Source of the DNA: a virus
Virus record (IMG/VR): IMGVR_UViG_3300009446_000003
Span: 1-49,440 of that record
Strand: one strand, 5' to 3'
Length of the DNA stretch: 49,440 nt
Shown here: one piece after another, positions 1-49,440 of the stretch
How the letters are laid out: each line of letters starts with the position of its first letter
How positions within the stretch are numbered: the first letter of the stretch is position 1
Translations under genes and position numbers: made by a program
The notes under the pieces: model-generated
Seen by the model: the letters and a program-made list of their open reading frames with translations, nothing else
Databases searched by the model: none
What the model was told of the DNA's origin: nothing

Positions 1-123
1 GTATCTTTTTAAACGGGTAAAGAGGGATGTTTAAACGGGTAAAGAGGGATGTTTAAACGGGTAAAGAGGGATGTTTAAACGGGTAAAGAGGGATGTTTAA
101 ACGGGTAAAGAGGGATGTTTAAA
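1..123. repeat. Terminal direct repeat: 1-123 is identical to 49318-49440 (circular or terminally redundant contig; unique length 49,317 bp)
   Basis: Direct comparison: GTATCTTTTTAAACGGG... at 1 and at 49318, with identical sequence through five iteron units plus AAA. Confidence 0.9.
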
Positions 124-142
124 CGGGTAAAGAGGGATGTTT
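11..142 (+). repeat. Six head-to-tail 22-bp iterons AAACGGGTAAAGAGGGATGTTT; putative plasmid-type replication origin
   Basis: Perfect 22-bp tandem copies at 11, 33, 55, 77, 99 and 121 with no spacers. On the circular map they lie immediately downstream of the Rep_3-like gene and are followed by an A/T-rich stretch (143-250). Confidence 0.85.
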
Positions 143-164
143 AAAAAAAATAAACAAACAAATG

Positions 165-195
165 TTTGAAAAAACTTGCACAGTAAATAAATTTG
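165..195 (+). promoter_or_regulatory. Bacteroidota-type promoter TTTG(165-168)-N19-TAAATTTG(188-195)
   Basis: Exact match to the -33 TTTG / -7 TAnnTTTG consensus with a 19-nt spacer, about 55 nt upstream of the ATG at 252. Confidence 0.6.
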
Positions 196-251
196 AAATA
201 CATTTGTAAAAACAAACAAACAAATATTTAGTAATTTAAAATAATACCATA

Positions 252-953
252 ATGTCAGATTTACTTAGGAAAAAAATTGCAGAGAAAGAAGCGCAGAAAG
301 CAGCTATTAAAGCAGAGAAAGAAGCGCAGAAAGCTACAGCTACCAAGAAAGATGAAGCTAAGACAGCTACCAAGACGGCAGCTACCAAGACGGCAGCTAC
401 CAAGACGGCAGCTACCAAGACAGCTACCAAGACGGCAGCTACCAAGACAGCTACCAAGAAAGATGAAGCTAAGACAGCTACCAAGAAAGATGAAGCTAAG
501 ACAGCTACCAAGACGGCAGCTACCAAGACAGCTACCAAGACGGCAGCTACCAAGACAGCTACCAAGAAAGATGAAGCTAAGACAGCTACCAAGAAAGATG
601 AAGCTAAGACAGCTACCAAGAAAGATGAAGCTAAGACAGCTACCAAGAAAGATGAAGCTAAGACAGCTACCAAGACGGCAGCTACCAAGACAGCTACCAA
701 GAAAGATGAAGCTAAGACAGCTACCAAGAAAGATTCAAAGGAGCCATCGGTTTTAACATCTTCAGGTGTTGCTGATAAGCCAGTGAACGAAATTAGATTT
801 AGTCAGGCATATGTATTGCCTGTATACAAAAAAGCATTGAAACTTGCTGCTGCTGACCATAAAGGTGTGAATCAGCATGATATTGCAACAACAGCATTAG
901 AAAATAGTGAAATTTTAAAGCCTTATTTGGCTAAAATAAGAAGTGAAAAATAA
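252..953 (+). CDS. Histone-H1-like Lys/Ala/Thr-repeat protein (putative DNA-binding) with a non-repetitive C-terminal domain
   Basis: 233-aa ORF with an (AAAC)n leader. Repeats KTAATKTATKKDEAKTAT resemble H1/AlgP-type basic tails. The C-terminal ~70 aa is non-repetitive. Confidence 0.6.
   Translation: MSDLLRKKIAEKEAQKAAIKAEKEAQKATATKKDEAKTATKTAATKTAATKTAATKTATKTAATKTATKKDEAKTATKKDEAKTATKTAATKTATKTAATKTATKKDEAKTATKKDEAKTATKKDEAKTATKKDEAKTATKTAATKTATKKDEAKTATKKDSKEPSVLTSSGVADKPVNEIRFSQAYVLPVYKKALKLAAADHKGVNQHDIATTALENSEILKPYLAKIRSEK
338..728 (+). repeat. In-frame coding micro-repeats (AAGACGGCAGCTACC / AAGAAAGATGAAGCTAAGACAGCTACC units)
   Basis: Visible tandem units. The region is open in several frames on both strands because it lacks stop codons. 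Confidence 0.85.
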
Positions 954-966
954 TTAATTAATATTT

Positions 967-994
967 ATGGCAAAGGCAATTGTGTCTTTGCCAT
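967..994 (+). terminator. Hairpin ATGGCAAAG-N10-CTTTGCCAT downstream of 252..953
   Basis: 9-bp perfect stem 14 nt after the stop codon. No U-tract follows on the + strand (an A-run follows), so terminator function is uncertain. Confidence 0.4.
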
Positions 995-1012
995 AATAAA
1001 AAAAACAATAAA

Positions 1013-2572
1013 ATGAACGAAAATATAACTTTCCAATCTGAATCACAAGAATTATCAGAATTTTACAAAGCATTTATTTTAGCACAAAGCGATTTTCCAG
1101 AGATAAAAAAAGATTTGTCTTATACAAAGACTTGGACAAATAAATGGGGAAAATCTTGCAGTGTTCAAATATTTTATTCTGGACTATCTTCAATCCTTAA
1201 ATCAATAACACCAATTTTAAATGTATACGACATGGGATTTACTCAACGTGTCGATGGTGCTTACCTTATAACAAGAGTTTTTCATTCGTTATCAAGTCAG
1301 TTTATTCAGATGCGATACCCATTGTATCAGCAGAACCCTAAGAGTATCCATGATACTGCAAGTGAGATAACATATATAAAAAGATATTGCTTGTGCATGA
1401 TGCTTGGAATTGAAGCAGCAAAAGATGATGACGGCATGGCTGCTTTAGATAGTGAGTCAAATGATTCTAATGATATTGTTGAAAAAATAAATATTTACGA
1501 TGTTAATTATTTCCACCACATGTATTTGAATGGTCATATGAAATGTTTTGATTTAGATGAAGAAAAGATTTTTAATTTGATTGATGGTGCATATTGCGCA
1601 AAACCAAGATTTACAGAAATTGATTTTGCAGAAATTGACAAAACTTTCTTTGTTAAGTTTAAAGACTCTGAAAATGGAAAGAACAAGCTTTGTAAGATGA
1701 CCAAACTTTCTTATCAGACTCTATTAAAGGCTTTTCATGAATTTGAAGAAACTGGTAAGGTTACATTGCATTTAGGATCAACGGACAGCGCGGAGCTAAC
1801 GGACAGCGCGGAGCTAACGGACAGCGCGGAGCTAACGGACAGCGCGGAGCTAACGGACAGCGCGGAGCCAATGGACAGCGCGGAGCCAATGGACAGCGCG
1901 GAAGTTGTAGTTGATGAAGTTTTGCATAATGATTTAAATACAGTAGAGGGACTTGAAAATGCAGCGATTGCTAAGACAGCAGCGAGTAAAGGGACCGATA
2001 AGAAGACAGTAGCTACCAAAGGAACGGCTAAGACAGCAGCTACCAAAGGAGCGGCTAAGATGGCAGCTAAGATGGCAGCTAAGACAGCAGCTAAGACAGC
2101 AGCTAAGACGGCAGCTAAGACAGCAGCTACCAAAGGAACGGCTACCAAGACAGCAGCTACCAAAGGAACGGCTAAGACGGCAAATACTAAAGGTTTGAAT
2201 GTGTCAAAGAGTGAGGAAGAAGCTATTAGGCATCTAAATCAAATTATGGATAAAAAAGCAGAAGGTTCTGGTGCAAAATTTATTCCATTTGATAAATACC
2301 CATTTAGCCAATATCTTAAATTGATTGAAGGGGGTAGAACTTCAGGTGTTCATTATCTAGCTACTAGAGAGCTGAAGAAATTGCTAAAAGATGCATTTAT
2401 TGAAGAAATGTATAAAAATTTGGAAATAGGCCATGCAAATGATGTTCCATATATAAGATATGAGGACTTGAAAGGGAAACCAACTATAAATCAAATTTCA
2501 GATGATAGTGAAGCTCATTTTAATGAATACGTAAATGCAGCAAATAAGCACAAAGAGAATGTAGACAAATAA
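1013..2572 (+). CDS. erf: ERF-family single-strand annealing recombinase with an internal acidic DSAELT repeat, a basic KTAATKG repeat and an extra C-terminal domain
   Basis: N-terminal region with ...ITYIKRYCLCMMLGIEAAKDDDG, resembling the ERF signature (tYarrY.l..lGi..eDDDg). ATG at 1013 preferred over TTG at 980 (A-rich leader directly upstream). Confidence 0.7.
   Translation: MNENITFQSESQELSEFYKAFILAQSDFPEIKKDLSYTKTWTNKWGKSCSVQIFYSGLSSILKSITPILNVYDMGFTQRVDGAYLITRVFHSLSSQFIQMRYPLYQQNPKSIHDTASEITYIKRYCLCMMLGIEAAKDDDGMAALDSESNDSNDIVEKINIYDVNYFHHMYLNGHMKCFDLDEEKIFNLIDGAYCAKPRFTEIDFAEIDKTFFVKFKDSENGKNKLCKMTKLSYQTLLKAFHEFEETGKVTLHLGSTDSAELTDSAELTDSAELTDSAELTDSAEPMDSAEPMDSAEVVVDEVLHNDLNTVEGLENAAIAKTAASKGTDKKTVATKGTAKTAATKGAAKMAAKMAAKTAAKTAAKTAAKTAATKGTATKTAATKGTAKTANTKGLNVSKSEEEAIRHLNQIMDKKAEGSGAKFIPFDKYPFSQYLKLIEGGRTSGVHYLATRELKKLLKDAFIEEMYKNLEIGHANDVPYIRYEDLKGKPTINQISDDSEAHFNEYVNAANKHKENVDK
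1781..1903 (+). repeat. Seven 18-bp in-frame tandem repeats (ACGGACAGCGCGGAGCTA; peptide TDSAEL/MDSAEP)
   Basis: Copies at 1781, 1799, 1817, 1835, 1853, 1871 and 1889. Confidence 0.85.
1966..2190 (+). repeat. K/T/A (KTAAKTAATKGTA) coding repeat inside the ERF gene, related to the repeats at 338-728 and 33385-33715
   Basis: GCTAAGACAGCAGCT / GCTACCAAAGGAACG units. Confidence 0.8.
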
Positions 2573-2625
2573 ATTAAATACCTGTCATGATCAAAGATTG
2601 TGACAGGTTTAACAAAAAAAAACAA

Positions 2626-3453
2626 ATGTTTATTTTAGAAGAAATTCCACAAAGGGTACAAATGTTACCTACAATGATTATAAGCGTGTCAGGATACCAA
2701 GATTTTATAGATATAGTTGAAAAATTAGTAAAATATGGTGCATACCTAAATTCTTACAAGTCAAATAATCAAAATTCAAGTGATTACTTTTTTGCACCTT
2801 ATAATGTGCAAAAGAATTACCCTAAATTTGTTTGTGTTAAAAATGAAGATTTTGGACCATGCATGTACCGATATAATAATCCAGAAGATTTTTTAAAAAC
2901 ATTTTCAAAGGGCGGTTATAATCTTTGGAAAAATGAATTAAAATATTCAAGAAAAGATCATATTGATTTATGTTATCTAAATTCAAGACAGCTTGATAAT
3001 TTAGCATTGAGTAATAGTAAGATGTTTAATCCATTTGACCAATTTTATCCATCTTCAGAAGATAGATTGCCACATTGTCCTTATGTGAAGAAGTGGGGAG
3101 ATTTTAAATATTTCGATTACTGCGATGAATACAAAAGCAAGATAATTGTAAAGCGTGTTAAAAATCGTTTTGATTTTTTCCAAAATGAAAAAACTTTTGA
3201 TACTTGGATAAAGCCATACAACAAAGACTTTATCAAGCAACCAATGAATAAAAAGAAAATTCCTAAAATACTAAATGTTCAATATTCAAAACTTTGGCTA
3301 TCAGAGCAACAGTACATACAGGAACAGGTAAAAAAGTTACCTTCTGATTCTTTGGCAATTGCAATAATTGAACGGTTCAATAAAAGGTTTGCGGTATCAA
3401 CATTGCATCCAGACAATAAGCTTTATTATACTACATTTAGAAAATCAAATTAA
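2626..3453 (+). CDS. Hypothetical protein
   Basis: Long ORF in the same-strand block. ATG at 2626 follows AAAAAAAAACAA. The upstream ATG at 2587 lies inside a hairpin (CCTGTCA...TGACAGG, 2581-2607), so the start is uncertain. Confidence 0.55.
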   Translation: MFILEEIPQRVQMLPTMIISVSGYQDFIDIVEKLVKYGAYLNSYKSNNQNSSDYFFAPYNVQKNYPKFVCVKNEDFGPCMYRYNNPEDFLKTFSKGGYNLWKNELKYSRKDHIDLCYLNSRQLDNLALSNSKMFNPFDQFYPSSEDRLPHCPYVKKWGDFKYFDYCDEYKSKIIVKRVKNRFDFFQNEKTFDTWIKPYNKDFIKQPMNKKKIPKILNVQYSKLWLSEQQYIQEQVKKLPSDSLAIAIIERFNKRFAVSTLHPDNKLYYTTFRKSN

Positions 3454-3454
3454 A

Positions 3455-4762
3455 ATGCCTAAAGTAATAAAGCCAAGACTTCACCAAAAAAAATGCAAGG
3501 AAAATGTATTGAAGCATTTTGAAAATTATGACAGGGCATTAGGTGTCATGCCTTGTGGCAGTGGTAAAACAATCACTTCTTTATTAATCGCTAAAGAAAT
3601 GAATGCACAAAGTTTGATCTATGCGGTTCCTACGCTAAAGTTGCAAGAACAGGCTTTGAGTGTTATTGACTCTTTGGAATTGCTAGGATTGAATTGTGAA
3701 GTGTTTTGTATAGGATCAAACAAGAATATTTCAAAATTAAATTGGAAATTTCCAGTACATTCATCTACTAGTGTAGTTAAGATAAGAGAATTTATTGATA
3801 AAAAAAATGACGGTAAATTAAAGGTTTTTATCACAACTTATCAGTCATCTAAAAAATTGCAAAAGGCATCAAGTGGATTTCAATTTGAATTTGGAATACT
3901 TGACGAGTCGCACAGGTTGGCAGGTGTAAAGGGTAAATCTTTTAGCACTATTCTTTTTGATAAAAATATAAATATAAAAAGAAGGTTGTCAGTAACAGCT
4001 ACGCCAAAATATTATGATAATGATTTCAATTTTCTGAGCATGTCGAATAAAAAATATTTTGGTAAGTGTGTTTATGAGATGTTGTTAGATGAAGCAATTG
4101 AAAATAATATTTGTTGCGATTATAGAATAAAACTATTGTTAATAGAAGAAGAAAGCTTTATAGGTAGAAAGGTTATAAATGAAAATAGAAATATTTTGCT
4201 TTATAATCAATTGAATGAAATAATAAAAAAAGAAAAAATTAAAAAGATAATTTCTTTTCATAACAGAGTTTATGACGCTAAACATTTTGCGGATTTATTT
4301 CAAGGAAACAAGAAGTATGATTCATTTACTGTGTCAAGTAAAACTGTAGACTTTGACCAACAGTTAAGTAAATTCAAAGATTCTAAATTTGGAATAATTA
4401 CAAATTCATCTATCTTAGCAACTGGATATGACTATCCAAAAATTAAGTGTGTTATAATGAAAGATGTAACGGGTTCTGATGTGGACTTAATACAGCATTT
4501 TGGAAGAGTTTTAAGGAAAGACGGCAATAAGGTTGCAACAATGGTATTGCCATTTTTTTACAAATCAAGTTCTTGGAATTGCGTTTACAATGCTGGTGAG
4601 ATTCTTAGAACAAATATAGCATTGAAAAATATCAATCTAATTGATTCAAAGATGTTTGATAAGGTCGATATTATAAAGTCAGGTAATCAAGGCACTGTAA
4701 AAAATCAAACTTCATTTAATCGCTTAAAAAGACTAATAGGTATTAAACAAACAAACAAATAA
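3455..4762 (+). CDS. Superfamily-2 DEAD/DEAH-box (DExH) helicase
   Basis: Walker A MPCGSGKTITS, DExH box ILDESHR, motif VI QHFGRVLRK. ATG at 3455 directly follows the stop of the upstream gene. Confidence 0.85.
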   Translation: MPKVIKPRLHQKKCKENVLKHFENYDRALGVMPCGSGKTITSLLIAKEMNAQSLIYAVPTLKLQEQALSVIDSLELLGLNCEVFCIGSNKNISKLNWKFPVHSSTSVVKIREFIDKKNDGKLKVFITTYQSSKKLQKASSGFQFEFGILDESHRLAGVKGKSFSTILFDKNINIKRRLSVTATPKYYDNDFNFLSMSNKKYFGKCVYEMLLDEAIENNICCDYRIKLLLIEEESFIGRKVINENRNILLYNQLNEIIKKEKIKKIISFHNRVYDAKHFADLFQGNKKYDSFTVSSKTVDFDQQLSKFKDSKFGIITNSSILATGYDYPKIKCVIMKDVTGSDVDLIQHFGRVLRKDGNKVATMVLPFFYKSSSWNCVYNAGEILRTNIALKNINLIDSKMFDKVDIIKSGNQGTVKNQTSFNRLKRLIGIKQTNK

Positions 4763-4781
4763 ATAAATAAATAAATAAATT

Positions 4782-5138
4782 ATGAAAAAATTAAATACTT
4801 TAATAGCGACTCTAAAAATGCATCGAAAATCTTTAGATGATAAGCATGATAAATTTATTGAGTCAAAAGCAATGATGCACCTTGCAAATATGTCAAACAA
4901 TATAGAGTATATGAAATACCATGTTAAATCTATAAAACAATTGTATTCAGAGATTCATGATGTTCTTGGACCTTTGTTTGAATTTGAATATGGAATTGCA
5001 TTTGAATGTGGTGTTTTAATGTTGTCTATTACGCATGTTAAGGTGTACGCAGATATTAATGCTTTTATTCCATTGATAGAAAAAGGCAATAAAATTAGCT
5101 TAAAGGATATTCAAAATATAGACTTACATGGGAAATAA
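4782..5138 (+). CDS. Hypothetical protein
   Basis: 118-aa ORF preceded by AAACAAACAAACAAATAAATAAATAAATAAATAAATT. Confidence 0.55.
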   Translation: MKKLNTLIATLKMHRKSLDDKHDKFIESKAMMHLANMSNNIEYMKYHVKSIKQLYSEIHDVLGPLFEFEYGIAFECGVLMLSITHVKVYADINAFIPLIEKGNKISLKDIQNIDLHGK

Positions 5139-5640
5139 AAAAGACAAGAATTACCGTTTATTAATGTCAAGAAATGACGATTTTTTTTATGAAAACACAA
5201 AATTGTTTTTAGAGAAAACAAAAGAGGTTTACAAATCTGAGAATTTAGTAAGGTTTGTGTGCTTCTATATAAAAGGTTGTATTAGGCTTGATTTTGATAA
5301 GGGTAAAATGATTAAAGAGGTTAAGAAGATAAGCCAAAAATCAAATAGAGATAAAAACAAACAATACTTTAAGTTTGTTAATCTTTGGATCGGTTTTCTT
5401 TTTGAATATCCAGCATTGATTGAAATTTTCTTGCATTTAGAAATAAAAGACATTTCAATCATGGGATCGGTCTATGTTAATTATCAAGGAAAGATAATTA
5501 GATTTTCCAACCATAATAGTAGGTCACCAAAGAAAACATTTTCAGTTAAATTTAGAAAGTATAGGGTGTCAGGATTTGAAACGACAATCATTAATGCCAT
5601 AAAGACAGGTAGTTTTGATTTGAGTAGATATAATTATTAA
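5128..5640 (+). CDS. Hypothetical protein
   Basis: 170-aa ORF with an 11-nt overlap with the upstream gene. Confidence 0.5.
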   Translation: MGNKKDKNYRLLMSRNDDFFYENTKLFLEKTKEVYKSENLVRFVCFYIKGCIRLDFDKGKMIKEVKKISQKSNRDKNKQYFKFVNLWIGFLFEYPALIEIFLHLEIKDISIMGSVYVNYQGKIIRFSNHNSRSPKKTFSVKFRKYRVSGFETTIINAIKTGSFDLSRYNY

Positions 5641-5661
5641 ACAAATAAATAAACATTTAAA

Positions 5662-5985
5662 ATGAAAGACCAATTTAATCCAAAACAGGAAGAAGGTTTG
5701 ATTAAAGTTTCACCTTCGCAAATCGTTGACATTGTTAACGAATCATTCATTGTTCAAAATGAAAGAGATTCAATTGAATTTGAGAAATTGAAATTTTTTA
5801 AAGAACAAAATTCCGAATTAAGAATCGTCTTGGATAATTTTATTTCAATTGTTGATTCTATCAATAATATGGAAACTAAACCAAATGTAAGAAGTTCTTA
5901 CAAGTCTGTTAAGAATTTACTTAAATCAAATGACTTAACTATTAAAAAGGCAAGATTAATTGCGATTCAAGCTAATATGAAGTAA
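5662..5985 (+). CDS. Hypothetical protein
   Basis: 107-aa ORF preceded by AAACAAATAAATAAACATTTAAA. Confidence 0.5.
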   Translation: MKDQFNPKQEEGLIKVSPSQIVDIVNESFIVQNERDSIEFEKLKFFKEQNSELRIVLDNFISIVDSINNMETKPNVRSSYKSVKNLLKSNDLTIKKARLIAIQANMK

Positions 5986-5990
5986 ATTTG
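5960..5990 (+). promoter_or_regulatory. Candidate promoter TTG(5960-5962)-N20-TAAATTTG(5983-5990) for the lipoprotein gene
   Basis: The -7 motif TAnnTTTG matches exactly and overlaps the stop codon of 5662..5985. Only TTG is present at -33. Confidence 0.4.
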
Positions 5991-6019
5991 ACTATATTTT
6001 ATAACCTTAAATAATTCTT

Positions 6020-6490
6020 ATGAATTACAAATTAATGATTACTGTATTGATGACAGCTTTTTTAATCCTTCAGTCTTGCGAGAAGCAAAAGGACTTTGAA
6101 CAGGATTTTCAATCTTCAGGTGAGGTAAAAAACGACAATTCACATTTTTCTGAAATTCCACAATTATCTATTGAAAAGGAAAATTCTAATCAAAATTTGG
6201 AAAGATTGGCATATACTCCTTATACTATTTCTAGTTGTGGATTTCCAACATTTCAAAATGGAACTATTATGAGGACGTTAAGCCTTAATCAGTCCATTAC
6301 CTGTAATACTGGTACTACTAGTATTCGTATATGCAATTCATCTTCTGAATATTGCGGTAGGTGCTATGAATTTGATTTACTTGGACCAGTAACAAATGTT
6401 TCACAAATTACAGTTGACCATGTTGCCCTTCAAAATGCAATTGGTCCATACGGATGTGGCGGTTCTGTATTTGTGTACTGTTCAAACTGA
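6020..6490 (+). CDS. Secreted Cys-rich lipoprotein (candidate superinfection-exclusion or surface protein)
   Basis: N-terminal hydrophobic signal sequence ending in the lipobox-like ILQSC; 9 Cys in the mature part. Confidence 0.55.
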   Translation: MNYKLMITVLMTAFLILQSCEKQKDFEQDFQSSGEVKNDNSHFSEIPQLSIEKENSNQNLERLAYTPYTISSCGFPTFQNGTIMRTLSLNQSITCNTGTTSIRICNSSSEYCGRCYEFDLLGPVTNVSQITVDHVALQNAIGPYGCGGSVFVYCSN

Positions 6491-6523
6491 TATGGTGTAA
6501 ATGCTAAGATTGATTATTGAGAC

Positions 6524-6555
6524 TTAATACCCTAGTGTAAAAGCTAGGGTATTAA
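6524..6555. terminator. Bidirectional hairpin terminator (12-bp stem TTAATACCCTAG / CTAGGGTATTAA) between convergent genes
   Basis: Perfect 12-bp stem with an 8-nt loop, between the 6490 (+) and 6580 (-) gene ends. Confidence 0.65.
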
Positions 6556-6579
6556 TAAAACAAACAAACAAACAAATAT

Positions 6580-6948
6580 TTATTGATATAATTCTAACAT
6601 TTCGTCTAAGTCTCTAATTGAGTCACTTGCATTTATAGTTGTATATCTTAATACAATCCATCCTAATTTTTGAGCAGCATTGTATTTTGAGCAGTCGCCA
6701 GTGTATCCTGTGGCTGTTGTATGTCGCGATTTTTTAGACATTAATCCTTCATACTCCCAAGCAAGCTTAATCTTAGGTATACAGTGGTCAAACATCCATT
6801 TTCTTGTGGGGTGAAATTCAAATTCATTAACATAAACAAGTGGCGATTCGTCTAACAAGTATGTATCATTAAATTCTTTTTTGTCTACCTTGTGTATCTT
6901 TAATGATACCAAGTAGTATTCCAATGCACCTAATTTCTTAAATTTCAT
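6580..6948 (-). CDS. PD-(D/E)XK (Vsr/DUF559-like) endonuclease-fold protein; the only reverse-strand gene in the early block
   Basis: Motif FDHCIP..KLAWEYEG....SRH......D.SKYNAAQKLGWIVLRYT resembles D...ExEG...H...D..K...GW.vlR of DUF559/Vsr-like nucleases. Confidence 0.45.
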   Translation of the reverse strand: MKFKKLGALEYYLVSLKIHKVDKKEFNDTYLLDESPLVYVNEFEFHPTRKWMFDHCIPKIKLAWEYEGLMSKKSRHTTATGYTGDCSKYNAAQKLGWIVLRYTTINASDSIRDLDEMLELYQ

Positions 6949-6965
6949 AAATAAACATTTAAAAC

Positions 6966-7583
6966 ATGGCTAAGAAAAATAATAAAAAGAAAACTATAAA
7001 GATAGCTATTAATAAAGACTTTGAAGTTCGATGGCGTGACATTAAATTCTTTCAACCTGAAAACTTTAAAATCAATGCCGATCATCTAGGCATTGCCAAT
7101 AGTATCAAAGATGTTGGTGTACATGATGTTCTTCATATTTGGATTGATGAAAATGGTGATATTTGGTCAATTGATGGTGAGCAAACTATAAAGGCATTAT
7201 TGATGCATTTTGATGAATATGATTTACCAGAGTATTTGCCAGCCGTTGAGCATAAAGCAAAAGACAAAAAAGAAGCTATTAAGGTGTTGACGAAGGTTTT
7301 TAATACAATTAGAAGCAAGGTAAATGAAACGGTTTACTTTGAATGGCTTGAAAATGAAGGTTTGAAGGCAGATAAGGCTGATAAAATGGACTTTTATTAT
7401 GATGTTGAGCCAAAGGAGCAAGGGGGACCAAAAGAGCCGTCAAACAAAGGAAATGGACCGCCATGCAATATTATAGAATTGCAGTTCACGGATGAAGATT
7501 CTATAAAAGTAAAAAAGGAGCTTAAAAATATAGGTCTAACAGCCGAAAATGTTCTTTATGCTGCTTTATTTCCAGATGAATAA
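6966..7583 (+). CDS. ParB/Srx-like N-terminal domain protein
   Basis: IKFFQPENFKI...ANSIKDVGVHDVLHIWIDENGDIWSIDGEQTIKAL matches the layout of a ParB N-terminal nuclease-like domain (i.v...g.y.iiDGhhR). Confidence 0.5.
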   Translation: MAKKNNKKKTIKIAINKDFEVRWRDIKFFQPENFKINADHLGIANSIKDVGVHDVLHIWIDENGDIWSIDGEQTIKALLMHFDEYDLPEYLPAVEHKAKDKKEAIKVLTKVFNTIRSKVNETVYFEWLENEGLKADKADKMDFYYDVEPKEQGGPKEPSNKGNGPPCNIIELQFTDEDSIKVKKELKNIGLTAENVLYAALFPDE

Positions 7584-7623
7584 ACAAACAAAAATTTAAA
7601 CAAACAAACAAACATTTATAATT

Positions 7624-8742
7624 ATGGTAGAATTTTTTGAAACTAGAAGGTTGAAGGGAAGCATTAAGATAAAGTTAAAAAATGATGATGGTTCTTACAA
7701 GGTATGGCAATGTGATAAGTGGACTATTTGCAATGAGATTATAAAGGTTGTCAATGAATATGTTAAGGATAAATTCACGTTATCACTAAGGCAATTGTAT
7801 TATCAATTGGTTAGTAAGGATTTGATACCAAACCATGACACTGCTTATAAGAAAATTTCGTCTTTATTAGATGACCTGAGATATTCAGGCATGATTGATT
7901 GGTCAGCTTTTGAAGATAGAACACGAATACCTTACATACCTTATTATGTCAGTGGCATAGAAGATGCTTTGGACGATATTTATTACCAATACAGACTAGA
8001 TAGACAAAGGTATCAAGATACAATAGTTGAAGTTTGGACAGAGAAGGACGCAATAAGCGGAATTTTAAAGCCTATAACTTCAAAGTATCATATTAAGCTT
8101 GTAGTGAACAAGGGTTATTCCAGCAGTTCAGCAATGCATAAGGCTTATGATAGATTTGTTCCACATATCAAAGCAGGTAAGAAGATAAAAGTTTTATATT
8201 TCGGTGACCATGATCCTTCTGGAATAGATATGATTAGAGATATACAAGATAGGATAAATTTATTCATTTCTAAAGGTGAAAAGCTACGCGATATTATTAA
8301 CCAACATTTTATTGATAGTGATTATGATGCTAGTGACATTACTTATTTAGATGATAAATACCTGAAATTGATTGACAATGATAATTATGATTCACAAGAA
8401 GAACTTTGGGATGCTGGTTGTGGTCAAATGTTTGTTGATGATGTTGAGCCATTTAATGTTGAATGTGTTGGATTGACTATGGATCAGATACAAAAATTTA
8501 AACCACCACCTAACCCTGCAAAAATTTCTGACCCTAGAGCAAAGTGGTATATACAAAAGTTTGGTCCTGTAAGTTGGGAGGTTGACGCGATTAAACCAAA
8601 GGAGATGCAAAGGATAATAGAAGATAGTATATTGAATAATATAAATGTTGAGAAATTTGAAGAAATGAGAAGCCTTGAAAAAACTCATAAAAAAATACTA
8701 AATCAATTGAAAGATTATTACGTAGATACAATAAAACAATAA
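7624..8742 (+). CDS. Topoisomerase VI subunit A / Spo11-like protein (5Y-CAP plus Toprim), stand-alone
   Basis: LSLRQLYYQLV (catalytic Tyr motif R-x-L-Y-Y), VEVWTEKDAI (Toprim Glu), VNKGYSSSSA and VLYFGDHDPSGIDMIRDI (DxDPxG Toprim acidic motif), in the canonical order. Confidence 0.65.
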   Translation: MVEFFETRRLKGSIKIKLKNDDGSYKVWQCDKWTICNEIIKVVNEYVKDKFTLSLRQLYYQLVSKDLIPNHDTAYKKISSLLDDLRYSGMIDWSAFEDRTRIPYIPYYVSGIEDALDDIYYQYRLDRQRYQDTIVEVWTEKDAISGILKPITSKYHIKLVVNKGYSSSSAMHKAYDRFVPHIKAGKKIKVLYFGDHDPSGIDMIRDIQDRINLFISKGEKLRDIINQHFIDSDYDASDITYLDDKYLKLIDNDNYDSQEELWDAGCGQMFVDDVEPFNVECVGLTMDQIQKFKPPPNPAKISDPRAKWYIQKFGPVSWEVDAIKPKEMQRIIEDSILNNINVEKFEEMRSLEKTHKKILNQLKDYYVDTIKQ

Positions 8743-8766
8743 TTTTTAAACAAATAAACAAACAAA

Positions 8767-9210
8767 ATGAATAAAGTAATGAATAAGGAAACACAAACAA
8801 ACAAAGATATTTTCGATTTGTGTTTTTCAAGATTAGACATATCTAAGGGTGATTGGTCTGTTTATAGAACAGACAACAACCCTTTAGAGGACGAGTTTAA
8901 TTTAGTTGTTCATCATTCTAACGGTTATAGAATAGTTCTAACCAAAGAAAAATATGTAAATCCAAAAGACAAAAATTTTTCTTGGCAGAAACTTCAATTA
9001 AACCCATTAGAGTTTGATGAAAACGGGTTTCGATATGAATATTATTCAGATGTTGAAGAAAGCGGATATATAGATATATGCAATACTGATTTTCTTAATT
9101 TGATAACCAAAGAAAATGAAACCACACAAGAACAAAAAAAACAGATAATCATGCCAACTCAAAAAACAGATAATTTTAGCAAATATTTTTATAAACAAAC
9201 AAACATTTAA
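8767..9210 (+). CDS. Hypothetical protein
   Basis: 147-aa ORF preceded by AAACAAATAAACAAACAAA. Confidence 0.5.
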   Translation: MNKVMNKETQTNKDIFDLCFSRLDISKGDWSVYRTDNNPLEDEFNLVVHHSNGYRIVLTKEKYVNPKDKNFSWQKLQLNPLEFDENGFRYEYYSDVEESGYIDICNTDFLNLITKENETTQEQKKQIIMPTQKTDNFSKYFYKQTNI

Positions 9211-9232
9211 ACAAACAAACAAATATTTATTT

Positions 9233-9637
9233 ATGCAAATTATTAATATTGAGAAAGCATGTATTGCAATGTGCTTAGTTAAGGAGATTTTCAAATTTTC
9301 CATTTATCTAAATTTGAATTTTGAATTTCATGACAACACACAAATCGGTTCATTGTTTAAGAGCAGAAATGACGGGCATATATATTCAGAGAATCATATT
9401 TTTACTGAATGGTATTTTATGAATTGCTATGAGTCAGAAAATCCTTTGGCTAAAATTGTTATAATGAAACATCAAAGAGGTGACATGGGTATTTTGGTTG
9501 AAGAAAAACCCAATGGAAAAACAACCATTAAAACGATGGACGGTCAATTGTTTACAGCTTCTAAGGATCAGTTTATTATTTTGAAATTACAAGGTGGAAT
9601 GTTAGCGAAGCCAGCTAAAAATACAACCAATGAGTAA
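9233..9637 (+). CDS. Hypothetical protein
   Basis: 134-aa ORF preceded by AAACAAACAAACATTTAAACAAACAAACAAATATTTATTT. Confidence 0.5.
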   Translation: MQIINIEKACIAMCLVKEIFKFSIYLNLNFEFHDNTQIGSLFKSRNDGHIYSENHIFTEWYFMNCYESENPLAKIVIMKHQRGDMGILVEEKPNGKTTIKTMDGQLFTASKDQFIILKLQGGMLAKPAKNTTNE

Positions 9638-9875
9638 GGGCGTAAGAAGATCAAAATTTTTAGATAGGTTTGATATTCCATCATCTAAAGAACTAAAGGA
9701 AGTAGGAGAGGTTAATTTTGATTTAAAACATTGGTTTTGGACTTTGGTTTATGTATTTCCAGTGAAATGTATTTGGAATTGGGTAATGGTTCATATTTTC
9801 TGCTGTTCAAGTATTACTATATGGCAGCTACTTGGACTGTATGCCATTGTGAGGTTCTTTTTTAGAGCTAAATAG
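9630..9875 (+). CDS. Small membrane protein
   Basis: 81 aa, 8-nt overlap with the upstream gene, two hydrophobic helices (WFWTLVYVFPV..., ITIWQLLGLYAIVRFFF). Confidence 0.45.
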   Translation: MSKGVRRSKFLDRFDIPSSKELKEVGEVNFDLKHWFWTLVYVFPVKCIWNWVMVHIFCCSSITIWQLLGLYAIVRFFFRAK

Positions 9876-9991
9876 GCTGTTAATTTGCGTCTATCATAAT
9901 TTTGGTAGGCGTAAATTTTTTAACTCAAATTTGTACGGGAAACAGCAATTAACTATATTTACAACCGATAGCAACCGATAAAAACACAAAT

Positions 9992-10023
9992 AGTGATTTT
10001 TGCAACTGGTGCATTCATATCAA
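9992..10023 (+). repeat. 32-bp direct repeat copy 1 (AGTGATTTTTGCAACTGGTGCATTCATATCAA)
   Basis: 30/32 identical to 10332-10363. The two copies bracket the zinc-ribbon gene. Confidence 0.85.
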
Positions 10024-10057
10024 CAACAATAAACAAATAAACAAATAAACATTTATT

Positions 10058-10336
10058 ATGAGCGAAGAACTAGATTTTTATCCAAAAAGAGAAAACGAAT
10101 CCCCTAAACACAAAGAGAAAGGGGAATACAGAAGGTTTAGTGGCGAATTAAAAGTGAAAACTTTTTTTCTTCCAGATGGATCAGAAAGTAAGTTACAGTA
10201 TTATGGGTCAAGCATTGAAGGTTGTGATTTATTTTGCGGTCAATGCCAACACTGGAATACCATAAAAAATGAAAGTGTTTTTTTTGGCGTGGTAGGTGAT
10301 TGCAAAAAATGTGGCGAGTCTTGGATTGAAAAGTGA
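10058..10336 (+). CDS. Small zinc-ribbon protein (CGQC...CKKC)
   Basis: 92-aa ORF with AAACAAATAAACAAATAAACATTTATT leader and two CxxC pairs near the C-terminus. Confidence 0.55.
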   Translation: MSEELDFYPKRENESPKHKEKGEYRRFSGELKVKTFFLPDGSESKLQYYGSSIEGCDLFCGQCQHWNTIKNESVFFGVVGDCKKCGESWIEK

Positions 10337-10363
10337 TTTTTGTAACTGGTGCATTTATATCAA
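10332..10363 (+). repeat. 32-bp direct repeat copy 2 (AGTGATTTTTGTAACTGGTGCATTTATATCAA)
   Basis: Overlaps the TGA stop codon of 10058..10336. Confidence 0.85.
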
Positions 10364-10437
10364 GAATTATGGACCCGAAAGGGTTATATAACTGCATACA
10401 TTTATTAGACTAAAATTTTCTTTAGAACAAATAAACA

Positions 10438-10511
10438 ATCGCAGTCTGATAGTTCAATTTGGTAGAACGCATGGCAACGTGAAATACGGTTCAAGTCCGC
10501 ACGGCTGCGAT
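10438..10511 (+). tRNA. tRNA-like element, probably degenerate (D-arm, T-arm and acceptor-like pairing present, no foldable anticodon stem)
   Basis: TAGTTCAATTTGGTAGAAC is a canonical D-arm. TACGG-TTCAAGT-CCGCA is a T-arm with the TTCAAGT loop. ATCGCAG/CTGCGAT are 7-bp complementary ends. I could not fold the 10469-10484 segment into an anticodon arm by hand. Confidence 0.4.
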
Positions 10512-10533
10512 TTTAAACAAAAAAATATTTATT

Positions 10534-10857
10534 ATGGCAAAGGCTGAACAAAGGTTGTCAATAAACGAATGGAATTATTACGATAATATAACAAGTATTG
10601 GAATCGTTGATGGTGTTCATAAGTCGCTTGAATTTCTGCATAATTGCTATGCAAATCATAACAGAAACGAGTTAGCTTGTATTTCGGTTTTTGATGCAGT
10701 AAAAGAAAATCAAAGATCATATGCAAATACCTACATTTACTCATATGATCCAAGTGTTGTAATATTTGATATTGTTTCAAATATGAGCCTATTAGACTAT
10801 CCATCTGATTTAATTTCATTTGTAGTTGATGGAATATTTATACATAGAGATGCATAA
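10534..10857 (+). CDS. Hypothetical protein
   Basis: 107-aa ORF preceded by AAACAAAAAAATATTTATT; preferred over the antisense ORF 10532..10819. Confidence 0.5.
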   Translation: MAKAEQRLSINEWNYYDNITSIGIVDGVHKSLEFLHNCYANHNRNELACISVFDAVKENQRSYANTYIYSYDPSVVIFDIVSNMSLLDYPSDLISFVVDGIFIHRDA

Positions 10858-10875
10858 ACAAACAAATAAACAAAT

Positions 10876-11364
10876 ATGAATAACAAAAAAATTTTAGATT
10901 TGGTTGATATTCTTTATGATGAAATGAACAATACACCTGCTGGTCATCATAATTATTTTACAAATGAATATTTAGGATTGAGCGCACAATATGACGACAA
11001 TTTTATTACTGACACAATAGAAATGAATCTTAATGTTGTATCTGACTATGCAATTTTTAATTTTGTGTTTAATCTAAAAAATATAGATGATTATCAAGAT
11101 TTAAAAAATCTAGCTAAATTCATAATAGAATCGGGTTTTGATAGCAATATTGACAATCAAGTATGCATAAGAAAAAAAACAAAGAATAGTAATTCACTAT
11201 TGATTCAGGAATTGAGTAAGTCAATTCCTAGATTATATTCAGGAGATTTAGAAATTGATGAATTTAATAAAAATCTTATACCTATTATTGGTCTTGAAAA
11301 AGTCAATAAGCTTAATATTAAATTTGATAAAACATATAAACAAACAAATGAGTATTTTAGATAG
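10876..11364 (+). CDS. Hypothetical protein
   Basis: 162-aa ORF preceded by AAACAAACAAATAAACAAAT. Confidence 0.5.
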   Translation: MNNKKILDLVDILYDEMNNTPAGHHNYFTNEYLGLSAQYDDNFITDTIEMNLNVVSDYAIFNFVFNLKNIDDYQDLKNLAKFIIESGFDSNIDNQVCIRKKTKNSNSLLIQELSKSIPRLYSGDLEIDEFNKNLIPIIGLEKVNKLNIKFDKTYKQTNEYFR

Positions 11365-11608
11365 TAGGGTGGAATTTTCTTCAGAGCAATACCCTAAAAA
11401 TTTATTAAATGGAATTGTCAGGAGCAAATACAGTGGCATAGTAGCAGTTACAAATGAATATCCAACAATCGAAGGCTATGCATTAGTTCAGTGTAAGCAA
11501 TATGTTTCTATTGATTTTTATATTATAGAAATGGATTCAGGAGAATTGAAACATGTTACGTGTGATAGTTTGTTGAGAATAATTGCAGATAAACAAATAA
11601 ATATTTAA
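11348..11608 (+). CDS. Hypothetical protein
   Basis: ATG at 11348 preceded by ATAAACAAACAA. The longer form from 11255 would overlap the upstream gene by 110 nt. Confidence 0.45.
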   Translation: MSILDSRVEFSSEQYPKNLLNGIVRSKYSGIVAVTNEYPTIEGYALVQCKQYVSIDFYIIEMDSGELKHVTCDSLLRIIADKQINI

Positions 11609-12229
11609 ATGGCTAAGAATAAAGAAGAAAGACCTAAAGGCAATGGCGGTAACAGGAGAATACATGAACATCCAAATGCTAATACAAATGGACTTGATAA
11701 GAATCCGCAAAATATAAATAAAGATGGTCGTAACAGGACTTTGAAGGCGATGTTTGATAAGCTACAGGAGGAAGATTCGTGTATATGGCTAAATACCTCG
11801 TTTACAGGCACAGAAAGACAGTTTAAGGCATTTGCTAGTAAAACTAATTTTAAGCACCGTATCATAACTAAAAAGAATGATACAAAAGCCTATTTCTTAG
11901 GTGTTCAGTTATCCAAGCCTGAAGCAATGATGCTGAGACTAGATAAGATACTAATGAACGGATCAGATGCAACTGCATTGAAAGGCTTTATATTTTTATG
12001 GGAACAGCAAGTGGGGAAGGCAAGGACAACAATTCAATTAGAGAATACAGAAGATCAAACGTTTTCTTTTGATGGTCTAATGTCAATAGTGGATACTAAA
12101 CCAAAGAGCTTATCAGAAAAGAAAGTATTGTCAATTATCAAATATGTAATAGATGTATTTGAAAAACCAGACTTGCCAGTTAAGTTCAAAGATAAATTAA
12201 TTAGAAAATTAAAAAGTCTTACAAAATAA
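11609..12229 (+). CDS. Basic N-terminus protein, possibly a DNA-binding or small-terminase-like (DUF5681-like) protein
   Basis: MAKNKEERPKGNGGNRR...GLDKNPQNINKDGRNRT is loosely reminiscent of GNP.GRP motifs. Weak call from composition only. Confidence 0.3.
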   Translation: MAKNKEERPKGNGGNRRIHEHPNANTNGLDKNPQNINKDGRNRTLKAMFDKLQEEDSCIWLNTSFTGTERQFKAFASKTNFKHRIITKKNDTKAYFLGVQLSKPEAMMLRLDKILMNGSDATALKGFIFLWEQQVGKARTTIQLENTEDQTFSFDGLMSIVDTKPKSLSEKKVLSIIKYVIDVFEKPDLPVKFKDKLIRKLKSLTK

Positions 12230-12295
12230 ACATGACTCATAAATATTCCGTATATTTGAATCGTTGTTGTTTCAAACTCATTGTTTGCTCATTAA

Positions 12296-12328
12296 AGCCC
12301 ATAGTAGAAGTTATTTCTATTATGGGCT
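12296..12328. terminator. Bidirectional hairpin terminator between convergent genes
   Basis: 12-bp stem AGCCCATAGTAG / CTATTATGGGCT (one G-T pair) with a 9-nt loop. Confidence 0.6.
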
Positions 12329-12335
12329 TGTTGAT

Positions 12336-12704
12336 TTATACAACTTTCTTGCCTTGCTCAATTTCATTTATGTAATCGCTAAATCTTTCAATCATTTCTG
12401 AATTATAAGCCAATTCGTAATCATCCAGTAAATAAGTAATTGATGCAATTAATTGTTGTTTCTGTGTCTGTGTGAATTTACTTGGTATAACGGTGGTCCA
12501 TTTTATAGGTATTTTAACCTGTTTGTTCCATGCGGTTATTAGTTCGGATTGATTTTGGTGAACAAAAGAGCATGGACATGGTGAATGTGGGCTATGTGAT
12601 ATACAATGCCAAGTTATAGTACCATCACTAGACTTTCCTTGAATATCTAACTTTATATCATCCGTACCACAAAAAGGGCAGTTTATCAAATCTAAATTTT
12701 CCAT
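12336..12704 (-). CDS. Lar-like (restriction alleviation family) zinc-ribbon N-terminal domain protein
   Basis: NCPFCGTDDIKL...WHCISHSPHSPCPC...ELITAWNKQ resembles the Lar_restr_allev pattern CPFCG...v.C..C...eAi.aWN.R. Confidence 0.5.
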   Translation of the reverse strand: MENLDLINCPFCGTDDIKLDIQGKSSDGTITWHCISHSPHSPCPCSFVHQNQSELITAWNKQVKIPIKWTTVIPSKFTQTQKQQLIASITYLLDDYELAYNSEMIERFSDYINEIEQGKKVV

Positions 12705-12708
12705 ATAT

Positions 12709-13086
12709 TTATCTTTTTACATTTAGGTTATTAAGATAGTTGTACTTAGTGGTTCCGTATATAGATTTTTCCTTGATAGGCTCAATTGAATTTTGCGTTG
12801 CTCCTATCCTTGTTTGACCTGAATTAATGATCTTTTCATTATGGTCAATTATTCTGATTAGATCAATTACCATTTCGTTAGTATAGCCTGTTATGTCCAG
12901 ATGCCATATCACAAAGTTGTTTATCTCAATGTTGATCTTCTTAATGAAAACCATCTGTTCATCTCTATGGAATGTCACATATGCGTAATCATTAGTAAAT
13001 TGCAAATGATTATCTGACTTTTTAACAAGCTCGTATTTACAGAATTTAACAAAGTGAAATATCAACACGTCAGTTATATCTTTCAT
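12709..13086 (-). CDS. Hypothetical protein (P-cassette driven)
   Basis: ATG at 13086 (MKDITDV...) chosen because the longer ORF to 13188 reads through the conserved promoter/leader cassette. Confidence 0.5.
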   Translation of the reverse strand: MKDITDVLIFHFVKFCKYELVKKSDNHLQFTNDYAYVTFHRDEQMVFIKKINIEINNFVIWHLDITGYTNEMVIDLIRIIDHNEKIINSGQTRIGATQNSIEPIKEKSIYGTTKYNYLNNLNVKR

Positions 13087-13190
13087 TATGATTGTTTTAA
13101 GTTGAATTTTACGCGGTTGATCCGCTAATGTATAACAAAGATAATTCAAACTATCCAAACAAACAAATATTTGTTTGTTTATTTTCAATA
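13087..13190 (-). promoter_or_regulatory. P cassette copy 1: 24-bp palindrome AAACAAACAAATATTTGTTTGTTT (13157-13180), TATCTTTG -7 box, GCGG..CCGC leader hairpin
   Basis: Member of the 11-copy family. The leader 3' part has diverged. Confidence 0.6.
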
Positions 13191-13210
13191 AATATTTAAT
13201 CCTATTTTAT

Positions 13211-13380
13211 TTAAAATAAATAAACAAATGTTTGTTTGTTTTAAAATTTGTTCGTATCTTGCTACAAAGTTCTGTCCACATTGAAAAATAATTTAAAATA
13301 AATAAACAAATGTTTGTTTGTTTTAAAAATAGTTCGTATCTTGCTACAAAATTCCGTCCACACTTACACCATAGGCAAAA
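13211..13380 (+). repeat. Two tandem R modules (~81-89 bp each), P-promoter paralogs facing away from the downstream P cassette
   Basis: AAATAAATAAACAAATGTTTGTTTGTTTTAAAA(T/A)T(T/A)GTTCGTATCTTGCTACAAA(G/A)TTC(T/C)GTCCACA, aligns with the P cassette through the TATCTT box. Confidence 0.7.
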
Positions 13381-13388
13381 AAATGGAT

Positions 13389-13448
13389 TATAATCAATTA
13401 AAAGCTTTACCCTCTATTATACAAGGGCAAAGCTTTTAATTGATTATA
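13389..13448 (-). terminator. Rho-independent terminator: 25-bp stem (1 mismatch) followed by a T7 run on the minus strand
   Basis: TATAATCAATTAAAAGCTTTACCCT / AGGGCAAAGCTTTTAATTGATTATA. The minus strand continues CCATTTTTTTGCC. Overlaps the stop codon of 13444..13800. Confidence 0.75.
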
Positions 13449-13800
13449 CAAGGCTAAAACCGTAGATAGTTTTGATTTCCTTGCCTTTTATTATCCTATT
13501 GAGTAACTGTCCCAAAGTGTTAGACGTTTCTTTGTGCTTCCAATCATAGAAGGATTGTAAACGCTGAAGGTGTTCAAGGGTAACCCCTTTTATTGCTTGA
13601 TCCCAATATCTATTGGCTAACATATCATCATCACTAACCCTTTGATTTTTCTCAAATCTAAGGCTGTATGTATATCTGATACTTAATTGCAATAACTCGT
13701 AAGACTTCTGAAAATCTTCTTTTCTTTCTGTTGCATACTTTGCAATTTCTAATTTAATTTCTTCTGTAAATTCTGGAAATTCTGGAAATTCTGAAAACAT
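13444..13800 (-). CDS. Hypothetical protein (P-cassette driven)
   Basis: 118-aa ORF starting directly after the conserved leader ...CTTTATACAG-ATG. Confidence 0.55.
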   Translation of the reverse strand: MFSEFPEFPEFTEEIKLEIAKYATERKEDFQKSYELLQLSIRYTYSLRFEKNQRVSDDDMLANRYWDQAIKGVTLEHLQRLQSFYDWKHKETSNTLGQLLNRIIKGKEIKTIYGFSLV

Positions 13801-13897
13801 CTGTATAAAGTTTTTAAAGGTTGTGCGGTTGATCCGCTAATGTATAACAAAGATAATTCAAATTATTTAAACAAACAAATATTTGTTTGTTTATTTT
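13801..13897 (-). promoter_or_regulatory. P cassette copy 2 (palindrome 13869-13892)
   Basis: Near-identical promoter/operator/leader sequence. Confidence 0.65.
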
Positions 13898-13901
13898 AAA
13901 A

Positions 13902-14102
13902 TTATCTTTGGATAGTATCAATACCAATATAGTTTGGGTTTTTCTCCAAAATCTTATCCCTAAACAAATTTATATATTTAGTATATTCATCTTTTGAAAA
14001 ATTGCTTATTACATAAAGATGGTATTTTGTTTTAGTCTTTTGTGTCTTTGCGTTACTTGCCTTTGTTGCTAACTGACTAATTGACATTTGATCTATTTTC
14101 AT
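13902..14102 (-). CDS. Hypothetical small protein
   Basis: 66-aa ORF, second gene of a two-gene unit. Confidence 0.45.
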   Translation of the reverse strand: MKIDQMSISQLATKASNAKTQKTKTKYHLYVISNFSKDEYTKYINLFRDKILEKNPNYIGIDTIQR

Positions 14103-14112
14103 TTATCCGATT

Positions 14113-14325
14113 TTAAAGGCTTATTAAAATTATTTCACTTGCTGTATATTGACAACCATCTATAGAATACAATAGTACTGAGTCGGTGTCTATGCTATCA
14201 ATATTAGACACTTTCAAGGGTATTTCCTCACCTATGTCATGTTTTCCATTTATAGACCTTACGCCTACTGTTTGACCTATTTCCAAATCTTTATCATGTG
14301 TTAATTTCCAAATAAAGGCATCCAT
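14113..14325 (-). CDS. Hypothetical small protein (P-cassette driven)
   Basis: 70-aa ORF starting directly after ...TTTATATCAAT-ATG. Confidence 0.5.
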   Translation of the reverse strand: MDAFIWKLTHDKDLEIGQTVGVRSINGKHDIGEEIPLKVSNIDSIDTDSVLLYSIDGCQYTASEIILISL

Positions 14326-14430
14326 ATTGATATAAAGGTTTAAAATGTTGTGCGACTAATCGCTAATGTATATCAAAGATAATTCAAATAAACCAAATAA
14401 ACAAATGTTTGTTTGTTTATTTGGTTTATT
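14326..14430 (-). promoter_or_regulatory. P cassette copy 3 (variant operator AAACCAAATAAACAAA-N6-TTTGTTTATTTGGTTT; GCGA..TCGC hairpin variant)
   Basis: 16-bp arms at 14390-14405 and 14412-14427. Confidence 0.6.
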
Positions 14431-14437
14431 TGGTTAA

Positions 14438-15169
14438 TTAATTAATTGATATTCTAGACTTGTTATAGCTTCCAGAAATTCCAGAATTTAAGTTAACATT
14501 ATTTCCAATATCAGAGCCTTTTTTGTAAGCATTTCTATTTGTGTTAATTCGGGCAGACGGTCCGTTTTTGGTTCTTACTCCTGTTTTTTTCAAGAATAAC
14601 TTATAATCTGATTCAACTATTTTCATTTTGTTAGTTTCTACTAGTCCATATTCTACAGAGCTATAATTGTCTTTATTCAACAATGACAGCCTATCATATA
14701 TCGACATACTAAAACCTTTGCAAAAGTCAGTACATTTACTTTTGCCATGCCTTGAATCATTTTTATATACTGCTGTTTTCTTGAATTTTGTTAATTCTGA
14801 AAACATAGTGTTATAAATAAAATTGTAAAAGTATTCAAACAATAAAATGTCTTTCTTTGATCCAAATATCACATATTCATTTTCTGTATTTATATAACCA
14901 CAACAGTTATATAGTAGGCGCAATTGAGGCACAAAGAAATTAGTCTTATATTTGAATTTATCAAATATCTTTACTTTTTTAAATTGGTTTTTGTCCCTAT
15001 CTTGTTTTTTCAAATCTGATTGACTTATATTGTATTTGTTCATCATTTTTTTAGCCTTAGATATGGCTGTCAATGTCTCGTTTTCGCTTGCACCTGAATC
15101 ATTAGACATTCTAATCAGAGAATTAATTGTATTCGTTATAGATTCTTTTTTTTCGTCTGAAATTTTCAT
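14438..15169 (-). CDS. DUF2786-like N-terminal domain protein
   Basis: TINSLIRMSNDSGASENETLTAISKAKKMMNKYNI resembles the DUF2786 pattern (i.kLL.la......EA..Al.kA..Lm.ky.i). Confidence 0.5.
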   Translation of the reverse strand: MKISDEKKESITNTINSLIRMSNDSGASENETLTAISKAKKMMNKYNISQSDLKKQDRDKNQFKKVKIFDKFKYKTNFFVPQLRLLYNCCGYINTENEYVIFGSKKDILLFEYFYNFIYNTMFSELTKFKKTAVYKNDSRHGKSKCTDFCKGFSMSIYDRLSLLNKDNYSSVEYGLVETNKMKIVESDYKLFLKKTGVRTKNGPSARINTNRNAYKKGSDIGNNVNLNSGISGSYNKSRISIN

Positions 15170-15265
15170 ATTAATATAAGTTTTAAAGGTTATGCGGTTG
15201 CTCCGCTAATGCATAACAAAGATAATTCAAATTATTTAAACAAACAAATATTTGTTTGTTTATTT
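15170..15265 (-). promoter_or_regulatory. P cassette copy 4 (palindrome 15238-15261)
   Basis: Near-identical promoter/operator/leader sequence. Confidence 0.65.
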
Positions 15266-15284
15266 TGCAAATAAAATTCATTGA

Positions 15285-15380
15285 AAAATAATTTAAAATA
15301 AATAAACAAATGTTTGTTTATTTTAAAATTTGTTCGTATCTTGCTACAAAATTCCGTCCACACTTAAACCACAGGCAAAA
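15285..15380 (+). repeat. R module (one full copy plus the junction remnant of a second)
   Basis: About 90% identical to 13292-13380; part of the left copy of the inverted repeat paired with 18176-18320. Confidence 0.7.
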
Positions 15381-15386
15381 TTTTTA

Positions 15387-15419
15387 ATATCCAGTAGTAC
15401 AATTTGCACTACTGGATAT
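15387..15419 (-). terminator. Hairpin terminator ATATCCAGTAGT-N9-ACTACTGGATAT
   Basis: 12-bp perfect stem directly after the stop of 15426..15845. The same hairpin occurs inverted at 18180-18212. Confidence 0.65.
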
Positions 15420-15425
15420 ATATTA

Positions 15426-15845
15426 TTAATCTTCAGATTTTGACGCTGTTAATATTTCGGTTTTTATTTCCATTTGCTTAAACGCTTCTTTTATATTTAT
15501 TCCGTTATTCTGAAAATCACCACCTGTACAGTCAAAAACAACCGTCATGCCTTCTTTTTTTGGCTGTTCTCCATATAGTCCAGTAAGATCATGCCAACCT
15601 TTGCATACAAAGGCTTTTTTGTATTTGGCGCGGTACTTCTTTCGTTTCCCTTTGCCTTTATATATTAAATACAATTCGCTTTTAAATCCATTAGATTTTA
15701 ATCTTTCTCGTCCATGTTCAAATAGCCATATGTGAGTACGACTTACAATCTCCATAGAATTTTGAACTACTAATGTAGCTTTTATTTTTTTTGGTAAAAC
15801 TATCTTGTATGTTGAGGGTATAAAGTAATCTGTTACGGCATTCAT
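15426..15845 (-). CDS. Hypothetical protein (P-cassette driven)
   Basis: 139-aa ORF starting directly after ...TTTATATCAAT-ATG. Confidence 0.55.
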   Translation of the reverse strand: MNAVTDYFIPSTYKIVLPKKIKATLVVQNSMEIVSRTHIWLFEHGRERLKSNGFKSELYLIYKGKGKRKKYRAKYKKAFVCKGWHDLTGLYGEQPKKEGMTVVFDCTGGDFQNNGINIKEAFKQMEIKTEILTASKSED

Positions 15846-15940
15846 ATTGATATAAAGTTTTAAAGGTTGTGCGACTAATCGCTAATGTATATCAAAGATA
15901 ATATAAATTTTATAAACAAACAAATATTTGTTTGTTTGTT
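15846..15940 (-). promoter_or_regulatory. P cassette copy 5 (palindrome 15914-15937; GCGA..TCGC hairpin variant)
   Basis: Near-identical promoter/operator/leader sequence. Confidence 0.65.
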
Positions 15941-15950
15941 TAAAAATAAA

Positions 15951-15984
15951 ATAGGGTAGCGATTTTTTAAAAAAGCTACCCTAT
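15951..15984 (-). terminator. Hairpin terminator ATAGGGTAGC-N14-GCTACCCTAT
   Basis: 10-bp perfect stem after the stop of 15989..16318, followed by TTTATTTTTA on the minus strand. Confidence 0.6.
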
Positions 15985-15988
15985 TACA

Positions 15989-16318
15989 TTATACAACAAC
16001 CTTTAAATTATCATATTTTTTTTGTTTGGCTATTGAATGCGGAACAGTTCGCCATGTAAACTCTAATTCTTCGCACATTTCAATCAAGGCTTTAAATGAT
16101 GTGGCTCGTATTTTCTGCCATTTAGTTTTATGTATTTCGTAAACAGTTGTTTTTATCCCTGTTTTCCTAATACATTCCTGAAAAAAAAGACTGGATTTTT
16201 CGTTTGATTTTGTTTCATTCAAACACTTTCCATTTGAATCACAAACAAAATATTTTTTAGATTCCGCGTTATGTTCGCGTGTATATCCTGCTAGATTTGA
16301 AAGTTTTAAATTTCTCAT
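15989..16318 (-). CDS. Hypothetical protein
   Basis: 109-aa ORF downstream of 16389..17072 with no P cassette of its own. Confidence 0.5.
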   Translation of the reverse strand: MRNLKLSNLAGYTREHNAESKKYFVCDSNGKCLNETKSNEKSSLFFQECIRKTGIKTTVYEIHKTKWQKIRATSFKALIEMCEELEFTWRTVPHSIAKQKKYDNLKVVV

Positions 16319-16348
16319 TAATTTTTAAGATTTTAAGATTTTAAGATT

Positions 16349-16375
16349 GACCATTCAGAAAAAATCTGAATGGTC
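16349..16375. other. Intercistronic hairpin GACCATTCAGA-N5-TCTGAATGGTC next to three TAAGATTT repeats (16326-16349)
   Basis: 11-bp perfect stem. The T-run lies on the plus strand only, so it may stop antisense transcription or attenuate the operon. Confidence 0.4.
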
Positions 16376-16388
16376 ATTTTTTTTTAAT

Positions 16389-17072
16389 TTACCCCCATAA
16401 TTTAATAGCGGTTTCTAAATCTTTTGTAAGATTGTTAACCTTCTTTTTTGCGTAAGTTAATGAATAACTATGCTCCCTTGCAAGTGTGCCGTCTTTATAT
16501 CCCTCATGAATTTCTTTTGCATCTTCTAATTGATATTCGTAAAACTCTATACAAGCAGGCATGGAAAGGTTCATGTCGTTTACTTTACTTTCCCAATATT
16601 GCGCACGACTTTTGTAAGCTTCTGACTTTCTTGATTCTGCCACCATTTTATCCATGCGGTTCCAGTTCCTTTTTATCAAAGCCCTGTGCTTTTTTTCCGA
16701 GTGGTGACCAACTAGGATTGGCTGACCAAATGGAATAATGTCATGCCCTTCTTTTGATGCTTCCCATGCTTCTGTGCTTCTTTTACTTGCATTTTCAGAA
16801 TATCCGTTTAACTTTTCGGCTTTTTTCTTTGCGTATTCCTGTGAGTTAAAACCGTCCTGTCTAACAATCGAATAATAAAAAGAATCACTATCCGTGTAAA
16901 TTAAATTAAAAACTATGCATTCATGCTCTTTGCCGTATCTAGTTGTTAATGTGATAATGTCACCTTTGACATGTTCGCTGTGACACTTAGCTAAAAAAAC
17001 ATTTGGACAATATTTTTTATAAGTATTTTTCAATTCTGTACTTTCCGTACTTGTGTTTTTTAATGGATTCAT
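16389..17072 (-). CDS. DUF3560-like protein
   Basis: ...EKLNGYSENASKRS...FGQPILVGHHSEKKHRALIKR... matches the GQPILVGHHSE(R/K)(R/K)HR core that I associate with DUF3560 proteins of plasmids and ICEs. Confidence 0.65.
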   Translation of the reverse strand: MNPLKNTSTESTELKNTYKKYCPNVFLAKCHSEHVKGDIITLTTRYGKEHECIVFNLIYTDSDSFYYSIVRQDGFNSQEYAKKKAEKLNGYSENASKRSTEAWEASKEGHDIIPFGQPILVGHHSEKKHRALIKRNWNRMDKMVAESRKSEAYKSRAQYWESKVNDMNLSMPACIEFYEYQLEDAKEIHEGYKDGTLAREHSYSLTYAKKKVNNLTKDLETAIKLWG

Positions 17073-17170
17073 ATTAAAAATTAAGTTTTAAAGGTTACGC
17101 GGTTGATCCGCTAATGTATAACAAAGATAATCTAAATTTTATAAACAAACAAATATTTGTTTGTTTATTT
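17073..17170 (-). promoter_or_regulatory. P cassette copy 6 (palindrome 17143-17166)
   Basis: Near-identical promoter/operator/leader sequence. Confidence 0.65.
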
Positions 17171-17174
17171 TTAT

Positions 17175-17831
17175 TTATTCATAGATGGATTGGCATGGCA
17201 ATGCTTCAAATTCTGCTTTGTTTGGACTCAAAACATATCTTTTTTTGTTTAGGCAATACTCCAAACCTAAATTTAATAAATACGCTGTATCTTCAAAGAA
17301 AACATTTCTACTATATGCATTTGTACAAAAATTAACAAAATCATCTTTTTGGTATTTGTTGTATGTTCGCATCATTTCCACATTATCAGGATAGAAGTTA
17401 TTAAACTCGTTAATGTAATCATATGTGTTTGAAATGTATTCTTTTAGCTCCTTAGAAAATTCTTTTAGAGTTGATTTGCATGGCAATGCATCAAAATCAC
17501 ATTGCCATATTTCCAATAAATAACGCTCGTTAATATCACAAAAATTTATATTTGAATCAATTAGATTTGCAATATTTTTAAAATCAATATTTCTTATATA
17601 TGCTTTTGTGCAAAAATCAACAAAGTCATCTTTTTGAATACCTACTAAAATACTAGCTCGACAATCATAATTATCTATGTAATCATAAACGTCTTTTATG
17701 TATTGATCTAAAGCATTATCATAAGTAAAATTACCCTCTGTATGTATTGTTACGCTTCTTTGTGTGTCACTTGTAATGTTAAGCGTGTATTGAGTCAAAC
17801 CTATTTGATTTGTATTTGATATTAAAGTCAT
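17175..17831 (-). CDS. Hypothetical protein with an internal two-fold repeat (DDFV(D/N)FCT(K/N)AY...FEALPC(K/Q)S)
   Basis: 218-aa ORF starting directly after ...CTTATATCAAT-ATG. Two ~95-aa homologous halves are visible. Confidence 0.55.
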   Translation of the reverse strand: MTLISNTNQIGLTQYTLNITSDTQRSVTIHTEGNFTYDNALDQYIKDVYDYIDNYDCRASILVGIQKDDFVDFCTKAYIRNIDFKNIANLIDSNINFCDINERYLLEIWQCDFDALPCKSTLKEFSKELKEYISNTYDYINEFNNFYPDNVEMMRTYNKYQKDDFVNFCTNAYSRNVFFEDTAYLLNLGLEYCLNKKRYVLSPNKAEFEALPCQSIYE

Positions 17832-17951
17832 ATTGATATAAGGTTTTAAAGGTTACGCGGTTGATCCGCTAATGTATAACAAAGATAATCTAGATTATCT
17901 TTGTTATACATTAGCGATTAGTCGCACAACATTTTAAACCTTTATATCAAT
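17832..17951. promoter_or_regulatory. P cassettes 7 and 8 fused back-to-back (divergent), containing a 50-bp perfect palindrome 17867-17916 and no AAAC operator
   Basis: Left leader (GCGG..CCGC variant) drives 17831<-; right leader (GCGA..TCGC variant) drives ->17952. The two TATCTTTG boxes are 8 bp apart. Confidence 0.65.
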
Positions 17952-18173
17952 ATGGATTTATCACAACAAATACAGGAACTAGAAAAAAATTGGGACAATG
18001 AAAATTGCAAAAAACTATACAGAGATTTAACCGACTTTTCAATAATTCCAAATGTAGAATTGAAAAAATTGAAATTAGTTTTTAATAGAAATCAATTTAT
18101 AAATAGTTACGGATTGGAGCAAATACAAAGAAAGTACAGTACTGAAGTTTTTAATAAAGTGTATCCAGTATAG
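17952..18173 (+). CDS. Hypothetical small protein (P-cassette driven)
   Basis: 73-aa ORF directly after ...TTTATATCAAT-ATG. Confidence 0.5.
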   Translation: MDLSQQIQELEKNWDNENCKKLYRDLTDFSIIPNVELKKLKLVFNRNQFINSYGLEQIQRKYSTEVFNKVYPV

Positions 18174-18179
18174 TAATAT

Positions 18180-18212
18180 ATATCCAGTAGTGCAATTTGT
18201 ACTACTGGATAT
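18180..18212 (+). terminator. Hairpin terminator ATATCCAGTAGT-N9-ACTACTGGATAT
   Basis: 12-bp perfect stem 7 nt after the stop codon; inverted copy of 15387-15419. Confidence 0.65.
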
Positions 18213-18215
18213 TAA

Positions 18216-18385
18216 AAATTTTGCCTATGGTGTAAGTGTTGACAGAATTTTGTAGCAAGATACGGACTATTTTTAAGATAAACAAACATTTGTTTATTTA
18301 TTTTAAATTATTTTTCAATGTGGACGGAATTTTGTAGCAAGATACGAACAAATTTTAAAACAAACAAACATTTGTTTATTTATTT
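18216..18385 (-). repeat. Two tandem R modules (inverted relative to 13211-13380)
   Basis: Cores at 18236-18277 and 18318-18360: (G/A)TGT(T/G)GAC(A/G)GAATTTTGTAGCAAGATACG(G/A)AC... Confidence 0.7.
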
Positions 18386-18414
18386 TAAAGGAAACTTGAA
18401 TTAAATATTTTTTG

Positions 18415-18513
18415 CAAAACAAACAAACAAATATTTGTTTGTTTGTAAAATTTGAATTATCTTTGATATACATTAGCGATTAGTCGCACAACCTTTAAAA
18501 AATTTATATCAAT
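18415..18513 (+). promoter_or_regulatory. P cassette copy 9: palindrome 18421-18444, TTTG(18434-18437)-N20-TATCTTTG(18458-18465), GCGA..TCGC leader hairpin
   Basis: Exact Bacteroidota -33/-7 geometry, with the -33 box inside the right palindrome arm. Confidence 0.7.
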
Positions 18514-18885
18514 ATGGTAGGTAGTGAATATGTTAAGAGAAATGATAAATCTATAACTTGCAAAGTTTTAGATACAATTAAAATTGGATTCGATGACGGA
18601 TTTAAATGTAAGATAAAAGATATTGAATACAAAACCGAAAAGATACAGAATCATCTAAAACGCGATTTTAACGATGTTTGGCAGCCTTTAATTTTCGTAA
18701 AGATACCATGCACTTGTATTGGATACGCCAACGAATACAGTATCTTTTTAAATGAATCAATTATAAAAATATACCAAAAAGGATTAACGGAAATTGCATA
18801 TAAATTATATTGTACCGACCCCATGCAAAAAGAAACAATATTAACGATTGAAGATTTTATTAAAACAATGAGATTGTTTAAGTAA
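18514..18885 (+). CDS. Hypothetical protein (P-cassette driven)
   Basis: 123-aa ORF directly after ...TTTATATCAAT-ATG. Confidence 0.55.
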   Translation: MVGSEYVKRNDKSITCKVLDTIKIGFDDGFKCKIKDIEYKTEKIQNHLKRDFNDVWQPLIFVKIPCTCIGYANEYSIFLNESIIKIYQKGLTEIAYKLYCTDPMQKETILTIEDFIKTMRLFK

Positions 18886-18888
18886 AGC

Positions 18889-18937
18889 AAACTACCAATA
18901 TCTGTAATAAAAAATTCAGTTATTGGTAGTTTTTTTT
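18889..18937 (+). terminator. Rho-independent terminator (AAACTACCAATA...TATTGGTAGTTT followed by a T-run)
   Basis: 12-bp outer stem plus a 3-bp inner stem; T-run through 18937. Confidence 0.8.
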
Positions 18938-18939
18938 AT

Positions 18940-19095
18940 ATTTGCAATGTGGACAGAACTTTGTAGCAAGATACGAACTATTTTTAAAATAAACAAACAA
19001 ATAAACATTTATTTTAAATTATTTTTCAATGTGGACGGAATTTTGTAGCAAGATACGAACTATTTTTAATATAAACAAACAAATAAACATTTATT
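18940..19095 (-). repeat. Two tandem R modules upstream of 19116..19676
   Basis: Cores at 18947-18990 and 19029-19070: ATGTGGAC(A/G)GAA(C/T)TTTGTAGCAAGATACGAACTATTTTTAA. Confidence 0.7.
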
Positions 19096-19115
19096 TTTGA
19101 AATTAATCAAAACTT

Positions 19116-19676
19116 ATGAGTAACAAAAAATCAAATCTAAAGTCTTTAAAAAGGCTTGGGCTTATTAGACTATTCAAAAATACTAATTGGAAGCATAACG
19201 GCAAAGGGACCGCGTGTTATAAAGGATTTGGATACGGTCAGTACGAGCTAAAAGATAGGGCTAAGATAATGGGAATACCAGAAATTGATTTAGTTACAAA
19301 AAATCACTATGAGCAATGGGAAGGTGTAGAGGTCAAAATGATAAAGGGCGCATTTCATACATCTATAGAAATATCTAAAGAATTGATTGATGATAATAGC
19401 TATAACCCACCAAGTAAAATTTTAAGAATAAAAAACCCTTCAAATAATCCGTTTATTGCATCGGTTTGTTTTCCAGATTTGGAATTGATATTCACAAATA
19501 TTGTTACACAAAATCAAGTTAGTAAAGATTTGATATTTTCGCAACTAGACATAACAACAGGTAAATTTGATCCATATGTCAAGTTTAATCCTAGAGTGTT
19601 TTTGTATATTGACTATGTTAGTGATGTCGCTAAAAACGATCTTTTTTCAAATAAAAAACGATACAATTTAAAATAA
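19116..19676 (+). CDS. Hypothetical protein
   Basis: 186-aa ORF, last gene of the accessory island. Confidence 0.55.
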   Translation: MSNKKSNLKSLKRLGLIRLFKNTNWKHNGKGTACYKGFGYGQYELKDRAKIMGIPEIDLVTKNHYEQWEGVEVKMIKGAFHTSIEISKELIDDNSYNPPSKILRIKNPSNNPFIASVCFPDLELIFTNIVTQNQVSKDLIFSQLDITTGKFDPYVKFNPRVFLYIDYVSDVAKNDLFSNKKRYNLK

Positions 19677-19699
19677 ACAAATGTTTATTTGTTATTTGA

Positions 19700-19736
19700 A
19701 AAACCTTAGCAATTTAACGATTGTTAAGGTTTTTTT
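19700..19736 (+). terminator. Rho-independent terminator (AAAACCTTAGCAA-N8-TTGTTAAGGTTTT followed by a T-run)
   Basis: 13-bp stem (one G-T pair) followed by TTTTTT. Confidence 0.8.
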
Positions 19737-19819
19737 AGTATGTGGTATTTTTATTGTATTTTTGTAGTGAATACAAACAAACAAATAATTAAACATTTAT
19801 TTAAAATTTTAAACTAGAA

Positions 19820-21115
19820 ATGCCGCATACAACATTTAATTCTATTGAATTAAGTGACTACCAAAAAGGATTCTTGTATAATGACAAGCGGTTCACTGTA
19901 GTTGAAGCAAGCACAAAAGCTGGCAAGACACAGCCATGTATACTTTGGTTACTTCAAACGGCTTTAAATGCTAATCCAGTACTGAATTATGATGATGTTG
20001 ATGGTAAGAACTTTTGGTGGGTAGCCCCTGTTTATTCTCAGGCTAGAATTGCCTTCAGGAGAATGAAGAAAATAGTTAAAAAAATAAAAGGCTTCAGTTT
20101 CCGAAAAATGGAAATTGAAACCCCTTTGGGTTCTATAATAACATTTAAGTCAGCAGAAAAACCTGACAATCTTTTTGGAGAAGATGTATATGCTTGTGTT
20201 TTCGATGAATACAGTAGAGCTAGGAAAGAAGCATGGAATGCAATTTACTCTACTCTAACGGCAACAAAAGGAGTAATCAAGGCAATAGGAAACTATAAAG
20301 GTCTTAACAATTGGGGGCATAAACTAATGTTAAAGGCACAAAAAGACGATAGGTATTACCATGCTATTATAACGGCTTGGGATGCAGTAGAAGCTGGCAT
20401 ATTAGAAAGGCAAATAATTGAAGATGCGCAAAGCGACTTGCACCCTGACGAATTTAATGCGCTATATCTTTGCAAAGGCTCAATTGACGATCTTCGATTG
20501 TTCATGATGAAATGGATTAATAAAGTTTTTGGCAAGAAGAAAAGCAATAGAACAGGTGAGTATTTTATAACGGCAGATTTGGCGTTTGATGGTTCGGATT
20601 TATTGGTTATCGGCATTTGGGATGGATTGAATTGTTTTGAAATAAATACTTTCAAAAAGTCAAGCGGAAGAAAAATAAAGAAATTGATTAACAAATATGC
20701 AAATAAATACAATGTTAGTGAGGGGAATATTGTTTATGATGCAGATGGTGGGGGCATGGGGCTAAGTGGAATACTAAAAGGAAAGAAATTTAAAAACGGA
20801 AAGAAAGCAGTTAACAATGAGGATTTTGTAAATTTGAAAGCAGAATGCATTTACAAGTTAGCTGAATTGATGAAAAAAGGAAAGATAACAGTTTGCAAAA
20901 AGTACAGAGATCAAATCTCTGAAGAAATGGAATACATAAGAAAAGTTTATGATAGAAAAGACAGATTAGGAGTAAATAAAAAGTCAGAACTCAGAAAAAT
21001 AATAGGTCGTTCAACGGACTTTCTGGACATGCTTTACATGAGAATGATATTTTTATTAGAACCCGAAATTGATGTTTCTTTTGAAAAGATAAGTACGGGT
21101 ATATTTAAAAGATAA
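19820..21115 (+). CDS. terL: Terminase large subunit
   Basis: Walker A VEASTKAGKTQ, Walker B YACVFDEYS, nuclease-domain acidic motifs ITADLAFDGSD and IVYDADGGGMG. First gene of the morphogenesis block. Confidence 0.85.
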   Translation: MPHTTFNSIELSDYQKGFLYNDKRFTVVEASTKAGKTQPCILWLLQTALNANPVLNYDDVDGKNFWWVAPVYSQARIAFRRMKKIVKKIKGFSFRKMEIETPLGSIITFKSAEKPDNLFGEDVYACVFDEYSRARKEAWNAIYSTLTATKGVIKAIGNYKGLNNWGHKLMLKAQKDDRYYHAIITAWDAVEAGILERQIIEDAQSDLHPDEFNALYLCKGSIDDLRLFMMKWINKVFGKKKSNRTGEYFITADLAFDGSDLLVIGIWDGLNCFEINTFKKSSGRKIKKLINKYANKYNVSEGNIVYDADGGGMGLSGILKGKKFKNGKKAVNNEDFVNLKAECIYKLAELMKKGKITVCKKYRDQISEEMEYIRKVYDRKDRLGVNKKSELRKIIGRSTDFLDMLYMRMIFLLEPEIDVSFEKISTGIFKR

Positions 21116-21139
21116 ATAAACAAACAAATATTTAAAAAT

Positions 21140-23065
21140 ATGGCTAAGAATAAAATAAAGAATGCACCAAAAAAATCTAGTTCAAATTCTGGTTTTTTAA
21201 AATTCCTAATAGAGAATGCACTTATACCTCAATCAACAAACAAAAATTCATTTTTTAAAATTGACAAATCTAAAAAAGAATTGAACGATTTTGAAAAATG
21301 CATTAAAATTAGCAATATATGGACTTCGCTTGCAACAGTTAAAAACGTAGGCAAAGAAGGGTTTGAGAGTGATTGGCTTAAATCAATGTTTCCCAGCATA
21401 ACAACATCGGTTGTGTTGGAATCTCCTGACAAAATAAATGCAATTGCTTCTGAACTAGAACAAATAAATTTAATACCTAGAGTAAATACTTGTACACCTG
21501 TTTCAACTACAACCGAAGCAAAACTAAAAGAGCTTACATCTAAGTTGGCAATACAAACAAATGGTGATAGCTTGAAAGACAACCTAATGTCTTACTTTAT
21601 TGATTTGAATATAAAAGACCCCAATGCATTTATATGGCTAAGAAAAAAGTATGATACTGGTATCCAATACCTAGAGTGTTATAAGTGTTCAGATGTTGTA
21701 GGAAAATTCTATGATTGTGGAGCATTGCAGTATGTTGTACTTAGAAAAAAAGTAAAATACAAAGGCAAGGATAATACTATTTACACATTGTTATCAGAAG
21801 GTTTTGATGTCATTCACCAAATAACAGAAGGTGACAATATACCAGAACAAACGAAAATAGAAGATTTACAAAAAATACTGGTTGAATCAGATGAATATAG
21901 TGAAACTGAAATTAGTACAATTATCATGGGTGGAGGTGGTAAGAAGTATCACCTTCAATCATTTCAAAGTGTTAGCTCTATAGAAGGTTGCTTTGCTGGA
22001 TTTGTAAAGTCTGATTACGAAAATATTTTCAATTCAATCATATCAACAGTTCACGGAAAAATAATAAATTACATATTAGCAGCAATTTGTTGGCAAAATC
22101 ATTTATCAATTCACGGATATGCTGAATTGAATCAATATTCAATAGAATGCAGTCATGAAATTAAAGGAGGAAATGGAAAAAATAAGTATCATCATAAATG
22201 CAATGGTGGTGTTTTTAATGGTTCAGATTGCCCAGCTTGTGATGGTACTGGATATTCTGGAATGACTAAAAGCGAAACTGGTGTAACTCGTTATAAGTTG
22301 AAAAACATAAAAGACTTGGAGAAAATGCCCGACTTAAACAAAGTATCTTCTTACCGTCCAATACCTAAAGAAGTGCTTGAAATAAATAAGGAGAATTTTA
22401 ACAAGTATTGCGAGTCAATTGTTCCGTCATTTTTTGGTGCTGCTGATGCTGGAAAAGTTGACTTTTCGGACAAGCAAAAACATGGAAGTGACAAAACCGC
22501 TACTGAAATAATTGCTGGAAATGTCCAGCCAAAAAACAGGGTATTTTTCAAAATTGACAAAGCATTTACTAAAAAGTACAAGCATCTTGCAAAAGTAGCA
22601 GCAGCATACGAGGGAATAAAAGACGTAAATGTTTATTATGAAGAAATAAAAGACTACAACTTGGAATCAATGGCATTAATAAATGCAGCGTTGTCGAATG
22701 ATAACCTTACATTTGTTTCAAAAGCTGCATATGAAATAAAACTAATGACTATATTGTATGGAGTTGGAAGCATAGAAGTATCTAAGATTAAGATTATCAA
22801 CAACCTGAATCCTGTTAAGTATATGACTCAGGTACAGTTAAACTCTCTTATTCCAACGCTTGAAGATAATGACAGGCTTTTGATTGCATATACTAATTTT
22901 CATCCTATAATAGACGAACTATTTTCAAGTGATAAATTTATGGATAAATCTGAATCTGAACAGGTAAAGGATTTCAATAAAAAAGTCAATGAGTTGGTTG
23001 AGAAAGCAAATGTAATTAAAAAGTCCAATAATGAAAAAAAGAATTTTATTAGATCAAATAAATAA
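21140..23065 (+). CDS. Putative portal protein (contains a DnaJ-like CxxCxGxG zinc-finger insert)
   Basis: 641 aa, immediately downstream of terL and upstream of the Mu-F-like gene (conserved synteny). I recognise no portal motif by eye. Confidence 0.5.
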   Translation: MAKNKIKNAPKKSSSNSGFLKFLIENALIPQSTNKNSFFKIDKSKKELNDFEKCIKISNIWTSLATVKNVGKEGFESDWLKSMFPSITTSVVLESPDKINAIASELEQINLIPRVNTCTPVSTTTEAKLKELTSKLAIQTNGDSLKDNLMSYFIDLNIKDPNAFIWLRKKYDTGIQYLECYKCSDVVGKFYDCGALQYVVLRKKVKYKGKDNTIYTLLSEGFDVIHQITEGDNIPEQTKIEDLQKILVESDEYSETEISTIIMGGGGKKYHLQSFQSVSSIEGCFAGFVKSDYENIFNSIISTVHGKIINYILAAICWQNHLSIHGYAELNQYSIECSHEIKGGNGKNKYHHKCNGGVFNGSDCPACDGTGYSGMTKSETGVTRYKLKNIKDLEKMPDLNKVSSYRPIPKEVLEINKENFNKYCESIVPSFFGAADAGKVDFSDKQKHGSDKTATEIIAGNVQPKNRVFFKIDKAFTKKYKHLAKVAAAYEGIKDVNVYYEEIKDYNLESMALINAALSNDNLTFVSKAAYEIKLMTILYGVGSIEVSKIKIINNLNPVKYMTQVQLNSLIPTLEDNDRLLIAYTNFHPIIDELFSSDKFMDKSESEQVKDFNKKVNELVEKANVIKKSNNEKKNFIRSNK

Positions 23066-23072
23066 ATAAATA

Positions 23073-23909
23073 TTGAAAGCTAAAAAGCGTCATAAGAGAG
23101 TTTATAAAAGTATAGACACTAGTTTTGATACACTAGATAAGATTTTAGCAAAAATGATTGAAGGTGTTTTAGATGATACTGACAGAATCAATAATGATGA
23201 TTCAGTAACAAAAAAAACAAATGCAATAAATGCAATAAAATTCAAGAAAGGTGTATTCGATGAACTTTTGAAAACATTTTCAGATGGTGCTAAAGATGTA
23301 AGTGACAATGTAGAAAAATATTTCATAAGGGTTAGTGGCAAGAAGAAGAAAGACAAAAAGAAGATTTACAAAAAATACTCTAATCTTCAACTAGATAGTA
23401 AATCTTTTCTAAAAAAAATAAAGAAAGCTTTACTTGCCAAAATTGGAACGGAATTTACAAGGCAAATAGTAAACAAAACGCTTACTACTGTTTTTGATAG
23501 GTTTGCAATGGATACAAAGGCAGGTATTCAAAATGATCTATTGAAAATTGACCGTGAGCAGTCAAAAGAATTAGCTTCAAAATACAAGCTTAATTATGTA
23601 AGGTATCAAGGTGGTAGAATTAAATATTCAAGGGATTTTTGTATTGAAAGAAATGGAAAAGTTTTTCATATTGAAGAAATGAAAAAGTTTGGAACCCCAT
23701 TGGATGCATTTAATGGATATACAGACAAGGAAAACGGTGTATTCAATGGAAAATGGAAAGGTGCAAAACTAAATGTTTACTATGGTGGTTCTGGTTATGA
23801 TCCTTTGACGGACTTAGGTTGTTATAACTGCATACACTTCTTAGACTATCTGCCAAGATCAAGGGCGATTAAGATTCGTCCAGAACTGGAATTGTTATAC
23901 GATGATTGA
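23073..23909 (+). CDS. Head morphogenesis / minor capsid protein (SPP1 gp7 / Mu F-like)
   Basis: Position after the portal candidate. C-terminal YSRDFCIERNGKVFHIEE ... GCYNCIHFL resembles D.rvR..C..l.G.vf / NCRC motifs. Apparent TTG start at 23073 (next ATG at 23154). Confidence 0.55.
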   Translation: MKAKKRHKRVYKSIDTSFDTLDKILAKMIEGVLDDTDRINNDDSVTKKTNAINAIKFKKGVFDELLKTFSDGAKDVSDNVEKYFIRVSGKKKKDKKKIYKKYSNLQLDSKSFLKKIKKALLAKIGTEFTRQIVNKTLTTVFDRFAMDTKAGIQNDLLKIDREQSKELASKYKLNYVRYQGGRIKYSRDFCIERNGKVFHIEEMKKFGTPLDAFNGYTDKENGVFNGKWKGAKLNVYYGGSGYDPLTDLGCYNCIHFLDYLPRSRAIKIRPELELLYDD

Positions 23910-24414
23910 CATGAAAGAATATGCTAGTGGGTTTGTGGATTTCATAAACTGGTTTAATGACAATAAAATTGCCTTAGTCATTGAAGCATGTTTTATATTA
24001 AGCGATGAAACTAAGCAGCGTGTTATAAATACTTCAAAAAATGCAAAAGGTGGTGACATAGGAGATTATTCAGAAGATTACTATAATATAAAAAATGCAA
24101 AAAACAGAATTAACCCAACACTAGAAAGAAAAATTGATTATTCAGACACAAGGGAAATGTATGAAACTGTTTTTCCTCGAATTGAAAGTTTTGTAAACAA
24201 TAGAATTATTGTAAGTATAAAGGCTGATGACAGTGTAAGGCGTGACGGCTCAGGATTGACGAACGCTGAAGTTATGAAGTTTCTTGAAATGCTGACAGAC
24301 AGAGGTAAACATAACGGTTATCCTATAGAATTTTCTTTAGAACAAAATGAAGCGACAACAAAATATATAATAGAGCAATTGCATATGAAAATGCGCGAGT
24401 TTGGTATTGCATAA
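23902..24414 (+). CDS. Hypothetical structural-module protein
   Basis: 170-aa ORF with an 8-nt overlap with the upstream gene. Confidence 0.5.
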   Translation: MIDMKEYASGFVDFINWFNDNKIALVIEACFILSDETKQRVINTSKNAKGGDIGDYSEDYYNIKNAKNRINPTLERKIDYSDTREMYETVFPRIESFVNNRIIVSIKADDSVRRDGSGLTNAEVMKFLEMLTDRGKHNGYPIEFSLEQNEATTKYIIEQLHMKMREFGIA

Positions 24415-24431
24415 ACAAATAAACAAATATT

Positions 24432-25010
24432 ATGATAAAGCAAGTATTAAATAGAATTGAATTTCAATCAAAAATCTTTAAAGACATTCCATTTGCTTAT
24501 GAAGCAAAAGACGATGACGGCTTATTGTGGGCAATAACTCATGACGATCTTGATAAATGCATGGAATATGTTTTCCAAGCTAAAAAACTTACCCCTAAAT
24601 CAAACGTTGAATATACATATTGGTTTAGTGAAACAGGCTCAATAAGGGGGGCAAACAATACTTTGGACCCAATGTATCAAAATAGTGATAAGATTGCTCA
24701 GATTAGGTTTTTTATGTGGTATAACTCGAAATGCTTCAACTATGGACATGAACAAGTTAAGACCGAACTAATGATTGAATTTGAAACAAAAATGATAACA
24801 CCACGAAAAACAGAGGTGTCTGACATTGTTATAGAGTCATATCAACAAACTCTTAATTATTACAATAGGTTTGCAAGATTTGCAAAGCGTCCAGATATTA
24901 CACGAAAACCATATGATATTTTAAGTTTCATTTTTACAATAAAGTTCGATCCTAATTGCTATAAATCAAAAGATGTATTAACTTTATCAAAAAAAGCAAA
25001 CAAATGTTAA
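24432..25010 (+). CDS. Hypothetical structural-module protein (a tail tube or connector role is possible from position only)
   Basis: 192-aa ORF preceded by AAACAAATAAACAAATATT. Confidence 0.45.
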   Translation: MIKQVLNRIEFQSKIFKDIPFAYEAKDDDGLLWAITHDDLDKCMEYVFQAKKLTPKSNVEYTYWFSETGSIRGANNTLDPMYQNSDKIAQIRFFMWYNSKCFNYGHEQVKTELMIEFETKMITPRKTEVSDIVIESYQQTLNYYNRFARFAKRPDITRKPYDILSFIFTIKFDPNCYKSKDVLTLSKKANKC

Positions 25011-25444
25011 TTAAATATTTAAACAAACAAATAAACATTTATTTAAATGAAATTATTCGCATAACGGATATAGTTCGCAGTAAGTTCCTTAATAAGAATG
25101 TCTTAATTGTGATAGTATCATTTTGCACGGTTTATTCTTGTATCTATTTTTTGAGATTTAAGTATTACAATTTCATTAAGTCAATTGTAGTTATTCACTC
25201 ATGCGGTTATGTATTTAAGTACTTACTTGAATCATCATTTTCAAGGATAACACAAGCTTATCAAGATTCATTCAATAATATTTTTGGAAAAAAATCAAAG
25301 GTGTTCATACTTAAATTACTTGAATGTGATATATGCATAAGCGGTCAATTATTATTATTCTGGTTAATAGTTAATTCATACAGTCCATTGATTAGTTGCC
25401 TTTATGTTTATTTGTTTATTTATAAAAGAAAAGAAAATGTCTAA
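25004..25444 (+). CDS. Hypothetical membrane protein (about 3 TM helices)
   Basis: ATGTTAA overlap with the upstream stop codon. Hydrophobic segments VLIVIVSFCTVYSCIYFL and GQLLLFWLIVNSY. Its coding status is the least certain in this block. Confidence 0.35.
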   Translation: MLIKYLNKQINIYLNEIIRITDIVRSKFLNKNVLIVIVSFCTVYSCIYFLRFKYYNFIKSIVVIHSCGYVFKYLLESSFSRITQAYQDSFNNIFGKKSKVFILKLLECDICISGQLLLFWLIVNSYSPLISCLYVYLFIYKRKENV

Positions 25445-26009
25445 AAAGTACAGTCCAGTAATACAATTGAAACAAGATCAAAAATCTTTCAAGATAGATA
25501 ATGTTACCTATACCATTGAACCACTTCAAATGAGTTTCGAGAGAAAATCTAATTACATGGCATTGATGCCACTTGCTATGTTTGGCAATGATACATTAGG
25601 TATGTTGAAATATTTTTTTGAAATGGAAAAAATCATGGAGGAGCATTCAGGTAATAATCAAATGATGATTGTTAAGCTATCTAAGATAATCAAGAGTGTA
25701 ACAACATCTTGTGATTTTAGAGATGTTGAGGAACAGGAAAAGGCACTAAAAAGAATTAAGGATAACATGCATGTCCTTTATGATTGTGGAGCTTATGCGA
25801 TATTTAGCGAGAATGAAGATCCAAAAAAATTAATTCAATCTGTTCATGACGCTAAAGTTGAGCTTTTTAAAAAACATATATCAGTTGATAGTTTTTTTTT
25901 ATGGTTAATTGGACAAACGCCTACATATCCAATTATATATCAGCTTTATTTGACGAACCAGCTAGAGATAGAAAAAAAGAAGATACACAAGGATATGACA
26001 CAGATTTAA
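25437..26009 (+). CDS. Tail assembly chaperone (gpG-like, zero-frame product)
   Basis: Located immediately upstream of the tape measure gene. Overlapped in the -1 frame by 25892..26281, with a T9 slippery run. Confidence 0.55.
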   Translation: MSKKYSPVIQLKQDQKSFKIDNVTYTIEPLQMSFERKSNYMALMPLAMFGNDTLGMLKYFFEMEKIMEEHSGNNQMMIVKLSKIIKSVTTSCDFRDVEEQEKALKRIKDNMHVLYDCGAYAIFSENEDPKKLIQSVHDAKVELFKKHISVDSFFLWLIGQTPTYPIIYQLYLTNQLEIEKKKIHKDMTQI

Positions 26010-26281
26010 TGATACCATATAAGTATATTGATTTTTGGAAAAATAGACGAAAAAAAATAAACGGAGAAGAAAGATATAGCGTTGAATCAGTTCCATTAAC
26101 AATAAAACAAAACTTATTATTTATGATTGGTTCAATGTGTGATTGGTGCAATTATACCATAACTGAACTTAAACAATTGCCATTAGCTGAATTAATGATG
26201 ATAAAAAAAGATTGCATGAACTCGCAAGAAATGGAACGTAAAAGACTGCAAGACTTGCAAGCAAAAAATAAAAAGGGTTGA
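25437..26281 (+). CDS. Tail assembly chaperone -1 frameshift fusion (gpGT-like); slip at the T9 run 25892-25900
   Basis: The zero frame reads AGT TTT TTT TTA. The -1 frame is open from 25892 (TAG at 25889-25891 closes it upstream) and runs to 26281, ending 28 nt before the tape measure start. Confidence 0.5.
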
Positions 26282-26309
26282 TTATATTTAAATAAATAAA
26301 TGTTTGTTT

Positions 26310-29042
26310 ATGGATGGTTTTACAGAAATTGGTGGTAAGTATAGTTTTGATGCTAGTGAGTTTCTTAACGCATTTGACCTAATGGCAGGTGCGCAACTTT
26401 TGCATGTAAAACTTAGCGAACAGGCAATTGATAAATCGCAAGAACAAACAAAGGAGCTTGAAGATCAAGCCAAAGAAACCAAGAAACTTAGTGGAGAAGT
26501 AAAAGACTTGATAGGAGATTATAAGATTTTCGGAGTTTCAATAAATGATATATCTGAAAAATATGACACTAACAAAAAGAAGATACTTGATACAGTTTCA
26601 GCTATTAAGCTAATAGTTACAGGGCAAAAAGCAGCAGCAGTAAGTACAGGTGTTTGGTCAAATTCCTTGAAGTTTTTAAGGCTTGCAATAATTGGAACAG
26701 GTCTTGGTGCTTTTATAATTGCATTTGGTTCATTATTGACATTTTTAACAAGAACAACAAAAGGGACTGAGGCACTTGCTAGAGTAATGAGGCCAATTGG
26801 TGAGATATTTCAAACTATTATTGGACAGATAGAAAATCTAGGTGAAGGATTGTTTGATTTTTTAACAAGCGGTGATAGTGTAGAAAAGAAATTTGTTGAT
26901 ATTGGTCAAGCCATTCTTGATAATATTACAAACCGATTTATCGCAATACCCAAAATTGGTTCACAAGTATTTTCAATACTTGGAGATATTGTAAAAGGTT
27001 TTGCAGAAAAAGCAAAAGTTGATCTTGCAAAACTTCCTATACTAGGTAACTTCTTAGATGTTTCAGAAAGTGAAGAAAAAATAAAAAAGTCGCAAGAAAA
27101 TATAATTGAAGGATTCAAGGAATTGTCTGCATTGACTGGACAGGCAATAACAGGCATTGATTCGGAAAGAATAAAGGATATTGCAGTTCAAACAGTTGAG
27201 ATAATAAAAGAAGCATCGGCAAGGGGTTCAAGCTTGGCAGCTTTACAGGCGCAAATCGCAAGAGGTAGAATTGATCTTATAAAAACTGAAGGTCAAATAA
27301 TTCAAGAAATAAAGGAGAATAAAAAGATAGTTGAAGATACAACAAACTCTTTAAAAGACAGAGAATCTGCTTCAGTAAAAGCAACTGAAGCAGCCGACAG
27401 ATTAGCACAGGCAAGGGCTAGACAGGCAAATCTTGAATTAAGATATTTGAATTTAAGTGCAGAAGCAAATGCAACAAGCTTAGACGGGTTAGAGGAAATT
27501 GCTAACAAGGAAAGAGAGCTTATTGATATAGAGAATGAGCGCATTGACCTACAAACAGAATTAGGTGTCAAACTTAATGAATTAAGAGCGCAAGACAAAG
27601 CAGCTAGAGAAGAAGCTCAAAAGCAAATTGACGAATTTAAAGCAGCTTTTGACGAATTGCTGTTCGCTGCTAGTATATCAGAGAACATAAACCCGTTAGA
27701 AGCTCTAGGGCGAGATTTTGAAAGAAACATTGTTATACTAAGAGCAGAGCAAGCGGAGTTTTTGAAAATGGCAATTGCAGCAGGTGCAACAGAAGAACAG
27801 ATTTTAAAAATAAATAATGCATTTGATGTATTAGCTAAAAAAATATCTGAAGATTTTAGGCGAAATGCATTTGAAGGATTTGAAAGATTACCAACATTGG
27901 AGATTGAGACGGATGTTAAGATTGAAGATGTAGGCGAGACATTCAGGAAAGCTATACAGAAACTTGGAACCTTCGATGATCCAACAAGTGAAAGAGTATT
28001 GAGTAATTACTTAGAGGGATTGGGAGCGTTTAGTGCAGATGAAATATCAAAGTATTTAGATGGTGTGTTTGGTGACCCGTTTGAGATTCGCCTAAAACCT
28101 AAATATGTTGTTGAGGATGATCCAGAAGGTGATGCACTTACTGGTCTTCAGAAAATAATTGATGAATTAGATTTGGACTTTGAAAAAGTGTTTACGGAGG
28201 TGCTACCAAAGACACTAGATTTTATTGGAGAAATTACAGAATTTCAATTAGAAGAATTAGATAAGTTAATTGATGCACAGCAAGATAGATTAGATGGTTT
28301 GTCAGAAGATTTGGAATATAATCAAGAATTAAACAGAAGGGGCTTAGAAAATAATCTTAGTGATATTCAATCTAATTTTGATAGGCAAATTGAAATACAA
28401 GATGATTACTTGCAAAAGAAAGAAAAGCTCGAAAAAAGAGCAGCAATAGCAAAACAACTAAGCGAGGGTATTTCTACGGCTGCAAGTCTTACTAGTTCAT
28501 TCGCTTCGGTTTTTTCTGCTGTTGGAATCACGGGACCATTCGCACCGATTATTGCGGCTGGTATAATTTCAGCATTACTGGCACTTCTTAAATCTTCAGT
28601 TAAAAAAGGTCTTTCATCATTTTGGGATGGAACAGAAGGACGTTTAAAAGACGAAGATTTAAGCCCAATGTCAGTTGGTAGAGACGGGTATGTAGTAAAT
28701 GCAGATGGTAGCGAAGCTATATTCAAAGGTTCTGATGTTAATGAAATGGAGAAGTCAATGGGTAGTAAATTTTCAAATAGGGGTTACTTGGATTATGTAA
28801 AAGATTTGGAAAATAAACGATACTTGAATACTTCAAAAGAATCTTTAATGATTCAATACAATTATCAAAATCAAGACAATGAGTATATTGAGATGTCATA
28901 TAATGAACTTGTTAAAATTTCAAAAACAAATTCAGCTATACTTGAATTGACAGGGGTTACAACAATACAAAATGAAGATGGTTCTTTTACATTTATTTCG
29001 AGCGATAAAAAAACAGTTAGAAATATTCAATTTTCAAATTAA
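26310..29042 (+). CDS. Tail tape measure protein
   Basis: 911 aa, long coiled-coil segments, hydrophobic helices (LRLAIIGTGLGAFIIAFGSLLTFL; GPFAPIIAAGIISALLALL). Position after the G/GT pair. ATG at 26310 preferred over TTG at 26304. Confidence 0.8.
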   Translation: MDGFTEIGGKYSFDASEFLNAFDLMAGAQLLHVKLSEQAIDKSQEQTKELEDQAKETKKLSGEVKDLIGDYKIFGVSINDISEKYDTNKKKILDTVSAIKLIVTGQKAAAVSTGVWSNSLKFLRLAIIGTGLGAFIIAFGSLLTFLTRTTKGTEALARVMRPIGEIFQTIIGQIENLGEGLFDFLTSGDSVEKKFVDIGQAILDNITNRFIAIPKIGSQVFSILGDIVKGFAEKAKVDLAKLPILGNFLDVSESEEKIKKSQENIIEGFKELSALTGQAITGIDSERIKDIAVQTVEIIKEASARGSSLAALQAQIARGRIDLIKTEGQIIQEIKENKKIVEDTTNSLKDRESASVKATEAADRLAQARARQANLELRYLNLSAEANATSLDGLEEIANKERELIDIENERIDLQTELGVKLNELRAQDKAAREEAQKQIDEFKAAFDELLFAASISENINPLEALGRDFERNIVILRAEQAEFLKMAIAAGATEEQILKINNAFDVLAKKISEDFRRNAFEGFERLPTLEIETDVKIEDVGETFRKAIQKLGTFDDPTSERVLSNYLEGLGAFSADEISKYLDGVFGDPFEIRLKPKYVVEDDPEGDALTGLQKIIDELDLDFEKVFTEVLPKTLDFIGEITEFQLEELDKLIDAQQDRLDGLSEDLEYNQELNRRGLENNLSDIQSNFDRQIEIQDDYLQKKEKLEKRAAIAKQLSEGISTAASLTSSFASVFSAVGITGPFAPIIAAGIISALLALLKSSVKKGLSSFWDGTEGRLKDEDLSPMSVGRDGYVVNADGSEAIFKGSDVNEMEKSMGSKFSNRGYLDYVKDLENKRYLNTSKESLMIQYNYQNQDNEYIEMSYNELVKISKTNSAILELTGVTTIQNEDGSFTFISSDKKTVRNIQFSN

Positions 29043-30875
29043 ATGTATAAATATATAGCTAAACATAATGATGTTGATTTAGGTGAATTTTGTCCTTTGC
29101 TTGATAGTGATAAAAGTATTCCAAATTTCAAGTTTGAACAATTTGAAAAAGAGTGCTTTTCTATACTTAAAATGCTAGATAAATTCTGTATAGTTCGTTC
29201 TGATAATACAGAATTTTACGACTTGATTTGTTCTCATATATCTGATGATTGTGATTGTGAAGAATACTGCATTGATATATTGATGTGTTGCAAAAATGAA
29301 TACAAGAAATTTTTAACAATATATTTCTCAAATAGAGATATTAATTTAGTAAAAGGAACAAATTATTTAAAAGTTAGAGAATTTAAATCTAAGTCACCTT
29401 ATGATAAACTTATAAATAATTGGAAAAATAAAGTTAACTTCTTTGATTCTGGAATTAGAAGAAAAATAAAAGTTTATTGTGGAGAAATTGAATTAATTAA
29501 TTGTTTAATGCCTGATACTGTTACAGTTGGTTTGCCCTATACAACATATATAGATAATTGTATTCCTCAAAATGCTGGATTTACAGTTGTTGAACATAAT
29601 ATATTTAGTAGAGCCAGAAACATAGACACGCCAACGGTTATTACTACATTTGGAAATACTATTTGGGGTAGAGAATGCAAAACACAAAGCATAAAACCAA
29701 ATGGAAACGGTTGGATTCAAGATGGTTCAAAATGGTGTCGTCCATTACAAACAACATTAGTTAATTCTGATAATTCTATTTATTCAGATATAGATTTTGC
29801 CGAATCATTAATACAAAACTTTTCTTATCCATTGCAAAATGAAAATATTGATAGTGCAATTTCATTTAGTGACGTTATTTTAAATGCATTCCCTTGTAAA
29901 GACCAACCTTTTAAATCAAACTTTTTACAAATAAATGCAGACGGAACCAATCCCCAAAACAAAGCTTACGATTATTCAGACCTACACTATAAAGGACTTT
30001 ATTTTATACAGACTAGAGATGTATTTTTACTTGGAAGTAATCAAGGATTATTCTTTGAAATTTCATTCAAGCAACTTTACGAAGCACTTCAATGTATTTT
30101 TGAGGACCAGCTTTGCCTTTGGTTCGATGGTCAATGTTGGCGTTTAGAGCATTGTAGTTACAAAATAAGTAACGGATACTTTGATCTTAAAAATTCAAAG
30201 GAACCACTAGATACCGATTTTTTAGAATCAAGCTATATAGATGAATCAATATCTAAAAAGATTTTTGACAACTTAGGATACCGTAAGAGTCACAATTTCC
30301 AAATTGAATATGATGGTTGTGTTCCTGCAAAAAGTATAGAAAAGACATACAATTGCAATTTTATTTTGACCGATTTTTTAGAGATAGTAAGAATTAAATA
30401 CACTTATAATGATGAAACAAATGAAATTGAAACAGGATACGAATATGAAGACAATGATAGCGTTAATAATAGCTTGACTCTATTAGAAACATATGAAGAT
30501 TCTAATGGAGATTTATTTATTTCTGATGACAATACTTTGATAGCTGGAAATGGTATTAATTATTGCTTGTCACCTGCTGCAATAATTGAAAACATTACTT
30601 GTTTAAAACAGCCATATTGCAAAGGAACTGCTAAATGTATAATTCAGGATAATTCTGAGTTTTCAGAATTGCCAATAAATCAAATTGACGTTGATCTTGA
30701 ATTTGATATTGAAAAGATAAAAACAATTCCAATTGATTATGAATTTAGCTGTGAAGATATACTTTTGATAATACAAAGTCAAAAAAGCAATTTCTTGATT
30801 GACTGCGGATTTGGTGAGGTGAACGGCGATATTGATATAAATGGAACTTGTTTAAAAATGAAACTTAAAATATGA
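29043..30875 (+). CDS. Tail tip / distal tail or baseplate protein (Cys-rich)
   Basis: 610 aa; TAAATG junction with the tape measure stop codon; call based on position. Confidence 0.45.
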   Translation: MYKYIAKHNDVDLGEFCPLLDSDKSIPNFKFEQFEKECFSILKMLDKFCIVRSDNTEFYDLICSHISDDCDCEEYCIDILMCCKNEYKKFLTIYFSNRDINLVKGTNYLKVREFKSKSPYDKLINNWKNKVNFFDSGIRRKIKVYCGEIELINCLMPDTVTVGLPYTTYIDNCIPQNAGFTVVEHNIFSRARNIDTPTVITTFGNTIWGRECKTQSIKPNGNGWIQDGSKWCRPLQTTLVNSDNSIYSDIDFAESLIQNFSYPLQNENIDSAISFSDVILNAFPCKDQPFKSNFLQINADGTNPQNKAYDYSDLHYKGLYFIQTRDVFLLGSNQGLFFEISFKQLYEALQCIFEDQLCLWFDGQCWRLEHCSYKISNGYFDLKNSKEPLDTDFLESSYIDESISKKIFDNLGYRKSHNFQIEYDGCVPAKSIEKTYNCNFILTDFLEIVRIKYTYNDETNEIETGYEYEDNDSVNNSLTLLETYEDSNGDLFISDDNTLIAGNGINYCLSPAAIIENITCLKQPYCKGTAKCIIQDNSEFSELPINQIDVDLEFDIEKIKTIPIDYEFSCEDILLIIQSQKSNFLIDCGFGEVNGDIDINGTCLKMKLKI

Positions 30876-31714
30876 TAAGTCAAATACATAATCTTATACC
30901 GTATTATGATTCACCAAAGGAATTTACTTTGTGTAATTGTCAAAATACTGAAACAACCGTAAGCATACACAAGAACTATACATTTAGTCAAGTTCTTGTG
31001 TTTGCTGGATTAACCAATCCTAGACAGGAAATTTTTTATTTGGTTAAGTACAATGCATGTTGCCAAATCATTTCAAAAACACCTATTGAACCGACTAGAA
31101 AGGGCGTTGTGATAAAAGGAAAGGATTACATTGTATTTGGTTTTAACACGAACATACTTCCTGTTGATTATGATGAAAATTGCTATTATGGTATAATGAT
31201 AGAAATGGCAATTATCAACCTTCTATTTCAAGAGCCATTTAAAATTACAAACGATATACCTAAATATGAATTTAAATACAGAATTTCAGATCAAGAAGCT
31301 TCAAAACTTGGTTGTTTTTCAGATGGATATTATCATACTGCATCTATACCTTATGGTTTAGTTAATCAAGGCAAGCCTATTGTGCAAACAAATGAGAAGC
31401 AAAACACAAAAGGAGAAAACAGAATTTTAAGCGGAACAATTCAAGGTGGGTATACTTTTTATTTCAGAGTAGATTGCTTTTCATACAATTCAATAAATGC
31501 ATTGAAATTATTTAATGACTTTTTGATTTGTTGTTATGATCCAAGTACTGAAAAACATGAGCCTTTGTATAAATTCAAATACATTGAACAACCAGAAATA
31601 GAATTGCCAACAAATTGCCAAAGACAGGAAGTTGCTATAAACTTTTATGGTGAAGCATGTTCTGTTTATCATGAAAAAAACGATTCAACATTTATTAACA
31701 AAACGCCTGAGTAA
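30872..31714 (+). CDS. Tail-associated structural protein (Cys-rich)
   Basis: 280 aa; ATGA overlap with the upstream gene. Confidence 0.4.
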   Translation: MISQIHNLIPYYDSPKEFTLCNCQNTETTVSIHKNYTFSQVLVFAGLTNPRQEIFYLVKYNACCQIISKTPIEPTRKGVVIKGKDYIVFGFNTNILPVDYDENCYYGIMIEMAIINLLFQEPFKITNDIPKYEFKYRISDQEASKLGCFSDGYYHTASIPYGLVNQGKPIVQTNEKQNTKGENRILSGTIQGGYTFYFRVDCFSYNSINALKLFNDFLICCYDPSTEKHEPLYKFKYIEQPEIELPTNCQRQEVAINFYGEACSVYHEKNDSTFINKTPE

Positions 31715-31716
31715 AA

Positions 31717-32127
31717 ATGAAAAAGGTAATTAGTTTTAAAAAAATAAAGATAAGTAAGAAATTCAAAAATCAATTATCTGACTTATCTAAAATATGCGCA
31801 TCAAGCATGCCCCCTGTTATGATTAATTTTCAAGTTCAAAAAGGAACTGATATGTTACTTAAAGGATTGTTTAAGTTTCAAGATAATGTAATTGATCCTA
31901 ATAAGGATTATGTTACCTATGATATTGGAGAATTAAAACCAGAATCAGTATTAGAGAATTTCTTGCAAATTGCCAATTTAAATTTGAACAATGGAAAATT
32001 GAAAAAACAAAATTTAGAATCATTTAGAAAATTAGATGACTATAGTTTTTTTATAGGCAAGCTGCATAATGATTTGAAACAATCAAACGATACTTATGAA
32101 GAACTTTGTAGAAAGAGCAATAATTGA
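31717..32127 (+). CDS. Hypothetical protein
   Basis: 136-aa ORF starting 2 nt after the upstream stop codon. Confidence 0.45.
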   Translation: MKKVISFKKIKISKKFKNQLSDLSKICASSMPPVMINFQVQKGTDMLLKGLFKFQDNVIDPNKDYVTYDIGELKPESVLENFLQIANLNLNNGKLKKQNLESFRKLDDYSFFIGKLHNDLKQSNDTYEELCRKSNN

Positions 32128-32317
32128 CAAGGTAAAAAAGCTAGATTTTGAACCTGCAATAGTTTATATATACGTTCGAGCTTGTATTGATAGTGGTGGA
32201 TGTAAAAGTATAAGGCAAGCTATATTTGTTTATTTAAAAGCAAATAATTTGTCTAATGAATCATTTAAAAGCAAGGAAAATATGTATAATAGGTTTTCCA
32301 AAACGGTAATGCCTTAA
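32096..32317 (+). CDS. Hypothetical small protein
   Basis: 73-aa ORF overlapping the upstream gene by 32 nt. Confidence 0.35.
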   Translation: MKNFVERAIIDKVKKLDFEPAIVYIYVRACIDSGGCKSIRQAIFVYLKANNLSNESFKSKENMYNRFSKTVMP

Positions 32318-32417
32318 AAATAGAGGTATTTTTTAGATGTTTGTTTATTTACATAGTTTATATTTGTATTGACAGAATAAATAAACAAATATTTAAACAA
32401 ACAAATATCTAAAAATT

Positions 32418-33059
32418 ATGGCAGGTGGAATTTATACAGGCTTAACTCAGCCTTCGGCTTTTAGCTTTGACTTAAAGCCAAAAAAAATTAAATATGCTGC
32501 TCTAAATAGTAGCATATGTACGCTTAGATTGCTTTTTTTAGAGAGCAATGTTTGTGGGATTTCTTTACCTAGTACTATAAGTGCATACACAAAAGAAGGT
32601 TTTGATTTAGTTACAAACTTGCCTGACCCTAATACCAATATAGTTCCAATTGACAGAGATAAATACTACTGTCTTAATGTAATAAATTCAAGCTTACCGA
32701 GAACTATAGAGTCACCATCATCTGCTTCAGATGAAAAGTATGAAGAAGGAGAGTCGCCAGCAAAATACACACTTGAAGGTGAATTTATTGATTATGAAAA
32801 CTACATGGAGTTTAGAAAGCTTGGTGATGGTTCTCATTGTGTAGCTGTTGTTGCAGAAACCAAAGGTTGTTGCATGGTTTATTCACAAGTAAATGCGGAT
32901 GGTACTGTATCGCCATTAATCGGAAGTATAAAAATAGGTTGGGATGGATTGCCTTATGGTGGTACTAAAACGGTTCCATTTATAATTGATTGGACATCTA
33001 AAGTGAAGCCTTCTGTTACTCGCTCGGTGTTTTGTGATGATGATTGCTATGTAAATTAA
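32418..33059 (+). CDS. Hypothetical structural protein
   Basis: 213-aa ORF preceded by AAATAAACAAATATTTAAACAAACAAATATCTAAAAATT. Confidence 0.5.
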   Translation: MAGGIYTGLTQPSAFSFDLKPKKIKYAALNSSICTLRLLFLESNVCGISLPSTISAYTKEGFDLVTNLPDPNTNIVPIDRDKYYCLNVINSSLPRTIESPSSASDEKYEEGESPAKYTLEGEFIDYENYMEFRKLGDGSHCVAVVAETKGCCMVYSQVNADGTVSPLIGSIKIGWDGLPYGGTKTVPFIIDWTSKVKPSVTRSVFCDDDCYVN

Positions 33060-33101
33060 TTCTTTCTTTTTATAAACAAATAAATAAATAAACATTTAAT
33101 T

Positions 33102-33734
33102 ATGATACACAAGTTAATTGACAAGAGCAATAAACGCCATACGGCAACTACGATTGCTAAAAGAGACGCATTAGTTAAGGGTGGAATGCGTATTGTTCCA
33201 GATACACCAAAAGAATTGAAAATAAACATTTTTGCTGAAGATGGTTTTTTGGATTTGTGCGAAAAATCCAAAATAGACCCTTCTGATATTAAGCCAACAG
33301 GTGATGGTGGTAAATTTTTACTTGAAGATGTTGAAACTCATATTCTAAAAATGTATAAAGAATATGAGAAAGTTAAAGCGGATAAGCTAAAGGCTAAGAA
33401 GAAAAAGGCTAAGAAGAAAGTTAAAGCGGATAAGACCAAAGGAACTGCTAAAGCGGATAAGACCAAAGGAACTGCTAAGACGGCTACTAAGACGACAGCT
33501 ACCAAAGGAACTGCTAAGACGGCTACTAAGACGACAGCTACCAAAGGAACTGCTAAAGCGGATAAGACCAAAGGAACTGCTAAGACGGCTACCAAGACGG
33601 CAGCTACCAAGACGGCAGCTACCAAGACGGCTACCAAGACGGCAGCTACCAAAGGAACAGCTACCAAAGGAACAGCTACCAAAGGAACAGCTACCAAAGG
33701 AACAGCTACCAAAGGAAGTGCAGAAACAGAGTAA
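33102..33734 (+). CDS. Protein with a PSBD/HeH-like motif and a C-terminal histone-H1-like K/T/A repeat tail
   Basis: IDPSDIKPTGDGGKFLLEDVETHI resembles the peripheral-subunit-binding/HeH pattern (l..v.GtGpgGrI.keDv). The C-terminal 110 aa is KADKTKGTAKTATKTTATKGTA repeats. Confidence 0.5.
   Translation: MIHKLIDKSNKRHTATTIAKRDALVKGGMRIVPDTPKELKINIFAEDGFLDLCEKSKIDPSDIKPTGDGGKFLLEDVETHILKMYKEYEKVKADKLKAKKKKAKKKVKADKTKGTAKADKTKGTAKTATKTTATKGTAKTATKTTATKGTAKADKTKGTAKTATKTAATKTAATKTATKTAATKGTATKGTATKGTATKGTATKGSAETE
33385..33715 (+). repeat. K/T/A coding repeat (third locus of this repeat family)
   Basis: GCTACCAAAGGAAC(A/T)GCT and AAGACGGC(A/T)(G/A)CTACC units, shared with 338-728 and 1966-2190. 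Confidence 0.8.
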
Positions 33735-33769
33735 AATTAAGATCAAGTGTTTAACAAAATTAATTAATA

Positions 33770-34066
33770 ATGAAGTTGAGAATTTATGCTTCTGGTTTAG
33801 ATACGGGTACTTTAACGGCAGAATTATCAGTAAAAGATGCTGAAAGACTTTTGCAGCTAAAACCTAATACATACAAGCGTTTAGAGATTCTTTTAAAAGG
33901 TCACCTGAATTTGGGAGTAGACAAAAAAGTATATAACTATATTTTGTCTAAAGATTTTAATGAAGATGATGTATTGTCTTTTAAGGATGAAGCCGAAAAG
34001 CAAAAATTAAAACTTAATAAAAAATTCATAGATGACTATATTGCAAACAGCAAAAGTGCTGAGTAA
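33770..34066 (+). CDS. Hypothetical protein
   Basis: 98-aa ORF. Confidence 0.45.
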   Translation: MKLRIYASGLDTGTLTAELSVKDAERLLQLKPNTYKRLEILLKGHLNLGVDKKVYNYILSKDFNEDDVLSFKDEAEKQKLKLNKKFIDDYIANSKSAE

Positions 34067-35000
34067 ATTAACGGGAAGAGAAGTAAATATTAGCGAATTT
34101 ACAAAACAAGGACCAGTAGGAAAAAATGGAAAATCAACTACTGAAGTCATTCTAAAAAAAGTTGAATCTATATTTAAGGAGTCAAGAAAAAAAGCAGTTG
34201 ACTCTGCAATATCAATTCTTAAATCAGATCATGATACCAAAATTGAAGCTTTAGGATCAAAAAAAACTTTGAATATTAAAAAGATTGCTAAAAAGATCAA
34301 AAGACAATCAGGAATTGATATTAATGTAAATTCAGTAGATGGATTAGATTCGTTATTATCTGAACTTGTTCCAATTTTGAAAACAAAAAAGTCGGATTTA
34401 AAAAAAATGACCAATGTTGAGAAAAATCCAAAATACATTAAATTGTTAGGTGAAAAAACTGAGCTTCAGAAAAAAATTGATCTTAAGATAAAGAATGATT
34501 CAGCTAAACAATTGCAAAAAAAGAAAAGTGATCTTTTCAAGACTCTTTATAAAAAAGACATAAGAAAAGAATTTGATATTACTGGTGTAAAAGATAAACA
34601 GGAAAGGATTCAGAATTTACAAGACATATATTTCAAAAATAATCCACACGATTTTGTTGGAAATGAATTGGTTCCCATTGATCCTAGTACTGGAAAACCT
34701 AAGATTCATGAAGATTCAGGTACAAATTTAACTTCTATAAAATCTTTCGAAATGTTTTTAGAAGATAGATATAATAAAAAAGACACTTCTATAAAAGGTG
34801 TTAACAACAAATCTGAGCAAGGTCAGAAAAAAGCTACAAACTCAAAAGGTAAAGGAAAATTAGCTTTTGAGTTTAAGTCTAAAAAAGAATACGATGAAGC
34901 TGAAGATAACGGCAAACTTGAAGGATTAAAGGAACATCAAATTGAAGCCCTTGAAAAAGCTTATGAAGATTTGCCAGACACATTAGAAGATTCTGAATAG
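34032..35000 (+). CDS. Putative scaffolding protein (highly charged, Lys/Glu-rich, helical)
   Basis: 322 aa, low-complexity charged composition, immediately upstream of the capsid candidate. Start uncertain (ATG at 34032 overlaps the upstream gene; in-frame GTG at 34056). Confidence 0.35.
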   Translation: MTILQTAKVLSKLTGREVNISEFTKQGPVGKNGKSTTEVILKKVESIFKESRKKAVDSAISILKSDHDTKIEALGSKKTLNIKKIAKKIKRQSGIDINVNSVDGLDSLLSELVPILKTKKSDLKKMTNVEKNPKYIKLLGEKTELQKKIDLKIKNDSAKQLQKKKSDLFKTLYKKDIRKEFDITGVKDKQERIQNLQDIYFKNNPHDFVGNELVPIDPSTGKPKIHEDSGTNLTSIKSFEMFLEDRYNKKDTSIKGVNNKSEQGQKKATNSKGKGKLAFEFKSKKEYDEAEDNGKLEGLKEHQIEALEKAYEDLPDTLEDSE

Positions 35001-35048
35001 TTGCATTTAAAAATAAATAAATATTAAATAAACAAAATTAAACAAATT

Positions 35049-36242
35049 ATGACGGCTATAAAAATAGAGCTAGGCTCTAATTGCAAGTACTCACCTAAAA
35101 AAGTTAAGCGCGTCATGGGCGCAGTTTTCAAAAAATACAAAGATAAAGATTATTTGAAATCAAGCTTCCCTGAGTTCACTAAGTTATCAAATTCATCATC
35201 TATGGTCGTTGATCCTGAAATGATGGACGGTTTATTTATTTGCCCTTCAAACTCTGAATTAAAACTATGGACTGCCAATATTGACGGCTGTATAGTTCCA
35301 ATTCGAGAGTGTGGGGAAATTACAATAAATGCTAATGGTGAATGTCACTCTGTTCAAGATGATGGTATTAAATTGAAAGAGGAATGTGCTATTTTGACAG
35401 GTAGTTTTTGCTTTGAAACTCACTCTATAACAATAGATGAGACTAAGTGCAAAAAAACAAACTTAGACATGACTGAAATCATTTCTCTAACGCTTGACAC
35501 GTTGAGAAAAAGTGCAGACTTGGAATTATCAAAAGTTATGTATAATTGCTTAGAGGAAAGTATTGATATACTGTCAATAGAAGAAGAAAATAAATTCAAT
35601 CAGCTAATGGCTGGTACTGGTGTTGTTTTTGGAGATGGTTGCATTCAGGTTCCTAATGGAATCACACAGGAAATTCTTTTGAAGTTATGCATAGCTGACG
35701 AACACCTTTGTTTGAATTTACTAGATAGAATGATTATTGATTCTAATAATTTTTTAGAATATTCAATAATTAAAGACAGTACCGAGAAGGGTACTTGCTG
35801 TAATTACTACAGTGTCATGGATAAATACGGTGAGTACTGTAAAGGTTCAAAGGCATTTAGTAAGTATAATAAATCAGAAACTTATTTTGTTAGTCCTGGT
35901 CACATTAATTATGTAAACTACACTGGTGTATCAAATACACTTGCTAGTCCTGAGTTGCTTAGAAGTAATATCCAAAACAAATTGTTTAGATTTGTTATAC
36001 CTTCACAAGTGCAAACTTGGAGAAAAAACTCTAATGGTACAAGTTCAGTTGTTCCTGTGCTGTATACAGTTGATTGGGAAACTAAGTGCTTACAGGGCAA
36101 TGTTCATGACAAAAAGCATTGTATTAAACTTACGCATGAGGGTGGAATTTACCAGTCTCCTAGCTACAAGAATTTATTTGGAGAAAAAGAGCATTGCGGA
36201 GCTTTTAAGATGATAAATCTTGCTAATTTGAAAGCGGCTTAA
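35049..36242 (+). CDS. Putative major capsid protein (Cys-rich, 18 Cys in 397 aa)
   Basis: Size and position after the scaffold-like gene. No motif-level support. Confidence 0.35.
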   Translation: MTAIKIELGSNCKYSPKKVKRVMGAVFKKYKDKDYLKSSFPEFTKLSNSSSMVVDPEMMDGLFICPSNSELKLWTANIDGCIVPIRECGEITINANGECHSVQDDGIKLKEECAILTGSFCFETHSITIDETKCKKTNLDMTEIISLTLDTLRKSADLELSKVMYNCLEESIDILSIEEENKFNQLMAGTGVVFGDGCIQVPNGITQEILLKLCIADEHLCLNLLDRMIIDSNNFLEYSIIKDSTEKGTCCNYYSVMDKYGEYCKGSKAFSKYNKSETYFVSPGHINYVNYTGVSNTLASPELLRSNIQNKLFRFVIPSQVQTWRKNSNGTSSVVPVLYTVDWETKCLQGNVHDKKHCIKLTHEGGIYQSPSYKNLFGEKEHCGAFKMINLANLKAA

Positions 36243-36276
36243 TAATGTATTATTAATATAAAAAAATTGACTACTC

Positions 36277-37440
36277 ATGTGTATAGATTGTTGGACTGGA
36301 ATTGTTGGGATAACTAAGGCGTATAAATGCAAAACCAAAAAGCTGCCTAAAGGTTACAATATAAGCATGAGTGGTCAATATTTAGTCGATGGTGAAGAAG
36401 GTATCGGAAACCTTATTGAGATACCAAAAAAAATTGGCGGTGTAGTTTGGGATACAATAACTACGATGAAGCCTGAAGCAGTCATGGACCTTCGCTTGCT
36501 TTTGTTGAAAGAATTGTCTAATAAATCAAATGCATCTGATTATAGTGAACATAGACTTGGAATTGAACCTGATGATGGTGTTTGTGTTTGTGAAACTAAT
36601 AAAACTGGAAGATATACAGTAATTAAGATAAATCCATTAAAACATGATGGAAGGATTTGGGATATTAGTAAGTTGGGATTGCGTTTAGATGAAGTAGGTT
36701 TTTACAATGTAAAAATATACGAAAAACGACAATACGATTTGTGTAAATTAGACTGTGCTATTTTTGAGGATGAAATTGAGATAACAGAACCTTATGGATT
36801 AGGTTATATTACTGGTGATACTTTTGAACTTTTTGATGGAATCAGCAGGGGGAAGGGTTATGTTATTGTAGTAGACACAGGGGAAGCGTTGCCTGTTAAA
36901 ACATATATCAGAAAACCGCCATGTTGCGGAAGGTCTGAGCCACATTTAGCAACATGGGAAAATGAACTGGAAATAACTGCATTTATCACTGATGATTTAT
37001 GTGAAACTACAACTAAGTGTTGTACTGATAATACTACAGGGGGGGTTTTCATGAACTTTTCTTTGTGTTGTGACATTTTGCATTTTATATGTGATAAAGA
37101 TGCTTCGTTTTTTTCTGGAACATTACTTGGTACTAATATCGCAAGAGCATTAAAAATGCTTTGGGCATCTAAGATACTATTTAATACATACACAAATGAT
37201 GAACTTTTTAATGCTGCAACATTTGGAGAAGAAAGAGGTAAGGGAGTTGGCAAGGCAAAAATGTTAAGAAATAGAGTAATTCAAAGAGAAACAAAATCCG
37301 ATGGTACACAAATAATGAGTCTAATTGAATGCATATGCATGGATATTCAAAATTTAGGACTTGATTGTTTTGAATATGAATCACAAATTCAATATTCGCA
37401 ATTAAATACCAAAAAACGAGTTAGCGGTAACGCTTTTTAA
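36277..37440 (+). CDS. Structural protein (second capsid/virion candidate, Cys-rich)
   Basis: 387-aa ORF in the late block. Confidence 0.35.
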   Translation: MCIDCWTGIVGITKAYKCKTKKLPKGYNISMSGQYLVDGEEGIGNLIEIPKKIGGVVWDTITTMKPEAVMDLRLLLLKELSNKSNASDYSEHRLGIEPDDGVCVCETNKTGRYTVIKINPLKHDGRIWDISKLGLRLDEVGFYNVKIYEKRQYDLCKLDCAIFEDEIEITEPYGLGYITGDTFELFDGISRGKGYVIVVDTGEALPVKTYIRKPPCCGRSEPHLATWENELEITAFITDDLCETTTKCCTDNTTGGVFMNFSLCCDILHFICDKDASFFSGTLLGTNIARALKMLWASKILFNTYTNDELFNAATFGEERGKGVGKAKMLRNRVIQRETKSDGTQIMSLIECICMDIQNLGLDCFEYESQIQYSQLNTKKRVSGNAF

Positions 37441-37478
37441 ACAAACAAATATTTATATAATTTAAAAAAAAATAGATA

Positions 37479-38030
37479 ATGTCAAATTTAGGAATTAAGC
37501 CATTTGGTCACGGAACTAAATCAAGAAGAAATACAAGGATAACAACCGATAATTTAGACCCAAATATATTTGGTCTTGTTCAAATGCCAGACGGAGAGGT
37601 TTGCAATATTGTAACAACAAAAAGAATAAATGCATGTATAAATGAAACATGTGCCAGTGAACCAGACAAGGCACTTGGTGATCCTGCAACTGCCAAAGTA
37701 ACTAGTCAATTCAAGTTGTCGGAAACTTATTGGACCTTGTACCCAAATGCACTTGTTTTTGTGCATTACATAGATGCTGTAAATGTTTACTTTTTTAATT
37801 GTGCGACAAATCAATTAGAGCTTTGTCTTTGTGTTGATAGGTATGATAACGCAGGTGATCTAACTTTGAGTTATAACAAGCATAATCCAGATTATTTGAA
37901 AAATATGATTGAAACATGTTTTAAGGAAATGATGGAAAGAATAGGCATTCCAATTGATCCTGTTACTAGTGCAACTGGTGCAACTGCTGTCAAAAACAGT
38001 GTTCTTAACAAATTAACTGAAAAATCTTAA
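37479..38030 (+). CDS. Hypothetical structural-module protein
   Basis: 183-aa ORF preceded by AAACAAACAAATATTTATATAATTTAAAAAAAAATAGATA. Confidence 0.45.
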   Translation: MSNLGIKPFGHGTKSRRNTRITTDNLDPNIFGLVQMPDGEVCNIVTTKRINACINETCASEPDKALGDPATAKVTSQFKLSETYWTLYPNALVFVHYIDAVNVYFFNCATNQLELCLCVDRYDNAGDLTLSYNKHNPDYLKNMIETCFKEMMERIGIPIDPVTSATGATAVKNSVLNKLTEKS

Positions 38031-38035
38031 AATTT

Positions 38036-40684
38036 ATGAAGTATTTATTTAAATTATTACTATTTGTTTGTGCATTCAATTCTATGAATGCACAAACTTT
38101 TTTGGTAAATGAATGGTATAGTATAGATTGCGCAAAAGGGTATGAGACAAATATATTATATTTTTGTCTATGTGAAGATGTAGAAGAAATGTATATTGAT
38201 TCTGTAAAAGTTGAACCTGTTCAAAGTGTTGTGAATTGGGCGTACTTAGCTAACTTGCCTGAAGTTGATTTTAGTTTTAATGGAATTACTCAAACTGGAC
38301 ATGTTATAACTTACAAGGCACTTGATTGTATTTATAGGGTAGGATTTGTAATTGATGATAATTGTGCGCCATTATGTTATGATTGTCCAAAAGGTGAATC
38401 TTGTAGTTGTGAGTGTGATAATATCATTCCTTGCAATACTGATTGCAGTACTGGAAACCTTGAAGTTTTTGACAATGAAATTTGTGAATGTGTTTTATAT
38501 CAAATTTCAAGTAATGGATGCACTGATATAACTGCTTGTAATTATGACCCATTTTCTAACTGTGATGATGGTTCTTGTATCTATGAATCAAATTTTCAAT
38601 GTAATACCGATTGCAGTACTGGAAACCTTGAAGTTTTCTCTAATGAGCAATGTGATTGTATATTGTTAGAAGTCTCTGTATTTGGCTGCAATGACGCTAC
38701 TGCTTGTAATTATGATCCATTGGCTAATTGTGACGATGCTTCTTGTAATTTTGGCAATACTGCTTGTCCAGACCCTTGCAATGTCTTATTTGGCTGCAAT
38801 GACGCTGCTGCTTGCAATTATGATCCATCTGCTAATTGTGACGATGGTTCTTGCAATTTTGGCAATACTGCTTGTCCAGACCCTTGCAATGTCTTATTTG
38901 GCTGCAATGACGCTGATGCTTGTAATTATGATCCATTGGCTAATTGTGACGATGGTTCTTGTAATTTTGGCAATACTGCTTGTCCAGACCCTTGCAATGT
39001 CTTATTTGGCTGCAATGACGCTGCTGCTTGCAATTATGATCCATTGGCTAATTGTGACGATGGTTCTTGCAATTTTGGCAATACTGCTTGTTCGGACCCT
39101 TGCAATGTCTTATTTGGCTGCAATGACGCTGCTGCTTGTAATTATGATCCATCTGCTAATTGTGACGATGGTTCTTGCAATTTTGGCAATACTGCTTGTC
39201 CAGACCCTTGTAATGTCTTACTTGGCTGCAATGACGCTGCTGCTTGTAATTATGATCCATCTGCTAATTGTGACGATGGTTCTTGCAATTTTGGCGATGG
39301 CTGCAATGACGCTGCTGCTTGCAATTATGATCCATCTGCTAATTGTGATGATGGTTCTTGTGTTTATTGTCCAATCGGGGGAATTTGTGAAAATGGTGAT
39401 TGTTTTTGCCCAGATTGCAATACTGATATTTTAGTTAATGGCATAAGTACATGTGTCAATGTATGTGGTAGCACTTCTGACTCATTGAATTGTCCAGATT
39501 TTTGTGAATCTTTTACATGTCCAGATGGCAGTTTAGTAGTTGATTGCTTTGAGTGCTATTGTGTTGATCTTGAATTGTTTGTTGATTTTTCTACCTCAAT
39601 GTCTTTTGAGGGAATTACTGGACAGACATTGATGGCTGAAACACTTCAGGGTGTTGGTCAATTGATACAAAATTTAGGAATAAATTATCCTAATAAATTT
39701 TCATTAACGGTTTACTCTTATTCTAGTCAAGAGCATGCAGGTATTCTACTTGAATGCGTAATTGTTAATGAAAATAATAAGGATGAACTTTCTGATTTTT
39801 TCGTTACTGAAATATGTAATGATATTACTGCATACATACCAAATTGCGGTGTAAATAGCTCGTGTACCTGCGGAAATACATATCCATTTTATGCTTTGCA
39901 ATTAGCAGAGCCTTACGAGGGTTGTGTTAATTGTACAGATGAAAGTACAATACCAATGTTATTGATCATGACAGATGGTTCGTTTAACGAAAGTTCTTCC
40001 ATGATTAATACTGTAGAAAATTGGTTTAATAATTTGCCAGTCGCTCAACAAATAAATGCACAAACAGTAGGTATACAATTTGCTAGTGATGAAGAATGTG
40101 ATGTAAGTGACGGAATGAAGGCATTTGGAAGTTATTACGGCGGACCTAGTGTTTATTGTGGAAATGATATTAATGATCTTTTTTCTAATGCAATAGAGCT
40201 GTTGTGTAATAATAAATGTGTTCAATATCAAGATTTACTTGTTTGTAACCCTTGTGATGATGGAGAGCTTTTTTTAAATGGTATATGTAGTGAAAATAAA
40301 AGATTAAAAAATGGTAATTGCAGTCATTATTTTAGTGGATATGAAACTTCTACTGAGTATTGTGTAAATGAATTTATAAATATTGAATGTTCAAATTATA
40401 GTATTGATGAAATTTGTTATTCAAAATGTAGTTGTGAGGATTCGTTTAAAATTCCATTTTCTAATACAAGAAGCGATGGCTTTTTAGAAGTGTCAGTTTG
40501 CGCTCCAATATGTGATATTGGTAAATATTGGAATTTTGTCACAAATAATTGTGAATTTATTTGTGAAGAGGGTTATATGATTTACGTAAATGGAGAATGC
40601 AAGCAATTTATTGATTGTAATGATGAAAATTGTATTAATATTGTAAATGATTCTATTAATAAAAAATGTTACTGTAATGATTAG
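38036..40684 (+). CDS. Secreted, extremely Cys-rich protein with tandem CNYD...CDDGSC modules and a vWA-like domain (MIDAS DFSTS)
   Basis: Signal peptide MKYLFKLLLFVCAFNSMNA|Q. At least 8 copies of GC(N/T)DxxACNYDPxxNCDDGSC, six of them as 36-aa exact-period repeats. FVDFSTSMS matches DxSxS. About 105 Cys by rough eye count. Confidence 0.7.
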   Translation: MKYLFKLLLFVCAFNSMNAQTFLVNEWYSIDCAKGYETNILYFCLCEDVEEMYIDSVKVEPVQSVVNWAYLANLPEVDFSFNGITQTGHVITYKALDCIYRVGFVIDDNCAPLCYDCPKGESCSCECDNIIPCNTDCSTGNLEVFDNEICECVLYQISSNGCTDITACNYDPFSNCDDGSCIYESNFQCNTDCSTGNLEVFSNEQCDCILLEVSVFGCNDATACNYDPLANCDDASCNFGNTACPDPCNVLFGCNDAAACNYDPSANCDDGSCNFGNTACPDPCNVLFGCNDADACNYDPLANCDDGSCNFGNTACPDPCNVLFGCNDAAACNYDPLANCDDGSCNFGNTACSDPCNVLFGCNDAAACNYDPSANCDDGSCNFGNTACPDPCNVLLGCNDAAACNYDPSANCDDGSCNFGDGCNDAAACNYDPSANCDDGSCVYCPIGGICENGDCFCPDCNTDILVNGISTCVNVCGSTSDSLNCPDFCESFTCPDGSLVVDCFECYCVDLELFVDFSTSMSFEGITGQTLMAETLQGVGQLIQNLGINYPNKFSLTVYSYSSQEHAGILLECVIVNENNKDELSDFFVTEICNDITAYIPNCGVNSSCTCGNTYPFYALQLAEPYEGCVNCTDESTIPMLLIMTDGSFNESSSMINTVENWFNNLPVAQQINAQTVGIQFASDEECDVSDGMKAFGSYYGGPSVYCGNDINDLFSNAIELLCNNKCVQYQDLLVCNPCDDGELFLNGICSENKRLKNGNCSHYFSGYETSTEYCVNEFINIECSNYSIDEICYSKCSCEDSFKIPFSNTRSDGFLEVSVCAPICDIGKYWNFVTNNCEFICEEGYMIYVNGECKQFIDCNDENCINIVNDSINKKCYCND
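38681..39365 (+). repeat. 108-bp in-frame tandem repeat, about 6.3 copies
   Basis: TTTGGCTGCAATGACGCT... recurs at 38681, 38789, 38897, 39005, 39113 and 39221, with a truncated unit at ~39294. Confidence 0.9.
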
Positions 40685-41156
40685 ATATTTATTTATTTGT
40701 TTATTTATTTGTTTATTTATTTGTTTATCTTGTAGTGTTAATGCACAAACAGAAGTTGACGAATACATAAACATTACTTGTTATACTGAGAATGCAAAAT
40801 TTGATTTGAATACATTTTGTACTTGCAAGGAAATTGGTATGATAACAATAGGAGGTGAGCAATGTCATGTTTGCTTTAGTCAATATACTCCTGAGCTTTT
40901 GTACAATAATTACCAAATGGAATATTTTACATATAAAGATATTCCCATTTTTGGATATGTTGTAAATTATGATTGCAGTGCGAATTGCAAAACGGATAAA
41001 TGCACATACAATATAGGTGTTGTTTTATCAAACTGCAATTTGATTACAAGCTGTCCAGAGGGAAAGGAACCTAAATGCACCTGTGACGTGCCTTTATGTA
41101 ACGTAGAATGTAAAAACGGTGGTGTTTGCAATGACAGAAAATGCCTTTGCAGATAG
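40677..41156 (+). CDS. Secreted Cys-rich protein
   Basis: ATG at 40677 overlaps the upstream stop (ATGATTAG). Signal peptide MIRYLFICLFICLFICLSCSVNA|Q. Confidence 0.6.
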   Translation: MIRYLFICLFICLFICLSCSVNAQTEVDEYINITCYTENAKFDLNTFCTCKEIGMITIGGEQCHVCFSQYTPELLYNNYQMEYFTYKDIPIFGYVVNYDCSANCKTDKCTYNIGVVLSNCNLITSCPEGKEPKCTCDVPLCNVECKNGGVCNDRKCLCR

Positions 41157-41190
41157 TCACATATTTATAAACAAACAAACAAATATTACT

Positions 41191-42525
41191 ATGAAATTTT
41201 ATTTATTATTGTTGTCTTTTTTATTATTATTTTTCGATGCTAATGCACAAGATCAAGGGCAAACAATTGAAGTTAATGGTTGCACTATTGTAGCCACAAA
41301 CACATCAGGTTCAGCCTGTTATCTTACGCCATGCTTTACTTATCAAGTCGTAAATGGAATACTTACCGTTTATGATGCTTCGATGCAACCATTGACTTTT
41401 ACTGAAGGTTCATTGGGGTGTCCAATTGATTCTATGATAAGAGTTTTGAACGATGTAAACAGATATTGCTGCTTTGGATTTTGTGATGATTGCGGTGAAT
41501 TGTTGGGAATATCCGAAAAACCAATTACGCCAACTGAATGCGATCCTATCGCTTGCGCATTGGTTAGATGTGCTGAAGGCTTCGAGCCTAAATGCAAAGA
41601 TGGTACTTGCATTTGTTCACCTATTCCAGAGCCAGAGGTTTACAAATCTGCAAATATTTCAAAAAATGCATCCGAAAACTTTTACAATGGCATTGATTCA
41701 GAGGTTATTTATACTATAGAAGTCTGTAATGATGGAACTGAATTTATTAACAATATAAATGTTTCTGAATACATACCTAGTGAATTATTATATAACTCTC
41801 ATTCTGTTGAAGGTCAAAATAATCATCCAACATTTAACCCTTCAACTGGAATTTGGAGCGTATCAAATCTATTTGCTGGACAATGTAGGGTTTTGTCATT
41901 ATCTTTTATAACAACTGTTGCTAAAGTAAATATAACTAATATGGCAATTATGGAAGTTTTAGATAACGGTCAAGTTGATACTGTTTTGAATATAATTCCA
42001 GATTTGCCATGCAAATTTTGCAGTCAATCAAACACATGGGACAATAACAGTAATATAGATGGAACTGGTCCTCCTGTTGTAATCGGTGGTTATATTAATT
42101 ATCCTAGTTGGGCGTTTGAAAGACCTTCAGGACAAATTGGCGTTGGTACAGGTGAATATAAATTTGATTATTATATTTATTGCAATGATACATGTTATTT
42201 AGATAATGTAAATTTTTCTATATCAAATACTCCTAATTTTTGGGTTTCTACTGCTGATGAAATTAATAAAATACTATCATTATTAACTGGTGATAACTGG
42301 TATTTTGGAAGCTCACAACAAAGTATTGATAATAATGATAATACTGCTAAATATTCAGTTTCCAGTACATCATGTGGGTGTAATTTAGAAGGGTTTGGGT
42401 TTTCTGAAATTGGATCAAGTGAATTGATGCATGTTAGTGTAAATAGCCACTTGCATAAAAGTTGTGAAAGTATAGGGATTAGCACAAAACCTACTTGCAA
42501 GATAGGTGGACCAACAAGAAATTAA
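41191..42525 (+). CDS. Secreted Cys-rich protein with a DUF11-like (conserved repeat domain) segment
   Basis: Signal peptide MKFYLLLLSFLLLFFDANA|Q. VIYTIEVCNDGTEFINNINVSEYIPSELLY...GIWSVSNLFAGQCRVLSL resembles the DUF11 pattern. Confidence 0.6.
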   Translation: MKFYLLLLSFLLLFFDANAQDQGQTIEVNGCTIVATNTSGSACYLTPCFTYQVVNGILTVYDASMQPLTFTEGSLGCPIDSMIRVLNDVNRYCCFGFCDDCGELLGISEKPITPTECDPIACALVRCAEGFEPKCKDGTCICSPIPEPEVYKSANISKNASENFYNGIDSEVIYTIEVCNDGTEFINNINVSEYIPSELLYNSHSVEGQNNHPTFNPSTGIWSVSNLFAGQCRVLSLSFITTVAKVNITNMAIMEVLDNGQVDTVLNIIPDLPCKFCSQSNTWDNNSNIDGTGPPVVIGGYINYPSWAFERPSGQIGVGTGEYKFDYYIYCNDTCYLDNVNFSISNTPNFWVSTADEINKILSLLTGDNWYFGSSQQSIDNNDNTAKYSVSSTSCGCNLEGFGFSEIGSSELMHVSVNSHLHKSCESIGISTKPTCKIGGPTRN

Positions 42526-42564
42526 ACAAACAAATATTTATTTTATAAAATTAAAGTTAGAGAG

Positions 42565-44091
42565 ATGAAAAATTTATTAATTCTAAGCACTTTTTTGTTA
42601 TTGATTGTATCTACTTTTGGTTGTAGTGCATTTACAGAAATTATTAAAACTCAATTGCCAGAATGTACCATCAAGATTGGTGATGTTGTAGAAACTATTG
42701 ACGGTACAGAACAGGTAGTTACTAAGGTTCTTTTGGATTGCAAGGTTAAGACAAATATAAATAACATAATTAGTCCAAGTGAATATAGAATACTTGATAC
42801 AGATGTTTCTTTTGAATGTGGTATAAAAGAAGTTCCACAAAGTATAATTGATGTTGCACCTTCGGGTTATATCAACTTTGCTAATCAATATTTTGCACCA
42901 GATTTTATACACCAAATTTTCCTAAAAGAAGGAACAACTAGGAATCAAAAAAGATGGTTAACGGATTGTTCTGGAGCTTTTCAGAATTTTTGCAATTTTA
43001 GATATGAATTTGTTGAAGATGTGGGCGAAGCTACATCTTACATAGACATAGATAGAAAAAATACAGGTAGTTGGGCTTTTGTTGGAACAGACCAAACTTT
43101 AGTACTTAGTGGTGAAAAAAGACCTACTTTGCAATTGGAATATAGAGACTTTTTAGATGTGTTAATTGAAAACGATTACTATGTTGACACCAAAGAGGGG
43201 AAAATGCATATTTCTGAAATATTTGGCTTTGATCCATTTAAAACTATAAATATTGATGGATTCTCATGGCGTAATTCACAGGTTGAAAAATTTGCAAGAC
43301 TTGGTATAACTGAAGAAATGACATCTGTTACAAGAATGTTGTTAGTTACTTACCATGAGTTTTTACATGCTTACTTTGCGTCACTTCATCCGCATTTGCA
43401 TCCTAATTTATTTTTTGAATCGACATACCATGAGATTGTAAAGAAAAATTTCAACTCTATTGATGCTTGTATGATGATAGAAAAGAAAAAAGAATGTAGT
43501 GGTAAGGAATTGGATTTTACAGATAAGATAGACAAATACAGTTGTTTGTGGTATTACTTTCCAGAAGAAGCATTCGCAAGTAATCAAAAGGAATTTGCAA
43601 ATTTGTATAACTTTTTTATATCTAGCGGTGACTCTATGAATGCAGTTGAAAGATACCCTTTAAAACCCGTTAATGACTGTCCTAATGAATGTAGTACTTT
43701 TTTCGATATATCAAAAAAGTCAATAGACAATTATTTGTTTCAGTGCAAACAATCAGATAAGATACAATACAGGTTATTTAATTCAAAAGTAAAACCTGTT
43801 ACTAAATCCGATAAAGCACAACAGGCTGCGCACTTTTTTTATAAACTATCTTGTGAGCCTATGCTTGTAAAAGGAAATGATAATAAAGAAATAAACTTTG
43901 GTCCTTTGCCCCTAGAATATTTAAGGGAAATATACTTGGGGTTAGATCAAGAAATTGAAACTACTGAATCACTTATCTTATCTATCATTAATGCAGTTGA
44001 TAAAATTGGTATTTACAAGTCTGATGGTATAAAATTTACACCTGAGAAAGTTAAGCAGCATATTGCCTTCAAATCAAAATACTTCAACTAA
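42565..44091 (+). CDS. Putative lipoprotein with an HExxH zinc-metallopeptidase motif
   Basis: N-terminus MKNLLILSTFLLLIVSTFGC (lipobox-like). LLVTYHEFLHAYFASLHPHLHP contains HEFLH followed by more His residues. Confidence 0.5.
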   Translation: MKNLLILSTFLLLIVSTFGCSAFTEIIKTQLPECTIKIGDVVETIDGTEQVVTKVLLDCKVKTNINNIISPSEYRILDTDVSFECGIKEVPQSIIDVAPSGYINFANQYFAPDFIHQIFLKEGTTRNQKRWLTDCSGAFQNFCNFRYEFVEDVGEATSYIDIDRKNTGSWAFVGTDQTLVLSGEKRPTLQLEYRDFLDVLIENDYYVDTKEGKMHISEIFGFDPFKTINIDGFSWRNSQVEKFARLGITEEMTSVTRMLLVTYHEFLHAYFASLHPHLHPNLFFESTYHEIVKKNFNSIDACMMIEKKKECSGKELDFTDKIDKYSCLWYYFPEEAFASNQKEFANLYNFFISSGDSMNAVERYPLKPVNDCPNECSTFFDISKKSIDNYLFQCKQSDKIQYRLFNSKVKPVTKSDKAQQAAHFFYKLSCEPMLVKGNDNKEINFGPLPLEYLREIYLGLDQEIETTESLILSIINAVDKIGIYKSDGIKFTPEKVKQHIAFKSKYFN

Positions 44092-44285
44092 TGCCACAGA
44101 AATTTTATAATTTTTTTCATGGAAAATTAATTATTTTTATTGGATTTATTTCTGGTGGAACTTTCATGACAATAAATTGGGATAGTGTTGCGACTAATTG
44201 CGTAATTACAATATGTACTGTGACAATTGGATTGATAGGGCAATATATATCTAATAATTATATTAAAAGAAAAGAAGATGCTTGA
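44091..44285 (+). CDS. Holin-like small membrane protein (2 TM helices, charged C-terminus)
   Basis: 64 aa; TAATG overlap with the upstream gene; KLIIFIGFISGGTF and NCVITICTVTIGLIGQYI helices; C-terminal KRKEDA. Confidence 0.45.
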   Translation: MPQKFYNFFHGKLIIFIGFISGGTFMTINWDSVATNCVITICTVTIGLIGQYISNNYIKRKEDA

Positions 44286-44604
44286 TATTTACAAAGGTTT
44301 TGAGACTGCATTAACAATGTATGTAAATTATCCTTTTTTGGTAATAATGACATGTATAGGTATAGCAGTTACTATTTCGGGAATAAATAAATTTAAATTT
44401 GGTAGTATTAGAGTTATTAAATTTTGGTGGGTTGTTTTCTTTTCTGTTTTAGCATCTATTCCTATATGTGAAATGGAATGGTTTGGTGCAACTGGTGAAC
44501 AGCTTGCATTTACTATTATGGTTGGTTCAGCATCATTTGAAGGATTGTCTTTTCCAATAATGAAATTTTTGAAAATAGAAAAAAGATTTAGCTATGAAAA
44601 ATAA
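44278..44604 (+). CDS. Holin-like / membrane protein (3 TM helices)
   Basis: 108 aa; 8-nt overlap with the upstream gene; three hydrophobic helices. Confidence 0.45.
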   Translation: MLDIYKGFETALTMYVNYPFLVIMTCIGIAVTISGINKFKFGSIRVIKFWWVVFFSVLASIPICEMEWFGATGEQLAFTIMVGSASFEGLSFPIMKFLKIEKRFSYEK

Positions 44605-45673
44605 ATATTTATTTATTTATATTTTGATTGCACTGACTAACTGTAATTTTGCATTTAGTCAGTGCGAAACTGAGCAAGTAGATAATACTGGTTCAGTCTG
44701 CATAATTCCAGTTTGTGATATTGAAAAGTATTTTGATATTTCAGGATTGGAAAATAATACACAGGTAGAACTGGAAAATGGAACGCTTTATATATTGACC
44801 TCTATAAATGCGGAAGAAATAAAGGCATTGCGTGAATCTTGTTGCTACCCTTGTTGTAACATACAGATACCAGAACATCCGACAGCAATTAGTATTGATA
44901 ACTTCGATGATATTGTATTTCCAGAACATCCAGAGATACCAGAACATCCGACAACGATTAGTATTGACAACTTCGATGATATTGTATTTCCAGAACATCC
45001 AGAGATACCAGAACATCCGACAGCAATTAGTATTGACAACTTCGATGATATTGTATTTCCAGAACATCCAGAGATACCAGAACATCCGACAGCAATTAGT
45101 ATTGACAACTTCGATGATATTGTATTTCCAGAACATCCAACAGAATTTGGCATAAATTCTAGTTGTGATAATCCAGTTTTTACAGTTGGTTGCAATGACG
45201 AAAAAGTAATATCAATACTGGAAGCAATGACGAAATGGCTTAGTATTATTTCGGCAGAACAAAAAGAACAAATTATTCTTTTGCAATTTCAGTTAGATAG
45301 TTGTTGTAATAAAATTTCAACTGAGAATACGACTATAGGAAATAATTTATTTTTTGGATTCGTGGATAATGCTGGAAATATTATAAATGGAAGTAATAAT
45401 TTTTCAATTGTAAAAGTATCAACTGGTTTTTTTCGTGTTATTTTCAATTCTCCATGTCCATCTAATCGGTATGCGGTAACTACTGGTGTTACTGAAGATT
45501 TTACAAATAGAGATGTTGTTAAAATATCCGTAGTAGAAGGATCAAGAACGGCAATTAGTTTTGATCTTATGTTAACTACAGATGATAATGGACAAAATGC
45601 AGATGTTTTAACAGATGCAGATTTTAGTTTTTCAGTTATAAAAGAAAAGACAATAACTACTATAAAAAACTAA
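44594..45673 (+). CDS. Secreted protein with four 23-aa IPEHPTAISIDNFDDIVFPEHPE repeats
   Basis: Signal peptide MKNKYLFIYILIALTNCNFAFS|Q; 69-bp tandem repeats. Confidence 0.6.
   Translation: MKNKYLFIYILIALTNCNFAFSQCETEQVDNTGSVCIIPVCDIEKYFDISGLENNTQVELENGTLYILTSINAEEIKALRESCCYPCCNIQIPEHPTAISIDNFDDIVFPEHPEIPEHPTTISIDNFDDIVFPEHPEIPEHPTAISIDNFDDIVFPEHPEIPEHPTAISIDNFDDIVFPEHPTEFGINSSCDNPVFTVGCNDEKVISILEAMTKWLSIISAEQKEQIILLQFQLDSCCNKISTENTTIGNNLFFGFVDNAGNIINGSNNFSIVKVSTGFFRVIFNSPCPSNRYAVTTGVTEDFTNRDVVKISVVEGSRTAISFDLMLTTDDNGQNADVLTDADFSFSVIKEKTITTIKN
44867..45142 (+). repeat. 69-bp in-frame tandem repeat, 4 copies
   Basis: ATACCAGAACATCCGACA... recurs at 44867, 44936, 45005 and 45074. Confidence 0.9.
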
Positions 45674-45697
45674 CTTCATCTAGCTTTAATTAATTTT

Positions 45698-45731
45698 AGA
45701 CACGCACTACATGTATTTGTTTTGCGTGTCT
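45698..45731 (+). terminator. Hairpin terminator AGACACGCA-N16-TGCGTGTCT
   Basis: 9-bp perfect stem 25 nt after the stop codon, followed by ATTTAT. Confidence 0.55.
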
Positions 45732-45753
45732 ATTTATATAAAAACGATATAAT

Positions 45754-46638
45754 ATGAGATATTTATTTATTTGTTTGTTTATTTGTTTGCTTTGCAATGT
45801 TAATGCACAAACAAATATTGATAGTATTTGCATAAAAATGATTGCAACTCCATTGAATCCAATTAGTGTTGAGCTTGGTAACTTAGCTTTTCATGATGCT
45901 GGTCTTACTCCTTTGGGCAATACATCTTGTGCAAGTTGCCACAATACATATAATGCTCATTTGGCGGTTGATGGCTTCCAAATAGGCATAGGTGGTGGGG
46001 TTTCTGGTGGTCGTAGAATTGATTTGCAATACTTTCCTGAACAAGTACAAAAAGATATTGTAAAAATGATAAATAATTCAAGATTTACACCGACTTCTTT
46101 AGTTCACTCGAAAACAGAAAGAGTAGGTATAAATGGTGCTATGACACCAATGACACAGGCTAGTTTGGAATTTGGTTTTACTGCACACACTTATGTTGTT
46201 GAAAATTGCCACAATAACGAAGTTTATGAGCATTACTTAAAATTACTTACAGGACGTACTAAAATGAAGGAATCAGACCTATCTAATAGCATAGTAGACT
46301 ATGAGATGGATGATGCTATAAGATGGCTTTTAAGCACTGATTATGGTCAATATCTAATCGGTCAATACAAACTTTCAAAACAGGAGATCAAGGCAAAGCA
46401 AATTTTTGAAAAAGATTGTGCAAGTGGTTGTCACGGTACGGGCACTTTTAAAGGTGATACACCGATTGATTCAATACAACCTACTTCAATCATTGGTTCT
46501 TGGGATAAAAAGCTTAAAGGTCGTGATATGGAATACAAGACTAATAGCGGATTTTTGAAAGATCATTGCAAAAAAATAGGAATCGAATACAAAAAAGATG
46601 TTTTGAAATTCATAAAATTACTATCTGTAGAAAACTGA
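45754..46638 (+). CDS. Secreted di-haem cytochrome c peroxidase / MauG-family-like protein
   Basis: Signal peptide MRYLFICLFICLLCNVNA|Q. LGNLAFHDAGLTPLGNTSCASCHN matches the CCP N-terminal haem motif (lG..LFfD..LS.....sCasCH). The second site DCASGCHG is CxxxCH rather than CxxCH. Confidence 0.65.
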   Translation: MRYLFICLFICLLCNVNAQTNIDSICIKMIATPLNPISVELGNLAFHDAGLTPLGNTSCASCHNTYNAHLAVDGFQIGIGGGVSGGRRIDLQYFPEQVQKDIVKMINNSRFTPTSLVHSKTERVGINGAMTPMTQASLEFGFTAHTYVVENCHNNEVYEHYLKLLTGRTKMKESDLSNSIVDYEMDDAIRWLLSTDYGQYLIGQYKLSKQEIKAKQIFEKDCASGCHGTGTFKGDTPIDSIQPTSIIGSWDKKLKGRDMEYKTNSGFLKDHCKKIGIEYKKDVLKFIKLLSVEN

Positions 46639-46811
46639 AATTTAATGTATTTATTCCTAAAACATTGAATTTTCAAATATCGAGTTTTTATCCTGGTAAT
46701 CAGATCCACAGAAACTAACGTAATTCAGAGACAATCAATTTATTATGATTTTGTTTTTTTCAAAAATCGAAAAGTATTTGTAAAAATCGAAAAAAAATAT
46801 TTTCAATTTGA

Positions 46812-46867
46812 TTGCATTTATACCTTAAATGCAAAACCGTTAACATTCTATTGTTGACGGTTTTTTT
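46812..46867 (+). terminator. Two adjacent hairpins (46812-46834; 46835-46862), the second followed by a T7 run
   Basis: TTGCATTTA-N5-TAAATGCAA, then AACCGTTAACA-N6-TGTTGACGGTT plus TTTTTTT. They lie about 200 nt after the nearest upstream stop codon. Confidence 0.6.
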
Positions 46868-46880
46868 ATTTCCAAATTGT

Positions 46881-46979
46881 AAAATAAACAAACAAATATT
46901 TGTTTGTTTGCAAAATTTAGATTATCTTTGTTATACATTAGCGGAACAACCGCATAACCTTTAAAAACTTTATATCAAT
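46881..46979 (+). promoter_or_regulatory. P cassette copy 10: 24-bp AAAC palindrome, TTTG(46899-46902)-N20-TATCTTTG(46923-46930), leader hairpin GCGG-AACAA-CCGC (46941-46953)
   Basis: Exact -33/-7 geometry; ATG at 46980. Confidence 0.7.
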
Positions 46980-47393
46980 ATGGAAAGTAAGCAGAATGAA
47001 ATACAAAATTTAAGAATTGAACACTTTGAGTCGGTAATAAGTGATACGCATTTGCAAATAGATACAAACATGAGAATTGCTAAGTCTTTAGAATCTAGTG
47101 AATTAGTTGATTTGGAAACTTGGAAATTGGACTGTTTTAAATATAAGATTAAGTGCCTATATGATGTTCGGTCATATGTTTGTTTAGGAGAAAAAGGCGT
47201 TTTTAGTGATTATAGAGATTTGTGTATCCGTTTGATATGTGACGATCTACAAGGTTATGAAATTCAGGTAATCAGAGATGTTTTGGGATTGATTAGAAAG
47301 GTTCATCGTATTATTGGTAAAAATAATAATGGATTAATATATAGTAAAATATCTGATAAAAAAGTACACTTAATATTGCACTTAAATTCTTAA
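46980..47393 (+). CDS. Hypothetical protein (P-cassette driven)
   Basis: 137-aa ORF directly after ...TTTATATCAAT-ATG. Confidence 0.55.
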   Translation: MESKQNEIQNLRIEHFESVISDTHLQIDTNMRIAKSLESSELVDLETWKLDCFKYKIKCLYDVRSYVCLGEKGVFSDYRDLCIRLICDDLQGYEIQVIRDVLGLIRKVHRIIGKNNNGLIYSKISDKKVHLILHLNS

Positions 47394-47399
47394 ATTTAT

Positions 47400-47497
47400 C
47401 AAAAACACAAACAAACAAATATTTGTTTGTTTGTAAAATTTAGATTATCTTTGTTGTACATCAGCGATTAGTCGCACAAAATTTTAAACCTTATATA
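47400..47497 (+). promoter_or_regulatory. P cassette copy 11: palindrome 47408-47431, TTTG(47421-47424)-N20-TATCTTTG(47445-47452), hairpin GCGA-TTAG-TCGC (47463-47474); drives the rep operon
   Basis: Same family; followed by 47498..47902 and rep. Confidence 0.7.
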
Positions 47498-47902
47498 ATG
47501 AAAAAAAATATTTTTATACAAAAAGTAATTTCAAGAATTAAAAGGCTATCTTTCTTTATTGACTATGATACCGATTCTGGAATACTTTTTCATGCAATGA
47601 TGTATTTTGGATTTGGAATTGAAGGACCAACAAATTTTAGATTTGTTAGAGATAGGTTTACTGATATTACAATAAGACTTGAGGTTAAGGAGAAAAAAAG
47701 AAAGATACAATCTTGTAAACTGGTAATTGAAAGTAACACGCTCTCAATTAAATCTTTAAATGGTTATTATAGGATTTTGAATAATTATCAAAAAAAATTT
47801 GATGGTAAAAAGTTTAATTATCATTTAGTCAAGCCAAGTTCACTTTTCAATCGCATGGAAATTTCCGATATTCGGGAATGGAAAATAAATAAACAAACAT
47901 AA
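47498..47902 (+). CDS. Hypothetical protein, translationally adjacent to rep (TAA then ATG)
   Basis: 134-aa ORF, first gene of the rep operon. Confidence 0.5.
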   Translation: MKKNIFIQKVISRIKRLSFFIDYDTDSGILFHAMMYFGFGIEGPTNFRFVRDRFTDITIRLEVKEKKRKIQSCKLVIESNTLSIKSLNGYYRILNNYQKKFDGKKFNYHLVKPSSLFNRMEISDIREWKINKQT

Positions 47903-49234
47903 ATGGCAAAAACACAACAGGAACAAGATAGATTAATTGCAATTTCAAATGACTTGGTACTATCTTGCTACAGCTTTAATTTATGGGAATTTCGCTTGTT
48001 CTTCCTTGCAATACAGGATGTAAAAAGGAGCGACAAAGTATTTAGACCCTTTAAGTTTTATGCAAAAATCGTCAAGCAGTTCTTTAAGAATAAATCAAAC
48101 GGAGCTTATAAGAAAATAGTAGATGCATGTAGCTCATTACAAAAAAAGCAACTAGTAGTAAATTATAATGATTCCGATGGAGATGAAAGGCAAAAAACGA
48201 TAAATATATTTTCTTTAACAGATAAGCCTAGAAATGAAAATTCAACAAACAAATATTTGTTTTTAAAATTCAATGATGATGTCATGCCTTATCTTCTTAA
48301 CTTGATAGCGAATTATACATTGTTTGACATAAGAAATATTTTAAATTTGAGGTGTTCTGCTTCATTTCGATTGTATCAAATTTTCAAAATGAAAGAATGT
48401 AATTTCAAAGATGAAATCACATTTGATCTACCTGTTGATTTTCTCAGAAAAATGATGATTGTTGATTCAGAAGGTGAACCAGTTGATAAATATTCTAGGT
48501 ATAGTGATTTTAAGAATTTTGCACTTACCAATCCATATAAGCAGATAAATCAGAATACCGATGTTAAATTTAAGTTTGTGGAACTAAAAAAAGGCAAGAC
48601 AATTGATAAGATTAGATTTACAATATACAAAAATATTCCTTTGAAATTAACTGTCAATCAATCAATCAAAGAATCAAAGAGCTATCAATTACTTTTAAAA
48701 AATGGTGTTACTGAATCCATGTGCTTAGATATTTGCAAGAATCAAGAAGATAAGTTTATAATTTTTACTTTAAATAAATGCATTGAGGATCATATGCGCA
48801 AATCAAAAAATAATCTAGCTGGTTACATAGTTAGCTCTATAAAAAACGGTTTGTATATAGTTGAATACAAAAATAGATTGTCTAAAATTGAAGCTTCAAA
48901 AGTTAAGAAATTGAAGCTTCAGGAATTGATGGTGCAAGATTCCGAAATACAAAAATATTTAGCTTCATTTAAAAATCTATTAAAAAGCACTATATCTATT
49001 ACTAAAGAAAATTTATCCAATCAAGAAATAGAGAATTACCTATCTACTTGTAAGAGAAAATATCCTTTACAGACTTGCAAAACCGATCCTGAAATTATGC
49101 AAAGTATATTTTTTGACTTTGTAGTACAGGAAAATATTAAAGAATTTTCAACATTTGAAATTTGGATGAAGCATACGCATAACCTAGAGGTTTTAAAATG
49201 TAACGACACTAATTTGTATTTGTATAAAAAATAA
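47903..49234 (+). CDS. Plasmid-type replication initiator (Rep_3/RepB-like)
   Basis: N-terminus ...IAISNDLVLSCYSFNLWEFRLFFLAIQDV... matches the Rep_3 pattern (sN.Li.a.y.Lsl.E.rl.l.li). The iteron array starts 94 nt downstream. Confidence 0.7.
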   Translation: MAKTQQEQDRLIAISNDLVLSCYSFNLWEFRLFFLAIQDVKRSDKVFRPFKFYAKIVKQFFKNKSNGAYKKIVDACSSLQKKQLVVNYNDSDGDERQKTINIFSLTDKPRNENSTNKYLFLKFNDDVMPYLLNLIANYTLFDIRNILNLRCSASFRLYQIFKMKECNFKDEITFDLPVDFLRKMMIVDSEGEPVDKYSRYSDFKNFALTNPYKQINQNTDVKFKFVELKKGKTIDKIRFTIYKNIPLKLTVNQSIKESKSYQLLLKNGVTESMCLDICKNQEDKFIIFTLNKCIEDHMRKSKNNLAGYIVSSIKNGLYIVEYKNRLSKIEASKVKKLKLQELMVQDSEIQKYLASFKNLLKSTISITKENLSNQEIENYLSTCKRKYPLQTCKTDPEIMQSIFFDFVVQENIKEFSTFEIWMKHTHNLEVLKCNDTNLYLYKK

Positions 49235-49327
49235 TCATCATTTTCATTATTGTTGATTATTACATCATTATTACAAATATTATTACGTGCCTATAATAAA
49301 ATGATAATCAAATGATTGTATCTTTTT

Positions 49328-49440
49328 AAACGGGTAAAGAGGGATGTTTAAACGGGTAAAGAGGGATGTTTAAACGGGTAAAGAGGGATGTTTAAACGGG
49401 TAAAGAGGGATGTTTAAACGGGTAAAGAGGGATGTTTAAA
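49328..49440 (+). repeat. Iteron array (five 22-bp copies plus a 3-nt partial); the same physical array as 11-142 on the circular map
   Basis: AAACGGGTAAAGAGGGATGTTT at 49328, 49350, 49372, 49394 and 49416. Confidence 0.9.

Follow-up and report, generated by a model that had tools for sequence, protein, structure and literature searches.

A long-form Mini-A protein related to type IIB topoisomerase A subunits, encoded by a tailed Rep3/iteron phage

Mini-A proteins form a subfamily among the A subunits of type IIB topoisomerases and were described in 2019 (PMC7671362). The C-terminal xWELDAL box of these proteins separates them from Topo VI, which carries R/KxExxA/S, and from Topo VIII, which carries RVELNAM; this T2BI box is located at the A-A dimer interface, over the catalytic tyrosine (PMC7671362). 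Neither biochemical activity nor a genetic phenotype has been reported in the literature for any Mini-A. In vitro, the related mouse protein SPO11 on its own introduces covalent 5'-linked double-strand breaks (DSBs) and can reseal nicks, with dimerization required for the hybrid active sites (PMC11922746).

In this study, a Mini-A gene was analysed in a window of 49,440 nucleotides, namely, the whole stretch of virus DNA under investigation (Table 1). The window represents a tailed phage whose origin is of the Rep3/iteron type. The gene is virus-encoded, as the window also carries tail genes and the gene for a large terminase (PHROG 2, E = 6e-28). An iteron replicon had been proposed in an earlier sequence-only reading of this DNA, and both the Rep3 gene and the iterons were confirmed; the replicon appears circular and plasmid-like. 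The designation plasmid-prophage in the same reading is unproven, and integrase, repressor and ParA were not found in the scanned ORFs of the window. DNA polymerase was likewise not detected in the 30 scanned ORFs. The genes for the ERF protein, the SF2 helicase and Mini-A belong to one rightward early block. PHROG 2324 and PHROG 16 were matched in the ERF/helicase part of this block (980..4762), and a 288-aa protein of no assigned family is also encoded there. Mini-A had been placed between the ParB-like and the ERF/helicase genes, but the actual order is ERF, helicase, ParB-like gene and Mini-A. The label ParB-like is backed by a weak PHROG match but not by Pfam.

Table 1. Coordinates of the features discussed in the text (positions of the window)
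Feature	Position	Strand	Description and basis
ERF-family single-strand annealing protein	980-2572	+	Pfam ERF
SF2 helicase	3368-4762	+	Pfam ResIII/Helicase_C
Weakly ParB-like gene, upstream of Mini-A	6966..7583	+	205 aa; PHROG 1033 E=3e-5, no Pfam match
Mini-A gene	7624..8742	+	372 aa, ATG start; long-form family member; ORF call
N-terminal extension, aa 1-31	7624..7716	+	predicted beta-hairpin, strands 13-19 and 25-31; model secondary structure
5Y-CAP-like region, aa 32-128	7717..8007	+	helices 32-48, 55-64, 72-87, 112-122
R56-Q-L-Y59-Y60	7789..7803	+	DNA-contact Arg and predicted catalytic Tyr60
Toprim core, aa 133-212	8020..8259	+	hhalign vs Top6A; conservation 82/82
E140	8041-8043	+	Toprim core
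G194-D195-H-D197-P-S-G200	8203-8223	+	Toprim core; N162-K-G-Y165 also in core
Variable helical insert within Toprim, aa 213-276	8260..8451	+	four predicted helices (model)
Second Toprim half, aa 277-313	8452..8562	+	GLTMDQI, PPPNPAK and SDPRA motifs
T2BI box S317-W-E-V-D-A-I323	8572..8592	+	C-terminal; Mini-A signature
Rep3-type initiator gene	47903-49234	+	Pfam Rep3_N/Rep3_C
22-bp iterons	49325-49440, continuing at 8-145 across window ends		tandem TTTAAACGGGTAAAGAGGGATG repeats at both ends

The open reading frame singled out in the sequence-only reading is present with the coordinates and length given there, and the same gene was predicted by an independent gene caller in a second assembly. 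The 372-aa protein matched PHROG 6247, annotated "DNA topoisomerase", with E = 1e-73. Using this protein as the query, tblastn detected the Mini-A of Pseudomonas phage NP1 (E = 2e-34, coverage 85%) and homologs in Chi-like Salmonella phages (E~1e-39); phage NP1 is the Mini-A representative in Fig. 2 of Takahashi et al. 2019 (PMC7671362). Archaeal records labelled 'Topo Mini-A' were matched at E = 9e-13. Homologs were present in 77 phage records and numbered more than 7,590 in a 90%-identity collection, and clustering of the family at 50% identity gave 6,197 representatives. Because of this direct homology to the published set, we regard the protein as a practically certain member of Mini-A (PMC7671362). 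With 372 aa the protein is not short in comparison with the ~300 aa typical of Mini-A; size is a descriptive and not a defining property, so this length is no bar to membership.

General domain libraries were silent on this family. The sequence-only reading had proposed Pfam (TP6A_N, Toprim) as a check; no match to TP6A_N (PF04406) or TOP6A-Spo11 Toprim (PF21180) was obtained even at E<=10, and NCBIfam returned no match. This result is consistent with Mini-A being a separate and deeply diverged subfamily (PMC7671362), and the protein is not classed as Top6A or Spo11 proper. Searches of PDB sequences with phmmer and hmmsearch (the protein and a 47-sequence profile) retrieved no Top6A and gave noise only (serine protein kinase, Arp5). 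The relationship to Top6A is visible only by PHROGs, profile-profile or fold comparison.

All hallmark motifs that had been claimed for the protein were found in the canonical order: LRQLYYQL at aa 55-62, VWTEKDAI at 137-144, KGY at 163-165 and FGDHDPSGIDM at 193-203. Their joint occurrence in this order far exceeds chance. Residues R56, Y60, E140, K141, D195, D197, P198 and G200 were invariant in all 82 diverse viral homologs compared (~31-52% identity); Y59 was replaced by His in seven of them. R56 and Y60 correspond to R99 and Y103 of M. jannaschii Top6A (PMC7671362). In the second Toprim half, L284, Q288, P295, N297, K300, D303 and R305 were invariant or nearly so in this set, and this half was colinear with GvtxxDI of Top6A in a global hhalign alignment. 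SWEVDAI at aa 317-323 is a box of the Mini-A xWELDAL type, in which W318, E319, D321 and A322 were conserved in 82/82 homologs and the final position was L, I or V. The variable parts lie elsewhere: most of the 82 homologs have an N-terminus of ~13 aa and about one in four has ~28-32 aa, and the Toprim insert ranges as a continuum from 6 to 82 residues, with 65 in the window protein. Some Mini-A homologs carry inteins at five insertion sites, all at catalytic motifs.

The invariance of R56, Y60, E140, D195, D197 and the T2BI residues and the invasion of five of these motifs by inteins in other homologs suggest that the protein is catalytically competent. The conservation of the dimer-interface box would fit a putative homodimer with hybrid active sites and covalent 5'-phosphotyrosyl cleavage. 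As an alternative, the protein could have kept a topoisomerase-like fold but serve in DNA binding or as a structural component, without catalysis. The name 'DNA binding protein' given to homologs in some phage databases and the lack of any Mini-A activity in the literature would suit such a protein, but full invariance of the catalytic residues across homologs this divergent and the location of inteins exactly at the catalytic motifs make it scarcely credible.

Profile-profile comparison aligned the catalytic tyrosine and the Toprim acidic residues with Top6A, as the sequence-only reading had anticipated. The hhalign score of Mini-A against Top6A was 42.6 (E = 7e-5, 110 columns), whereas shuffled profiles (n = 20) scored at most 23.5. 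E140 was aligned on the Glu of VEK and D195/D197 on the DxD of Top6A, and LRQLYY was aligned on TxRDxYY, upstream of and colinear with the Toprim. With the CAP region only, the score was 23.3 (E = 0.007) and exceeded all 20 column shuffles, which reached 20.9 at most. A narrow family alignment compared with a single yeast Spo11 sequence by hhalign recovered the DxDPxG box only (probability 0.5%), and wider profiles were required for each side of the comparison. A 65-aa Top6A fragment used as a protein-search query returned only three fragments.

The AF2 model of the 372-aa protein had a pLDDT of 91.2, and the top three PDB fold matches in Foldseek were all Top6A (probability 0.96-0.98, 363-394 aligned columns), with the whole-protein alignment covering the tyrosine-bearing region. 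Top6A is the best fold match, but global superposition of the predicted model was poor (TM ~0.3, rmsd ~19 A) and the isolated CAP domain (aa 1-128, pLDDT 86.7) had no significant PDB fold match, with 1D3Y ranked 17 and 22 (E~2.5-2.9, TMq 0.31-0.33). In view of the poor superposition, the domains may be arranged otherwise than in Top6A, and the geometry of the dimer may differ with them. The BFVD viral fold library yielded nothing informative.

The absence of a GHKL B subunit from the window, as proposed earlier, holds within the Pfam, motif and partial Top6B-profile scans. No HATPase_c was found by Pfam in the 30 scanned ORFs (every ORF >201 aa and selected smaller ones), and no Bergerat-ordered motif set occurred in the six frames of the window. 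A Top6B H2TH/transducer profile also gave no match in six frames; very divergent B-like proteins would escape these scans. This probe was partial, as the archaeal flanks yielded only the C-terminal H2TH/transducer half; in the archaeal loci sampled, top6B lay directly upstream of top6A in 65 of 80. Takahashi et al. likewise found no Mini-B, and the B-binding part of 5Y-CAP has been lost (PMC7671362). Homology to the NP1 protein, the WE(L/V)DAL box, Top6A as the best fold and the aligned catalytic residues, together with these scans, uphold the description of the protein as a stand-alone A subunit of Mini-A type without a detectable B subunit. Among type IIB A subunits, Mini-A alone seems to work in this manner.

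In vivo, Spo11 and Top6A are not known to act without B-type partners, a pairing that would speak for an undiscovered 'Mini-B', namely, a divergent non-GHKL phage or host protein that gates or targets cleavage. Such pairing also features in PMC11922746, the possibility of a Mini-B was left open by Takahashi et al. (PMC7671362), and the gene is surrounded by many small ORFs without assigned function. However, none of the genes found within +-6 kb of Mini-A accompanies it consistently across the 84 loci, no Pfam family recurs in the 122 directly adjacent genes, the window has no transducer or Bergerat signal, and the B-interacting N-terminal CAP segment is absent (PMC7671362). SPO11 alone is moreover catalytically sufficient in vitro (PMC11922746). 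A dependence on such a partner is thus quite unlikely in our estimate.

Another alternative is a true ATP-independent topoisomerase, which would cleave, pass or swivel, and religate DNA, relaxing supercoils or decatenating daughter circles with no persistent break. Strand passage by type IIB enzymes requires an ATP-operated B-subunit gate, as in Topo VI, but no B subunit was found here and the 5Y-CAP part that would bind it is missing (PMC7671362). Host topoisomerases already provide such functions, and Mini-A also occurs in viruses with linear genomes, e.g. HCIV-1. These points weigh against a topoisomerase in spite of the homology to the cleavage-religation core of Topo VI, the need of an apparently circular, plasmid-like replicon for decatenation, the nick resealing by SPO11 (PMC11922746) and the placement of Mini-A among topoisomerases of mobile genetic elements in reviews. 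We consider this explanation unlikely.

The neighbourhoods of Mini-A were compared in 84 loci (+-6 kb). Only Mini-A itself was conserved, and the next-largest cluster was present in eight loci. None of the neighbours of Mini-A in the window recurred beside Mini-A in the 83 other loci. A role in partition had been hinted at on account of the ParB-like neighbour, and this hint was not borne out, as that gene is absent beside Mini-A in those 83 loci; it is regarded as incidental because no neighbouring gene is conserved across the 84. A ParB-like functional partner, e.g. an NTP-gated clamp replacing Top6B, was rejected likewise, with no recurrence and a ParB-related domain in one of the 122 neighbours. 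The lack of a conserved neighbour also means that Mini-A has no specific tie to ERF, Rep3 or iterons. Genes that recurred within +-6 kb encoded helicases, primase-helicases, DnaB-like, SbcC-like, RecA-like and RecB-like proteins and ligase. A link to 7-deazaguanine DNA modification was considered (QueE, FolE and QueD are encoded near some homologs, and NP1 belongs to Queuovirinae), and it is not general because few loci show these genes. A 658-aa ORF in one locus (L159) resembled a fusion partner for Mini-A but was rejected as an artefact of high-GC DNA, in which the frame stays open ahead of the true start and yields a sequence rich in Arg, Ala and Pro.

Movement among unrelated phages with no fixed neighbours, as seen in accessory genes, would also suit a host-directed or conflict nuclease (one that degrades host DNA, excludes superinfecting phages or counters defence) in place of a replication factor, and Toprim nucleases such as OLD, GajA, AriB and JetD are frequent in defence systems. 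However, PADLOC assigned no family to Mini-A or its neighbours (0 families at E<=0.1), and nucleases of the JetD/OLD/GajA/AriB type were not among the top 50 PDB fold matches. The absolutely conserved topoisomerase-type Tyr/Arg and T2BI box argue for covalent catalysis and against simple hydrolysis, replication genes are the usual neighbours, and intein invasion is typical of core DNA-metabolism genes, inteins being concentrated in replication and DNA-metabolism proteins (PMC4760082). A conflict nuclease is consequently very improbable.

The explanation that we favour, with reasonable confidence, is a homodimeric, ATP-independent, Mg2+- and tyrosine-dependent DNA breakage(-rejoining) enzyme that would act on replicating phage DNA. 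The protein would consist of a truncated 5Y-CAP and a Toprim, with the N-terminal hairpin and the 65-residue helical insert added. Two copies would dimerize, probably via the WEVDA(L/I) T2BI box as in Top6A, and form two hybrid active sites, in each of which Tyr60 of one subunit, placed by Arg56, would attack a phosphodiester activated by Mg2+ bound to Glu140/Asp195/Asp197 of the partner subunit. The predicted product is a resealable, 5'-phosphotyrosyl-linked nick or staggered double-strand break, and this breakage chemistry would proceed without an ATPase subunit. Taken by itself, the claim that the protein is active in Tyr/Mg2+ breakage and needs no dedicated B subunit is likely.

The target may be the replicating DNA of the phage itself, because the gene lies in the early replication/recombination block of a Rep3/iteron phage with ERF and helicase. 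A protein-linked break with a free 3'-OH could then convert theta-type circles to concatemer-producing replication, either rolling-circle or recombination-dependent, for packaging. This specific role as a replication switch is tentative; its basis is a gene context that early phage genes in general would share. More speculative and rather doubtful is the proposal that Mini-A is a self-sufficient viral 'Spo11-like' enzyme for programmed breaks in its own theta-replicating circle. On that proposal, the 3'-OH or DNA end of the break would be used by ERF-type annealing proteins, helicases and host SbcCD-like end processing, and these ends would lead to rolling-circle or recombination-dependent replication. 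If it were true, meiotic DSB initiation would have in Mini-A a counterpart from prokaryotic viruses, perhaps even one resembling its ancestor, and the spread and inteins of Mini-A would mark a major overlooked class of phage replication/recombination initiators.

Mini-A is a very large family (~6,200 clusters at 50% identity) without a Pfam or NCBIfam model. It bears on what an A-only core is capable of by itself, for which a recent in vitro answer exists in the case of SPO11 (PMC11922746), and on whether Topo VI and Spo11 descend from a stand-alone viral enzyme. This phage is a possible test case, as its genome is complete and its replication kit simple (Rep3/iterons, ERF and SF2 helicase).

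Among the known systems, the Toprim defence nucleases (JetD/MksG-type, OLD, GajA and AriB) have the Toprim metal site in common with Mini-A, and JetD is distantly Top6A-like, but they have neither the RxxYY tyrosine motif that is invariant in Mini-A nor its T2BI box. The plasmid-borne type IIB enzyme Topo VIII resembles Mini-A in its occurrence on mobile elements and in lacking the first 5Y-CAP half, whereas it has a GHKL/transducer B moiety, either fused or adjacent, and the RVELNAM box (PMC7671362), neither of which was found in the window. Top6A of archaeal and plant topoisomerase VI (PDB 1D3Y, 2Q2E, 2ZBK and 9O8P) is the best structural match, and it is colinear with Mini-A in the catalytic Arg/Tyr, the Toprim Glu, DxD, the GxT..DI motif and the ExxA box. 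In contrast to Top6A, Mini-A has no N-terminal 5Y-CAP half that binds Top6B (PMC7671362) and no adjacent top6B, similarity is at the profile-profile level only, and the relative domain orientation of the model differs (rmsd ~19 A). Spo11, the eukaryotic meiotic DSB protein, shares the catalytic core and is the best functional analogy, as its A-type subunit alone makes Mg2+-dependent, dimerization-controlled covalent DSBs in vitro (PMC11922746); unlike Mini-A, it is eukaryotic and chromosomal and acts in vivo with TOP6BL and many accessory factors. With the published Mini-A proteins, the window protein shares the virus-encoded stand-alone A subunit with a putative truncated 5Y-CAP, a Toprim and no detectable B subunit, as well as RxxYY, E + DxDPxG and the C-terminal xWE(L/V)DAL box (PMC7671362). 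It differs from a typical Mini-A in an N-terminus that is ~18 residues longer (a predicted hairpin) and in the 65-residue helical Toprim insert, and the Rep3/iteron origin of its phage is a further difference from the family. The N-terminal and insert extras represent the long end of a continuum, as in about a quarter of the homologs. The 84-locus neighbour result, the catalytic and T2BI invariance and the five intein sites are new supporting observations and not a new kind of system, and the window protein is a clean, full-length, high-confidence long-form addition to the already known Mini-A family.

The Mini-A gene opens with an ATG, and its start is considered correct because homologs align from the first N-terminal residues; in a second assembly, an independent gene caller yielded the identical product. 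The sequence-only reading had called this ORF a stand-alone Topoisomerase VI-A/Spo11-like protein and quoted four motifs, all of which were found in the given order (table). Curated libraries are blind to the protein. The Pfam search suggested by that reading returned neither TP6A_N nor Toprim even at E<=10, NCBIfam gave no match, and querying PDB sequences with the protein or with a profile produced noise only. PHROG 6247, annotated "DNA topoisomerase", matched aa 36-368 (E=1e-73). Matches were detected by tblastn in 77 genomes among 50,697 phage records, including Pseudomonas phage NP1 (E=2e-34, 85% coverage), Chi-like Salmonella phages, Xylella phages Sano and Salvo, Flavobacterium phage FPSV (39% identity), Listeria phage LWP01 and archaeal virus HCIV-1; two archaeal records labelled "Topo Mini-A" matched at E=9e-13. 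Takahashi et al. 2019 chose NP1 to represent Mini-A in their alignment figure and also cited the Chi-like phages (PMC7671362). Mini-A was defined there as virus-encoded, about 300 aa long and without a B subunit, with Toprim, the second half of the tyrosine-bearing 5Y-CAP domain and the motifs RxxY/FY, E and DxDxxG; a C-terminal "T2BI" box, xWELDAL, separates it from Topo VI and Topo VIII (PMC7671362). This box reads SWEVDAI in the window protein, and the family consensus is SWEVDAL. The family is very large: over 7,590 homologs were found in a 90%-identity collection, not one of which carried a precomputed Pfam domain, and 6,197 representative clusters were obtained at 50% identity (3,382 at E<=1e-10).

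The likeness to Top6A, the A subunit of Topo VI, was evaluated by fold and profile comparison. AlphaFold2, given an alignment of 47 sequences, produced a confident model (pLDDT 91.2, pTM 0.86), and the best three PDB fold matches of this model were all Top6A over 363-394 aligned columns, namely, 9o8p_A (M. mazei, E=1.5e-3, probability 0.98), 9o7o_A (M. mazei, E=4.2e-3, probability 0.96) and 1d3y_B (M. jannaschii, E=9.5e-3, probability 0.96), followed by the T7 primase Toprim (E=0.17). Global superposition gave a TM of only about 0.3 and an rmsd of about 19 A; the two-domain orientation of the monomer model therefore differs from that of Top6A. When modelled by itself (pLDDT 86.7), the N-terminal domain had no significant match in the PDB fold search; 1D3Y ranked only 17th and 22nd (non-significant, E about 2.5-2.9), although with the highest query TM-score listed. 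For hhalign, a Top6A profile (70-odd full-length sequences, 80 archaeal loci, seeded with PDB-verified Toprim segments) was compared with a Mini-A profile (82 sequences from viral contigs and phages). The Toprim region scored 42.6 (E=7e-5, 110 columns) against 12.9-23.5 for 20 column shuffles and 14.8 for the reversed control, and the CAP region by itself scored 23.3 (E=0.007, 25 columns) against 10.0-20.9 and 13.0, respectively. The catalytic residues were in register: E140 matched the Glu of VEK, D195/D197 matched DxD, and LRQLYY fell exactly on TxRDxYY of Top6A, so that R56 and Y60 correspond to the Arg and Tyr known as R99/Y103 in M. jannaschii (PMC7671362). The global alignment was colinear through GLTMDQI/GvtxxDI and WEVDAL/ExEAl. 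When the Top6A HMM was run against the 351 six-frame segments of the window, the Mini-A ORF ranked first with a weak match (E=0.044) in three colinear pieces. The NP1 homology, the SWEVDAI box and these matches show that the interpretation as a Top6A/Spo11-like A subunit was correct.

Conservation was counted over 82 homologs from viruses, with identities of about 31-52%. Residues invariant in 82/82 were R56, Y60, N70, D98, R99 and R101 in the CAP part; E140, K141, G164, D195, D197, P198, G200, D202 and R205 in the first Toprim part; Q288, P295, N297, K300, D303 and R305 thereafter; and W318, E319, D321 and A322 in the T2BI box. Position 59 is His in seven homologs, and Y60 is therefore the catalytic candidate; the presence, position and invariance of the tyrosine motif are established. 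This conservation contradicts the explanation that Mini-A is a dead DNA-binding protein. Inteins lengthen 7 of the best 150 representatives to 533-831 aa, and Pfam Intein_splicing, Hint or LAGLIDADG domains were found in six of the seven; most carry LAGLIDADG homing endonucleases. The inteins occupy five different sites, every one within an invariant motif, which supports the functional importance of the motifs and the protein. Inteins are known to be enriched among proteins of replication and DNA metabolism (PMC4760082), and no mention of them in Mini-A is made by Takahashi et al. (PMC7671362).

The window protein has 31 rather than 13 residues ahead of the first CAP helix, with a predicted beta-hairpin, and a 65-residue helical insert between residues 212 and 277. 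Among family members the insert segment forms a continuum of lengths, 6-82 residues, and its length correlates only partially with that of the N-terminal extension (r=0.57). The protein is a long-form family member and not a separate kind. Cys-rich, zinc-ribbon-like C-terminal tails occur in some homologs (P0174, P0136 and P0212), which suggests that part of the family has gained a further module for DNA binding.

The absence of a B subunit from the window, as originally claimed, was upheld. HATPase_c was absent by Pfam in 30 window ORFs (all those above 201 aa plus some shorter ones), the Bergerat-ordered N/G1/G2 motif set was absent from every frame, and a search of the window with a Top6B H2TH/transducer profile, made from 67 archaeal loci, was negative (best, a 41-aa junk ORF at E=0.2). 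Neighbourhoods of +-6 kb, 1,808 ORFs in all, were compared across 84 loci with Mini-A: the window itself, plus 80 from viral contigs and three from phages. Mini-A formed a cluster found in 80 loci, and the next clusters, including SF2 helicases, QueE and TerL (the large terminase), occurred in only 8, 7, 5 and 5 loci, with no fixed position. None of the window's own neighbours recurred at the other loci, and no Pfam family was seen twice among 122 immediate neighbours. By contrast, top6B lay directly upstream of top6A in 65 of 80 sampled archaeal loci. Mini-A thus travels alone, which speaks against the rival that it depends on an undiscovered partner. The ParB-like gene, taken earlier as a hint of Mini-A's role, is incidental, and its label rests on a weak PHROG match. 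A conflict nuclease was also considered, and PADLOC gave no match. QueE/FolE/QueD genes (7-deazaguanine/queuosine precursors) lie near some Mini-A genes or in Queuovirinae phages (L001, which is NP1; L002, Salmonella phage SPN19; several IMG/VR loci), an association that is probably coincidental because it involves few loci. An apparent 658-aa Mini-A fusion at one compared locus (L159:4945-6921) was rejected as an ORF-calling artefact, an Arg/Ala/Pro-rich read-through in high-GC DNA; the true start is MKKCF...

Features of the window and the Mini-A protein (aa, residues of the window protein; intein sites are those of the homologs named)
Feature	Position	Strand	Remarks
22-bp iterons TTTAAACGGGTAAAGAGGGATG	49325-49440 and 8-145		at least 11 tandem copies, after Rep3 gene
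Rightward early block	252-12229	+	ERF-family annealing protein, SF2 helicase, weakly ParB-like gene, Mini-A
ORF directly after iterons	252-953	+	Lys/Ala/Thr-rich; 9-aa tandem repeats KTAATKTAT / KKDEAKTAT
ERF-family protein	980-2572	+	530 aa, unusually long
PHROG 503 match (unknown function)	6580-6948	-	E=7e-23
Mini-A gene	7624-8742	+	372 aa
LRQLYYQL	aa 55-62		
VWTEKDAI	aa 137-144		
KGY	aa 163-165		
FGDHDPSGIDM	aa 193-203		
T2BI box	aa 317-323		
Intein site	W138|T139		just ahead of E140; P0133, P0182
Intein site	Y165|S166		NKGY|SS; P0219
Intein site	Y192|F193		ahead of GDHD; P0245
Intein site	P198|S199		within GDHDP|SG; P0212
Intein site	K300|		PNPAK|xxD; P0217, P0230
Leftward block	12336-17831	-	
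Lar-like restriction-alleviation match	12336-12704	-	weak; leftward block
DUF2786/DUF7168	14438-15169	-	leftward block
DUF3560	16389-17072	-	leftward block
24-bp perfect palindrome AAACAAACAAATATTTGTTTGTTT	13157-18444 (11 sites), 46886-46909, 47409-47432		
Large terminase	19820-21115		tail genes also present
Di-haem cytochrome c peroxidase (CCP_MauG) domain ORF	45754-46638	+	
Rep3-type (Rep3-family) initiator gene	47903-49234		Pfam

The window is a tailed phage with no close cultured relative; its closest terminase matches (Cellulophaga and Flavobacterium phages, 27-35% identity) and its GC content of 30% suggest a Bacteroidota host. The Rep3 gene and iterons form a plasmid-type theta origin, and the iteron array leaves the right end and continues at the left; a circular or circularly permuted molecule is therefore probable. 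The iteron replicon proposed earlier was thus borne out, while its status as a plasmid-prophage is possible but unproven: the window ORFs searched yielded no DNA polymerase, integrase, repressor or ParA. The ORF following the iterons, whose 27-nt periodicity appears in a repeat finder, resembles histone H1/HC2 and possibly encodes a DNA-coating or origin-binding protein; a weak HC2-like Lys-rich region also follows the ERF domain of the ERF-family protein (aa 327-404). The PHROG 503 gene lies directly upstream of the ParB-like gene and is the sole leftward gene of the early block; it might be mobile and have been inserted there. The leftward block is a possible anti-restriction or early takeover module. 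The palindrome occurs 13 times at <=3 mismatches (0 expected by chance), mainly intergenically in this block and also upstream of ORFs 46980 and 47498, with none of the 13 near Mini-A; the sites look like an operator or promoter regulon. The CCP_MauG ORF, between the tail genes and the Rep3 region, is an unusual phage cargo gene.

As judged by alignment, the window protein carries the full type IIB A-subunit catalytic equipment under strong purifying selection, and no dedicated partner was detected. Active sites of Top6A/Spo11 are hybrid: the Tyr comes from one protomer and the Toprim metal site from its counterpart. The T2BI box is located at the A-A interface, beside the Tyr (PMC7671362), and mouse SPO11 alone is described as forming covalent 5'-linked DSBs in vitro, with dimerization required and nicks resealable (PMC11922746). 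We infer that Mini-A is a homodimeric, ATP-independent Tyr60/Mg2+ enzyme of DNA breakage, perhaps with rejoining; an ATP-independent relaxase or decatenase is the rival form of such an activity. The phage would start theta replication with Rep3, has no detectable polymerase and has to provide concatemers to its terminase; a protein-linked break with a free 3'-OH made by Mini-A could plausibly trigger rolling-circle or ERF-driven recombination-dependent replication. This role extends the rolling-circle-initiator idea proposed for skuldvirus Mini-A and repeated in 2026. We regard it as rather unlikely that Mini-A is a viral Spo11-like programmed-break enzyme switching replication mode. Mini-A function was still termed unexplored in reviews up to December 2024, and the window protein offers a clean test case for it. 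It is a somewhat decorated new member of the family described in 2019 and not a new kind of system.

Follow-up and report, generated by a model that had tools for sequence, protein, structure and literature searches.

A candidate early accessory island of repeated promoter/stem-loop cassettes in a phage of a probable Bacteroidota host

The window analyzed in this work, the whole 49,440-nt stretch of viral DNA, includes at positions 12336-19676 a block of about 7 kb with 13 small genes. As an earlier note on this DNA had described, they form two divergent arms; an ORF check identified all 13 as real ORFs, ten on the minus strand and three on the plus strand, and placed the junction of the arms at about position 17890 (Table 1). 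The coding density is 75% in this island versus about 92% elsewhere. There are three two-gene units, in which the second genes are the Lar-like gene, 13902-14102 and 15989-16318. The listed ORF 12709-13188 has a TTG start that falls within the upstream cassette; the gene actually starts at the ATG at position 13086.

Table 1. Genes, promoter cassettes and other features of the island, with the related cassettes elsewhere in the window.
Feature	Position	Strand	Details
Lar-like zinc-ribbon protein, 122 aa	12336-12704	-	second in two-gene unit, 4 nt past 12709-13086
Orphan, 125 aa	12709-13086	-	heads the unit of the Lar-like gene; type A cassette ends at its ATG
Type A cassette, example copy	13097-13184	-	
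Type B cassette, example tandem pair	13209-13362	+	82-nt period
Orphan, 118 aa	13444-13800	-	own type A cassette; -33 kcal/mol terminator hairpin 13385-13440
Two-gene unit	13902-14325	-	14113-14325 (70 aa), then 13902-14102 (66 aa); 10-nt gap; single type A cassette
DUF2786 + DUF7168 protein, 243 aa	14438-15169	-	own type A cassette
phrog_24737 protein (function unknown), 139 aa	15426-15845	-	own type A cassette; terminator hairpin 15387-15419
Orphan, 109 aa	15989-16318	-	downstream of DUF3560 gene, without own cassette; terminator hairpin 15950-15985
DUF3560 protein, 227 aa	16389-17072	-	own type A cassette
Orphan, 218 aa	17175-17831	-	innermost in minus arm; internal duplication of about 95 aa
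Divergence point	17832-17951	.	back-to-back type A promoters; -7 boxes 17880-17887 (-) and 17896-17903 (+)
Orphan, 73 aa	17952-18173	+	type A cassette; terminator hairpin 18180-18212
Orphan, 123 aa	18514-18885	+	type A cassette; terminator hairpin 18889-18937, then T8
186-aa protein	19116-19676	+	directly upstream of terL; without type A cassette
Two type A cassettes outside the island	46869-47500	+	drive 46980-47393 and 47498-47902
Type A -7 box starts	13143, 13855, 14381, 15224, 15900, 17129, 17887	-	
Type A -7 box starts	17896, 18458, 46923, 47446	+	
Type B TATCTTGC box starts	13255, 13337, 15337	+	
Type B TATCTTGC box starts	18262, 18344, 18973, 19055	-	

Three of the proteins had been assigned to families in the earlier note and the other ten considered orphans. 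This description holds for nine of them, for which Pfam, PHROGs and NCBIfam gave no match and PADLOC no match of note; the tenth, 15426-15845, matched phrog_24737 (1.4e-6). The duplication within 17175-17831 is seen as the direct repeats D9/D15, 285 nt apart. The island had been drawn as extending to terL. Membership of the last gene, 19116-19676, is doubtful because it has no island promoter and adjoins terL at the position where terL relatives have terS; the only box upstream is TATTTTTG, 17 nt before the ATG. This gene may code for the small terminase, and a comparison with terS of the terL relatives found no similarity.

Nine of the 13 island genes have their own copy of a composite element of about 100 nt, named the type A cassette, in which a 24-bp AT palindrome is combined with a Bacteroidota sigma-A promoter (TTTG-N20-TATCTTTG) and a conserved 49-nt leader. 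The palindrome, AAACAAACAAATATTTGTTTGTTT, is followed by a 13-nt spacer, TATCTTTG, and the leader, which includes a GCGR-N4/5-YCGC mini-hairpin and ends in ...TATATCAATATG. With 3 mismatches or fewer, the motif TTATCTTTGTTATACATTAGCG was found 11 times in the window versus 0 expected, and the palindrome 13 times versus 0 expected. Nine of the 11 type A copies are in the island, each located 45-50 nt upstream of an ATG, and are predicted to drive ten short units of one or two genes, with the arms firing outward from 17890; the remark that most genes have a promoter of their own was correct and understates this regularity. The -7 box of flavobacterial sigma-A promoters is TAnnTTTG (PMC9723704), and TTTG-N17-23-TAnnTTTG occurs 17 times versus 6.7 expected, nine of these being type A. 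Downstream of the two remaining copies, 47498-47902 runs straight into the gene for a Rep3 initiator (47903-49234; Rep3_N 2.9e-24, Rep3_C 2.2e-12). Early expression of the island is likely from the promoter class, as type A has the full host sigma-A consensus and is common to the island and the Rep3 replication operon; the "strong" promoters and "early takeover" proposed before are likewise read from the sequence. For the palindrome, the folding energy is -9.6 kcal/mol (z -3.7). With z of -0.7 and -1.3, the leader mini-hairpin is weak, its sole support being one compensated pair that probably stems from a single event, and the high identity among cassettes could be due to recent duplication and not to selection.

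Most units end in a strong hairpin: six of the transcription units are closed by one, with energies of -17.8 to -33.1 kcal/mol and z of -4.8 to -9.3. A terminator scan identified 9 terminator-like sites versus 2.3 expected. A seventh hairpin, of -18.9 kcal/mol, is located within the DUF3560 unit at 16348-16376. Two long repeats are common to both arms, one of 176 nt (95%) and one of 150 nt (93%). In short-read assemblies of the same phage, the breaks coincide exactly with the cassettes, and three other assemblies are 99.9-100% identical across the island. A search for diverged relatives with the cassette in IMG/VR, JGI metagenomes and 185,579 species genomes gave none.

A second element, type B, is present in seven copies and is paralogous to the promoter half of type A: aligned in register, the two are 68% identical over this half and 26% just past the box. 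All seven copies point inward, toward 17890, and are antisense to the island genes. Their promoter activity is uncertain because the box has a G at the position where sigma-A expects a T. The hairpins facing type B have no U-runs on the B strand, and a search of type B in Rfam gave no match. The possibility that type B mimics CRISPR repeats, as an RNA anti-CRISPR, was rejected after exact matching of its 19-nt core against 185,579 species genomes, which resulted in three single chance matches and no arrays.

The likeness of the 12336-12704 protein to E. coli Lar/RalR, from the Rac prophage, is confined to the zinc-ribbon motifs. Its scores were below the curated cut-offs for Pfam PF14354 Lar_restr_allev (E=1.3e-4; 22.5 bits, cut-off 28.6) and NCBIfam TIGR03655 (21.6 bits, cut-off 39.6), and it matched PHROG 599 "Lar-like" at E=1.1e-4, with E about 1e-4 in three libraries; E. 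coli RalR, used as comparison, had 53.5 bits. Alignment with RalR showed the signature, i.e., the N-terminal CPFCG knuckle (C9-P-F-C12-G), a second knuckle at C34 and the C-terminal E54..W59-N-K61, and both are small early genes of a prophage or phage, the island gene being early by prediction. The island protein differs in having CxxH instead of CxxC in the second knuckle and a C-terminal extension of about 60 residues. All three family resemblances named in the earlier note are real. The 14438-15169 protein exceeds the Pfam cut-offs for both DUF2786 (PF10979; 30.0 bits versus 23.9, residues 12-50) and DUF7168 (PF23771; 34.5 bits versus 25.5, residues 87-164), in the N-to-C order of the family, which has 755 representatives at E<=1e-3 with a full length of about 240 aa; PHROG 421 matches residues 5-237 (E=4e-30). 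The 16389-17072 protein covers positions 1-118 of the 124 in the DUF3560 profile (PF12083; E=1.2e-35, 122.7 bits versus a cut-off of 27.2), matches PHROG 17519 (E=1e-87) and has over 4000 homologues, with identities of about 60% (57-64% over the full length), with a conserved loop P118-I-x-x-G-H-H-S-E.

Fold searches with AlphaFold models had been suggested as a check on these proteins. The AF2 models were confident and led to no PDB analogue: that of the DUF2786/DUF7168 protein (pLDDT 86, pTM 0.75) had no PDB match at E<=1e-3, and that of the DUF3560 protein (pLDDT 83), a small N-terminal beta-barrel followed by four long helices, had no PDB or viral match. In the leading region of an IncF plasmid, the DUF3560 gene has "antirestriction protein", DNA methylase and DUF1380 genes as neighbours in one direction and ssb/psiB in the other (PMC11781037), in agreement with the earlier observation that this family is found near anti-restriction genes on conjugative elements. 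In a Porphyromonas phage it lies in an early operon beside SbcC-like, RecT-like, Apyc1-like and MTase genes, in Pasteurella phage Pm86 it heads a Bet/Exo/SSB operon, and it is also present in early regions of Flavobacteriia prophages.

The closest precedent for the type A cassettes is the promoter-early stem-loop (PeSL) cassettes that T4-type phages carry in their hyperplastic regions (Arbiol et al. 2010, PMC2839356; Comeau et al. 2014, PMC4122927). Both are repeated composites of a host-consensus early promoter, predicted to be active here, with an AT-rich region upstream and a stem-loop whose position may overlap with the upstream element of the promoter; both are found immediately upstream of small ORFans in a region of low coding density, which is variable in T4-type phages and may be so here, with a few copies at replication genes, and both are proposed attenuators and recombination points, cassette recombination being only a proposal in this phage. 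On the other hand, the promoter is here of the Bacteroidota type (TTTG / TAnnTTTG) instead of sigma-70, the stem-loop is an AT palindrome and not a G/C-rich stem, a conserved 49-nt leader takes the place of a Shine-Dalgarno sequence, the genome of about 49 kb has plasmid-like Rep3/iteron replication, unlike a T4-like myovirus, and the antisense-facing paralogous type B cassette has no described PeSL counterpart.

We therefore favor, as rather probable, the interpretation that the locus is a hyperplastic early accessory island of repeated PeSL-like promoter/stem-loop cassettes in a phage of a Bacteroidota host, which is probably Flavobacteriia-like. Upon entry of the DNA, the unmodified host RNA polymerase would fire all eleven type A promoters together, and the island proteins would as a consequence be made alongside the replication initiator, when the infecting DNA is at its most vulnerable to host defences. 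The AT palindrome, which overlaps the -33 element, could double as an attenuator of the upstream unit and possibly as an operator for later shut-off. Type B, with the palindrome and spacing of type A but the TATCTTGC box, would fire inward at the 3' ends of four units and might, through antisense RNA or transcriptional interference, insulate the units or silence them later. The near-identical direct and inverted cassettes could be substrates for homologous recombination, by which gene units may be added, deleted, swapped or inverted.

The most likely role of the cargo, a putative one for each individual gene, is establishment or counter-defence, because of the Lar-type zinc ribbon, the early promoter class and the recurrent position of DUF3560 beside ssDNA/recombination and anti-restriction genes. 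The designation of the island as an anti-defence or early-takeover locus fits this circumstantial evidence and is plausible, and the island is a reasonable place to seek counter-defence genes, but no protein exceeded the curated threshold of any characterized anti-defence family. The stronger proposal that most of the 13 genes inhibit host immunity (anti-restriction, anti-CRISPR, anti-abortive infection) and are expressed at entry seems unlikely to us. It would account for the zinc ribbon, for the occurrence, in plasmids and phages, of DUF3560 beside anti-restriction, MTase and Apyc1-like genes, and for small orphans under a consensus host promoter common to the replication operon, and early or leading regions are known sites of anti-defence gene clusters (PMC11541004). 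However, the one protein of 13 that resembles a characterized anti-defence protein is below every curated cut-off, the founding member of its family, Lar/RalR, has in addition been reported to act as a DNase toxin (PMC4041452), the literature searched described no function for DUF3560 or DUF2786/DUF7168, and there was no match to an Ard, Ocr, Acr or Tad family in Pfam or PHROGs. The plasmid leading-region islands described by Samuel et al. (2024, PMC11541004) are also small early-gene clusters with repeated dedicated promoters, early being a likely reading for the phage, and share the DUF3560 family (IncF); they differ in their ssDNA (Frpo) promoters, in being bounded by oriT and umuCD, and in including ArdA/KlcA/Acr/PsiB/SSB/MTase genes, none of which is found here. 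An anti-defence island in their sense would have known anti-defence or DNA-protection functions for the majority of its annotated genes; here there is a single sub-threshold Lar-like match among 13 proteins.

A region for host takeover, DNA metabolism or regulation with no specific link to immunity, whose products might for instance inhibit host transcription or division, assist recombination or act in superinfection exclusion, is a somewhat doubtful alternative. Small early orphan genes of well-studied phages often code for host-takeover factors, the fold searches point to no immune targets, and DUF3560 adjoins Bet/Exo/SSB, RecT/SbcC and ssb/psiB genes and not anti-restriction genes alone. 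This evidence is equally circumstantial, and counter-defence agrees a little better with the Lar-like motif and the leading-region association.

The inward, antisense orientation of type B in our favored interpretation has to be weighed against a tentative alternative, in which these are gene-sense elements (middle promoters with a GAATTTTG box, protein-binding sites or small RNA genes) or decayed type A relics of inter-arm inversions. In gene orientation, each unit has GAA[T/C]TTTG, a 7/8 match to TAnnTTTG, and type B units are the only ones preceding 19116-19676; nevertheless, no TTTG is found 17-23 nt upstream in this orientation, while the opposite strand aligns exactly with type A at the palindrome, the 13-nt spacer and TATCTT. 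Relics could have been produced by the inverted repeats between the arms, but the B-specific "leader" is 91% conserved between copies, which argues against simple decay.

In the window, a phage genome of about 49.3 kb and about 30% G+C is assembled as a circle, with 123 identical nucleotides at the start and the end (terminal overlap). The island located immediately upstream of terL (window 12336-19676) includes 13 ORFs, which form a minus-strand arm of ten and a plus-strand arm of three diverging at about nucleotide 17890. The only other minus-strand coding in the genome is found at 6580-6948, and the coding density is 75% in the island versus about 92% in the rest of the genome. The start of the ORF at 12709-13188 was revised from a TTG located inside a repeat to the ATG at 13086. 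The earlier description of small genes on two divergent arms with their own promoters was borne out, and it could be sharpened by locating the ORFs, the hairpins, and two repeated intergenic cassettes, named type A and type B. Together, cassettes and hairpins define ten predicted transcription units.

Coordinates (window) of the island features and of related sites in the phage genome
Feature	Coordinates	Description
Predicted unit	17175-17831	
Predicted unit	16389-17072, 15989-16318	DUF3560 gene and a second ORF
Predicted unit	15426-15845	
Predicted unit	14438-15169	DUF2786/DUF7168 gene
Predicted unit	14113-14325, 13902-14102	
Predicted unit	13444-13800	
Predicted unit	12709-13086, 12336-12704	ORF with revised start and Lar-like gene
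Predicted unit	17952-18173	
Predicted unit	18514-18885	
Predicted unit	19116-19676	without type A cassette
Type A pair	17880-17903	back to back, predicted to fire outward
Terminator hairpins facing type B	13385-13440, 15387-15419, 18180-18212, 18889-18937	strong, each of a converging gene
Internal hairpin	16348-16376	between DUF3560 gene and 15989-16318; U-run (T9) on + strand only
Antisense promoter	13882-13910	+ strand, full consensus
Full-consensus promoter	165-195	before 252-953
Full-consensus promoter	32359-32366	before 32418-33059
ORF preceded by type A	46980-47393	outside island
ORF preceded by type A	47498-47902	outside island
Rep3-type initiator	47903-49234	adjoined by at least six 22-nt iterons (TTTAAACGGGTAAAGAGGGATG)
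ParB-like protein	6966-7583	weak match
27-nt coding repeats	336-734, 1972-2193, 33422-33721	K/A/T-rich, in three ORFs
108-nt tandem repeat (x5.7)	38679-39295	in frame, Cys-rich, in ORF 38036-40684
69-nt tandem repeat (x4)	44865-45139	in frame, in tail-fibre-like ORF 44594-45673

Type A is a cassette of about 100 nt present in 11 copies in the window, where none is expected by chance, and nine of these copies are in the island. Read in the orientation of the genes, it consists of a perfect 24-bp palindrome (AAACAAACAAATATTTGTTTGTTT), a 13-nt spacer, the box TATCTTTG, a leader that begins with TTATACATTAGCG and contains a four-pair mini-hairpin, and the ending AACCTTTAAAACTTTATATCAATATG. The mini-hairpin occurs as two alleles, GCGG-N5-CCGC in six copies and GCGA-N4-TCGC in five, and is no more stable than those of shuffled sequences. 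The box matches TAnnTTTG, the −7 box of the flavobacterial sigma-A promoter (PMC9723704), and the right half of the palindrome supplies a TTTG 20 nt upstream of it. The combination TTTG-N17-23-TAnnTTTG is found 17 times in the genome versus 6.7 expected, with nine of the 17 being type A copies. In every copy the distance from the box to the ATG is 45-50 nt.

The two type A copies outside the island precede the ORFs 46980-47393 and 47498-47902, the latter leading straight into the gene for the Rep3-type initiator (Rep3_N 2.9e-24, Rep3_C 2.2e-12). The island genes and the replication-initiation unit therefore have one promoter class, which is the best argument available that the island genes are likely to be early and read by the unmodified host polymerase. 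The replication module (window 1-145, 49325-49440 and 47903-49234), with its initiator, iterons and weak ParB-like protein (6966-7583), is plasmid-like. An integrase was not seen in the ORFs that were scanned, so that the element may represent a phage-plasmid.

Only two more gene-proximal promoters with the full sigma-A consensus were found genome-wide, and the long structural operon (19820 onward) contains −7-only boxes at most. On the plus strand, the palindrome of the type A copy at 13855 is also followed by TATCTTTG. This box overlaps with the 13902-14102 stop codon and creates a promoter of full consensus that is antisense into this ORF.

Type B is an 82-nt unit present in seven copies at four sites, three of which carry tandem pairs. 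Read in the direction opposite to the neighboring genes, its alignment with the promoter half of type A is in register, with the same palindrome and 13-nt spacer followed by the box TATCTTGC. As far as the box the unit is 68% identical to type A, and past it 26%. This box matches TAnnTTGY, a variant that has been reported from a minor class of F. psychrophilum promoters. All seven copies point inward, toward 17890, and the promoter-proximal copies are each directed at the strong terminator hairpin of a gene that converges on them. Where these hairpins have U-runs they are on the gene-sense strand, from which it follows that any type B transcripts would probably extend antisense into the island genes. 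With moderate confidence, we consider type B a set of putative antisense or insulating promoters. Alternatively, the copies could be gene-sense elements or relics of inversions. The U-run of the internal hairpin following the DUF3560 gene is antisense to both genes of its unit, and this hairpin is predicted to stop antisense transcripts coming inward, not those of the sense unit.

Other identities for the repeats were considered. A role of type B as a CRISPR-repeat mimic found no support and was ruled out at the level of exact matches. Integron-like cassettes were also ruled out, as every unit has a promoter of its own, an attC-type GTTRRRY core is missing, and an integrase was not seen among the scanned ORFs. 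Rfam yielded only sub-threshold hairpin matches, and a tRNA search found none.

The closest described system is, by its anatomy, the promoter-early stem-loop (PeSL) cassette known from T4-type phages. PeSLs, which recur in front of ORFans in hyperplastic regions, join an early promoter to a stem-loop and serve as promoters, attenuators and recombination points (PMC2839356, PMC4122927). The anatomy of the island cassettes matches, while the comparison for the indels that define PeSLs comprised only copies of 99.9-100% identity. Unlike PeSLs, the island cassettes have a Bacteroidota promoter, an AT palindrome that overlaps the upstream promoter element, a long conserved leader in place of the Shine-Dalgarno sequence, and an additional antisense-facing paralogue, type B. 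By this analogy the island can be considered a PeSL-like hyperplastic early region. The resemblance to the 'anti-defence island' of plasmid leading regions (PMC11541004) is an analogy of timing plus one shared family, not membership.

The earlier note had proposed Lar-, DUF2786- and DUF3560-like proteins, and profile matches in Pfam, PHROG and NCBIfam indicated that all three resemblances are real. The DUF3560 assignment is unambiguous (Pfam 1.2e-35; PHROG 17519 1e-87). The 243-aa protein exceeds the cut-offs for both DUF2786 (30.0 bits) and DUF7168 (34.5 bits) and matches PHROG 421 from end to end. Three independent libraries match the 122-aa protein to the Lar family with E of about 1e-4, under every curated cut-off; for comparison, RalR (E. 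coli Lar, Rac prophage) scores 53.5 bits against the family profile. An alignment with RalR showed in common the CPFCG, the second knuckle (CxxH versus CxxC in RalR) and the terminal E..WNK. Because these motifs are shared but the scores are below the cut-offs, the protein is best described from its sequence as a divergent Lar-type zinc ribbon with an extension of about 60 residues, not as a family member by score. Nine of the ten genes regarded as orphans indeed lack a family match, and one matches a PHROG of unknown function. None of these ten proteins matched a known anti-defence or defence family in Pfam, PHROGs, NCBIfam or PADLOC; the sole PADLOC match, 18514-18885 as a 'cyclase' (16.9 bits), was judged to be due to chance. 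PDB sequence and profile searches with seven proteins found nothing.

The 213-227-aa form of DUF3560 has more than 4,000 homologues, with about 60% identity over the full length, and DUF3560 is present on about 4,000 PLSDB plasmids. The 213-227-aa form is found in early regions of Flavobacteriia prophages, in a Porphyromonas phage early operon adjoining SbcC-like, RecT-like, Apyc1-like and methyltransferase genes, and, in Pasteurella phage Pm86, at the start of the Bet/Exo/SSB operon. A longer form lies in the IncF leading region between an antirestriction gene/methylase and ssb/psiB (PMC6965323, PMC11781037). Across these contexts DUF3560 recurs in early or leading regions, next to ssDNA, recombination and DNA-protection genes. 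In its AlphaFold model (pLDDT 83), a small N-terminal beta-barrel is combined with four long helices, with the invariant loop P-I-x-x-G-H-H-S-E between helices one and two; Foldseek found no match at E<=1e-3 in PDB or BFVD. The DUF2786/DUF7168 protein belongs to a full-length family of about 240 aa with 22-36% identity, and its confident model (pLDDT 86, pTM 0.75) likewise had no PDB match at E<=1e-3. A literature search found no functional study of DUF3560, DUF2786 or DUF7168.

Of the early anti-defence role proposed before, early expression is likely, and a counter-defence function is plausible, on the basis of one sub-threshold motif and guilt by association. A joint reading, to which we assign a low probability, is that of a self-regulating shufflable cassette array. 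Outward sigma-A promoters (type A) would express interchangeable early genes, and inward type B promoters with a TAnnTTGY-type box would direct programmed antisense transcription that later shuts the same genes off or insulates neighbors. DUF3560 and DUF2786/DUF7168 would be new classes of establishment or counter-defence factors common to phages and plasmid leading regions. Such an array may be of a kind undescribed for Bacteroidota phages, whose transcription signals and accessory-gene dynamics are poorly charted. The main value of the island lies in a clean promoter regulon, a set of antisense cassettes and two abundant function-unknown proteins in a putative early context. With 11 aligned copies of one early promoter and leader, promoter, leader and palindrome are directly testable. 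Type B promoters, if active, would represent a new, simple mechanism for timing or insulating the early genes of a phage. The two very common proteins are placed in a defined, presumably early regulon beside a Lar-like gene, which makes them concrete candidates for establishment and counter-defence screens.

The ORF 19116-19676 is preceded only by a TATTTTTG box, resembling the one before terL, and occupies the position of terS in the terL relatives; it may be a packaging-module gene. Neither this ORF nor 11609-12229 showed similarity to terS of terL relatives or to any GenBank phage. The latter encodes a protein of 206 aa, basic at its N-terminus (GNGGNRR...NPQNINKDGRNR) and with no homologue found, and ends at a hairpin shared with the opposing Lar-like gene. 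If it were the small terminase, the island would be inserted between terS and terL.

The phage lacks a near relative in GenBank, whose phages gave no near match to the island. TerL is 22-35% identical to terminases of Cellulophaga, Flavobacterium and Pelagibacter phages, and five IMG/VR matches (30% identity) are on short contigs. The type A pattern had no match in IMG/VR and 20 single matches in JGI metagenomes, all in unrelated coding sequence. The terL homologues at 42-54% identity come from unrelated phages that lack this island. The phage is present in sample SRR5754723 and in JGI and ENA samples, its other assemblies are 99.9-100% identical, and no diverged relative with the cassette was found in IMG/VR, JGI metagenomes or 185,579 species genomes. 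In two of the unrelated phages with terL 42-54% identical (L038, 7101-7706; L035, 4386-9616), the stretch immediately preceding terS/terL encodes Tad3 (anti-Thoeris), an EcoRV-like endonuclease and several methyltransferases; there too, defence-related cargo occupies the place ahead of the packaging genes.

Coding repeats were observed elsewhere in the genome. The 27-nt repeats encode a KTATKKDEA-like motif with a histone-H1/HC2-like match, and one set lies in the C-terminal tail of the ERF recombinase (980-2572). The 108-nt and 69-nt repeats vary in copy number among assemblies of this phage (JGI, ENA and window).

Follow-up and report, generated by a model that had tools for sequence, protein, structure and literature searches.

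Repeated cassettes upstream of unrelated genes

Why would a single phage place one and the same sequence, from promoter to start codon, in front of genes that share no similarity with each other? The window, by which we mean the whole stretch of DNA analysed (49,440 nucleotides), is a phage-like genome of 49 kb whose expression signals are of the Bacteroidota type, and in it one ~95-bp module, made up of promoter, leader, and start site, recurs before 11 unrelated, putatively early transcription units, the replication operon included (Table 1). These type-1 modules are ~90% identical, and in their alignment conservation sets in abruptly at about −55 and stops as abruptly at the ATG. An earlier note on this DNA had described such a repeated cassette, and its 11 copies, their coordinates, the ATG at each 3' end, and the unrelated proteins downstream were all borne out. 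The layout that it assigned to them is not fixed: eight copies have a perfect palindrome, but c14382 carries a variant, extended palindrome, and the head-to-head pair at 17832-17951 has neither the palindrome nor the −33 TTTG. On balance, we think that the cassettes are standardised early-expression modules, a Bacteroidota-type counterpart of the promoter-early stem-loop (PeSL) cassettes of T4-type phages.

A related 82-bp repeat that the note had missed is present as seven type-2 units, which have the same palindrome and spacing as type-1 but carry a TATCTTGC box that matches the Flavobacterium "SM5" promoter class. The prophage lifestyle assumed in the note found no support, as no integrase was found in the genome, which has a Rep3 initiator with iterons and a weak ParB-like match.

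Table 1. Cassettes, sibling repeats, and replication and recombination features of the window
Feature	Position	Strand	Palindrome	−7 box	Genes driven and other features
Type-1 c13144	13087..13184	-	13157-13180	TATCTTTG, 13143 (13136-13143)	12709-13086, then Lar-like gene 12336-12704; hairpin GCGG-ATCAA-CCGC; divergent leader
Type-1 c13856	13801..13896	-	13869-13892	TATCTTTG, 13855	13444-13800; begins 9 nt past stop codon of 13902-14102
Type-1 c14382	14326..14432	-	variant, 2 substitutions; lengthened into 21-bp-stem inverted repeat, 14385-14432	TATCTTTG, 14381	14113-14325 and 13902-14102; hairpin GCGA-TTAG-TCGC
Type-1 c15225	15170..15265	-	15238-15261	TATCTTTG, 15224	14438-15169 (DUF2786/DUF7168)
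Type-1 c15901	15846..15941	-	15914-15937	TATCTTTG, 15900	15426-15845; preceded by GC-containing terminator hairpin 15950-15985
Type-1 c17130	17073..17170	-	17143-17166	TATCTTTG, 17129	16389-17072 (DUF3560) and, beyond hairpin 16348-16376, 15989-16318
Truncated type-1 c17888	17832..17891	-	none	TATCTTTG, 17887	17175-17831; −7 box, hairpin, and leader only; abuts c17895
Truncated type-1 c17895	17892..17951	+	none	TATCTTTG, 17896	17952-18173; head-to-head with c17888, −7 boxes 8 bp apart; 17868-17915 a 48-bp perfect palindrome
Type-1 c18457	18417..18513	+	18421-18444	TATCTTTG, 18458	18514-18885
Type-1 c46922	46882..46979	+	46886-46909	TATCTTTG, 46923	46980-47393; preceded by terminator hairpin at ~46834-46868
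Type-1 c47445	47405..47497	+	47409-47432	TATCTTTG, 47446	47498-47902 and Rep3 initiator 47903-49234
Type-2, two tandem 82-bp units	13197..13385	+	variant AAATAAACAAATGTTTGTTTGTTT in each	TTTG-N20-TATCTTGC	divergent from c13144; aimed at hairpin 13386-13449, which ends gene 13444-13800
Type-2, one unit	15279..15385	+			divergent from c15225; aimed at hairpin 15387-15419
Type-2, two tandem units	18215..18394	-			divergent from c18457; aimed at hairpin 18180-18212
Type-2, two tandem units	18936..19100	-	rearranged		aimed at hairpin 18889-18932; upstream of and divergent from gene 19116-19676
Rep3-family replication initiator	47903..49234	+			Rep3_N and Rep3_C; second gene of c47445 unit
22-bp iterons	49325-49440, continuing at 8-145				after Rep3 initiator gene
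Erf-family single-strand annealing protein	980..2572	+			phage's own recombinase

A predicted consensus promoter in each full cassette

The cassette promoter fits TTTG-N20-TAHHTTTG, the primary-sigma consensus of the putative Bacteroidota host. Matches to TTTG-N17-21-TAnnTTTG were found at 16 sites in the window, compared with 4.4 ± 2.0 expected, and nine of the 16 are cassettes, every one of them with a 20-bp spacer; the note had read such a promoter in each copy, the pair at 17832-17951 included. The refined −7 element of F. johnsoniae is T-12 A-11 H H T-8 T-7 T-6 G-5, with which the cassette box TATCTTTG agrees (PMC6847099). Judged from sequence, the promoter reading is supported, and each cassette would be a primary-sigma promoter of the host, in which 20 bp separate TTTG (−36 to −33) from TATCTTTG (−12 to −5), joined to a standard leader. 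Transcription would start at a purine five nucleotides past the box, which is present at the predicted +1 in all 11 copies and gives a fixed predicted 5'UTR of 40-45 nt.

A conserved palindrome over the −33 element

The AT-rich 24-bp palindrome spans −49 to −26, with its centre at −37.5, and had 13 matches (≤3 mismatches) against 0.00 expected (100 shuffles). Mean pairwise identity was 0.98 in the left arm, 0.98 in the right arm, 0.71 in the spacer, and 0.34 in the flank, with the promoter-distal arm conserved as well as the −7 box. Conservation of the distal arm at 98%, compared with 71% for the promoter spacer, suggests that the palindrome itself is functional. We tentatively regard it as a separate functional element, with an operator as its likeliest role, at which a dimeric protein would switch the early set off jointly. 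This is the role that the note had predicted, and the conservation of the distal arm speaks for it; against it, Pfam and PHROGs searches of ~40 proteins recognised no repressor or other DNA-binding protein, and one Cro-sized candidate gave a confident AF2 model with no DNA-binding match. The claim of a single regulon did not survive, since two of the 11 promoters have no palindrome site and the set is not uniform. A simple operator reading is further complicated by the left arm, which is identical to a motif found, always in the same orientation, ahead of middle and late genes too.

The palindrome might instead be purely structural, as in PeSLs, with a read-through hairpin that attenuates or terminates transcription and insulates each cassette without a trans-acting repressor. 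Four cassettes begin directly (5-15 nt) after an upstream stop codon with no separate terminator, the 21-bp stem of c14382 (RNA fold −23.6 kcal/mol, z −8.6) would be useful to a hairpin rather than to a protein site, and the stem-loops of PeSLs, which lie over or ahead of the −35 element, have demonstrated termination. We find this unlikely, however, because the canonical hairpin is weak (−9.6 kcal/mol, two G-C pairs, no U-tract after the stem), the palindrome is present even behind strong separate terminators (c15901 and c46922) and in copies divergent from type-2 units, where no transcription enters it, and complementarity would suffice for a hairpin, leaving the near-perfect sequence identity unneeded. 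Besides its putative operator role, the palindrome probably doubles as a weak attenuator hairpin against read-through from the upstream gene.

Another explanation dispenses with a dedicated regulator: the right arm would be no more than the −33 element, and the left arm, being A-rich, would act as a UP-like element boosting RNA polymerase binding. Symmetry would be a by-product, both arms being built from (AAAC)n/(GTTT)n, a motif that is ubiquitous in this phage. The proximal subsites of UP elements at sigma-70 promoters act around −49 to −38, the zone of the left arm, and AAACAAACAAATATTT, a motif with 17 further uses across the genome, was on hand as a building block. In F. johnsoniae promoters, moreover, AT-rich motifs lie upstream and a clear −33 element is lacking (PMC6847099). 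The arms of eight copies are nevertheless perfectly complementary (12/12), which exceeds what an A-rich tract needs, the variant palindrome is found both ways round with respect to a promoter (c14382 compared with the type-2 units), as fits a symmetric site, and the two cassettes without a palindrome retain everything else, all of which makes this explanation doubtful.

The leader and the start region

A small GC hairpin of 4 bp, located around +7 to +19, would open the leader; it probably stabilises the RNA or is recognised by an RNA-binding factor. Two alleles were detected, GCGA-TTAG-TCGC in five copies and GCGG-AnCAA-CCGC in six; one stem pair is A-T in the first and G-C in the second, a compensated change, and their loops differ in length. 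This covariation is a single event with two alleles. Fold prediction left the rest of the leader essentially unstructured. No Shine-Dalgarno sequence is present in the start region, which is rich in A, with A-3 in 10 of 11 copies and A-6 and A-14 in nine of 11 each, positions reported as positive determinants of translation (PMC6847099). The 3' end of the leader may serve as an unstructured A-rich translation-initiation region that reaches the ATG. As the note had held, the leader is conserved up to the ATG, but the leaders of c13144, c13856, and c47445 are divergent.

Could the leader, rather than the palindrome, be the main coordinator, with a phage RNA-binding protein or endoribonuclease that silences early mRNAs post-transcriptionally by reading the shared 5' hairpin and the leader? 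RegA and RegB of T4 act in this way. Here the whole UTR is conserved to the ATG in 11/11 copies, the two without a palindrome included, a compensatory change maintains the stem while the loop varies, and middle and late genes have a different leader type. No RNA-binding protein or nuclease was recognised, though, the hairpin is just 4 bp long, and selection for efficient translation or gene conversion explains the conservation equally. We consider a coordinating leader improbable, and because it gives no account of palindrome conservation, it would be an addition to the operator reading and not a full alternative.

Cargo and spread of the module

All-vs-all BLASTP found the downstream proteins to be mutually unrelated (best E-value 0.085), in agreement with the note. 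The nearest relatives of the DUF3560 cargo are ~50% identical and belong to Pasteurella and Porphyromonas phages. The cassette said to head the rep operon does so, as 47498-47902 abuts the gene bearing Rep3_N and Rep3_C. The description of the units as insulated and monocistronic was correct in part, but four of the 11 are bicistronic (c13144, c14382, c17130, and c47445). With the module in front of both unrelated accessory genes and the replication operon, these genes would fire together on host RNA polymerase right after infection.

The note's view that the module was propagated on its own, and not by gene duplication, is upheld by the sharp boundaries, the unrelated proteins, and variants that are mosaic among copies; in a four-gamete test, all four haplotypes were present at two site pairs. 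Because the ~95-bp modules are so alike and the phage encodes Erf, which could act on such repeats, they may also be recombination substrates for the gain, loss, and reshuffling of accessory genes. Cassette conservation could partly stem from recent gene conversion between copies and not from selection. Multiple near-identical copies in both orientations might also suggest a small non-autonomous, promoter-carrying mobile element (MITE/Correia-like) transposed before genes, but this is highly improbable given that each copy stops exactly at the start codon and supplies a translation-initiation region, that the cassette ends are not mutual inverted repeats and no target-site duplications are visible, that no transposase was found, and that the genome, metagenome, and viral collections searched yielded no further copy and no cassette-bearing relative.

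Comparison with known systems

The phenomenon is real and striking, but it is close to the PeSL promoter/stem-loop cassettes known in T4-type phages, and the suggestion of no described counterpart finds no support: comparable systems are PeSLs (PMC2839356, PMC4122927), C1 operators of P1 (PMC8546580), and start-associated sequences of Cluster K mycobacteriophages (SAS/ESAS; PMC3203893). The C1 repressor of P1 has 22 operators dispersed over the genome (PMC8546580). Mycobacteriophage L5 and its stoperators, as cited in PMC3203893, are another dispersed single-repressor regulon. As described there, these systems likewise have one short sequence at many phage promoters, permitting coordinated repression, and P1 is also a plasmid-type replicon. 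Their sites, on the same accounts, are 13-17 bp, asymmetric, and served by known repressors, whereas the 24-bp perfect palindrome here is one part of a conserved module that is far longer, and no gene for a repressor was detected.

SAS/ESAS resemble the cassettes in that a conserved sequence lies directly 5' of the start codon in non-structural genes that are not related to each other, with an inverted repeat just upstream in about half of the cases, and in having a putative function for which a host- or phage-encoded binding factor is suspected. The SAS, however, is no promoter but an extended ribosome-binding site of 13 bp, the inverted repeats of ESAS are imperfect and their spacers vary, and both are conserved over many related phages, whereas no relative was found here in the collections searched.

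Host-takeover early clusters and morons of phages such as SPO1, T5, T4, and the lambdoid phages contain numerous small genes to which no function is assigned. Each has a strong host-type promoter to itself, and often a terminator as well, and they are the first to be expressed after infection. Their promoters share consensus hexamers only, in contrast to ~95-bp near-identical modules with a full leader.

PeSLs, from the T4-type myoviruses RB49, phi1, PST/T4, and nt-1/KVP40 (PMC2839356, PMC4122927), consist of an AT-rich region, a consensus host promoter, a stem-loop, a ribosome-binding site, and a start codon upstream of ORFans, and have been shown experimentally to be strong promoters and terminators that mediate shuffling (PMC2839356). 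The cassettes, known from sequence alone, differ in belonging to an unrelated 49-kb replicon with Rep3 and iterons, in having a Bacteroidota-type −33/−7 promoter instead of −35/−10 and no Shine-Dalgarno sequence, in being far more uniform, with the entire 5'UTR conserved, in carrying two stem-loops (the AT-rich palindrome over −33 and the GC leader hairpin) where PeSLs have one GC-rich terminator, and in being accompanied by a sibling unit with an alternative −7 box. Both are repeated intergenic modules immediately before unrelated small genes or ORFans, with the same order of upstream stop codon, AT-rich region, primary-sigma promoter, stem-loop, translation signals, and start codon, and with a stem-loop that overlaps or flanks the promoter. 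They also share a similar density of ~1 per 3-4.5 kb, grouping in an accessory-gene region with a few copies beside replication genes, and a proposed double service in expression and recombination.

A repeated, predicted expression cassette ahead of unrelated genes

The core observation of the earlier note, that near-identical cassettes stand in front of many small genes of this virus, is correct and far beyond chance. A search with the -7 box and its downstream context returned exactly 11 copies, all inside the intervals claimed for them (see table), and the 24-bp palindrome AAACAAACAAATATTTGTTTGTTT matched 13 times at ≤3 mismatches, against none in 100 dinucleotide-preserving shuffles. The pattern TTTG-N17-21-TAnnTTTG occurred at 16 sites in the window, compared with 4.4 ± 2.0 expected; nine of the 16 were cassettes, each with a spacer of 20 bp. 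Alignment of the copies and their flanks revealed a conserved block that spans from ~55 bp 5' of the box to exactly the ATG, at which all 11 cassettes end, with similarity dropping off on either side. The downstream proteins are indeed unrelated (lowest pairwise E-value 0.085, in a 16-protein database), and most of these cargo proteins had no Pfam or PHROG match. One copy also heads the rep operon, as had been proposed: 47405–47497 is followed by gene 47498–47902 and the abutting 47903–49234, which carries Rep3_N and Rep3_C.

The layout proved less fixed than first described. The palindrome is perfect in eight copies, and in the copy named c14382 it carries two substitutions and the inverted repeat is lengthened to a 21-bp stem (14385–14432). 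The two head-to-head copies at 17832–17951 are cut just 5' of their -7 boxes and have no palindrome; together they build a 48-bp perfect palindrome (17868–17915) with the boxes 8 bp apart. This structure has the appearance of having arisen when inverted cassettes recombined, and RNA polymerase would be able to occupy only one of its two predicted promoters at a time.

The description of the units as insulated and monocistronic holds only in part: four units are bicistronic, and four cassettes begin 5–15 nt past the upstream stop codon with no terminator of their own between. In one bicistronic unit, genes 16389–17072 and 15989–16318 are separated, at 16323–16376, by a hairpin with a 12-bp stem together with three repeats of 8 bp (TTTTAAGA). 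Gene 15989–16318 has no cassette and no recognisable promoter, so its expression presumably depends on read-through of this hairpin. We also detected, on the plus strand at 13869–13910, the palindrome of the copy c13856 followed on the strand opposite to that cassette by TTTG-N17-TATCTTTG, a consensus-type predicted promoter that would read antisense into gene 13902–14102.

Positions of repeated elements and bicistronic units in the window
Feature	Position	Strand
Cassette -7 box starts (n=7)	13143, 13855, 14381, 15224, 15900, 17129, 17887	-
Cassette -7 box starts (n=4)	17896, 18458, 46923, 47446	+
Type-2, two units	13197–13385	+
Type-2, one unit	15279–15385	+
Type-2, two units	18215–18394	-
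Type-2, two units	18936–19100	-
Bicistronic unit	12709–13086 + 12336–12704	
Bicistronic unit	14113–14325 + 13902–14102	
Bicistronic unit	16389–17072 + 15989–16318	
Bicistronic unit	47498–47902 + rep	
AAACAAACAAATATTT outside repeats	152, 214, 6566, 7582, 7602, 9193, 9213, 10515, 11591, 19775, 21118, 32379, 32395, 37439, 41173, 42524, 48243	+

Predicted promoter, leader and translation start

Bacteroidota sigma-A promoters consist of a -33 TTTG about 19–20 bp 5' of a -7 element, TAnnTTTG or TAHHTTTG, at -12 to -5. The -7 box TATCTTTG was present in all 11 cassettes and the full arrangement TTTG-N20-TATCTTTG, with TTTG at -36 to -33, in nine, the -33 TTTG being missing from the head-to-head pair. 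The box fits TAHHTTTG, a consensus drawn from F. johnsoniae, in which the -7 element is numbered T-12, A-11, T-8, T-7, T-6 and G-5 (PMC6847099). An AT-rich region (AAAATAAACAAACAAAT) lies 5' of the promoter, the predicted +1 is a purine in every copy, and the leader is 40–45 nt long. It opens with a 4-bp GC hairpin at ~+7 to +19, while folding predicts the remainder to be unstructured. The hairpin comes in two alleles, GCGA-TTAG-TCGC (n=5) and GCGG-AnCAA-CCGC (n=6), between which a stem pair is altered on both sides and the loop varies in sequence and length. Because the pair is compensated while the loop varies, this single change, statistically thin as it is, suggests a structural role in the RNA and speaks against a double-stranded protein site.

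No Shine-Dalgarno (SD) sequence was found at the 3' end of the 11 copies. The bases 5' of the ATG are A-rich, with A-3 in 10/11, A-6 in 9/11 and an A-run at ~-13 to -16, and A-rich positions here are positive determinants of SD-less translation in Bacteroidota (PMC6847099). We describe the cassette as a putative plug-in unit, complete with what host RNA polymerase and ribosomes would need for expression, and judge from its sequence that it very probably is a promoter and leader module. Genetic tools for Bacteroidota are scarce, and the predicted combination of consensus -33/-7 promoter, 43-nt leader and SD-less start context would make the cassette a compact part, already optimised in nature, for these bacteria.

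Other kinds of promoter or repeat were also considered. A scan for sigma-70 hexamer promoters gave no enrichment (34 sites versus 48 expected), which agrees with a non-Proteobacterial host. N4-type phages carry a giant virion RNA polymerase and use promoters formed by a DNA hairpin upstream of +1; we rejected this type, as the largest ORF here encodes 912 aa, the GC hairpin lies 3' of the predicted +1, and the promoter follows the host consensus. Promoter-bearing MITEs of the Correia-like kind are bounded by terminal inverted repeats, leave a target-site duplication, and turn up away from genes or in further genomes. They were dismissed too, since the cassette ends are not mutual inverted repeats, all copies end at an ATG, and none was found elsewhere in the collections searched.

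A sibling repeat with a predicted SM5-class box

The earlier note overlooked seven 82-bp siblings of the cassettes, here called type-2 units. Their upstream half is that of the cassettes, with a palindrome variant (AAATAAACAAATGTTTGTTTGTTT) and the same TTTG-N20 register, whereas the sequence 3' of the box is unlike theirs (TACAAAATTCCGTCCACA...). The box itself is TATCTTGC in 7/7 units with a TTTG 20 bp 5', and all fit TTTG-N20-TAHHTTGY. The SM5 promoter class of Flavobacterium psychrophilum, which is separate from the sigma-A class and validated by mutagenesis in that species, has TAnnTTGY at -12 to -5, with G at -6 and a pyrimidine at -5 (PMC9723704). The type-2 units carry this box, and are predicted on that basis to belong to the SM5 class. 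With TAnnTTTG and TAnnTTGY boxes on otherwise similar scaffolds, the two repeats may serve as a natural experiment on how sigma factors of Flavobacteriia select their promoters.

Every type-2 locus is placed 5' of a cassette or of gene 19116 and is oriented away from it, towards the terminator hairpin that closes the preceding convergent gene. Should the units be active, their RNAs would be ~75 nt long. Rfam returned no family above its gathering thresholds; at E ≤ 1 there were generic hairpins, all of them below threshold. Antisense pairing of the transcript to phage start regions was rejected, the best duplex reaching -19.8 kcal/mol against -17.6 ± 2.2 for shuffled sequences, and we also considered that the RNA could mimic a CRISPR repeat or guide (compare 10.64898/2026.06.01.729453).

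The palindrome as a candidate operator

Over the nine palindrome-bearing copies, mean pairwise identity was 0.98 in both the promoter-distal (left) arm and the right arm, 0.71 in the remaining 13 bp of the promoter spacer, 0.60 in the 8 bp directly outside the palindrome, and 0.34 in the outside flank from -75 to -50. Conservation of the left arm equals that of the -7 box, and to our knowledge its position has no role in sigma recognition; the palindrome is therefore, judged by its conservation, a functional element in its own right. It overlaps the core promoter, reaching from -49 to -26 around a centre at -37.5, with the -33 TTTG inside it in 9/11 copies. The earlier note had proposed an operator, bound by a dimeric protein that would occlude the -33 element. 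This is plausible, and we hold it tentatively, at somewhat less than even chances. The symmetry is present at the level of sequence, beyond mere complementarity; further palindrome copies cluster 61–63 and 82 bp away, in type-2 units; and the variant palindrome is found in both orientations relative to a promoter. On the other hand, no helix-turn-helix (HTH), RHH or repressor family was matched among the ~40 proteins scanned against Pfam and/or PHROGs.

Placement right behind stop codons, together with the stem extension in c14382, would suit an attenuator hairpin against read-through, as in the promoter-early stem-loop cassettes (PeSLs) of T4-type phages. We rate it below the operator, at low odds: the palindrome generally folds at -9.6 kcal/mol (-23.6 kcal/mol in one copy), with two G-C pairs and no U-tract, and it also occurs where nothing transcribes into it. 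Slightly less likely again is the suggestion that it represents a UP-like A-rich element joined to the -33 element.

If the palindrome is an operator, its cognate repressor is possibly among the ORFan proteins. The Cro-sized product of gene 13902–14102 (g13902) gave a confident single-sequence model of a three-helix protein (pLDDT 84), which had no PDB match at E ≤ 0.001. For the product of gene 15989–16318 (g15989) the model was unusable (pLDDT 44) and the sequence had no PDB match. Neither emerged as a repressor candidate. Separately, the proteins encoded at 252–953, 980–2572 and 33102–33734 contain long K/A/T-rich tandem repeats (e.g. TAATKTATK) coded by 27-nt DNA repeats; the repeat within the second of these, an Erf protein, had a weak histone H1-like HC2 match, and all three proteins may be non-specific binders of AT-rich DNA. 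The palindrome, with the pair at 17832–17951 as a control, would offer a clean system in which to find a new DNA-binding regulator.

An oriented half-motif ahead of middle and late genes

A 16-mer made of the left arm plus four bases, AAACAAACAAATATTT, occurred 37 times at ≤1 mismatch, where 0.07 were expected. Seventeen copies fall outside the repeats. Every one of these is on the plus strand, which is the coding strand, and 15 lie in short intergenic spacers, 13 of them directly 5' of middle or late genes. The exceptions are the copy at 152, in the region between the iterons and gene 252, and that at 48243, inside rep. At the two places with a recognisable -7 box (one ending at 195, the other at 19757–19764), the motif falls 3' of the predicted +1. 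We suggest that, ahead of middle and late genes, AAACAAACAAATATTT probably acts in the RNA, as an element of the leader or of translation, so that early genes would use one leader type and middle and late genes another; (AAAC/AAAT)n runs precede many other starts. In sequence, the palindrome of the early promoters amounts to the putative late-leader motif duplicated in inverted orientation.

It is conceivable, though a long shot, that the cassettes, type-2 units and oriented half-motif belong to a single system, specific to this phage, for control and gene capture. One factor would read AAACAAACAAATATTT, with the inverted pair over -33 shutting early promoters and lone oriented copies in middle and late leaders promoting expression. 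Early shut-off would then be coupled to late onset, a coupling that p4 performs in phage phi29. The SM5-class promoters of the type-2 units would be served by a different sigma factor and yield short convergent non-coding RNAs, and Erf recombination between the ~95-bp modules would shuttle accessory genes as mini-circles. Were all this true, the region would serve a Bacteroidota phage-plasmid as a platform for accessory genes, much like an integron.

Possible cassette exchange and genome context

Variant sites are mosaic among the copies, and two site pairs show all four haplotypes, which indicates that the copies have exchanged sequence or that mutations have recurred. The genome also has a gene for an annealing protein of the Erf family. 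Among the cargo, a DUF3560 protein has its best relatives (~50% identical) in Pasteurella and Porphyromonas phages, and another unit has a Lar-like restriction-alleviation domain at E = 1.3e-4, short of Pfam's curated cut-off, both of which fit mobile cargo. In an independent Logan assembly made from the same run (SRR5754723), contigs break off at the cassettes, as expected for real repeats; one contig of 1,207 nt, for example, contains only genes 16389–17072 and 15989–16318, the segment between copies c17130 and c15901 in the window. The mosaicism, Erf protein, cargo and assembly breaks are together consistent with turnover mediated by recombination.

The window ends overlap by 123 bp within an iteron array (1–123 = 49318–49440), implying a circular genome or assembly of ~49.3 kb; its GC content is 30.8%. 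Beyond a Rep3-family initiator gene (47903–49234) lie 22-bp iterons (TTTAAACGGGTAAAGAGGGATG), at least six in number, at 49325–49440 and 8–145. The other recognisable genes encode a TerL homologue, Erf, a helicase and a topoisomerase-like protein, with a weak ParB-like match at 6966–7583; no integrase was seen and no tRNAs were found in the genome. The Rep3 gene, iterons and ParB-like match make a phage-plasmid lifestyle possible, and since no integrase was seen it may be that of a plasmid-prophage. We infer a Bacteroidota host, since the predicted promoters are of that type, SD sequences are lacking and GC content is low.

Several other features of the genome were observed. The ORF at 45754–46638, just 5' of early cassettes, matches di-haem cytochrome c peroxidase (CCP_MauG, E 1.4e-7) and weakly cytochrome c, an unusual phage cargo. 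Tandem repeats of 108 nt (~6 copies, 95% identical) occur at 38571–39406 within the late 882-aa ORF 38036–40684, and 69-nt repeats (four copies) at 44796–45208 inside a late ORF; both likely encode repeated domains of tail- or fibre-like proteins.

Exact and degenerate promoter-plus-hairpin and palindrome patterns were run against IMG/VR, JGI metagenomes and GTDB genomes and found no true cassette there, and three metagenome matches to a 22-mer were rejected as chance, having no cassette context. The type-2 16-mer matched once in each of six IMG/VR loci; the one context inspected (locus L018) was unrelated coding sequence. Relatives reached through proteins were too distant for comparison: the best TerL relative, 54% identical, is on a 1.8-kb contig, and the gene maps of three longer TerL relatives at ~45% (contigs L008, L011 and L012) show tight operons with no per-gene intergenic spacers. 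INPHARED held no similar DNA except one 208-bp stretch. None of 10 late proteins matched PHROGs and no Rep homologue was found at E ≤ 1e-10 among 5.8 billion proteins, so by these comparisons the lineage is an orphan.

Comparison with known systems

The earlier note knew of no described counterpart, but several systems are comparable. In phage P1, 22 dispersed C1 operators form one regulon (PMC8546580); the stoperators of mycobacteriophage L5 are another precedent for dispersed operators, and Cluster K mycobacteriophages have start-associated repeats with upstream inverted repeats (PMC3203893). The closest counterparts are the PeSLs, which number ~50 per T4-type phage genome, mostly 5' of ORFans. 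In each of them AT-rich sequence and a consensus sigma-70 early promoter are joined to a stem-loop and to the translation signals, an SD sequence with its start codon (PMC2839356; PMC4122927). Their stem-loop varies in position, including over the -35 element or just 3' of the -10 element, and experiments have shown PeSLs to be strong promoters and terminators that mediate modular shuffling and mini-circles (PMC2839356; PMC4122927).

Like PeSLs, the cassettes are a repeated intergenic motif directly 5' of unrelated, predicted early genes, mostly of no known function, with a match to the consensus promoter of the host's primary sigma factor and an AT-rich region upstream. In place of an SD sequence they have an A-rich SD-less start, its functional equivalent in Bacteroidota (PMC6847099). 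PeSLs lie in hyperplastic regions of T4-like myovirus genomes, whereas the cassettes are in a 49-kb genome with Rep3 and iterons and no T4-like genes; promoter type and stem-loops also differ, and termination and recombination, demonstrated for PeSLs, are candidate activities of the cassettes. The cassettes thus appear PeSL-like in every readable feature bar the SD sequence, yet fall outside the PeSL family, because the phage is unrelated, the promoter type and stem-loops differ, and there is no SD sequence. In the limited literature searched, no Bacteroidota phage was described as having cassettes of this kind, which is not proof of novelty. A demonstrated palindrome-binding factor, a link to the late-leader motif or active shuffling would raise their significance.

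We therefore regard the cassettes as putative PeSL-like modules rebuilt with Bacteroidota signals. They appear set apart in that the invariant module is unusually long, the palindrome is conserved, and a sibling unit has an alternative -7 box. If confirmed, this would suggest that the PeSL strategy, in which a standard promoter and leader is reused before interchangeable accessory genes, arose independently and is a general solution to accessory-gene turnover in phages, despite wholly different transcription and translation signals.

Follow-up and report, generated by a model that had tools for sequence, protein, structure and literature searches.

In the type I toxin-antitoxin systems of Bacillus prophages (bsrG/SR4, txpA/ratA), the gene and the small RNA overlap at their 3' ends and the RNA promotes decay of the mRNA. 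The temperate cluster A mycobacteriophages carry stoperators, repressor sites of 13–14 bp that occur genome-wide. In phage lambda, Krinke and Wulff reportedly described OOP RNA acting on cII in 1987 and 1990. OOP is a 77-nt RNA with its own terminator that lowers cII through RNase III in E. coli (cited in PMC5869508). The promoter-early stem-loop (PeSL) cassettes of T4-type phages are terminator/promoter composites located between early ORFans (PMC2839356; PMC4122927). Among bacterial promoters, the closest described class is SM5 of Flavobacterium psychrophilum, a TAnnTTGY motif at −12 to −5 obtained from 5'-end RNA-seq (Guerin et al., 2021, ISME Commun; PMC9723704) and confirmed through mutagenesis at remFG-sprCDBF. 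In the retrieved part of that study, the SM5 start sites listed include TAACTTGC, TATCTTGC, TAAATTGC, TATTTTGC and TATATTGT, and the signal in the few rows concerned is lower than in the neighbouring sigma-A rows (PMC9723704).

The DNA analysed here (49,440 nt in full; hereafter the window) is a circular genome of roughly 49 kb with 30% GC, from an uncultured phage. An initial annotation had described seven modules in it, termed R, as reverse-facing paralogs of a promoter, P. A search with the R core GTTCGTATCTTGCTACAAAATTCCGTCCACA, allowing up to 3 mismatches, bore out both the count and the positions, with exactly seven matches in the window (chance expectation 0; none in any of 100 dinucleotide-preserving shuffles). 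The cores start at 13250, 13332 and 15332 on the + strand and at 18237, 18319, 18948 and 19030 on the − strand, tandem copies recur with a period of 82 nt, and the copies are 78–95% identical to one another. The members of the family and one possible remnant are:

13207–13288, + strand: R1, distal copy at locus A; TTTG at 13231–13234, box TATCTTGC at 13255–13262, predicted +1 at 13267
13289–13380, + strand: R2, proximal copy at locus A; box at 13337–13344, predicted +1 at 13349; its tail CACTTACACCATAGGC leads into an A-run and the hairpin
15262–15292, + strand: what may be left of a second R at locus B after decay, ATTTTGCAAATAAAATTCATTGAAAAATAA, read directly from the sequence
15289–15380, + strand: R3, single copy at locus B; box at 15337–15344, predicted +1 at 15349
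18219–18310, − strand: R4, proximal copy at locus C; box at 18255–18262, predicted +1 at 18250
18311–18392, − strand: R5, distal copy at locus C; box at 18337–18344, predicted +1 at 18332
18940–19021, − strand: R6, proximal copy at locus D, with the left half of its palindrome replaced; box at 18966–18973, predicted +1 at 18961
19022–19103, − strand: R7, distal copy at locus D; box at 19048–19055, predicted +1 at 19043; its far end bears a + strand TATTTTTG box (19092–19099), 17 nt ahead of the start codon of gene 19116

Two long inverted repeats tie the loci together, pairing 13205–13380 with 18219–18394 (176 nt, 95%) and 15279–15428 with 18171–18320 (150 nt, 93%), the latter with the terminator hairpin inside it. 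The neighbouring features, from left to right, are:

13087–13192, − strand: P1 cassette, back to back with R1, boxes 111 nt apart
13389–13448, no strand assigned: long hairpin ending gene 13444–13800, with a TTTTTTT run (13378–13384) on the gene-sense side only
13444–13800, − strand: gene for a 118-aa ORFan, the sole gene of the P2-driven cassette at which R2 and R1 point
15170–15275, − strand: P4 cassette, back to back with R3, boxes 112 nt apart
15387–15419, no strand assigned: hairpin ATATCCAGTAGT..ACTACTGGATAT ending gene 15426–15845, duplicated at 18180–18212
15426–15845, − strand: gene for a 139-aa protein of unknown function (phrog_24737), the sole gene of the P5-driven cassette at which R3 points
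16348–16385, + strand: canonical hairpin and T9 terminator inside the leftward operon
17952–18173, + strand: gene for a 73-aa ORFan, the sole gene of the P8-driven cassette at which R4 and R5 point
18180–18212, no strand assigned: hairpin ending gene 17952–18173, a copy of the 15387–15419 hairpin
18406–18513, + strand: P9 cassette, back to back with R5, boxes 113 nt apart
18514–18885, + strand: gene for a 123-aa ORFan, the sole gene of the P9-driven cassette at which R6 and R7 point
18889–18932, no strand assigned: hairpin ending gene 18514–18885, followed by a T8 run on the gene-sense side

The order is the same at all four loci, namely the 3' end of a gene, a strong hairpin and one or two R copies, followed at three loci by a back-to-back P cassette and at the last by gene 19116, which lacks a P cassette and sits immediately behind R7. 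Every locus closes a single-gene cassette, and R is convergent with the upstream gene in each case, so the placement between terminator hairpin and next cassette or gene described earlier was seen throughout. R points against both of its neighbouring genes, the co-directional role being that of P, and in the divergent P/R unit the distance from box to box is fixed at 111–113 nt at three loci.

The two elements share a promoter geometry. The TATCTTTG box is present in all 11 P cassettes, which follow the sigma-A consensus TTTG-N20-TATCTTTG, and all seven R copies, read towards the upstream gene, hold TTTG-N20-TATCTTGC, with TTTG at −36 to −33, TATCTTGC at −12 to −5 and A at the predicted +1. 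In generalised form, TTTG-N20-TAnnTTGY has 10 matches in the window against 1.2 expected, seven of them R, and TTTG-N20-TAnnTTTG has nine against 0.9 expected, all of them P. With R and P aligned on the box, 37 of 56 upstream positions are identical, where shuffles average 20 and reach at most 29, and both elements have the centre of the palindrome 25 nt before the box; the 25 nt downstream agree at chance level (7/25). The proposed paralogy thus holds for the promoter half, the transcribed parts being unrelated. Transcription from P is predicted to start about 5 nt past each TATCTTTG.

R is not a strict Bacteroidota sigma-A promoter: all seven copies have TTTG some 20 nt before the box, but the −7 box is TATCTTGC in place of TAnnTTTG in every one. 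It has instead the SM5 arrangement TAnnTTGY (TA and TTG 2 nt apart, then a pyrimidine) in 7/7 copies, and the single base by which the SM5 box is shorter than the sigma-A box between TA and TTG is exactly the difference between R and P. In the retrieved part of the F. psychrophilum data, the box of one mapped start site (479610) is identical to the R box TATCTTGC, over GTATCTTGC, and a T at −36 is marked in five of the seven promoters, the position at which the TTTG of R begins (PMC9723704). SM5 promoters have A or C five bases past the box, and in R this base is A. The antisense direction holds a complete promoter geometry that matches the Flavobacterium TAnnTTGY/SM5 class (PMC9723704), which is stronger evidence for an antisense promoter than the initial annotation had. 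The known SM5 members are host promoters ahead of genes for LPS synthesis, gliding and peptidases, whereas R is a phage element, present in seven copies, tandem and aimed at the 3' ends of genes.

Across the seven copies, variable positions number 0/12 in the boxes, 5/20 in the spacer, 11/24 in the upstream part and 4/16 from +1 to +16; the contrast between boxes and spacer gives p = 0.13. Because the copies are so alike and mosaic, the invariant boxes may stem from recent copying or gene conversion and not from selection. The conserved +1 to +16 segment is unaccounted for by a model in which R is a convergent promoter.

To be read as an SM5 promoter, R would need a polymerase of the Flavobacterium or Bacteroidota type, and the host of this phage is inferred from its genome. 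SD-like sites precede 1 of 58 genes and start regions are A-rich; together with the enriched TTTG/TAnnTTTG promoters and the GC content, these features indicate that the host is probably a Flavobacterium-like member of the Bacteroidota. The best-covering plasmid matches of the Rep protein are also from Bacteroidota (~23% identity). To our knowledge, the primary sigma factor of this phylum does not use −35/−10 promoters, and phage gene regulation in it is almost unstudied, although the phylum is prominent in the sea and the gut. Neither an integrase nor a repressor was recognised among about 40 proteins scanned, a set drawn from outside the late and structural genes, and the reference to lysogens in the earlier description is thus without support.

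We judge it reasonably probable that R initiates transcription at all, and we tentatively favour, at somewhat below an even chance, a reading in which the R modules are convergent promoters whose transcripts pass over the hairpin and the 3' end of each of four early single-gene cassettes, acting like OOP or by transcriptional interference. R modules would be diverged copies of the upstream half of P, the early promoter cassette, and the polymerase reading them would be that of a Flavobacterium-like host from the Bacteroidota, the one-base shortening of the −7 box from TATCTTTG to TATCTTGC having shifted them from the sigma-A consensus to TAnnTTGY/SM5. Each would fire backwards, about 5 nt past the box, to give a transcript with an unstructured leader of 30–40 nt starting AAAUUCCGUCCACA; it would next copy the opposite strand of the terminator hairpin and then the 3' end of the cassette it faces (13444–13800, 15426–15845, 17952–18173 or 18514–18885). 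The four facing genes would likely be lowered or switched off, either through pairing with the 3' end of the mRNA, which would remove the protective hairpin in the manner of lambda OOP on cII, or through head-on collision with RNA polymerase that has passed the hairpin, an encounter that would at the same time shield the following P cassette. Output would be higher from tandem R pairs.

With the SM5 box at −12 to −5, the predicted transcripts begin AA(A/G)UUC(C/U)GUC(C/A)ACA; the shared 5' segment proposed in the initial annotation, CUACAAA(A/G)UUC(C/U)GUCCACA, is kept in this form but loses four bases. In the predicted RNAs a 5' arm that stays single-stranded precedes a strong hairpin, and transcripts that contain the hairpin fold with z = −4 to −7.6; folding of the R unit found no RNA structure besides the palindrome and the terminator hairpins. 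The hairpins had been described as bidirectional, which is doubtful because the clean T-runs (two loci) sit on the gene-sense side. The hairpins at 15387–15419 and 18180–18212 have mixed A/T tails on both sides, and a clean U tract in the R direction was found at none of the four, the tails read in that direction being ACAAGGCUAA, AUAUUAUUAA, AUAUUACUAU and GCUUUACUU. The hairpins fold strongly and are not symmetric terminators. The + strand terminator at 16348–16385 makes sense within a leftward operon only if there is rightward transcription; antisense transcripts that run rightward from R1–R3 may end there.

Lambda OOP is a parallel in layout, a phage promoter just past the 3' end of an early gene that points back into it; at all four R loci the predicted promoter is likewise convergent and beyond the 3' end of its target. 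In lambda the gene is lowered by a short RNA whose sequence complements the 3' end of the mRNA, an effect that for R is predicted. OOP is a single RNA, whereas R faces four genes, is mostly tandem and has its upstream half in common with the early promoters; OOP has its own terminator, and no clear one was seen for R in the direction in which it would be read. The bsrG/SR4 and txpA/ratA systems share with R the convergent pair of gene and small RNA overlapping across a common terminator, but their toxins are small and hydrophobic and the four ORFs facing R are hydrophilic (73–139 aa). R most likely gives rise to antisense RNA by which the facing genes are damped or insulated; the device is familiar, its repeated form unusual.

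A reading that we consider rather unlikely, and that would leave any transcription from R as noise, takes R for an inverted, slightly decayed P and a by-product of cassette shuffling, with conserved flanks (P up to the start codon; hairpin and R after the stop codon) serving as recombination homology through which ORFans are swapped. PeSL cassettes are comparable as repeated composites in a variable early region with signs of use as recombination points, and the R-bearing repeats do end at stop and start codons, flanking unrelated ORFans without relatives: in two unrelated ORFs, the 150-nt repeat 15279–15428/18171–18320 reaches 2–3 nt into the stop codon before it ends. Individual copies have a mosaic make-up (R4 agrees with R2 to one side and with locus B to the other), two spacer types and two leader variants are reassorted among them, and the possible remnant at 15262–15292 would fit decay. 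What shuffling fails to account for is that the single-base change defining R is identical in all seven copies and matches a real promoter class exactly, in place of random decay, and that the orientation of R to the genes is uniform at all four loci. PeSL promoters, moreover, point with genes and not against them (PMC4122927), whereas R is not co-directional with the downstream gene and belongs to another promoter class than the co-directional P. Shuffling explains the spread of R and does not exclude that the spread elements are convergent promoters.

It is unlikely, too, that R works as DNA, its palindrome and core binding the phage or host factor that binds P and serving as auxiliary operators, decoys or orientation-dependent roadblocks behind terminators; auxiliary operators 82 bp apart could bind cooperatively or loop with the adjacent P about 60 bp away. 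The palindrome AAATAAACAAAT|GTTTGTTTGTTT of R is 2–3 mismatches from the perfect palindrome of P and, in R1–R5, lies at the same distance from the box; the fixed P/R spacing at three loci, the period of about eight helical turns and an imperfect dyad in the R core (GTAnCnnGnTAC, by direct reading) would also suit a protein site. However, R6 and R7 lack the left half of the palindrome and keep the −33 side and the box, so that a promoter fits better than a site for a dimer, and a binding site needs no intact TA..TTG box with an A five bases later. The palindrome half AAACAAACAAAT commonly precedes start codons across the genome, so the 'operator' may be no protein site. The P7 and P8 cassettes, which drive 17175–17831 and 17952–18173, lack the palindrome. 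The early genes yielded no recognisable DNA-binding protein, and the Pfam and PHROG scans of about 40 proteins gave no HTH protein or sigma factor for the palindrome. Stoperators resemble R as numerous asymmetric intergenic sites whose orientation is tied to the direction of transcription, but R units are 82 nt long, have full promoter geometry and lie behind four terminators only.

An extension of the convergent-promoter reading, which we regard as highly improbable, is that the R promoters form a phage-borne TAnnTTGY regulon whose transcripts cross the hairpin and a single small ORF (300–540 nt) to end antisense to the P leader. Such an 'anti-leader' RNA, made from four loci, could silence the whole early gene set in trans, because a hairpin leader of about 45 nt is common to all 11 P transcripts, and its common 5' tag AAAUUCCGUCCACA could be the handle for a protein partner. 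A search within the phage for a trans target of the R 5' segment gave best matches of 11–12 nt, which is chance level.

Read the other way, every R copy also contains TTGTAG-N18-TA(A/T)(A/G)A(T/C), as had been noted; the pattern is present but is hardly a working promoter, since its second hexamer is variable (TAAAAC, without the final T, in 3/7 copies), sigma-70-like matches in the region are not enriched (36 against 52 expected from shuffles) and it is unsuited to the inferred Bacteroidota host. On the same three grounds the direction of firing, left open in the initial annotation, is largely settled towards antisense. Gene-direction firing from TTGTAG-N18-TAAAAT, or a micro-peptide encoded by R (MWTEFCSKIRT... 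in gene sense; MFVCFK... in the R direction), is barely credible: the constant geometry, short ORFs in an A-rich context on both strands (direct reading) and the position of gene 19116 behind R7 speak for it, but that gene has its own TATTTTTG box, GTG replaces ATG in the proximal copies, and the micro-ORFs on either strand keep neither frame nor length among copies, R6 and R7 having another frame.

If R fires as a convergent promoter, four early genes are under a repeated, modular antisense promoter derived from the early promoter by a one-base change, a compact example of promoter class switch and redeployment, and its seven near-identical natural TAnnTTGY copies would be a probe for the factor that recognises this class in Flavobacteria. 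The system of P, R and hairpin cassettes is a candidate parts set for genetic tools in Bacteroidota hosts. If R is silent, the finding reduces to an ordinary recombination footprint in an ORFan-rich early region.

Relatives were sought in public data, and no related genome carrying R was found in the collections searched. Scans for the R core covered viral contigs, with two patterns, as well as metagenome contigs and a genome collection of 185,579 species. They gave no match or single chance matches in unrelated contexts, as did scans of viral contigs for the P box-plus-leader pattern and the P palindrome. These results speak against any known relative and against derivation of R from a host CRISPR repeat, REP element or MITE. 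R was also rejected as a CRISPR repeat, phage mini-array or repeat mimic, the whole 82-nt unit being repeated with no unique spacer. Megablast of 12000–20000 against 50,697 phage records and tblastn with the portal and 35049–36242 gave no match. Rfam covariance models gave no match at gathering score, sub-threshold matches being generic hairpins, and a tRNA search of the window found none. The best terminase homologues are 54%, 51% and 47% identical, and the contigs carrying terminase homologues (L007–L011) have other upstream regions, with no P- or R-like repeats. At the 90% level, the clusters of ten early proteins contain this phage only, with identical proteins in 2–3 assemblies; a 243-aa early protein finds only itself, and a 227-aa protein is a widespread accessory gene.

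Copies of R are dispersed and inverted, and a role as replication origin iterons was rejected because the Rep_3 gene and iterons lie elsewhere: a 22-nt tandem array at 1–145/49316–49440 adjoins the Rep_3 initiator (47903–49234) and is the candidate for the true origin iterons.

The 31-nt core of the R modules occurs exactly seven times in the window, where none is expected, and all seven copies lie where the initial annotation had placed them. Tandem R pairs have a period of 82 nt. The order at each locus is the 3' end of a gene, a strong hairpin, one or two R modules and a back-to-back P cassette (an early promoter cassette, of which the phage has 11 or more, including two at 46.9 and 47.4 kb), with gene 19116 replacing P at the last locus; the annotated position between a terminator hairpin and the next P cassette or gene was thus found throughout. 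R always points toward the gene just upstream. Not stated in the annotation is that the R of every locus ends a cassette with a single gene (P, one ORF, hairpin, R):

13444-13800, ORF of the cassette with P2
15426-15845, ORF of the cassette with P5
17952-18173, ORF of the cassette with P8
18514-18885, ORF of the cassette with P9

The R6/R7 pair also has consensus TAnnTTTG boxes at its outer edges, on the gene-sense strand:

18937-18944 (+), TATATTTG box at the hairpin/R6 junction
19092-19099 (+), TATTTTTG box 17 nt ahead of the start codon of gene 19116, a gene lacking a P cassette

When aligned at the -7 box, R and P agree in 37 of the 56 positions upstream of it (shuffles averaged 20, with a maximum of 29), and both have the centre of the palindrome exactly 25 nt ahead of the box. 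The 25 nt downstream are unrelated (7/25 matches). The proposed paralogy of R and P therefore holds for the promoter half, and R combines a copy of that half of P with another transcribed segment. The decisive difference between them is the -7 box itself, TATCTTTG in every P and TATCTTGC in every R.

Four features taken together suggest that the host belongs to Bacteroidota, probably to a low-GC group such as the Flavobacteriia: a GC content of ~30%, an SD-like site in only 1 of 58 genes, A-rich AAA(C/T)AAACAAA(T) motifs 5-15 nt ahead of many start codons across the window (for example 4757-4780, 9208-9232, 21115-21139 and 32393-32417), and an excess of TTTG-N20-TAnnTTTG (n=9 in the window vs 0.9 expected). 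The A-rich sequence is a phage-wide translation start motif and constitutes one half of the P palindrome.

In Flavobacterium psychrophilum, TAnnTTGY (SM5) lies at -12 to -5 of mapped 5' ends, was borne out when the remFG-sprCDBF operon was mutagenised, and is described as a sigma-A box minus one base between TA and TTG (Guerin et al., PMC9723704). TATCTTGC fits this motif and is not a broken sigma-A box. The seven SM5 promoters retrieved from the supplementary table read TAACTTGC, AAACTTGC, TATCTTGC, TAAATTGC, TATTTTGC, TAAATTGC and TATATTGT; five of these seven have a marked T at -36, and among them the dpp11 promoter equals R over GTATCTTGC (PMC9723704). R itself has TTTG at -36 to -33 and an A, the predicted +1, five bases downstream of the box. 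Across the seven R copies the boxes vary at 0/12 positions, the spacer at 5/20, the upstream segment at 11/24 and the early transcribed segment at 4/16; invariant boxes beside a variable spacer fit a promoter, although the contrast does not reach significance (p = 0.13), the copies being young.

The initial annotation had left the firing direction open, offering a sigma70-like geometry (TTGTAG-N18-hexamer) in the flipped reading, which we could not uphold. We take antisense as the sole credible direction for the predicted R promoter, because the flipped hexamer is TAAAAC in 3/7 copies, the region shows no enrichment of sigma-70-like sites and primary sigma factors of Bacteroidota are not known to use -35/-10 sigma-70-type promoters. 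The predicted starts are:

13267, 13349 and 15349 (+), R1-R3
18250, 18332, 18961 and 19043 (-), R4-R7

For the proximal copies the predicted leader is unstructured and 30-40 nt long, with the sequence AAAUUCCGUCCACACUUACACCAUAGGC at three loci; after it comes the gene's terminator hairpin in complement. That this hairpin is bidirectional, as first annotated, is doubtful: both clean T-runs (13378-13384, and the T8 that follows the 18889-18932 hairpin) are on the gene-sense side, the remaining two hairpins have mixed A/T tails, and in the direction of R the tails are at best moderately U-rich and, at the R1/R2 locus, not U-rich. Since R-ward there is no clean U tract, the predicted RNAs may end at the hairpin (75-100 nt) or continue into the ORF in antisense. 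On the + strand, a canonical terminator carrying a T9 run (16348-16376) lies inside the leftward operon, antisense to it, and would, we infer, stop rightward antisense transcription from R1-R3. The surrounding stretch (16320-16385) comprises three copies of a 9-nt unit, AATCTTAAA, and then the T9 hairpin. We found no convincing trans target of the R leader within the phage and no Rfam family match for R.

We propose that R would act as a convergent promoter firing into the 3' end of the facing gene. By one route, the antisense RNA would pair with the 3' end of the mRNA, whose protective hairpin would be lost, as is reported for lambda OOP and cII (Krinke and Wulff 1987, 1990). By the other, head-on interference would affect polymerases reading through the hairpin, with insulation of the next P cassette as a further effect. 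Arranging the copies in tandem would increase output. Should the palindrome common to R and P be an operator, it would place R1-R5 under joint control with P, and R6 and R7, which are missing its left half, would be free of that control. That R initiates transcription at all seems reasonably probable; the full model of convergent antisense or interference promoters is put forward tentatively.

It is unlikely that R modules are recombination linkers with no dedicated role, akin to the promoter-early stem-loop (PeSL) cassettes of T4-type phages. The repeat ends are ORF ends, the copies are mosaic and a possible decayed remnant lies at 15262-15292, but PeSL promoters are co-directional with genes (PMC4122927) and the R-defining change is uniform and falls on a real promoter class; linkers account for the spread of R rather than its function. 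Action at the DNA level, as operators, decoys or roadblocks, is slightly less likely still: although R and P have the palindrome in common and their spacing is fixed (111-113 nt), R6 and R7 keep the promoter side alone, Pfam and PHROG scans of the early genes found no DNA-binding protein, and the palindrome half is a general motif ahead of start codons. A sense-direction promoter or micro-peptide is very hard to credit given the TAAAAC hexamers, the unenriched sigma-70-like sites and the Bacteroidota sigma preference, and the micro-peptide was rejected since reading frames differ between copies.

R belongs to no curated family. In its proposed mode of action it would resemble lambda OOP, or the antisense RNAs with 3' overlap in type I toxin-antitoxin pairs of Bacillus prophages; its construction is that of an SM5 promoter, and its spread is like that of a PeSL cassette. 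Antisense promoters are already known in phages. The novelty lies in the form: the module is repeated, mostly in tandem, apparently derived from the phage's own early promoter via a one-base class switch and placed behind four terminators in a phage of inferred Bacteroidota host. Drawn from the sequence of a single genome, R offers a regulatory design that is tidy and testable, and it could give access to the TAnnTTGY class.

The 5' leader of all P transcripts contains a small conserved hairpin in two forms, GCGG-ATCAA-CCGC and GCGA-TTAG-TCGC (for example at 13100-13130, 14340-14372, 17905-17935, 18468-18500 and 46932-46960). A G-to-A change is paired with C-to-T on the opposite side and the loops vary (GAGCA, GAACA), which suggests a selected RNA hairpin at ~+7 to +19 of every early mRNA. 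P7 and P8, back-to-back at 17870-17905, have their -7 boxes inside a perfect palindrome, CAAAGATAATCTAGATTATCTTTG, and lack the AAACAAAC palindrome of other P cassettes, which may make them an immediate-early pair free of regulation.

Both window ends (1-145 and 49316-49440) carry tandem copies of a 22-nt unit, TTTAAACGGGTAAAGAGGGATG, which makes the contig a circular assembly of ~49.3 kb. The genome is that of a tailed phage, with these among the recognised genes:

12336-12704 (-), Lar-like restriction alleviation protein (phrog_599, E = 1e-4), lying where the leftward early block ends
19820-21115, terminase
47903-49234, Rep_3 initiator (Pfam Rep3_N 2.9e-24, Rep3_C 2.2e-12), the 22-nt array (~6-7 repeats) directly after it
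ERF recombinase and helicase
topoisomerase-like protein

The array adjoining the Rep_3 gene is likely the origin; together they look like a plasmid-style iteron origin, and this tailed phage may be a phage-plasmid. Among the ~40 proteins scanned, all outside the late and structural genes, there was no recognisable integrase. The phage is without an informative relative: megablast of 12000-20000 against 50,697 phage records gave no match, in a set of 5.8 billion proteins the closest terminase homologue has 54% identity, and the 90% clusters of ten early proteins have this phage alone as member.

ORF 45754-46638, separated from P10 by a ~240-nt non-coding stretch, matches di-haem cytochrome c peroxidase/MauG (Pfam CCP_MauG 1.4e-07), an auxiliary gene unusual for a phage. 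Early ORF 17175-17831 (-) has an internal duplication with 285-nt spacing (17270-17351/17555-17636 and 17188-17213/17473-17498), which suggests a two-domain repeat protein. Two near-identical ~65-nt segments, 216 nt apart (38715-39030) within the 882-aa ORF 38036-40684, are probably a repeated domain of a tail or fibre protein.
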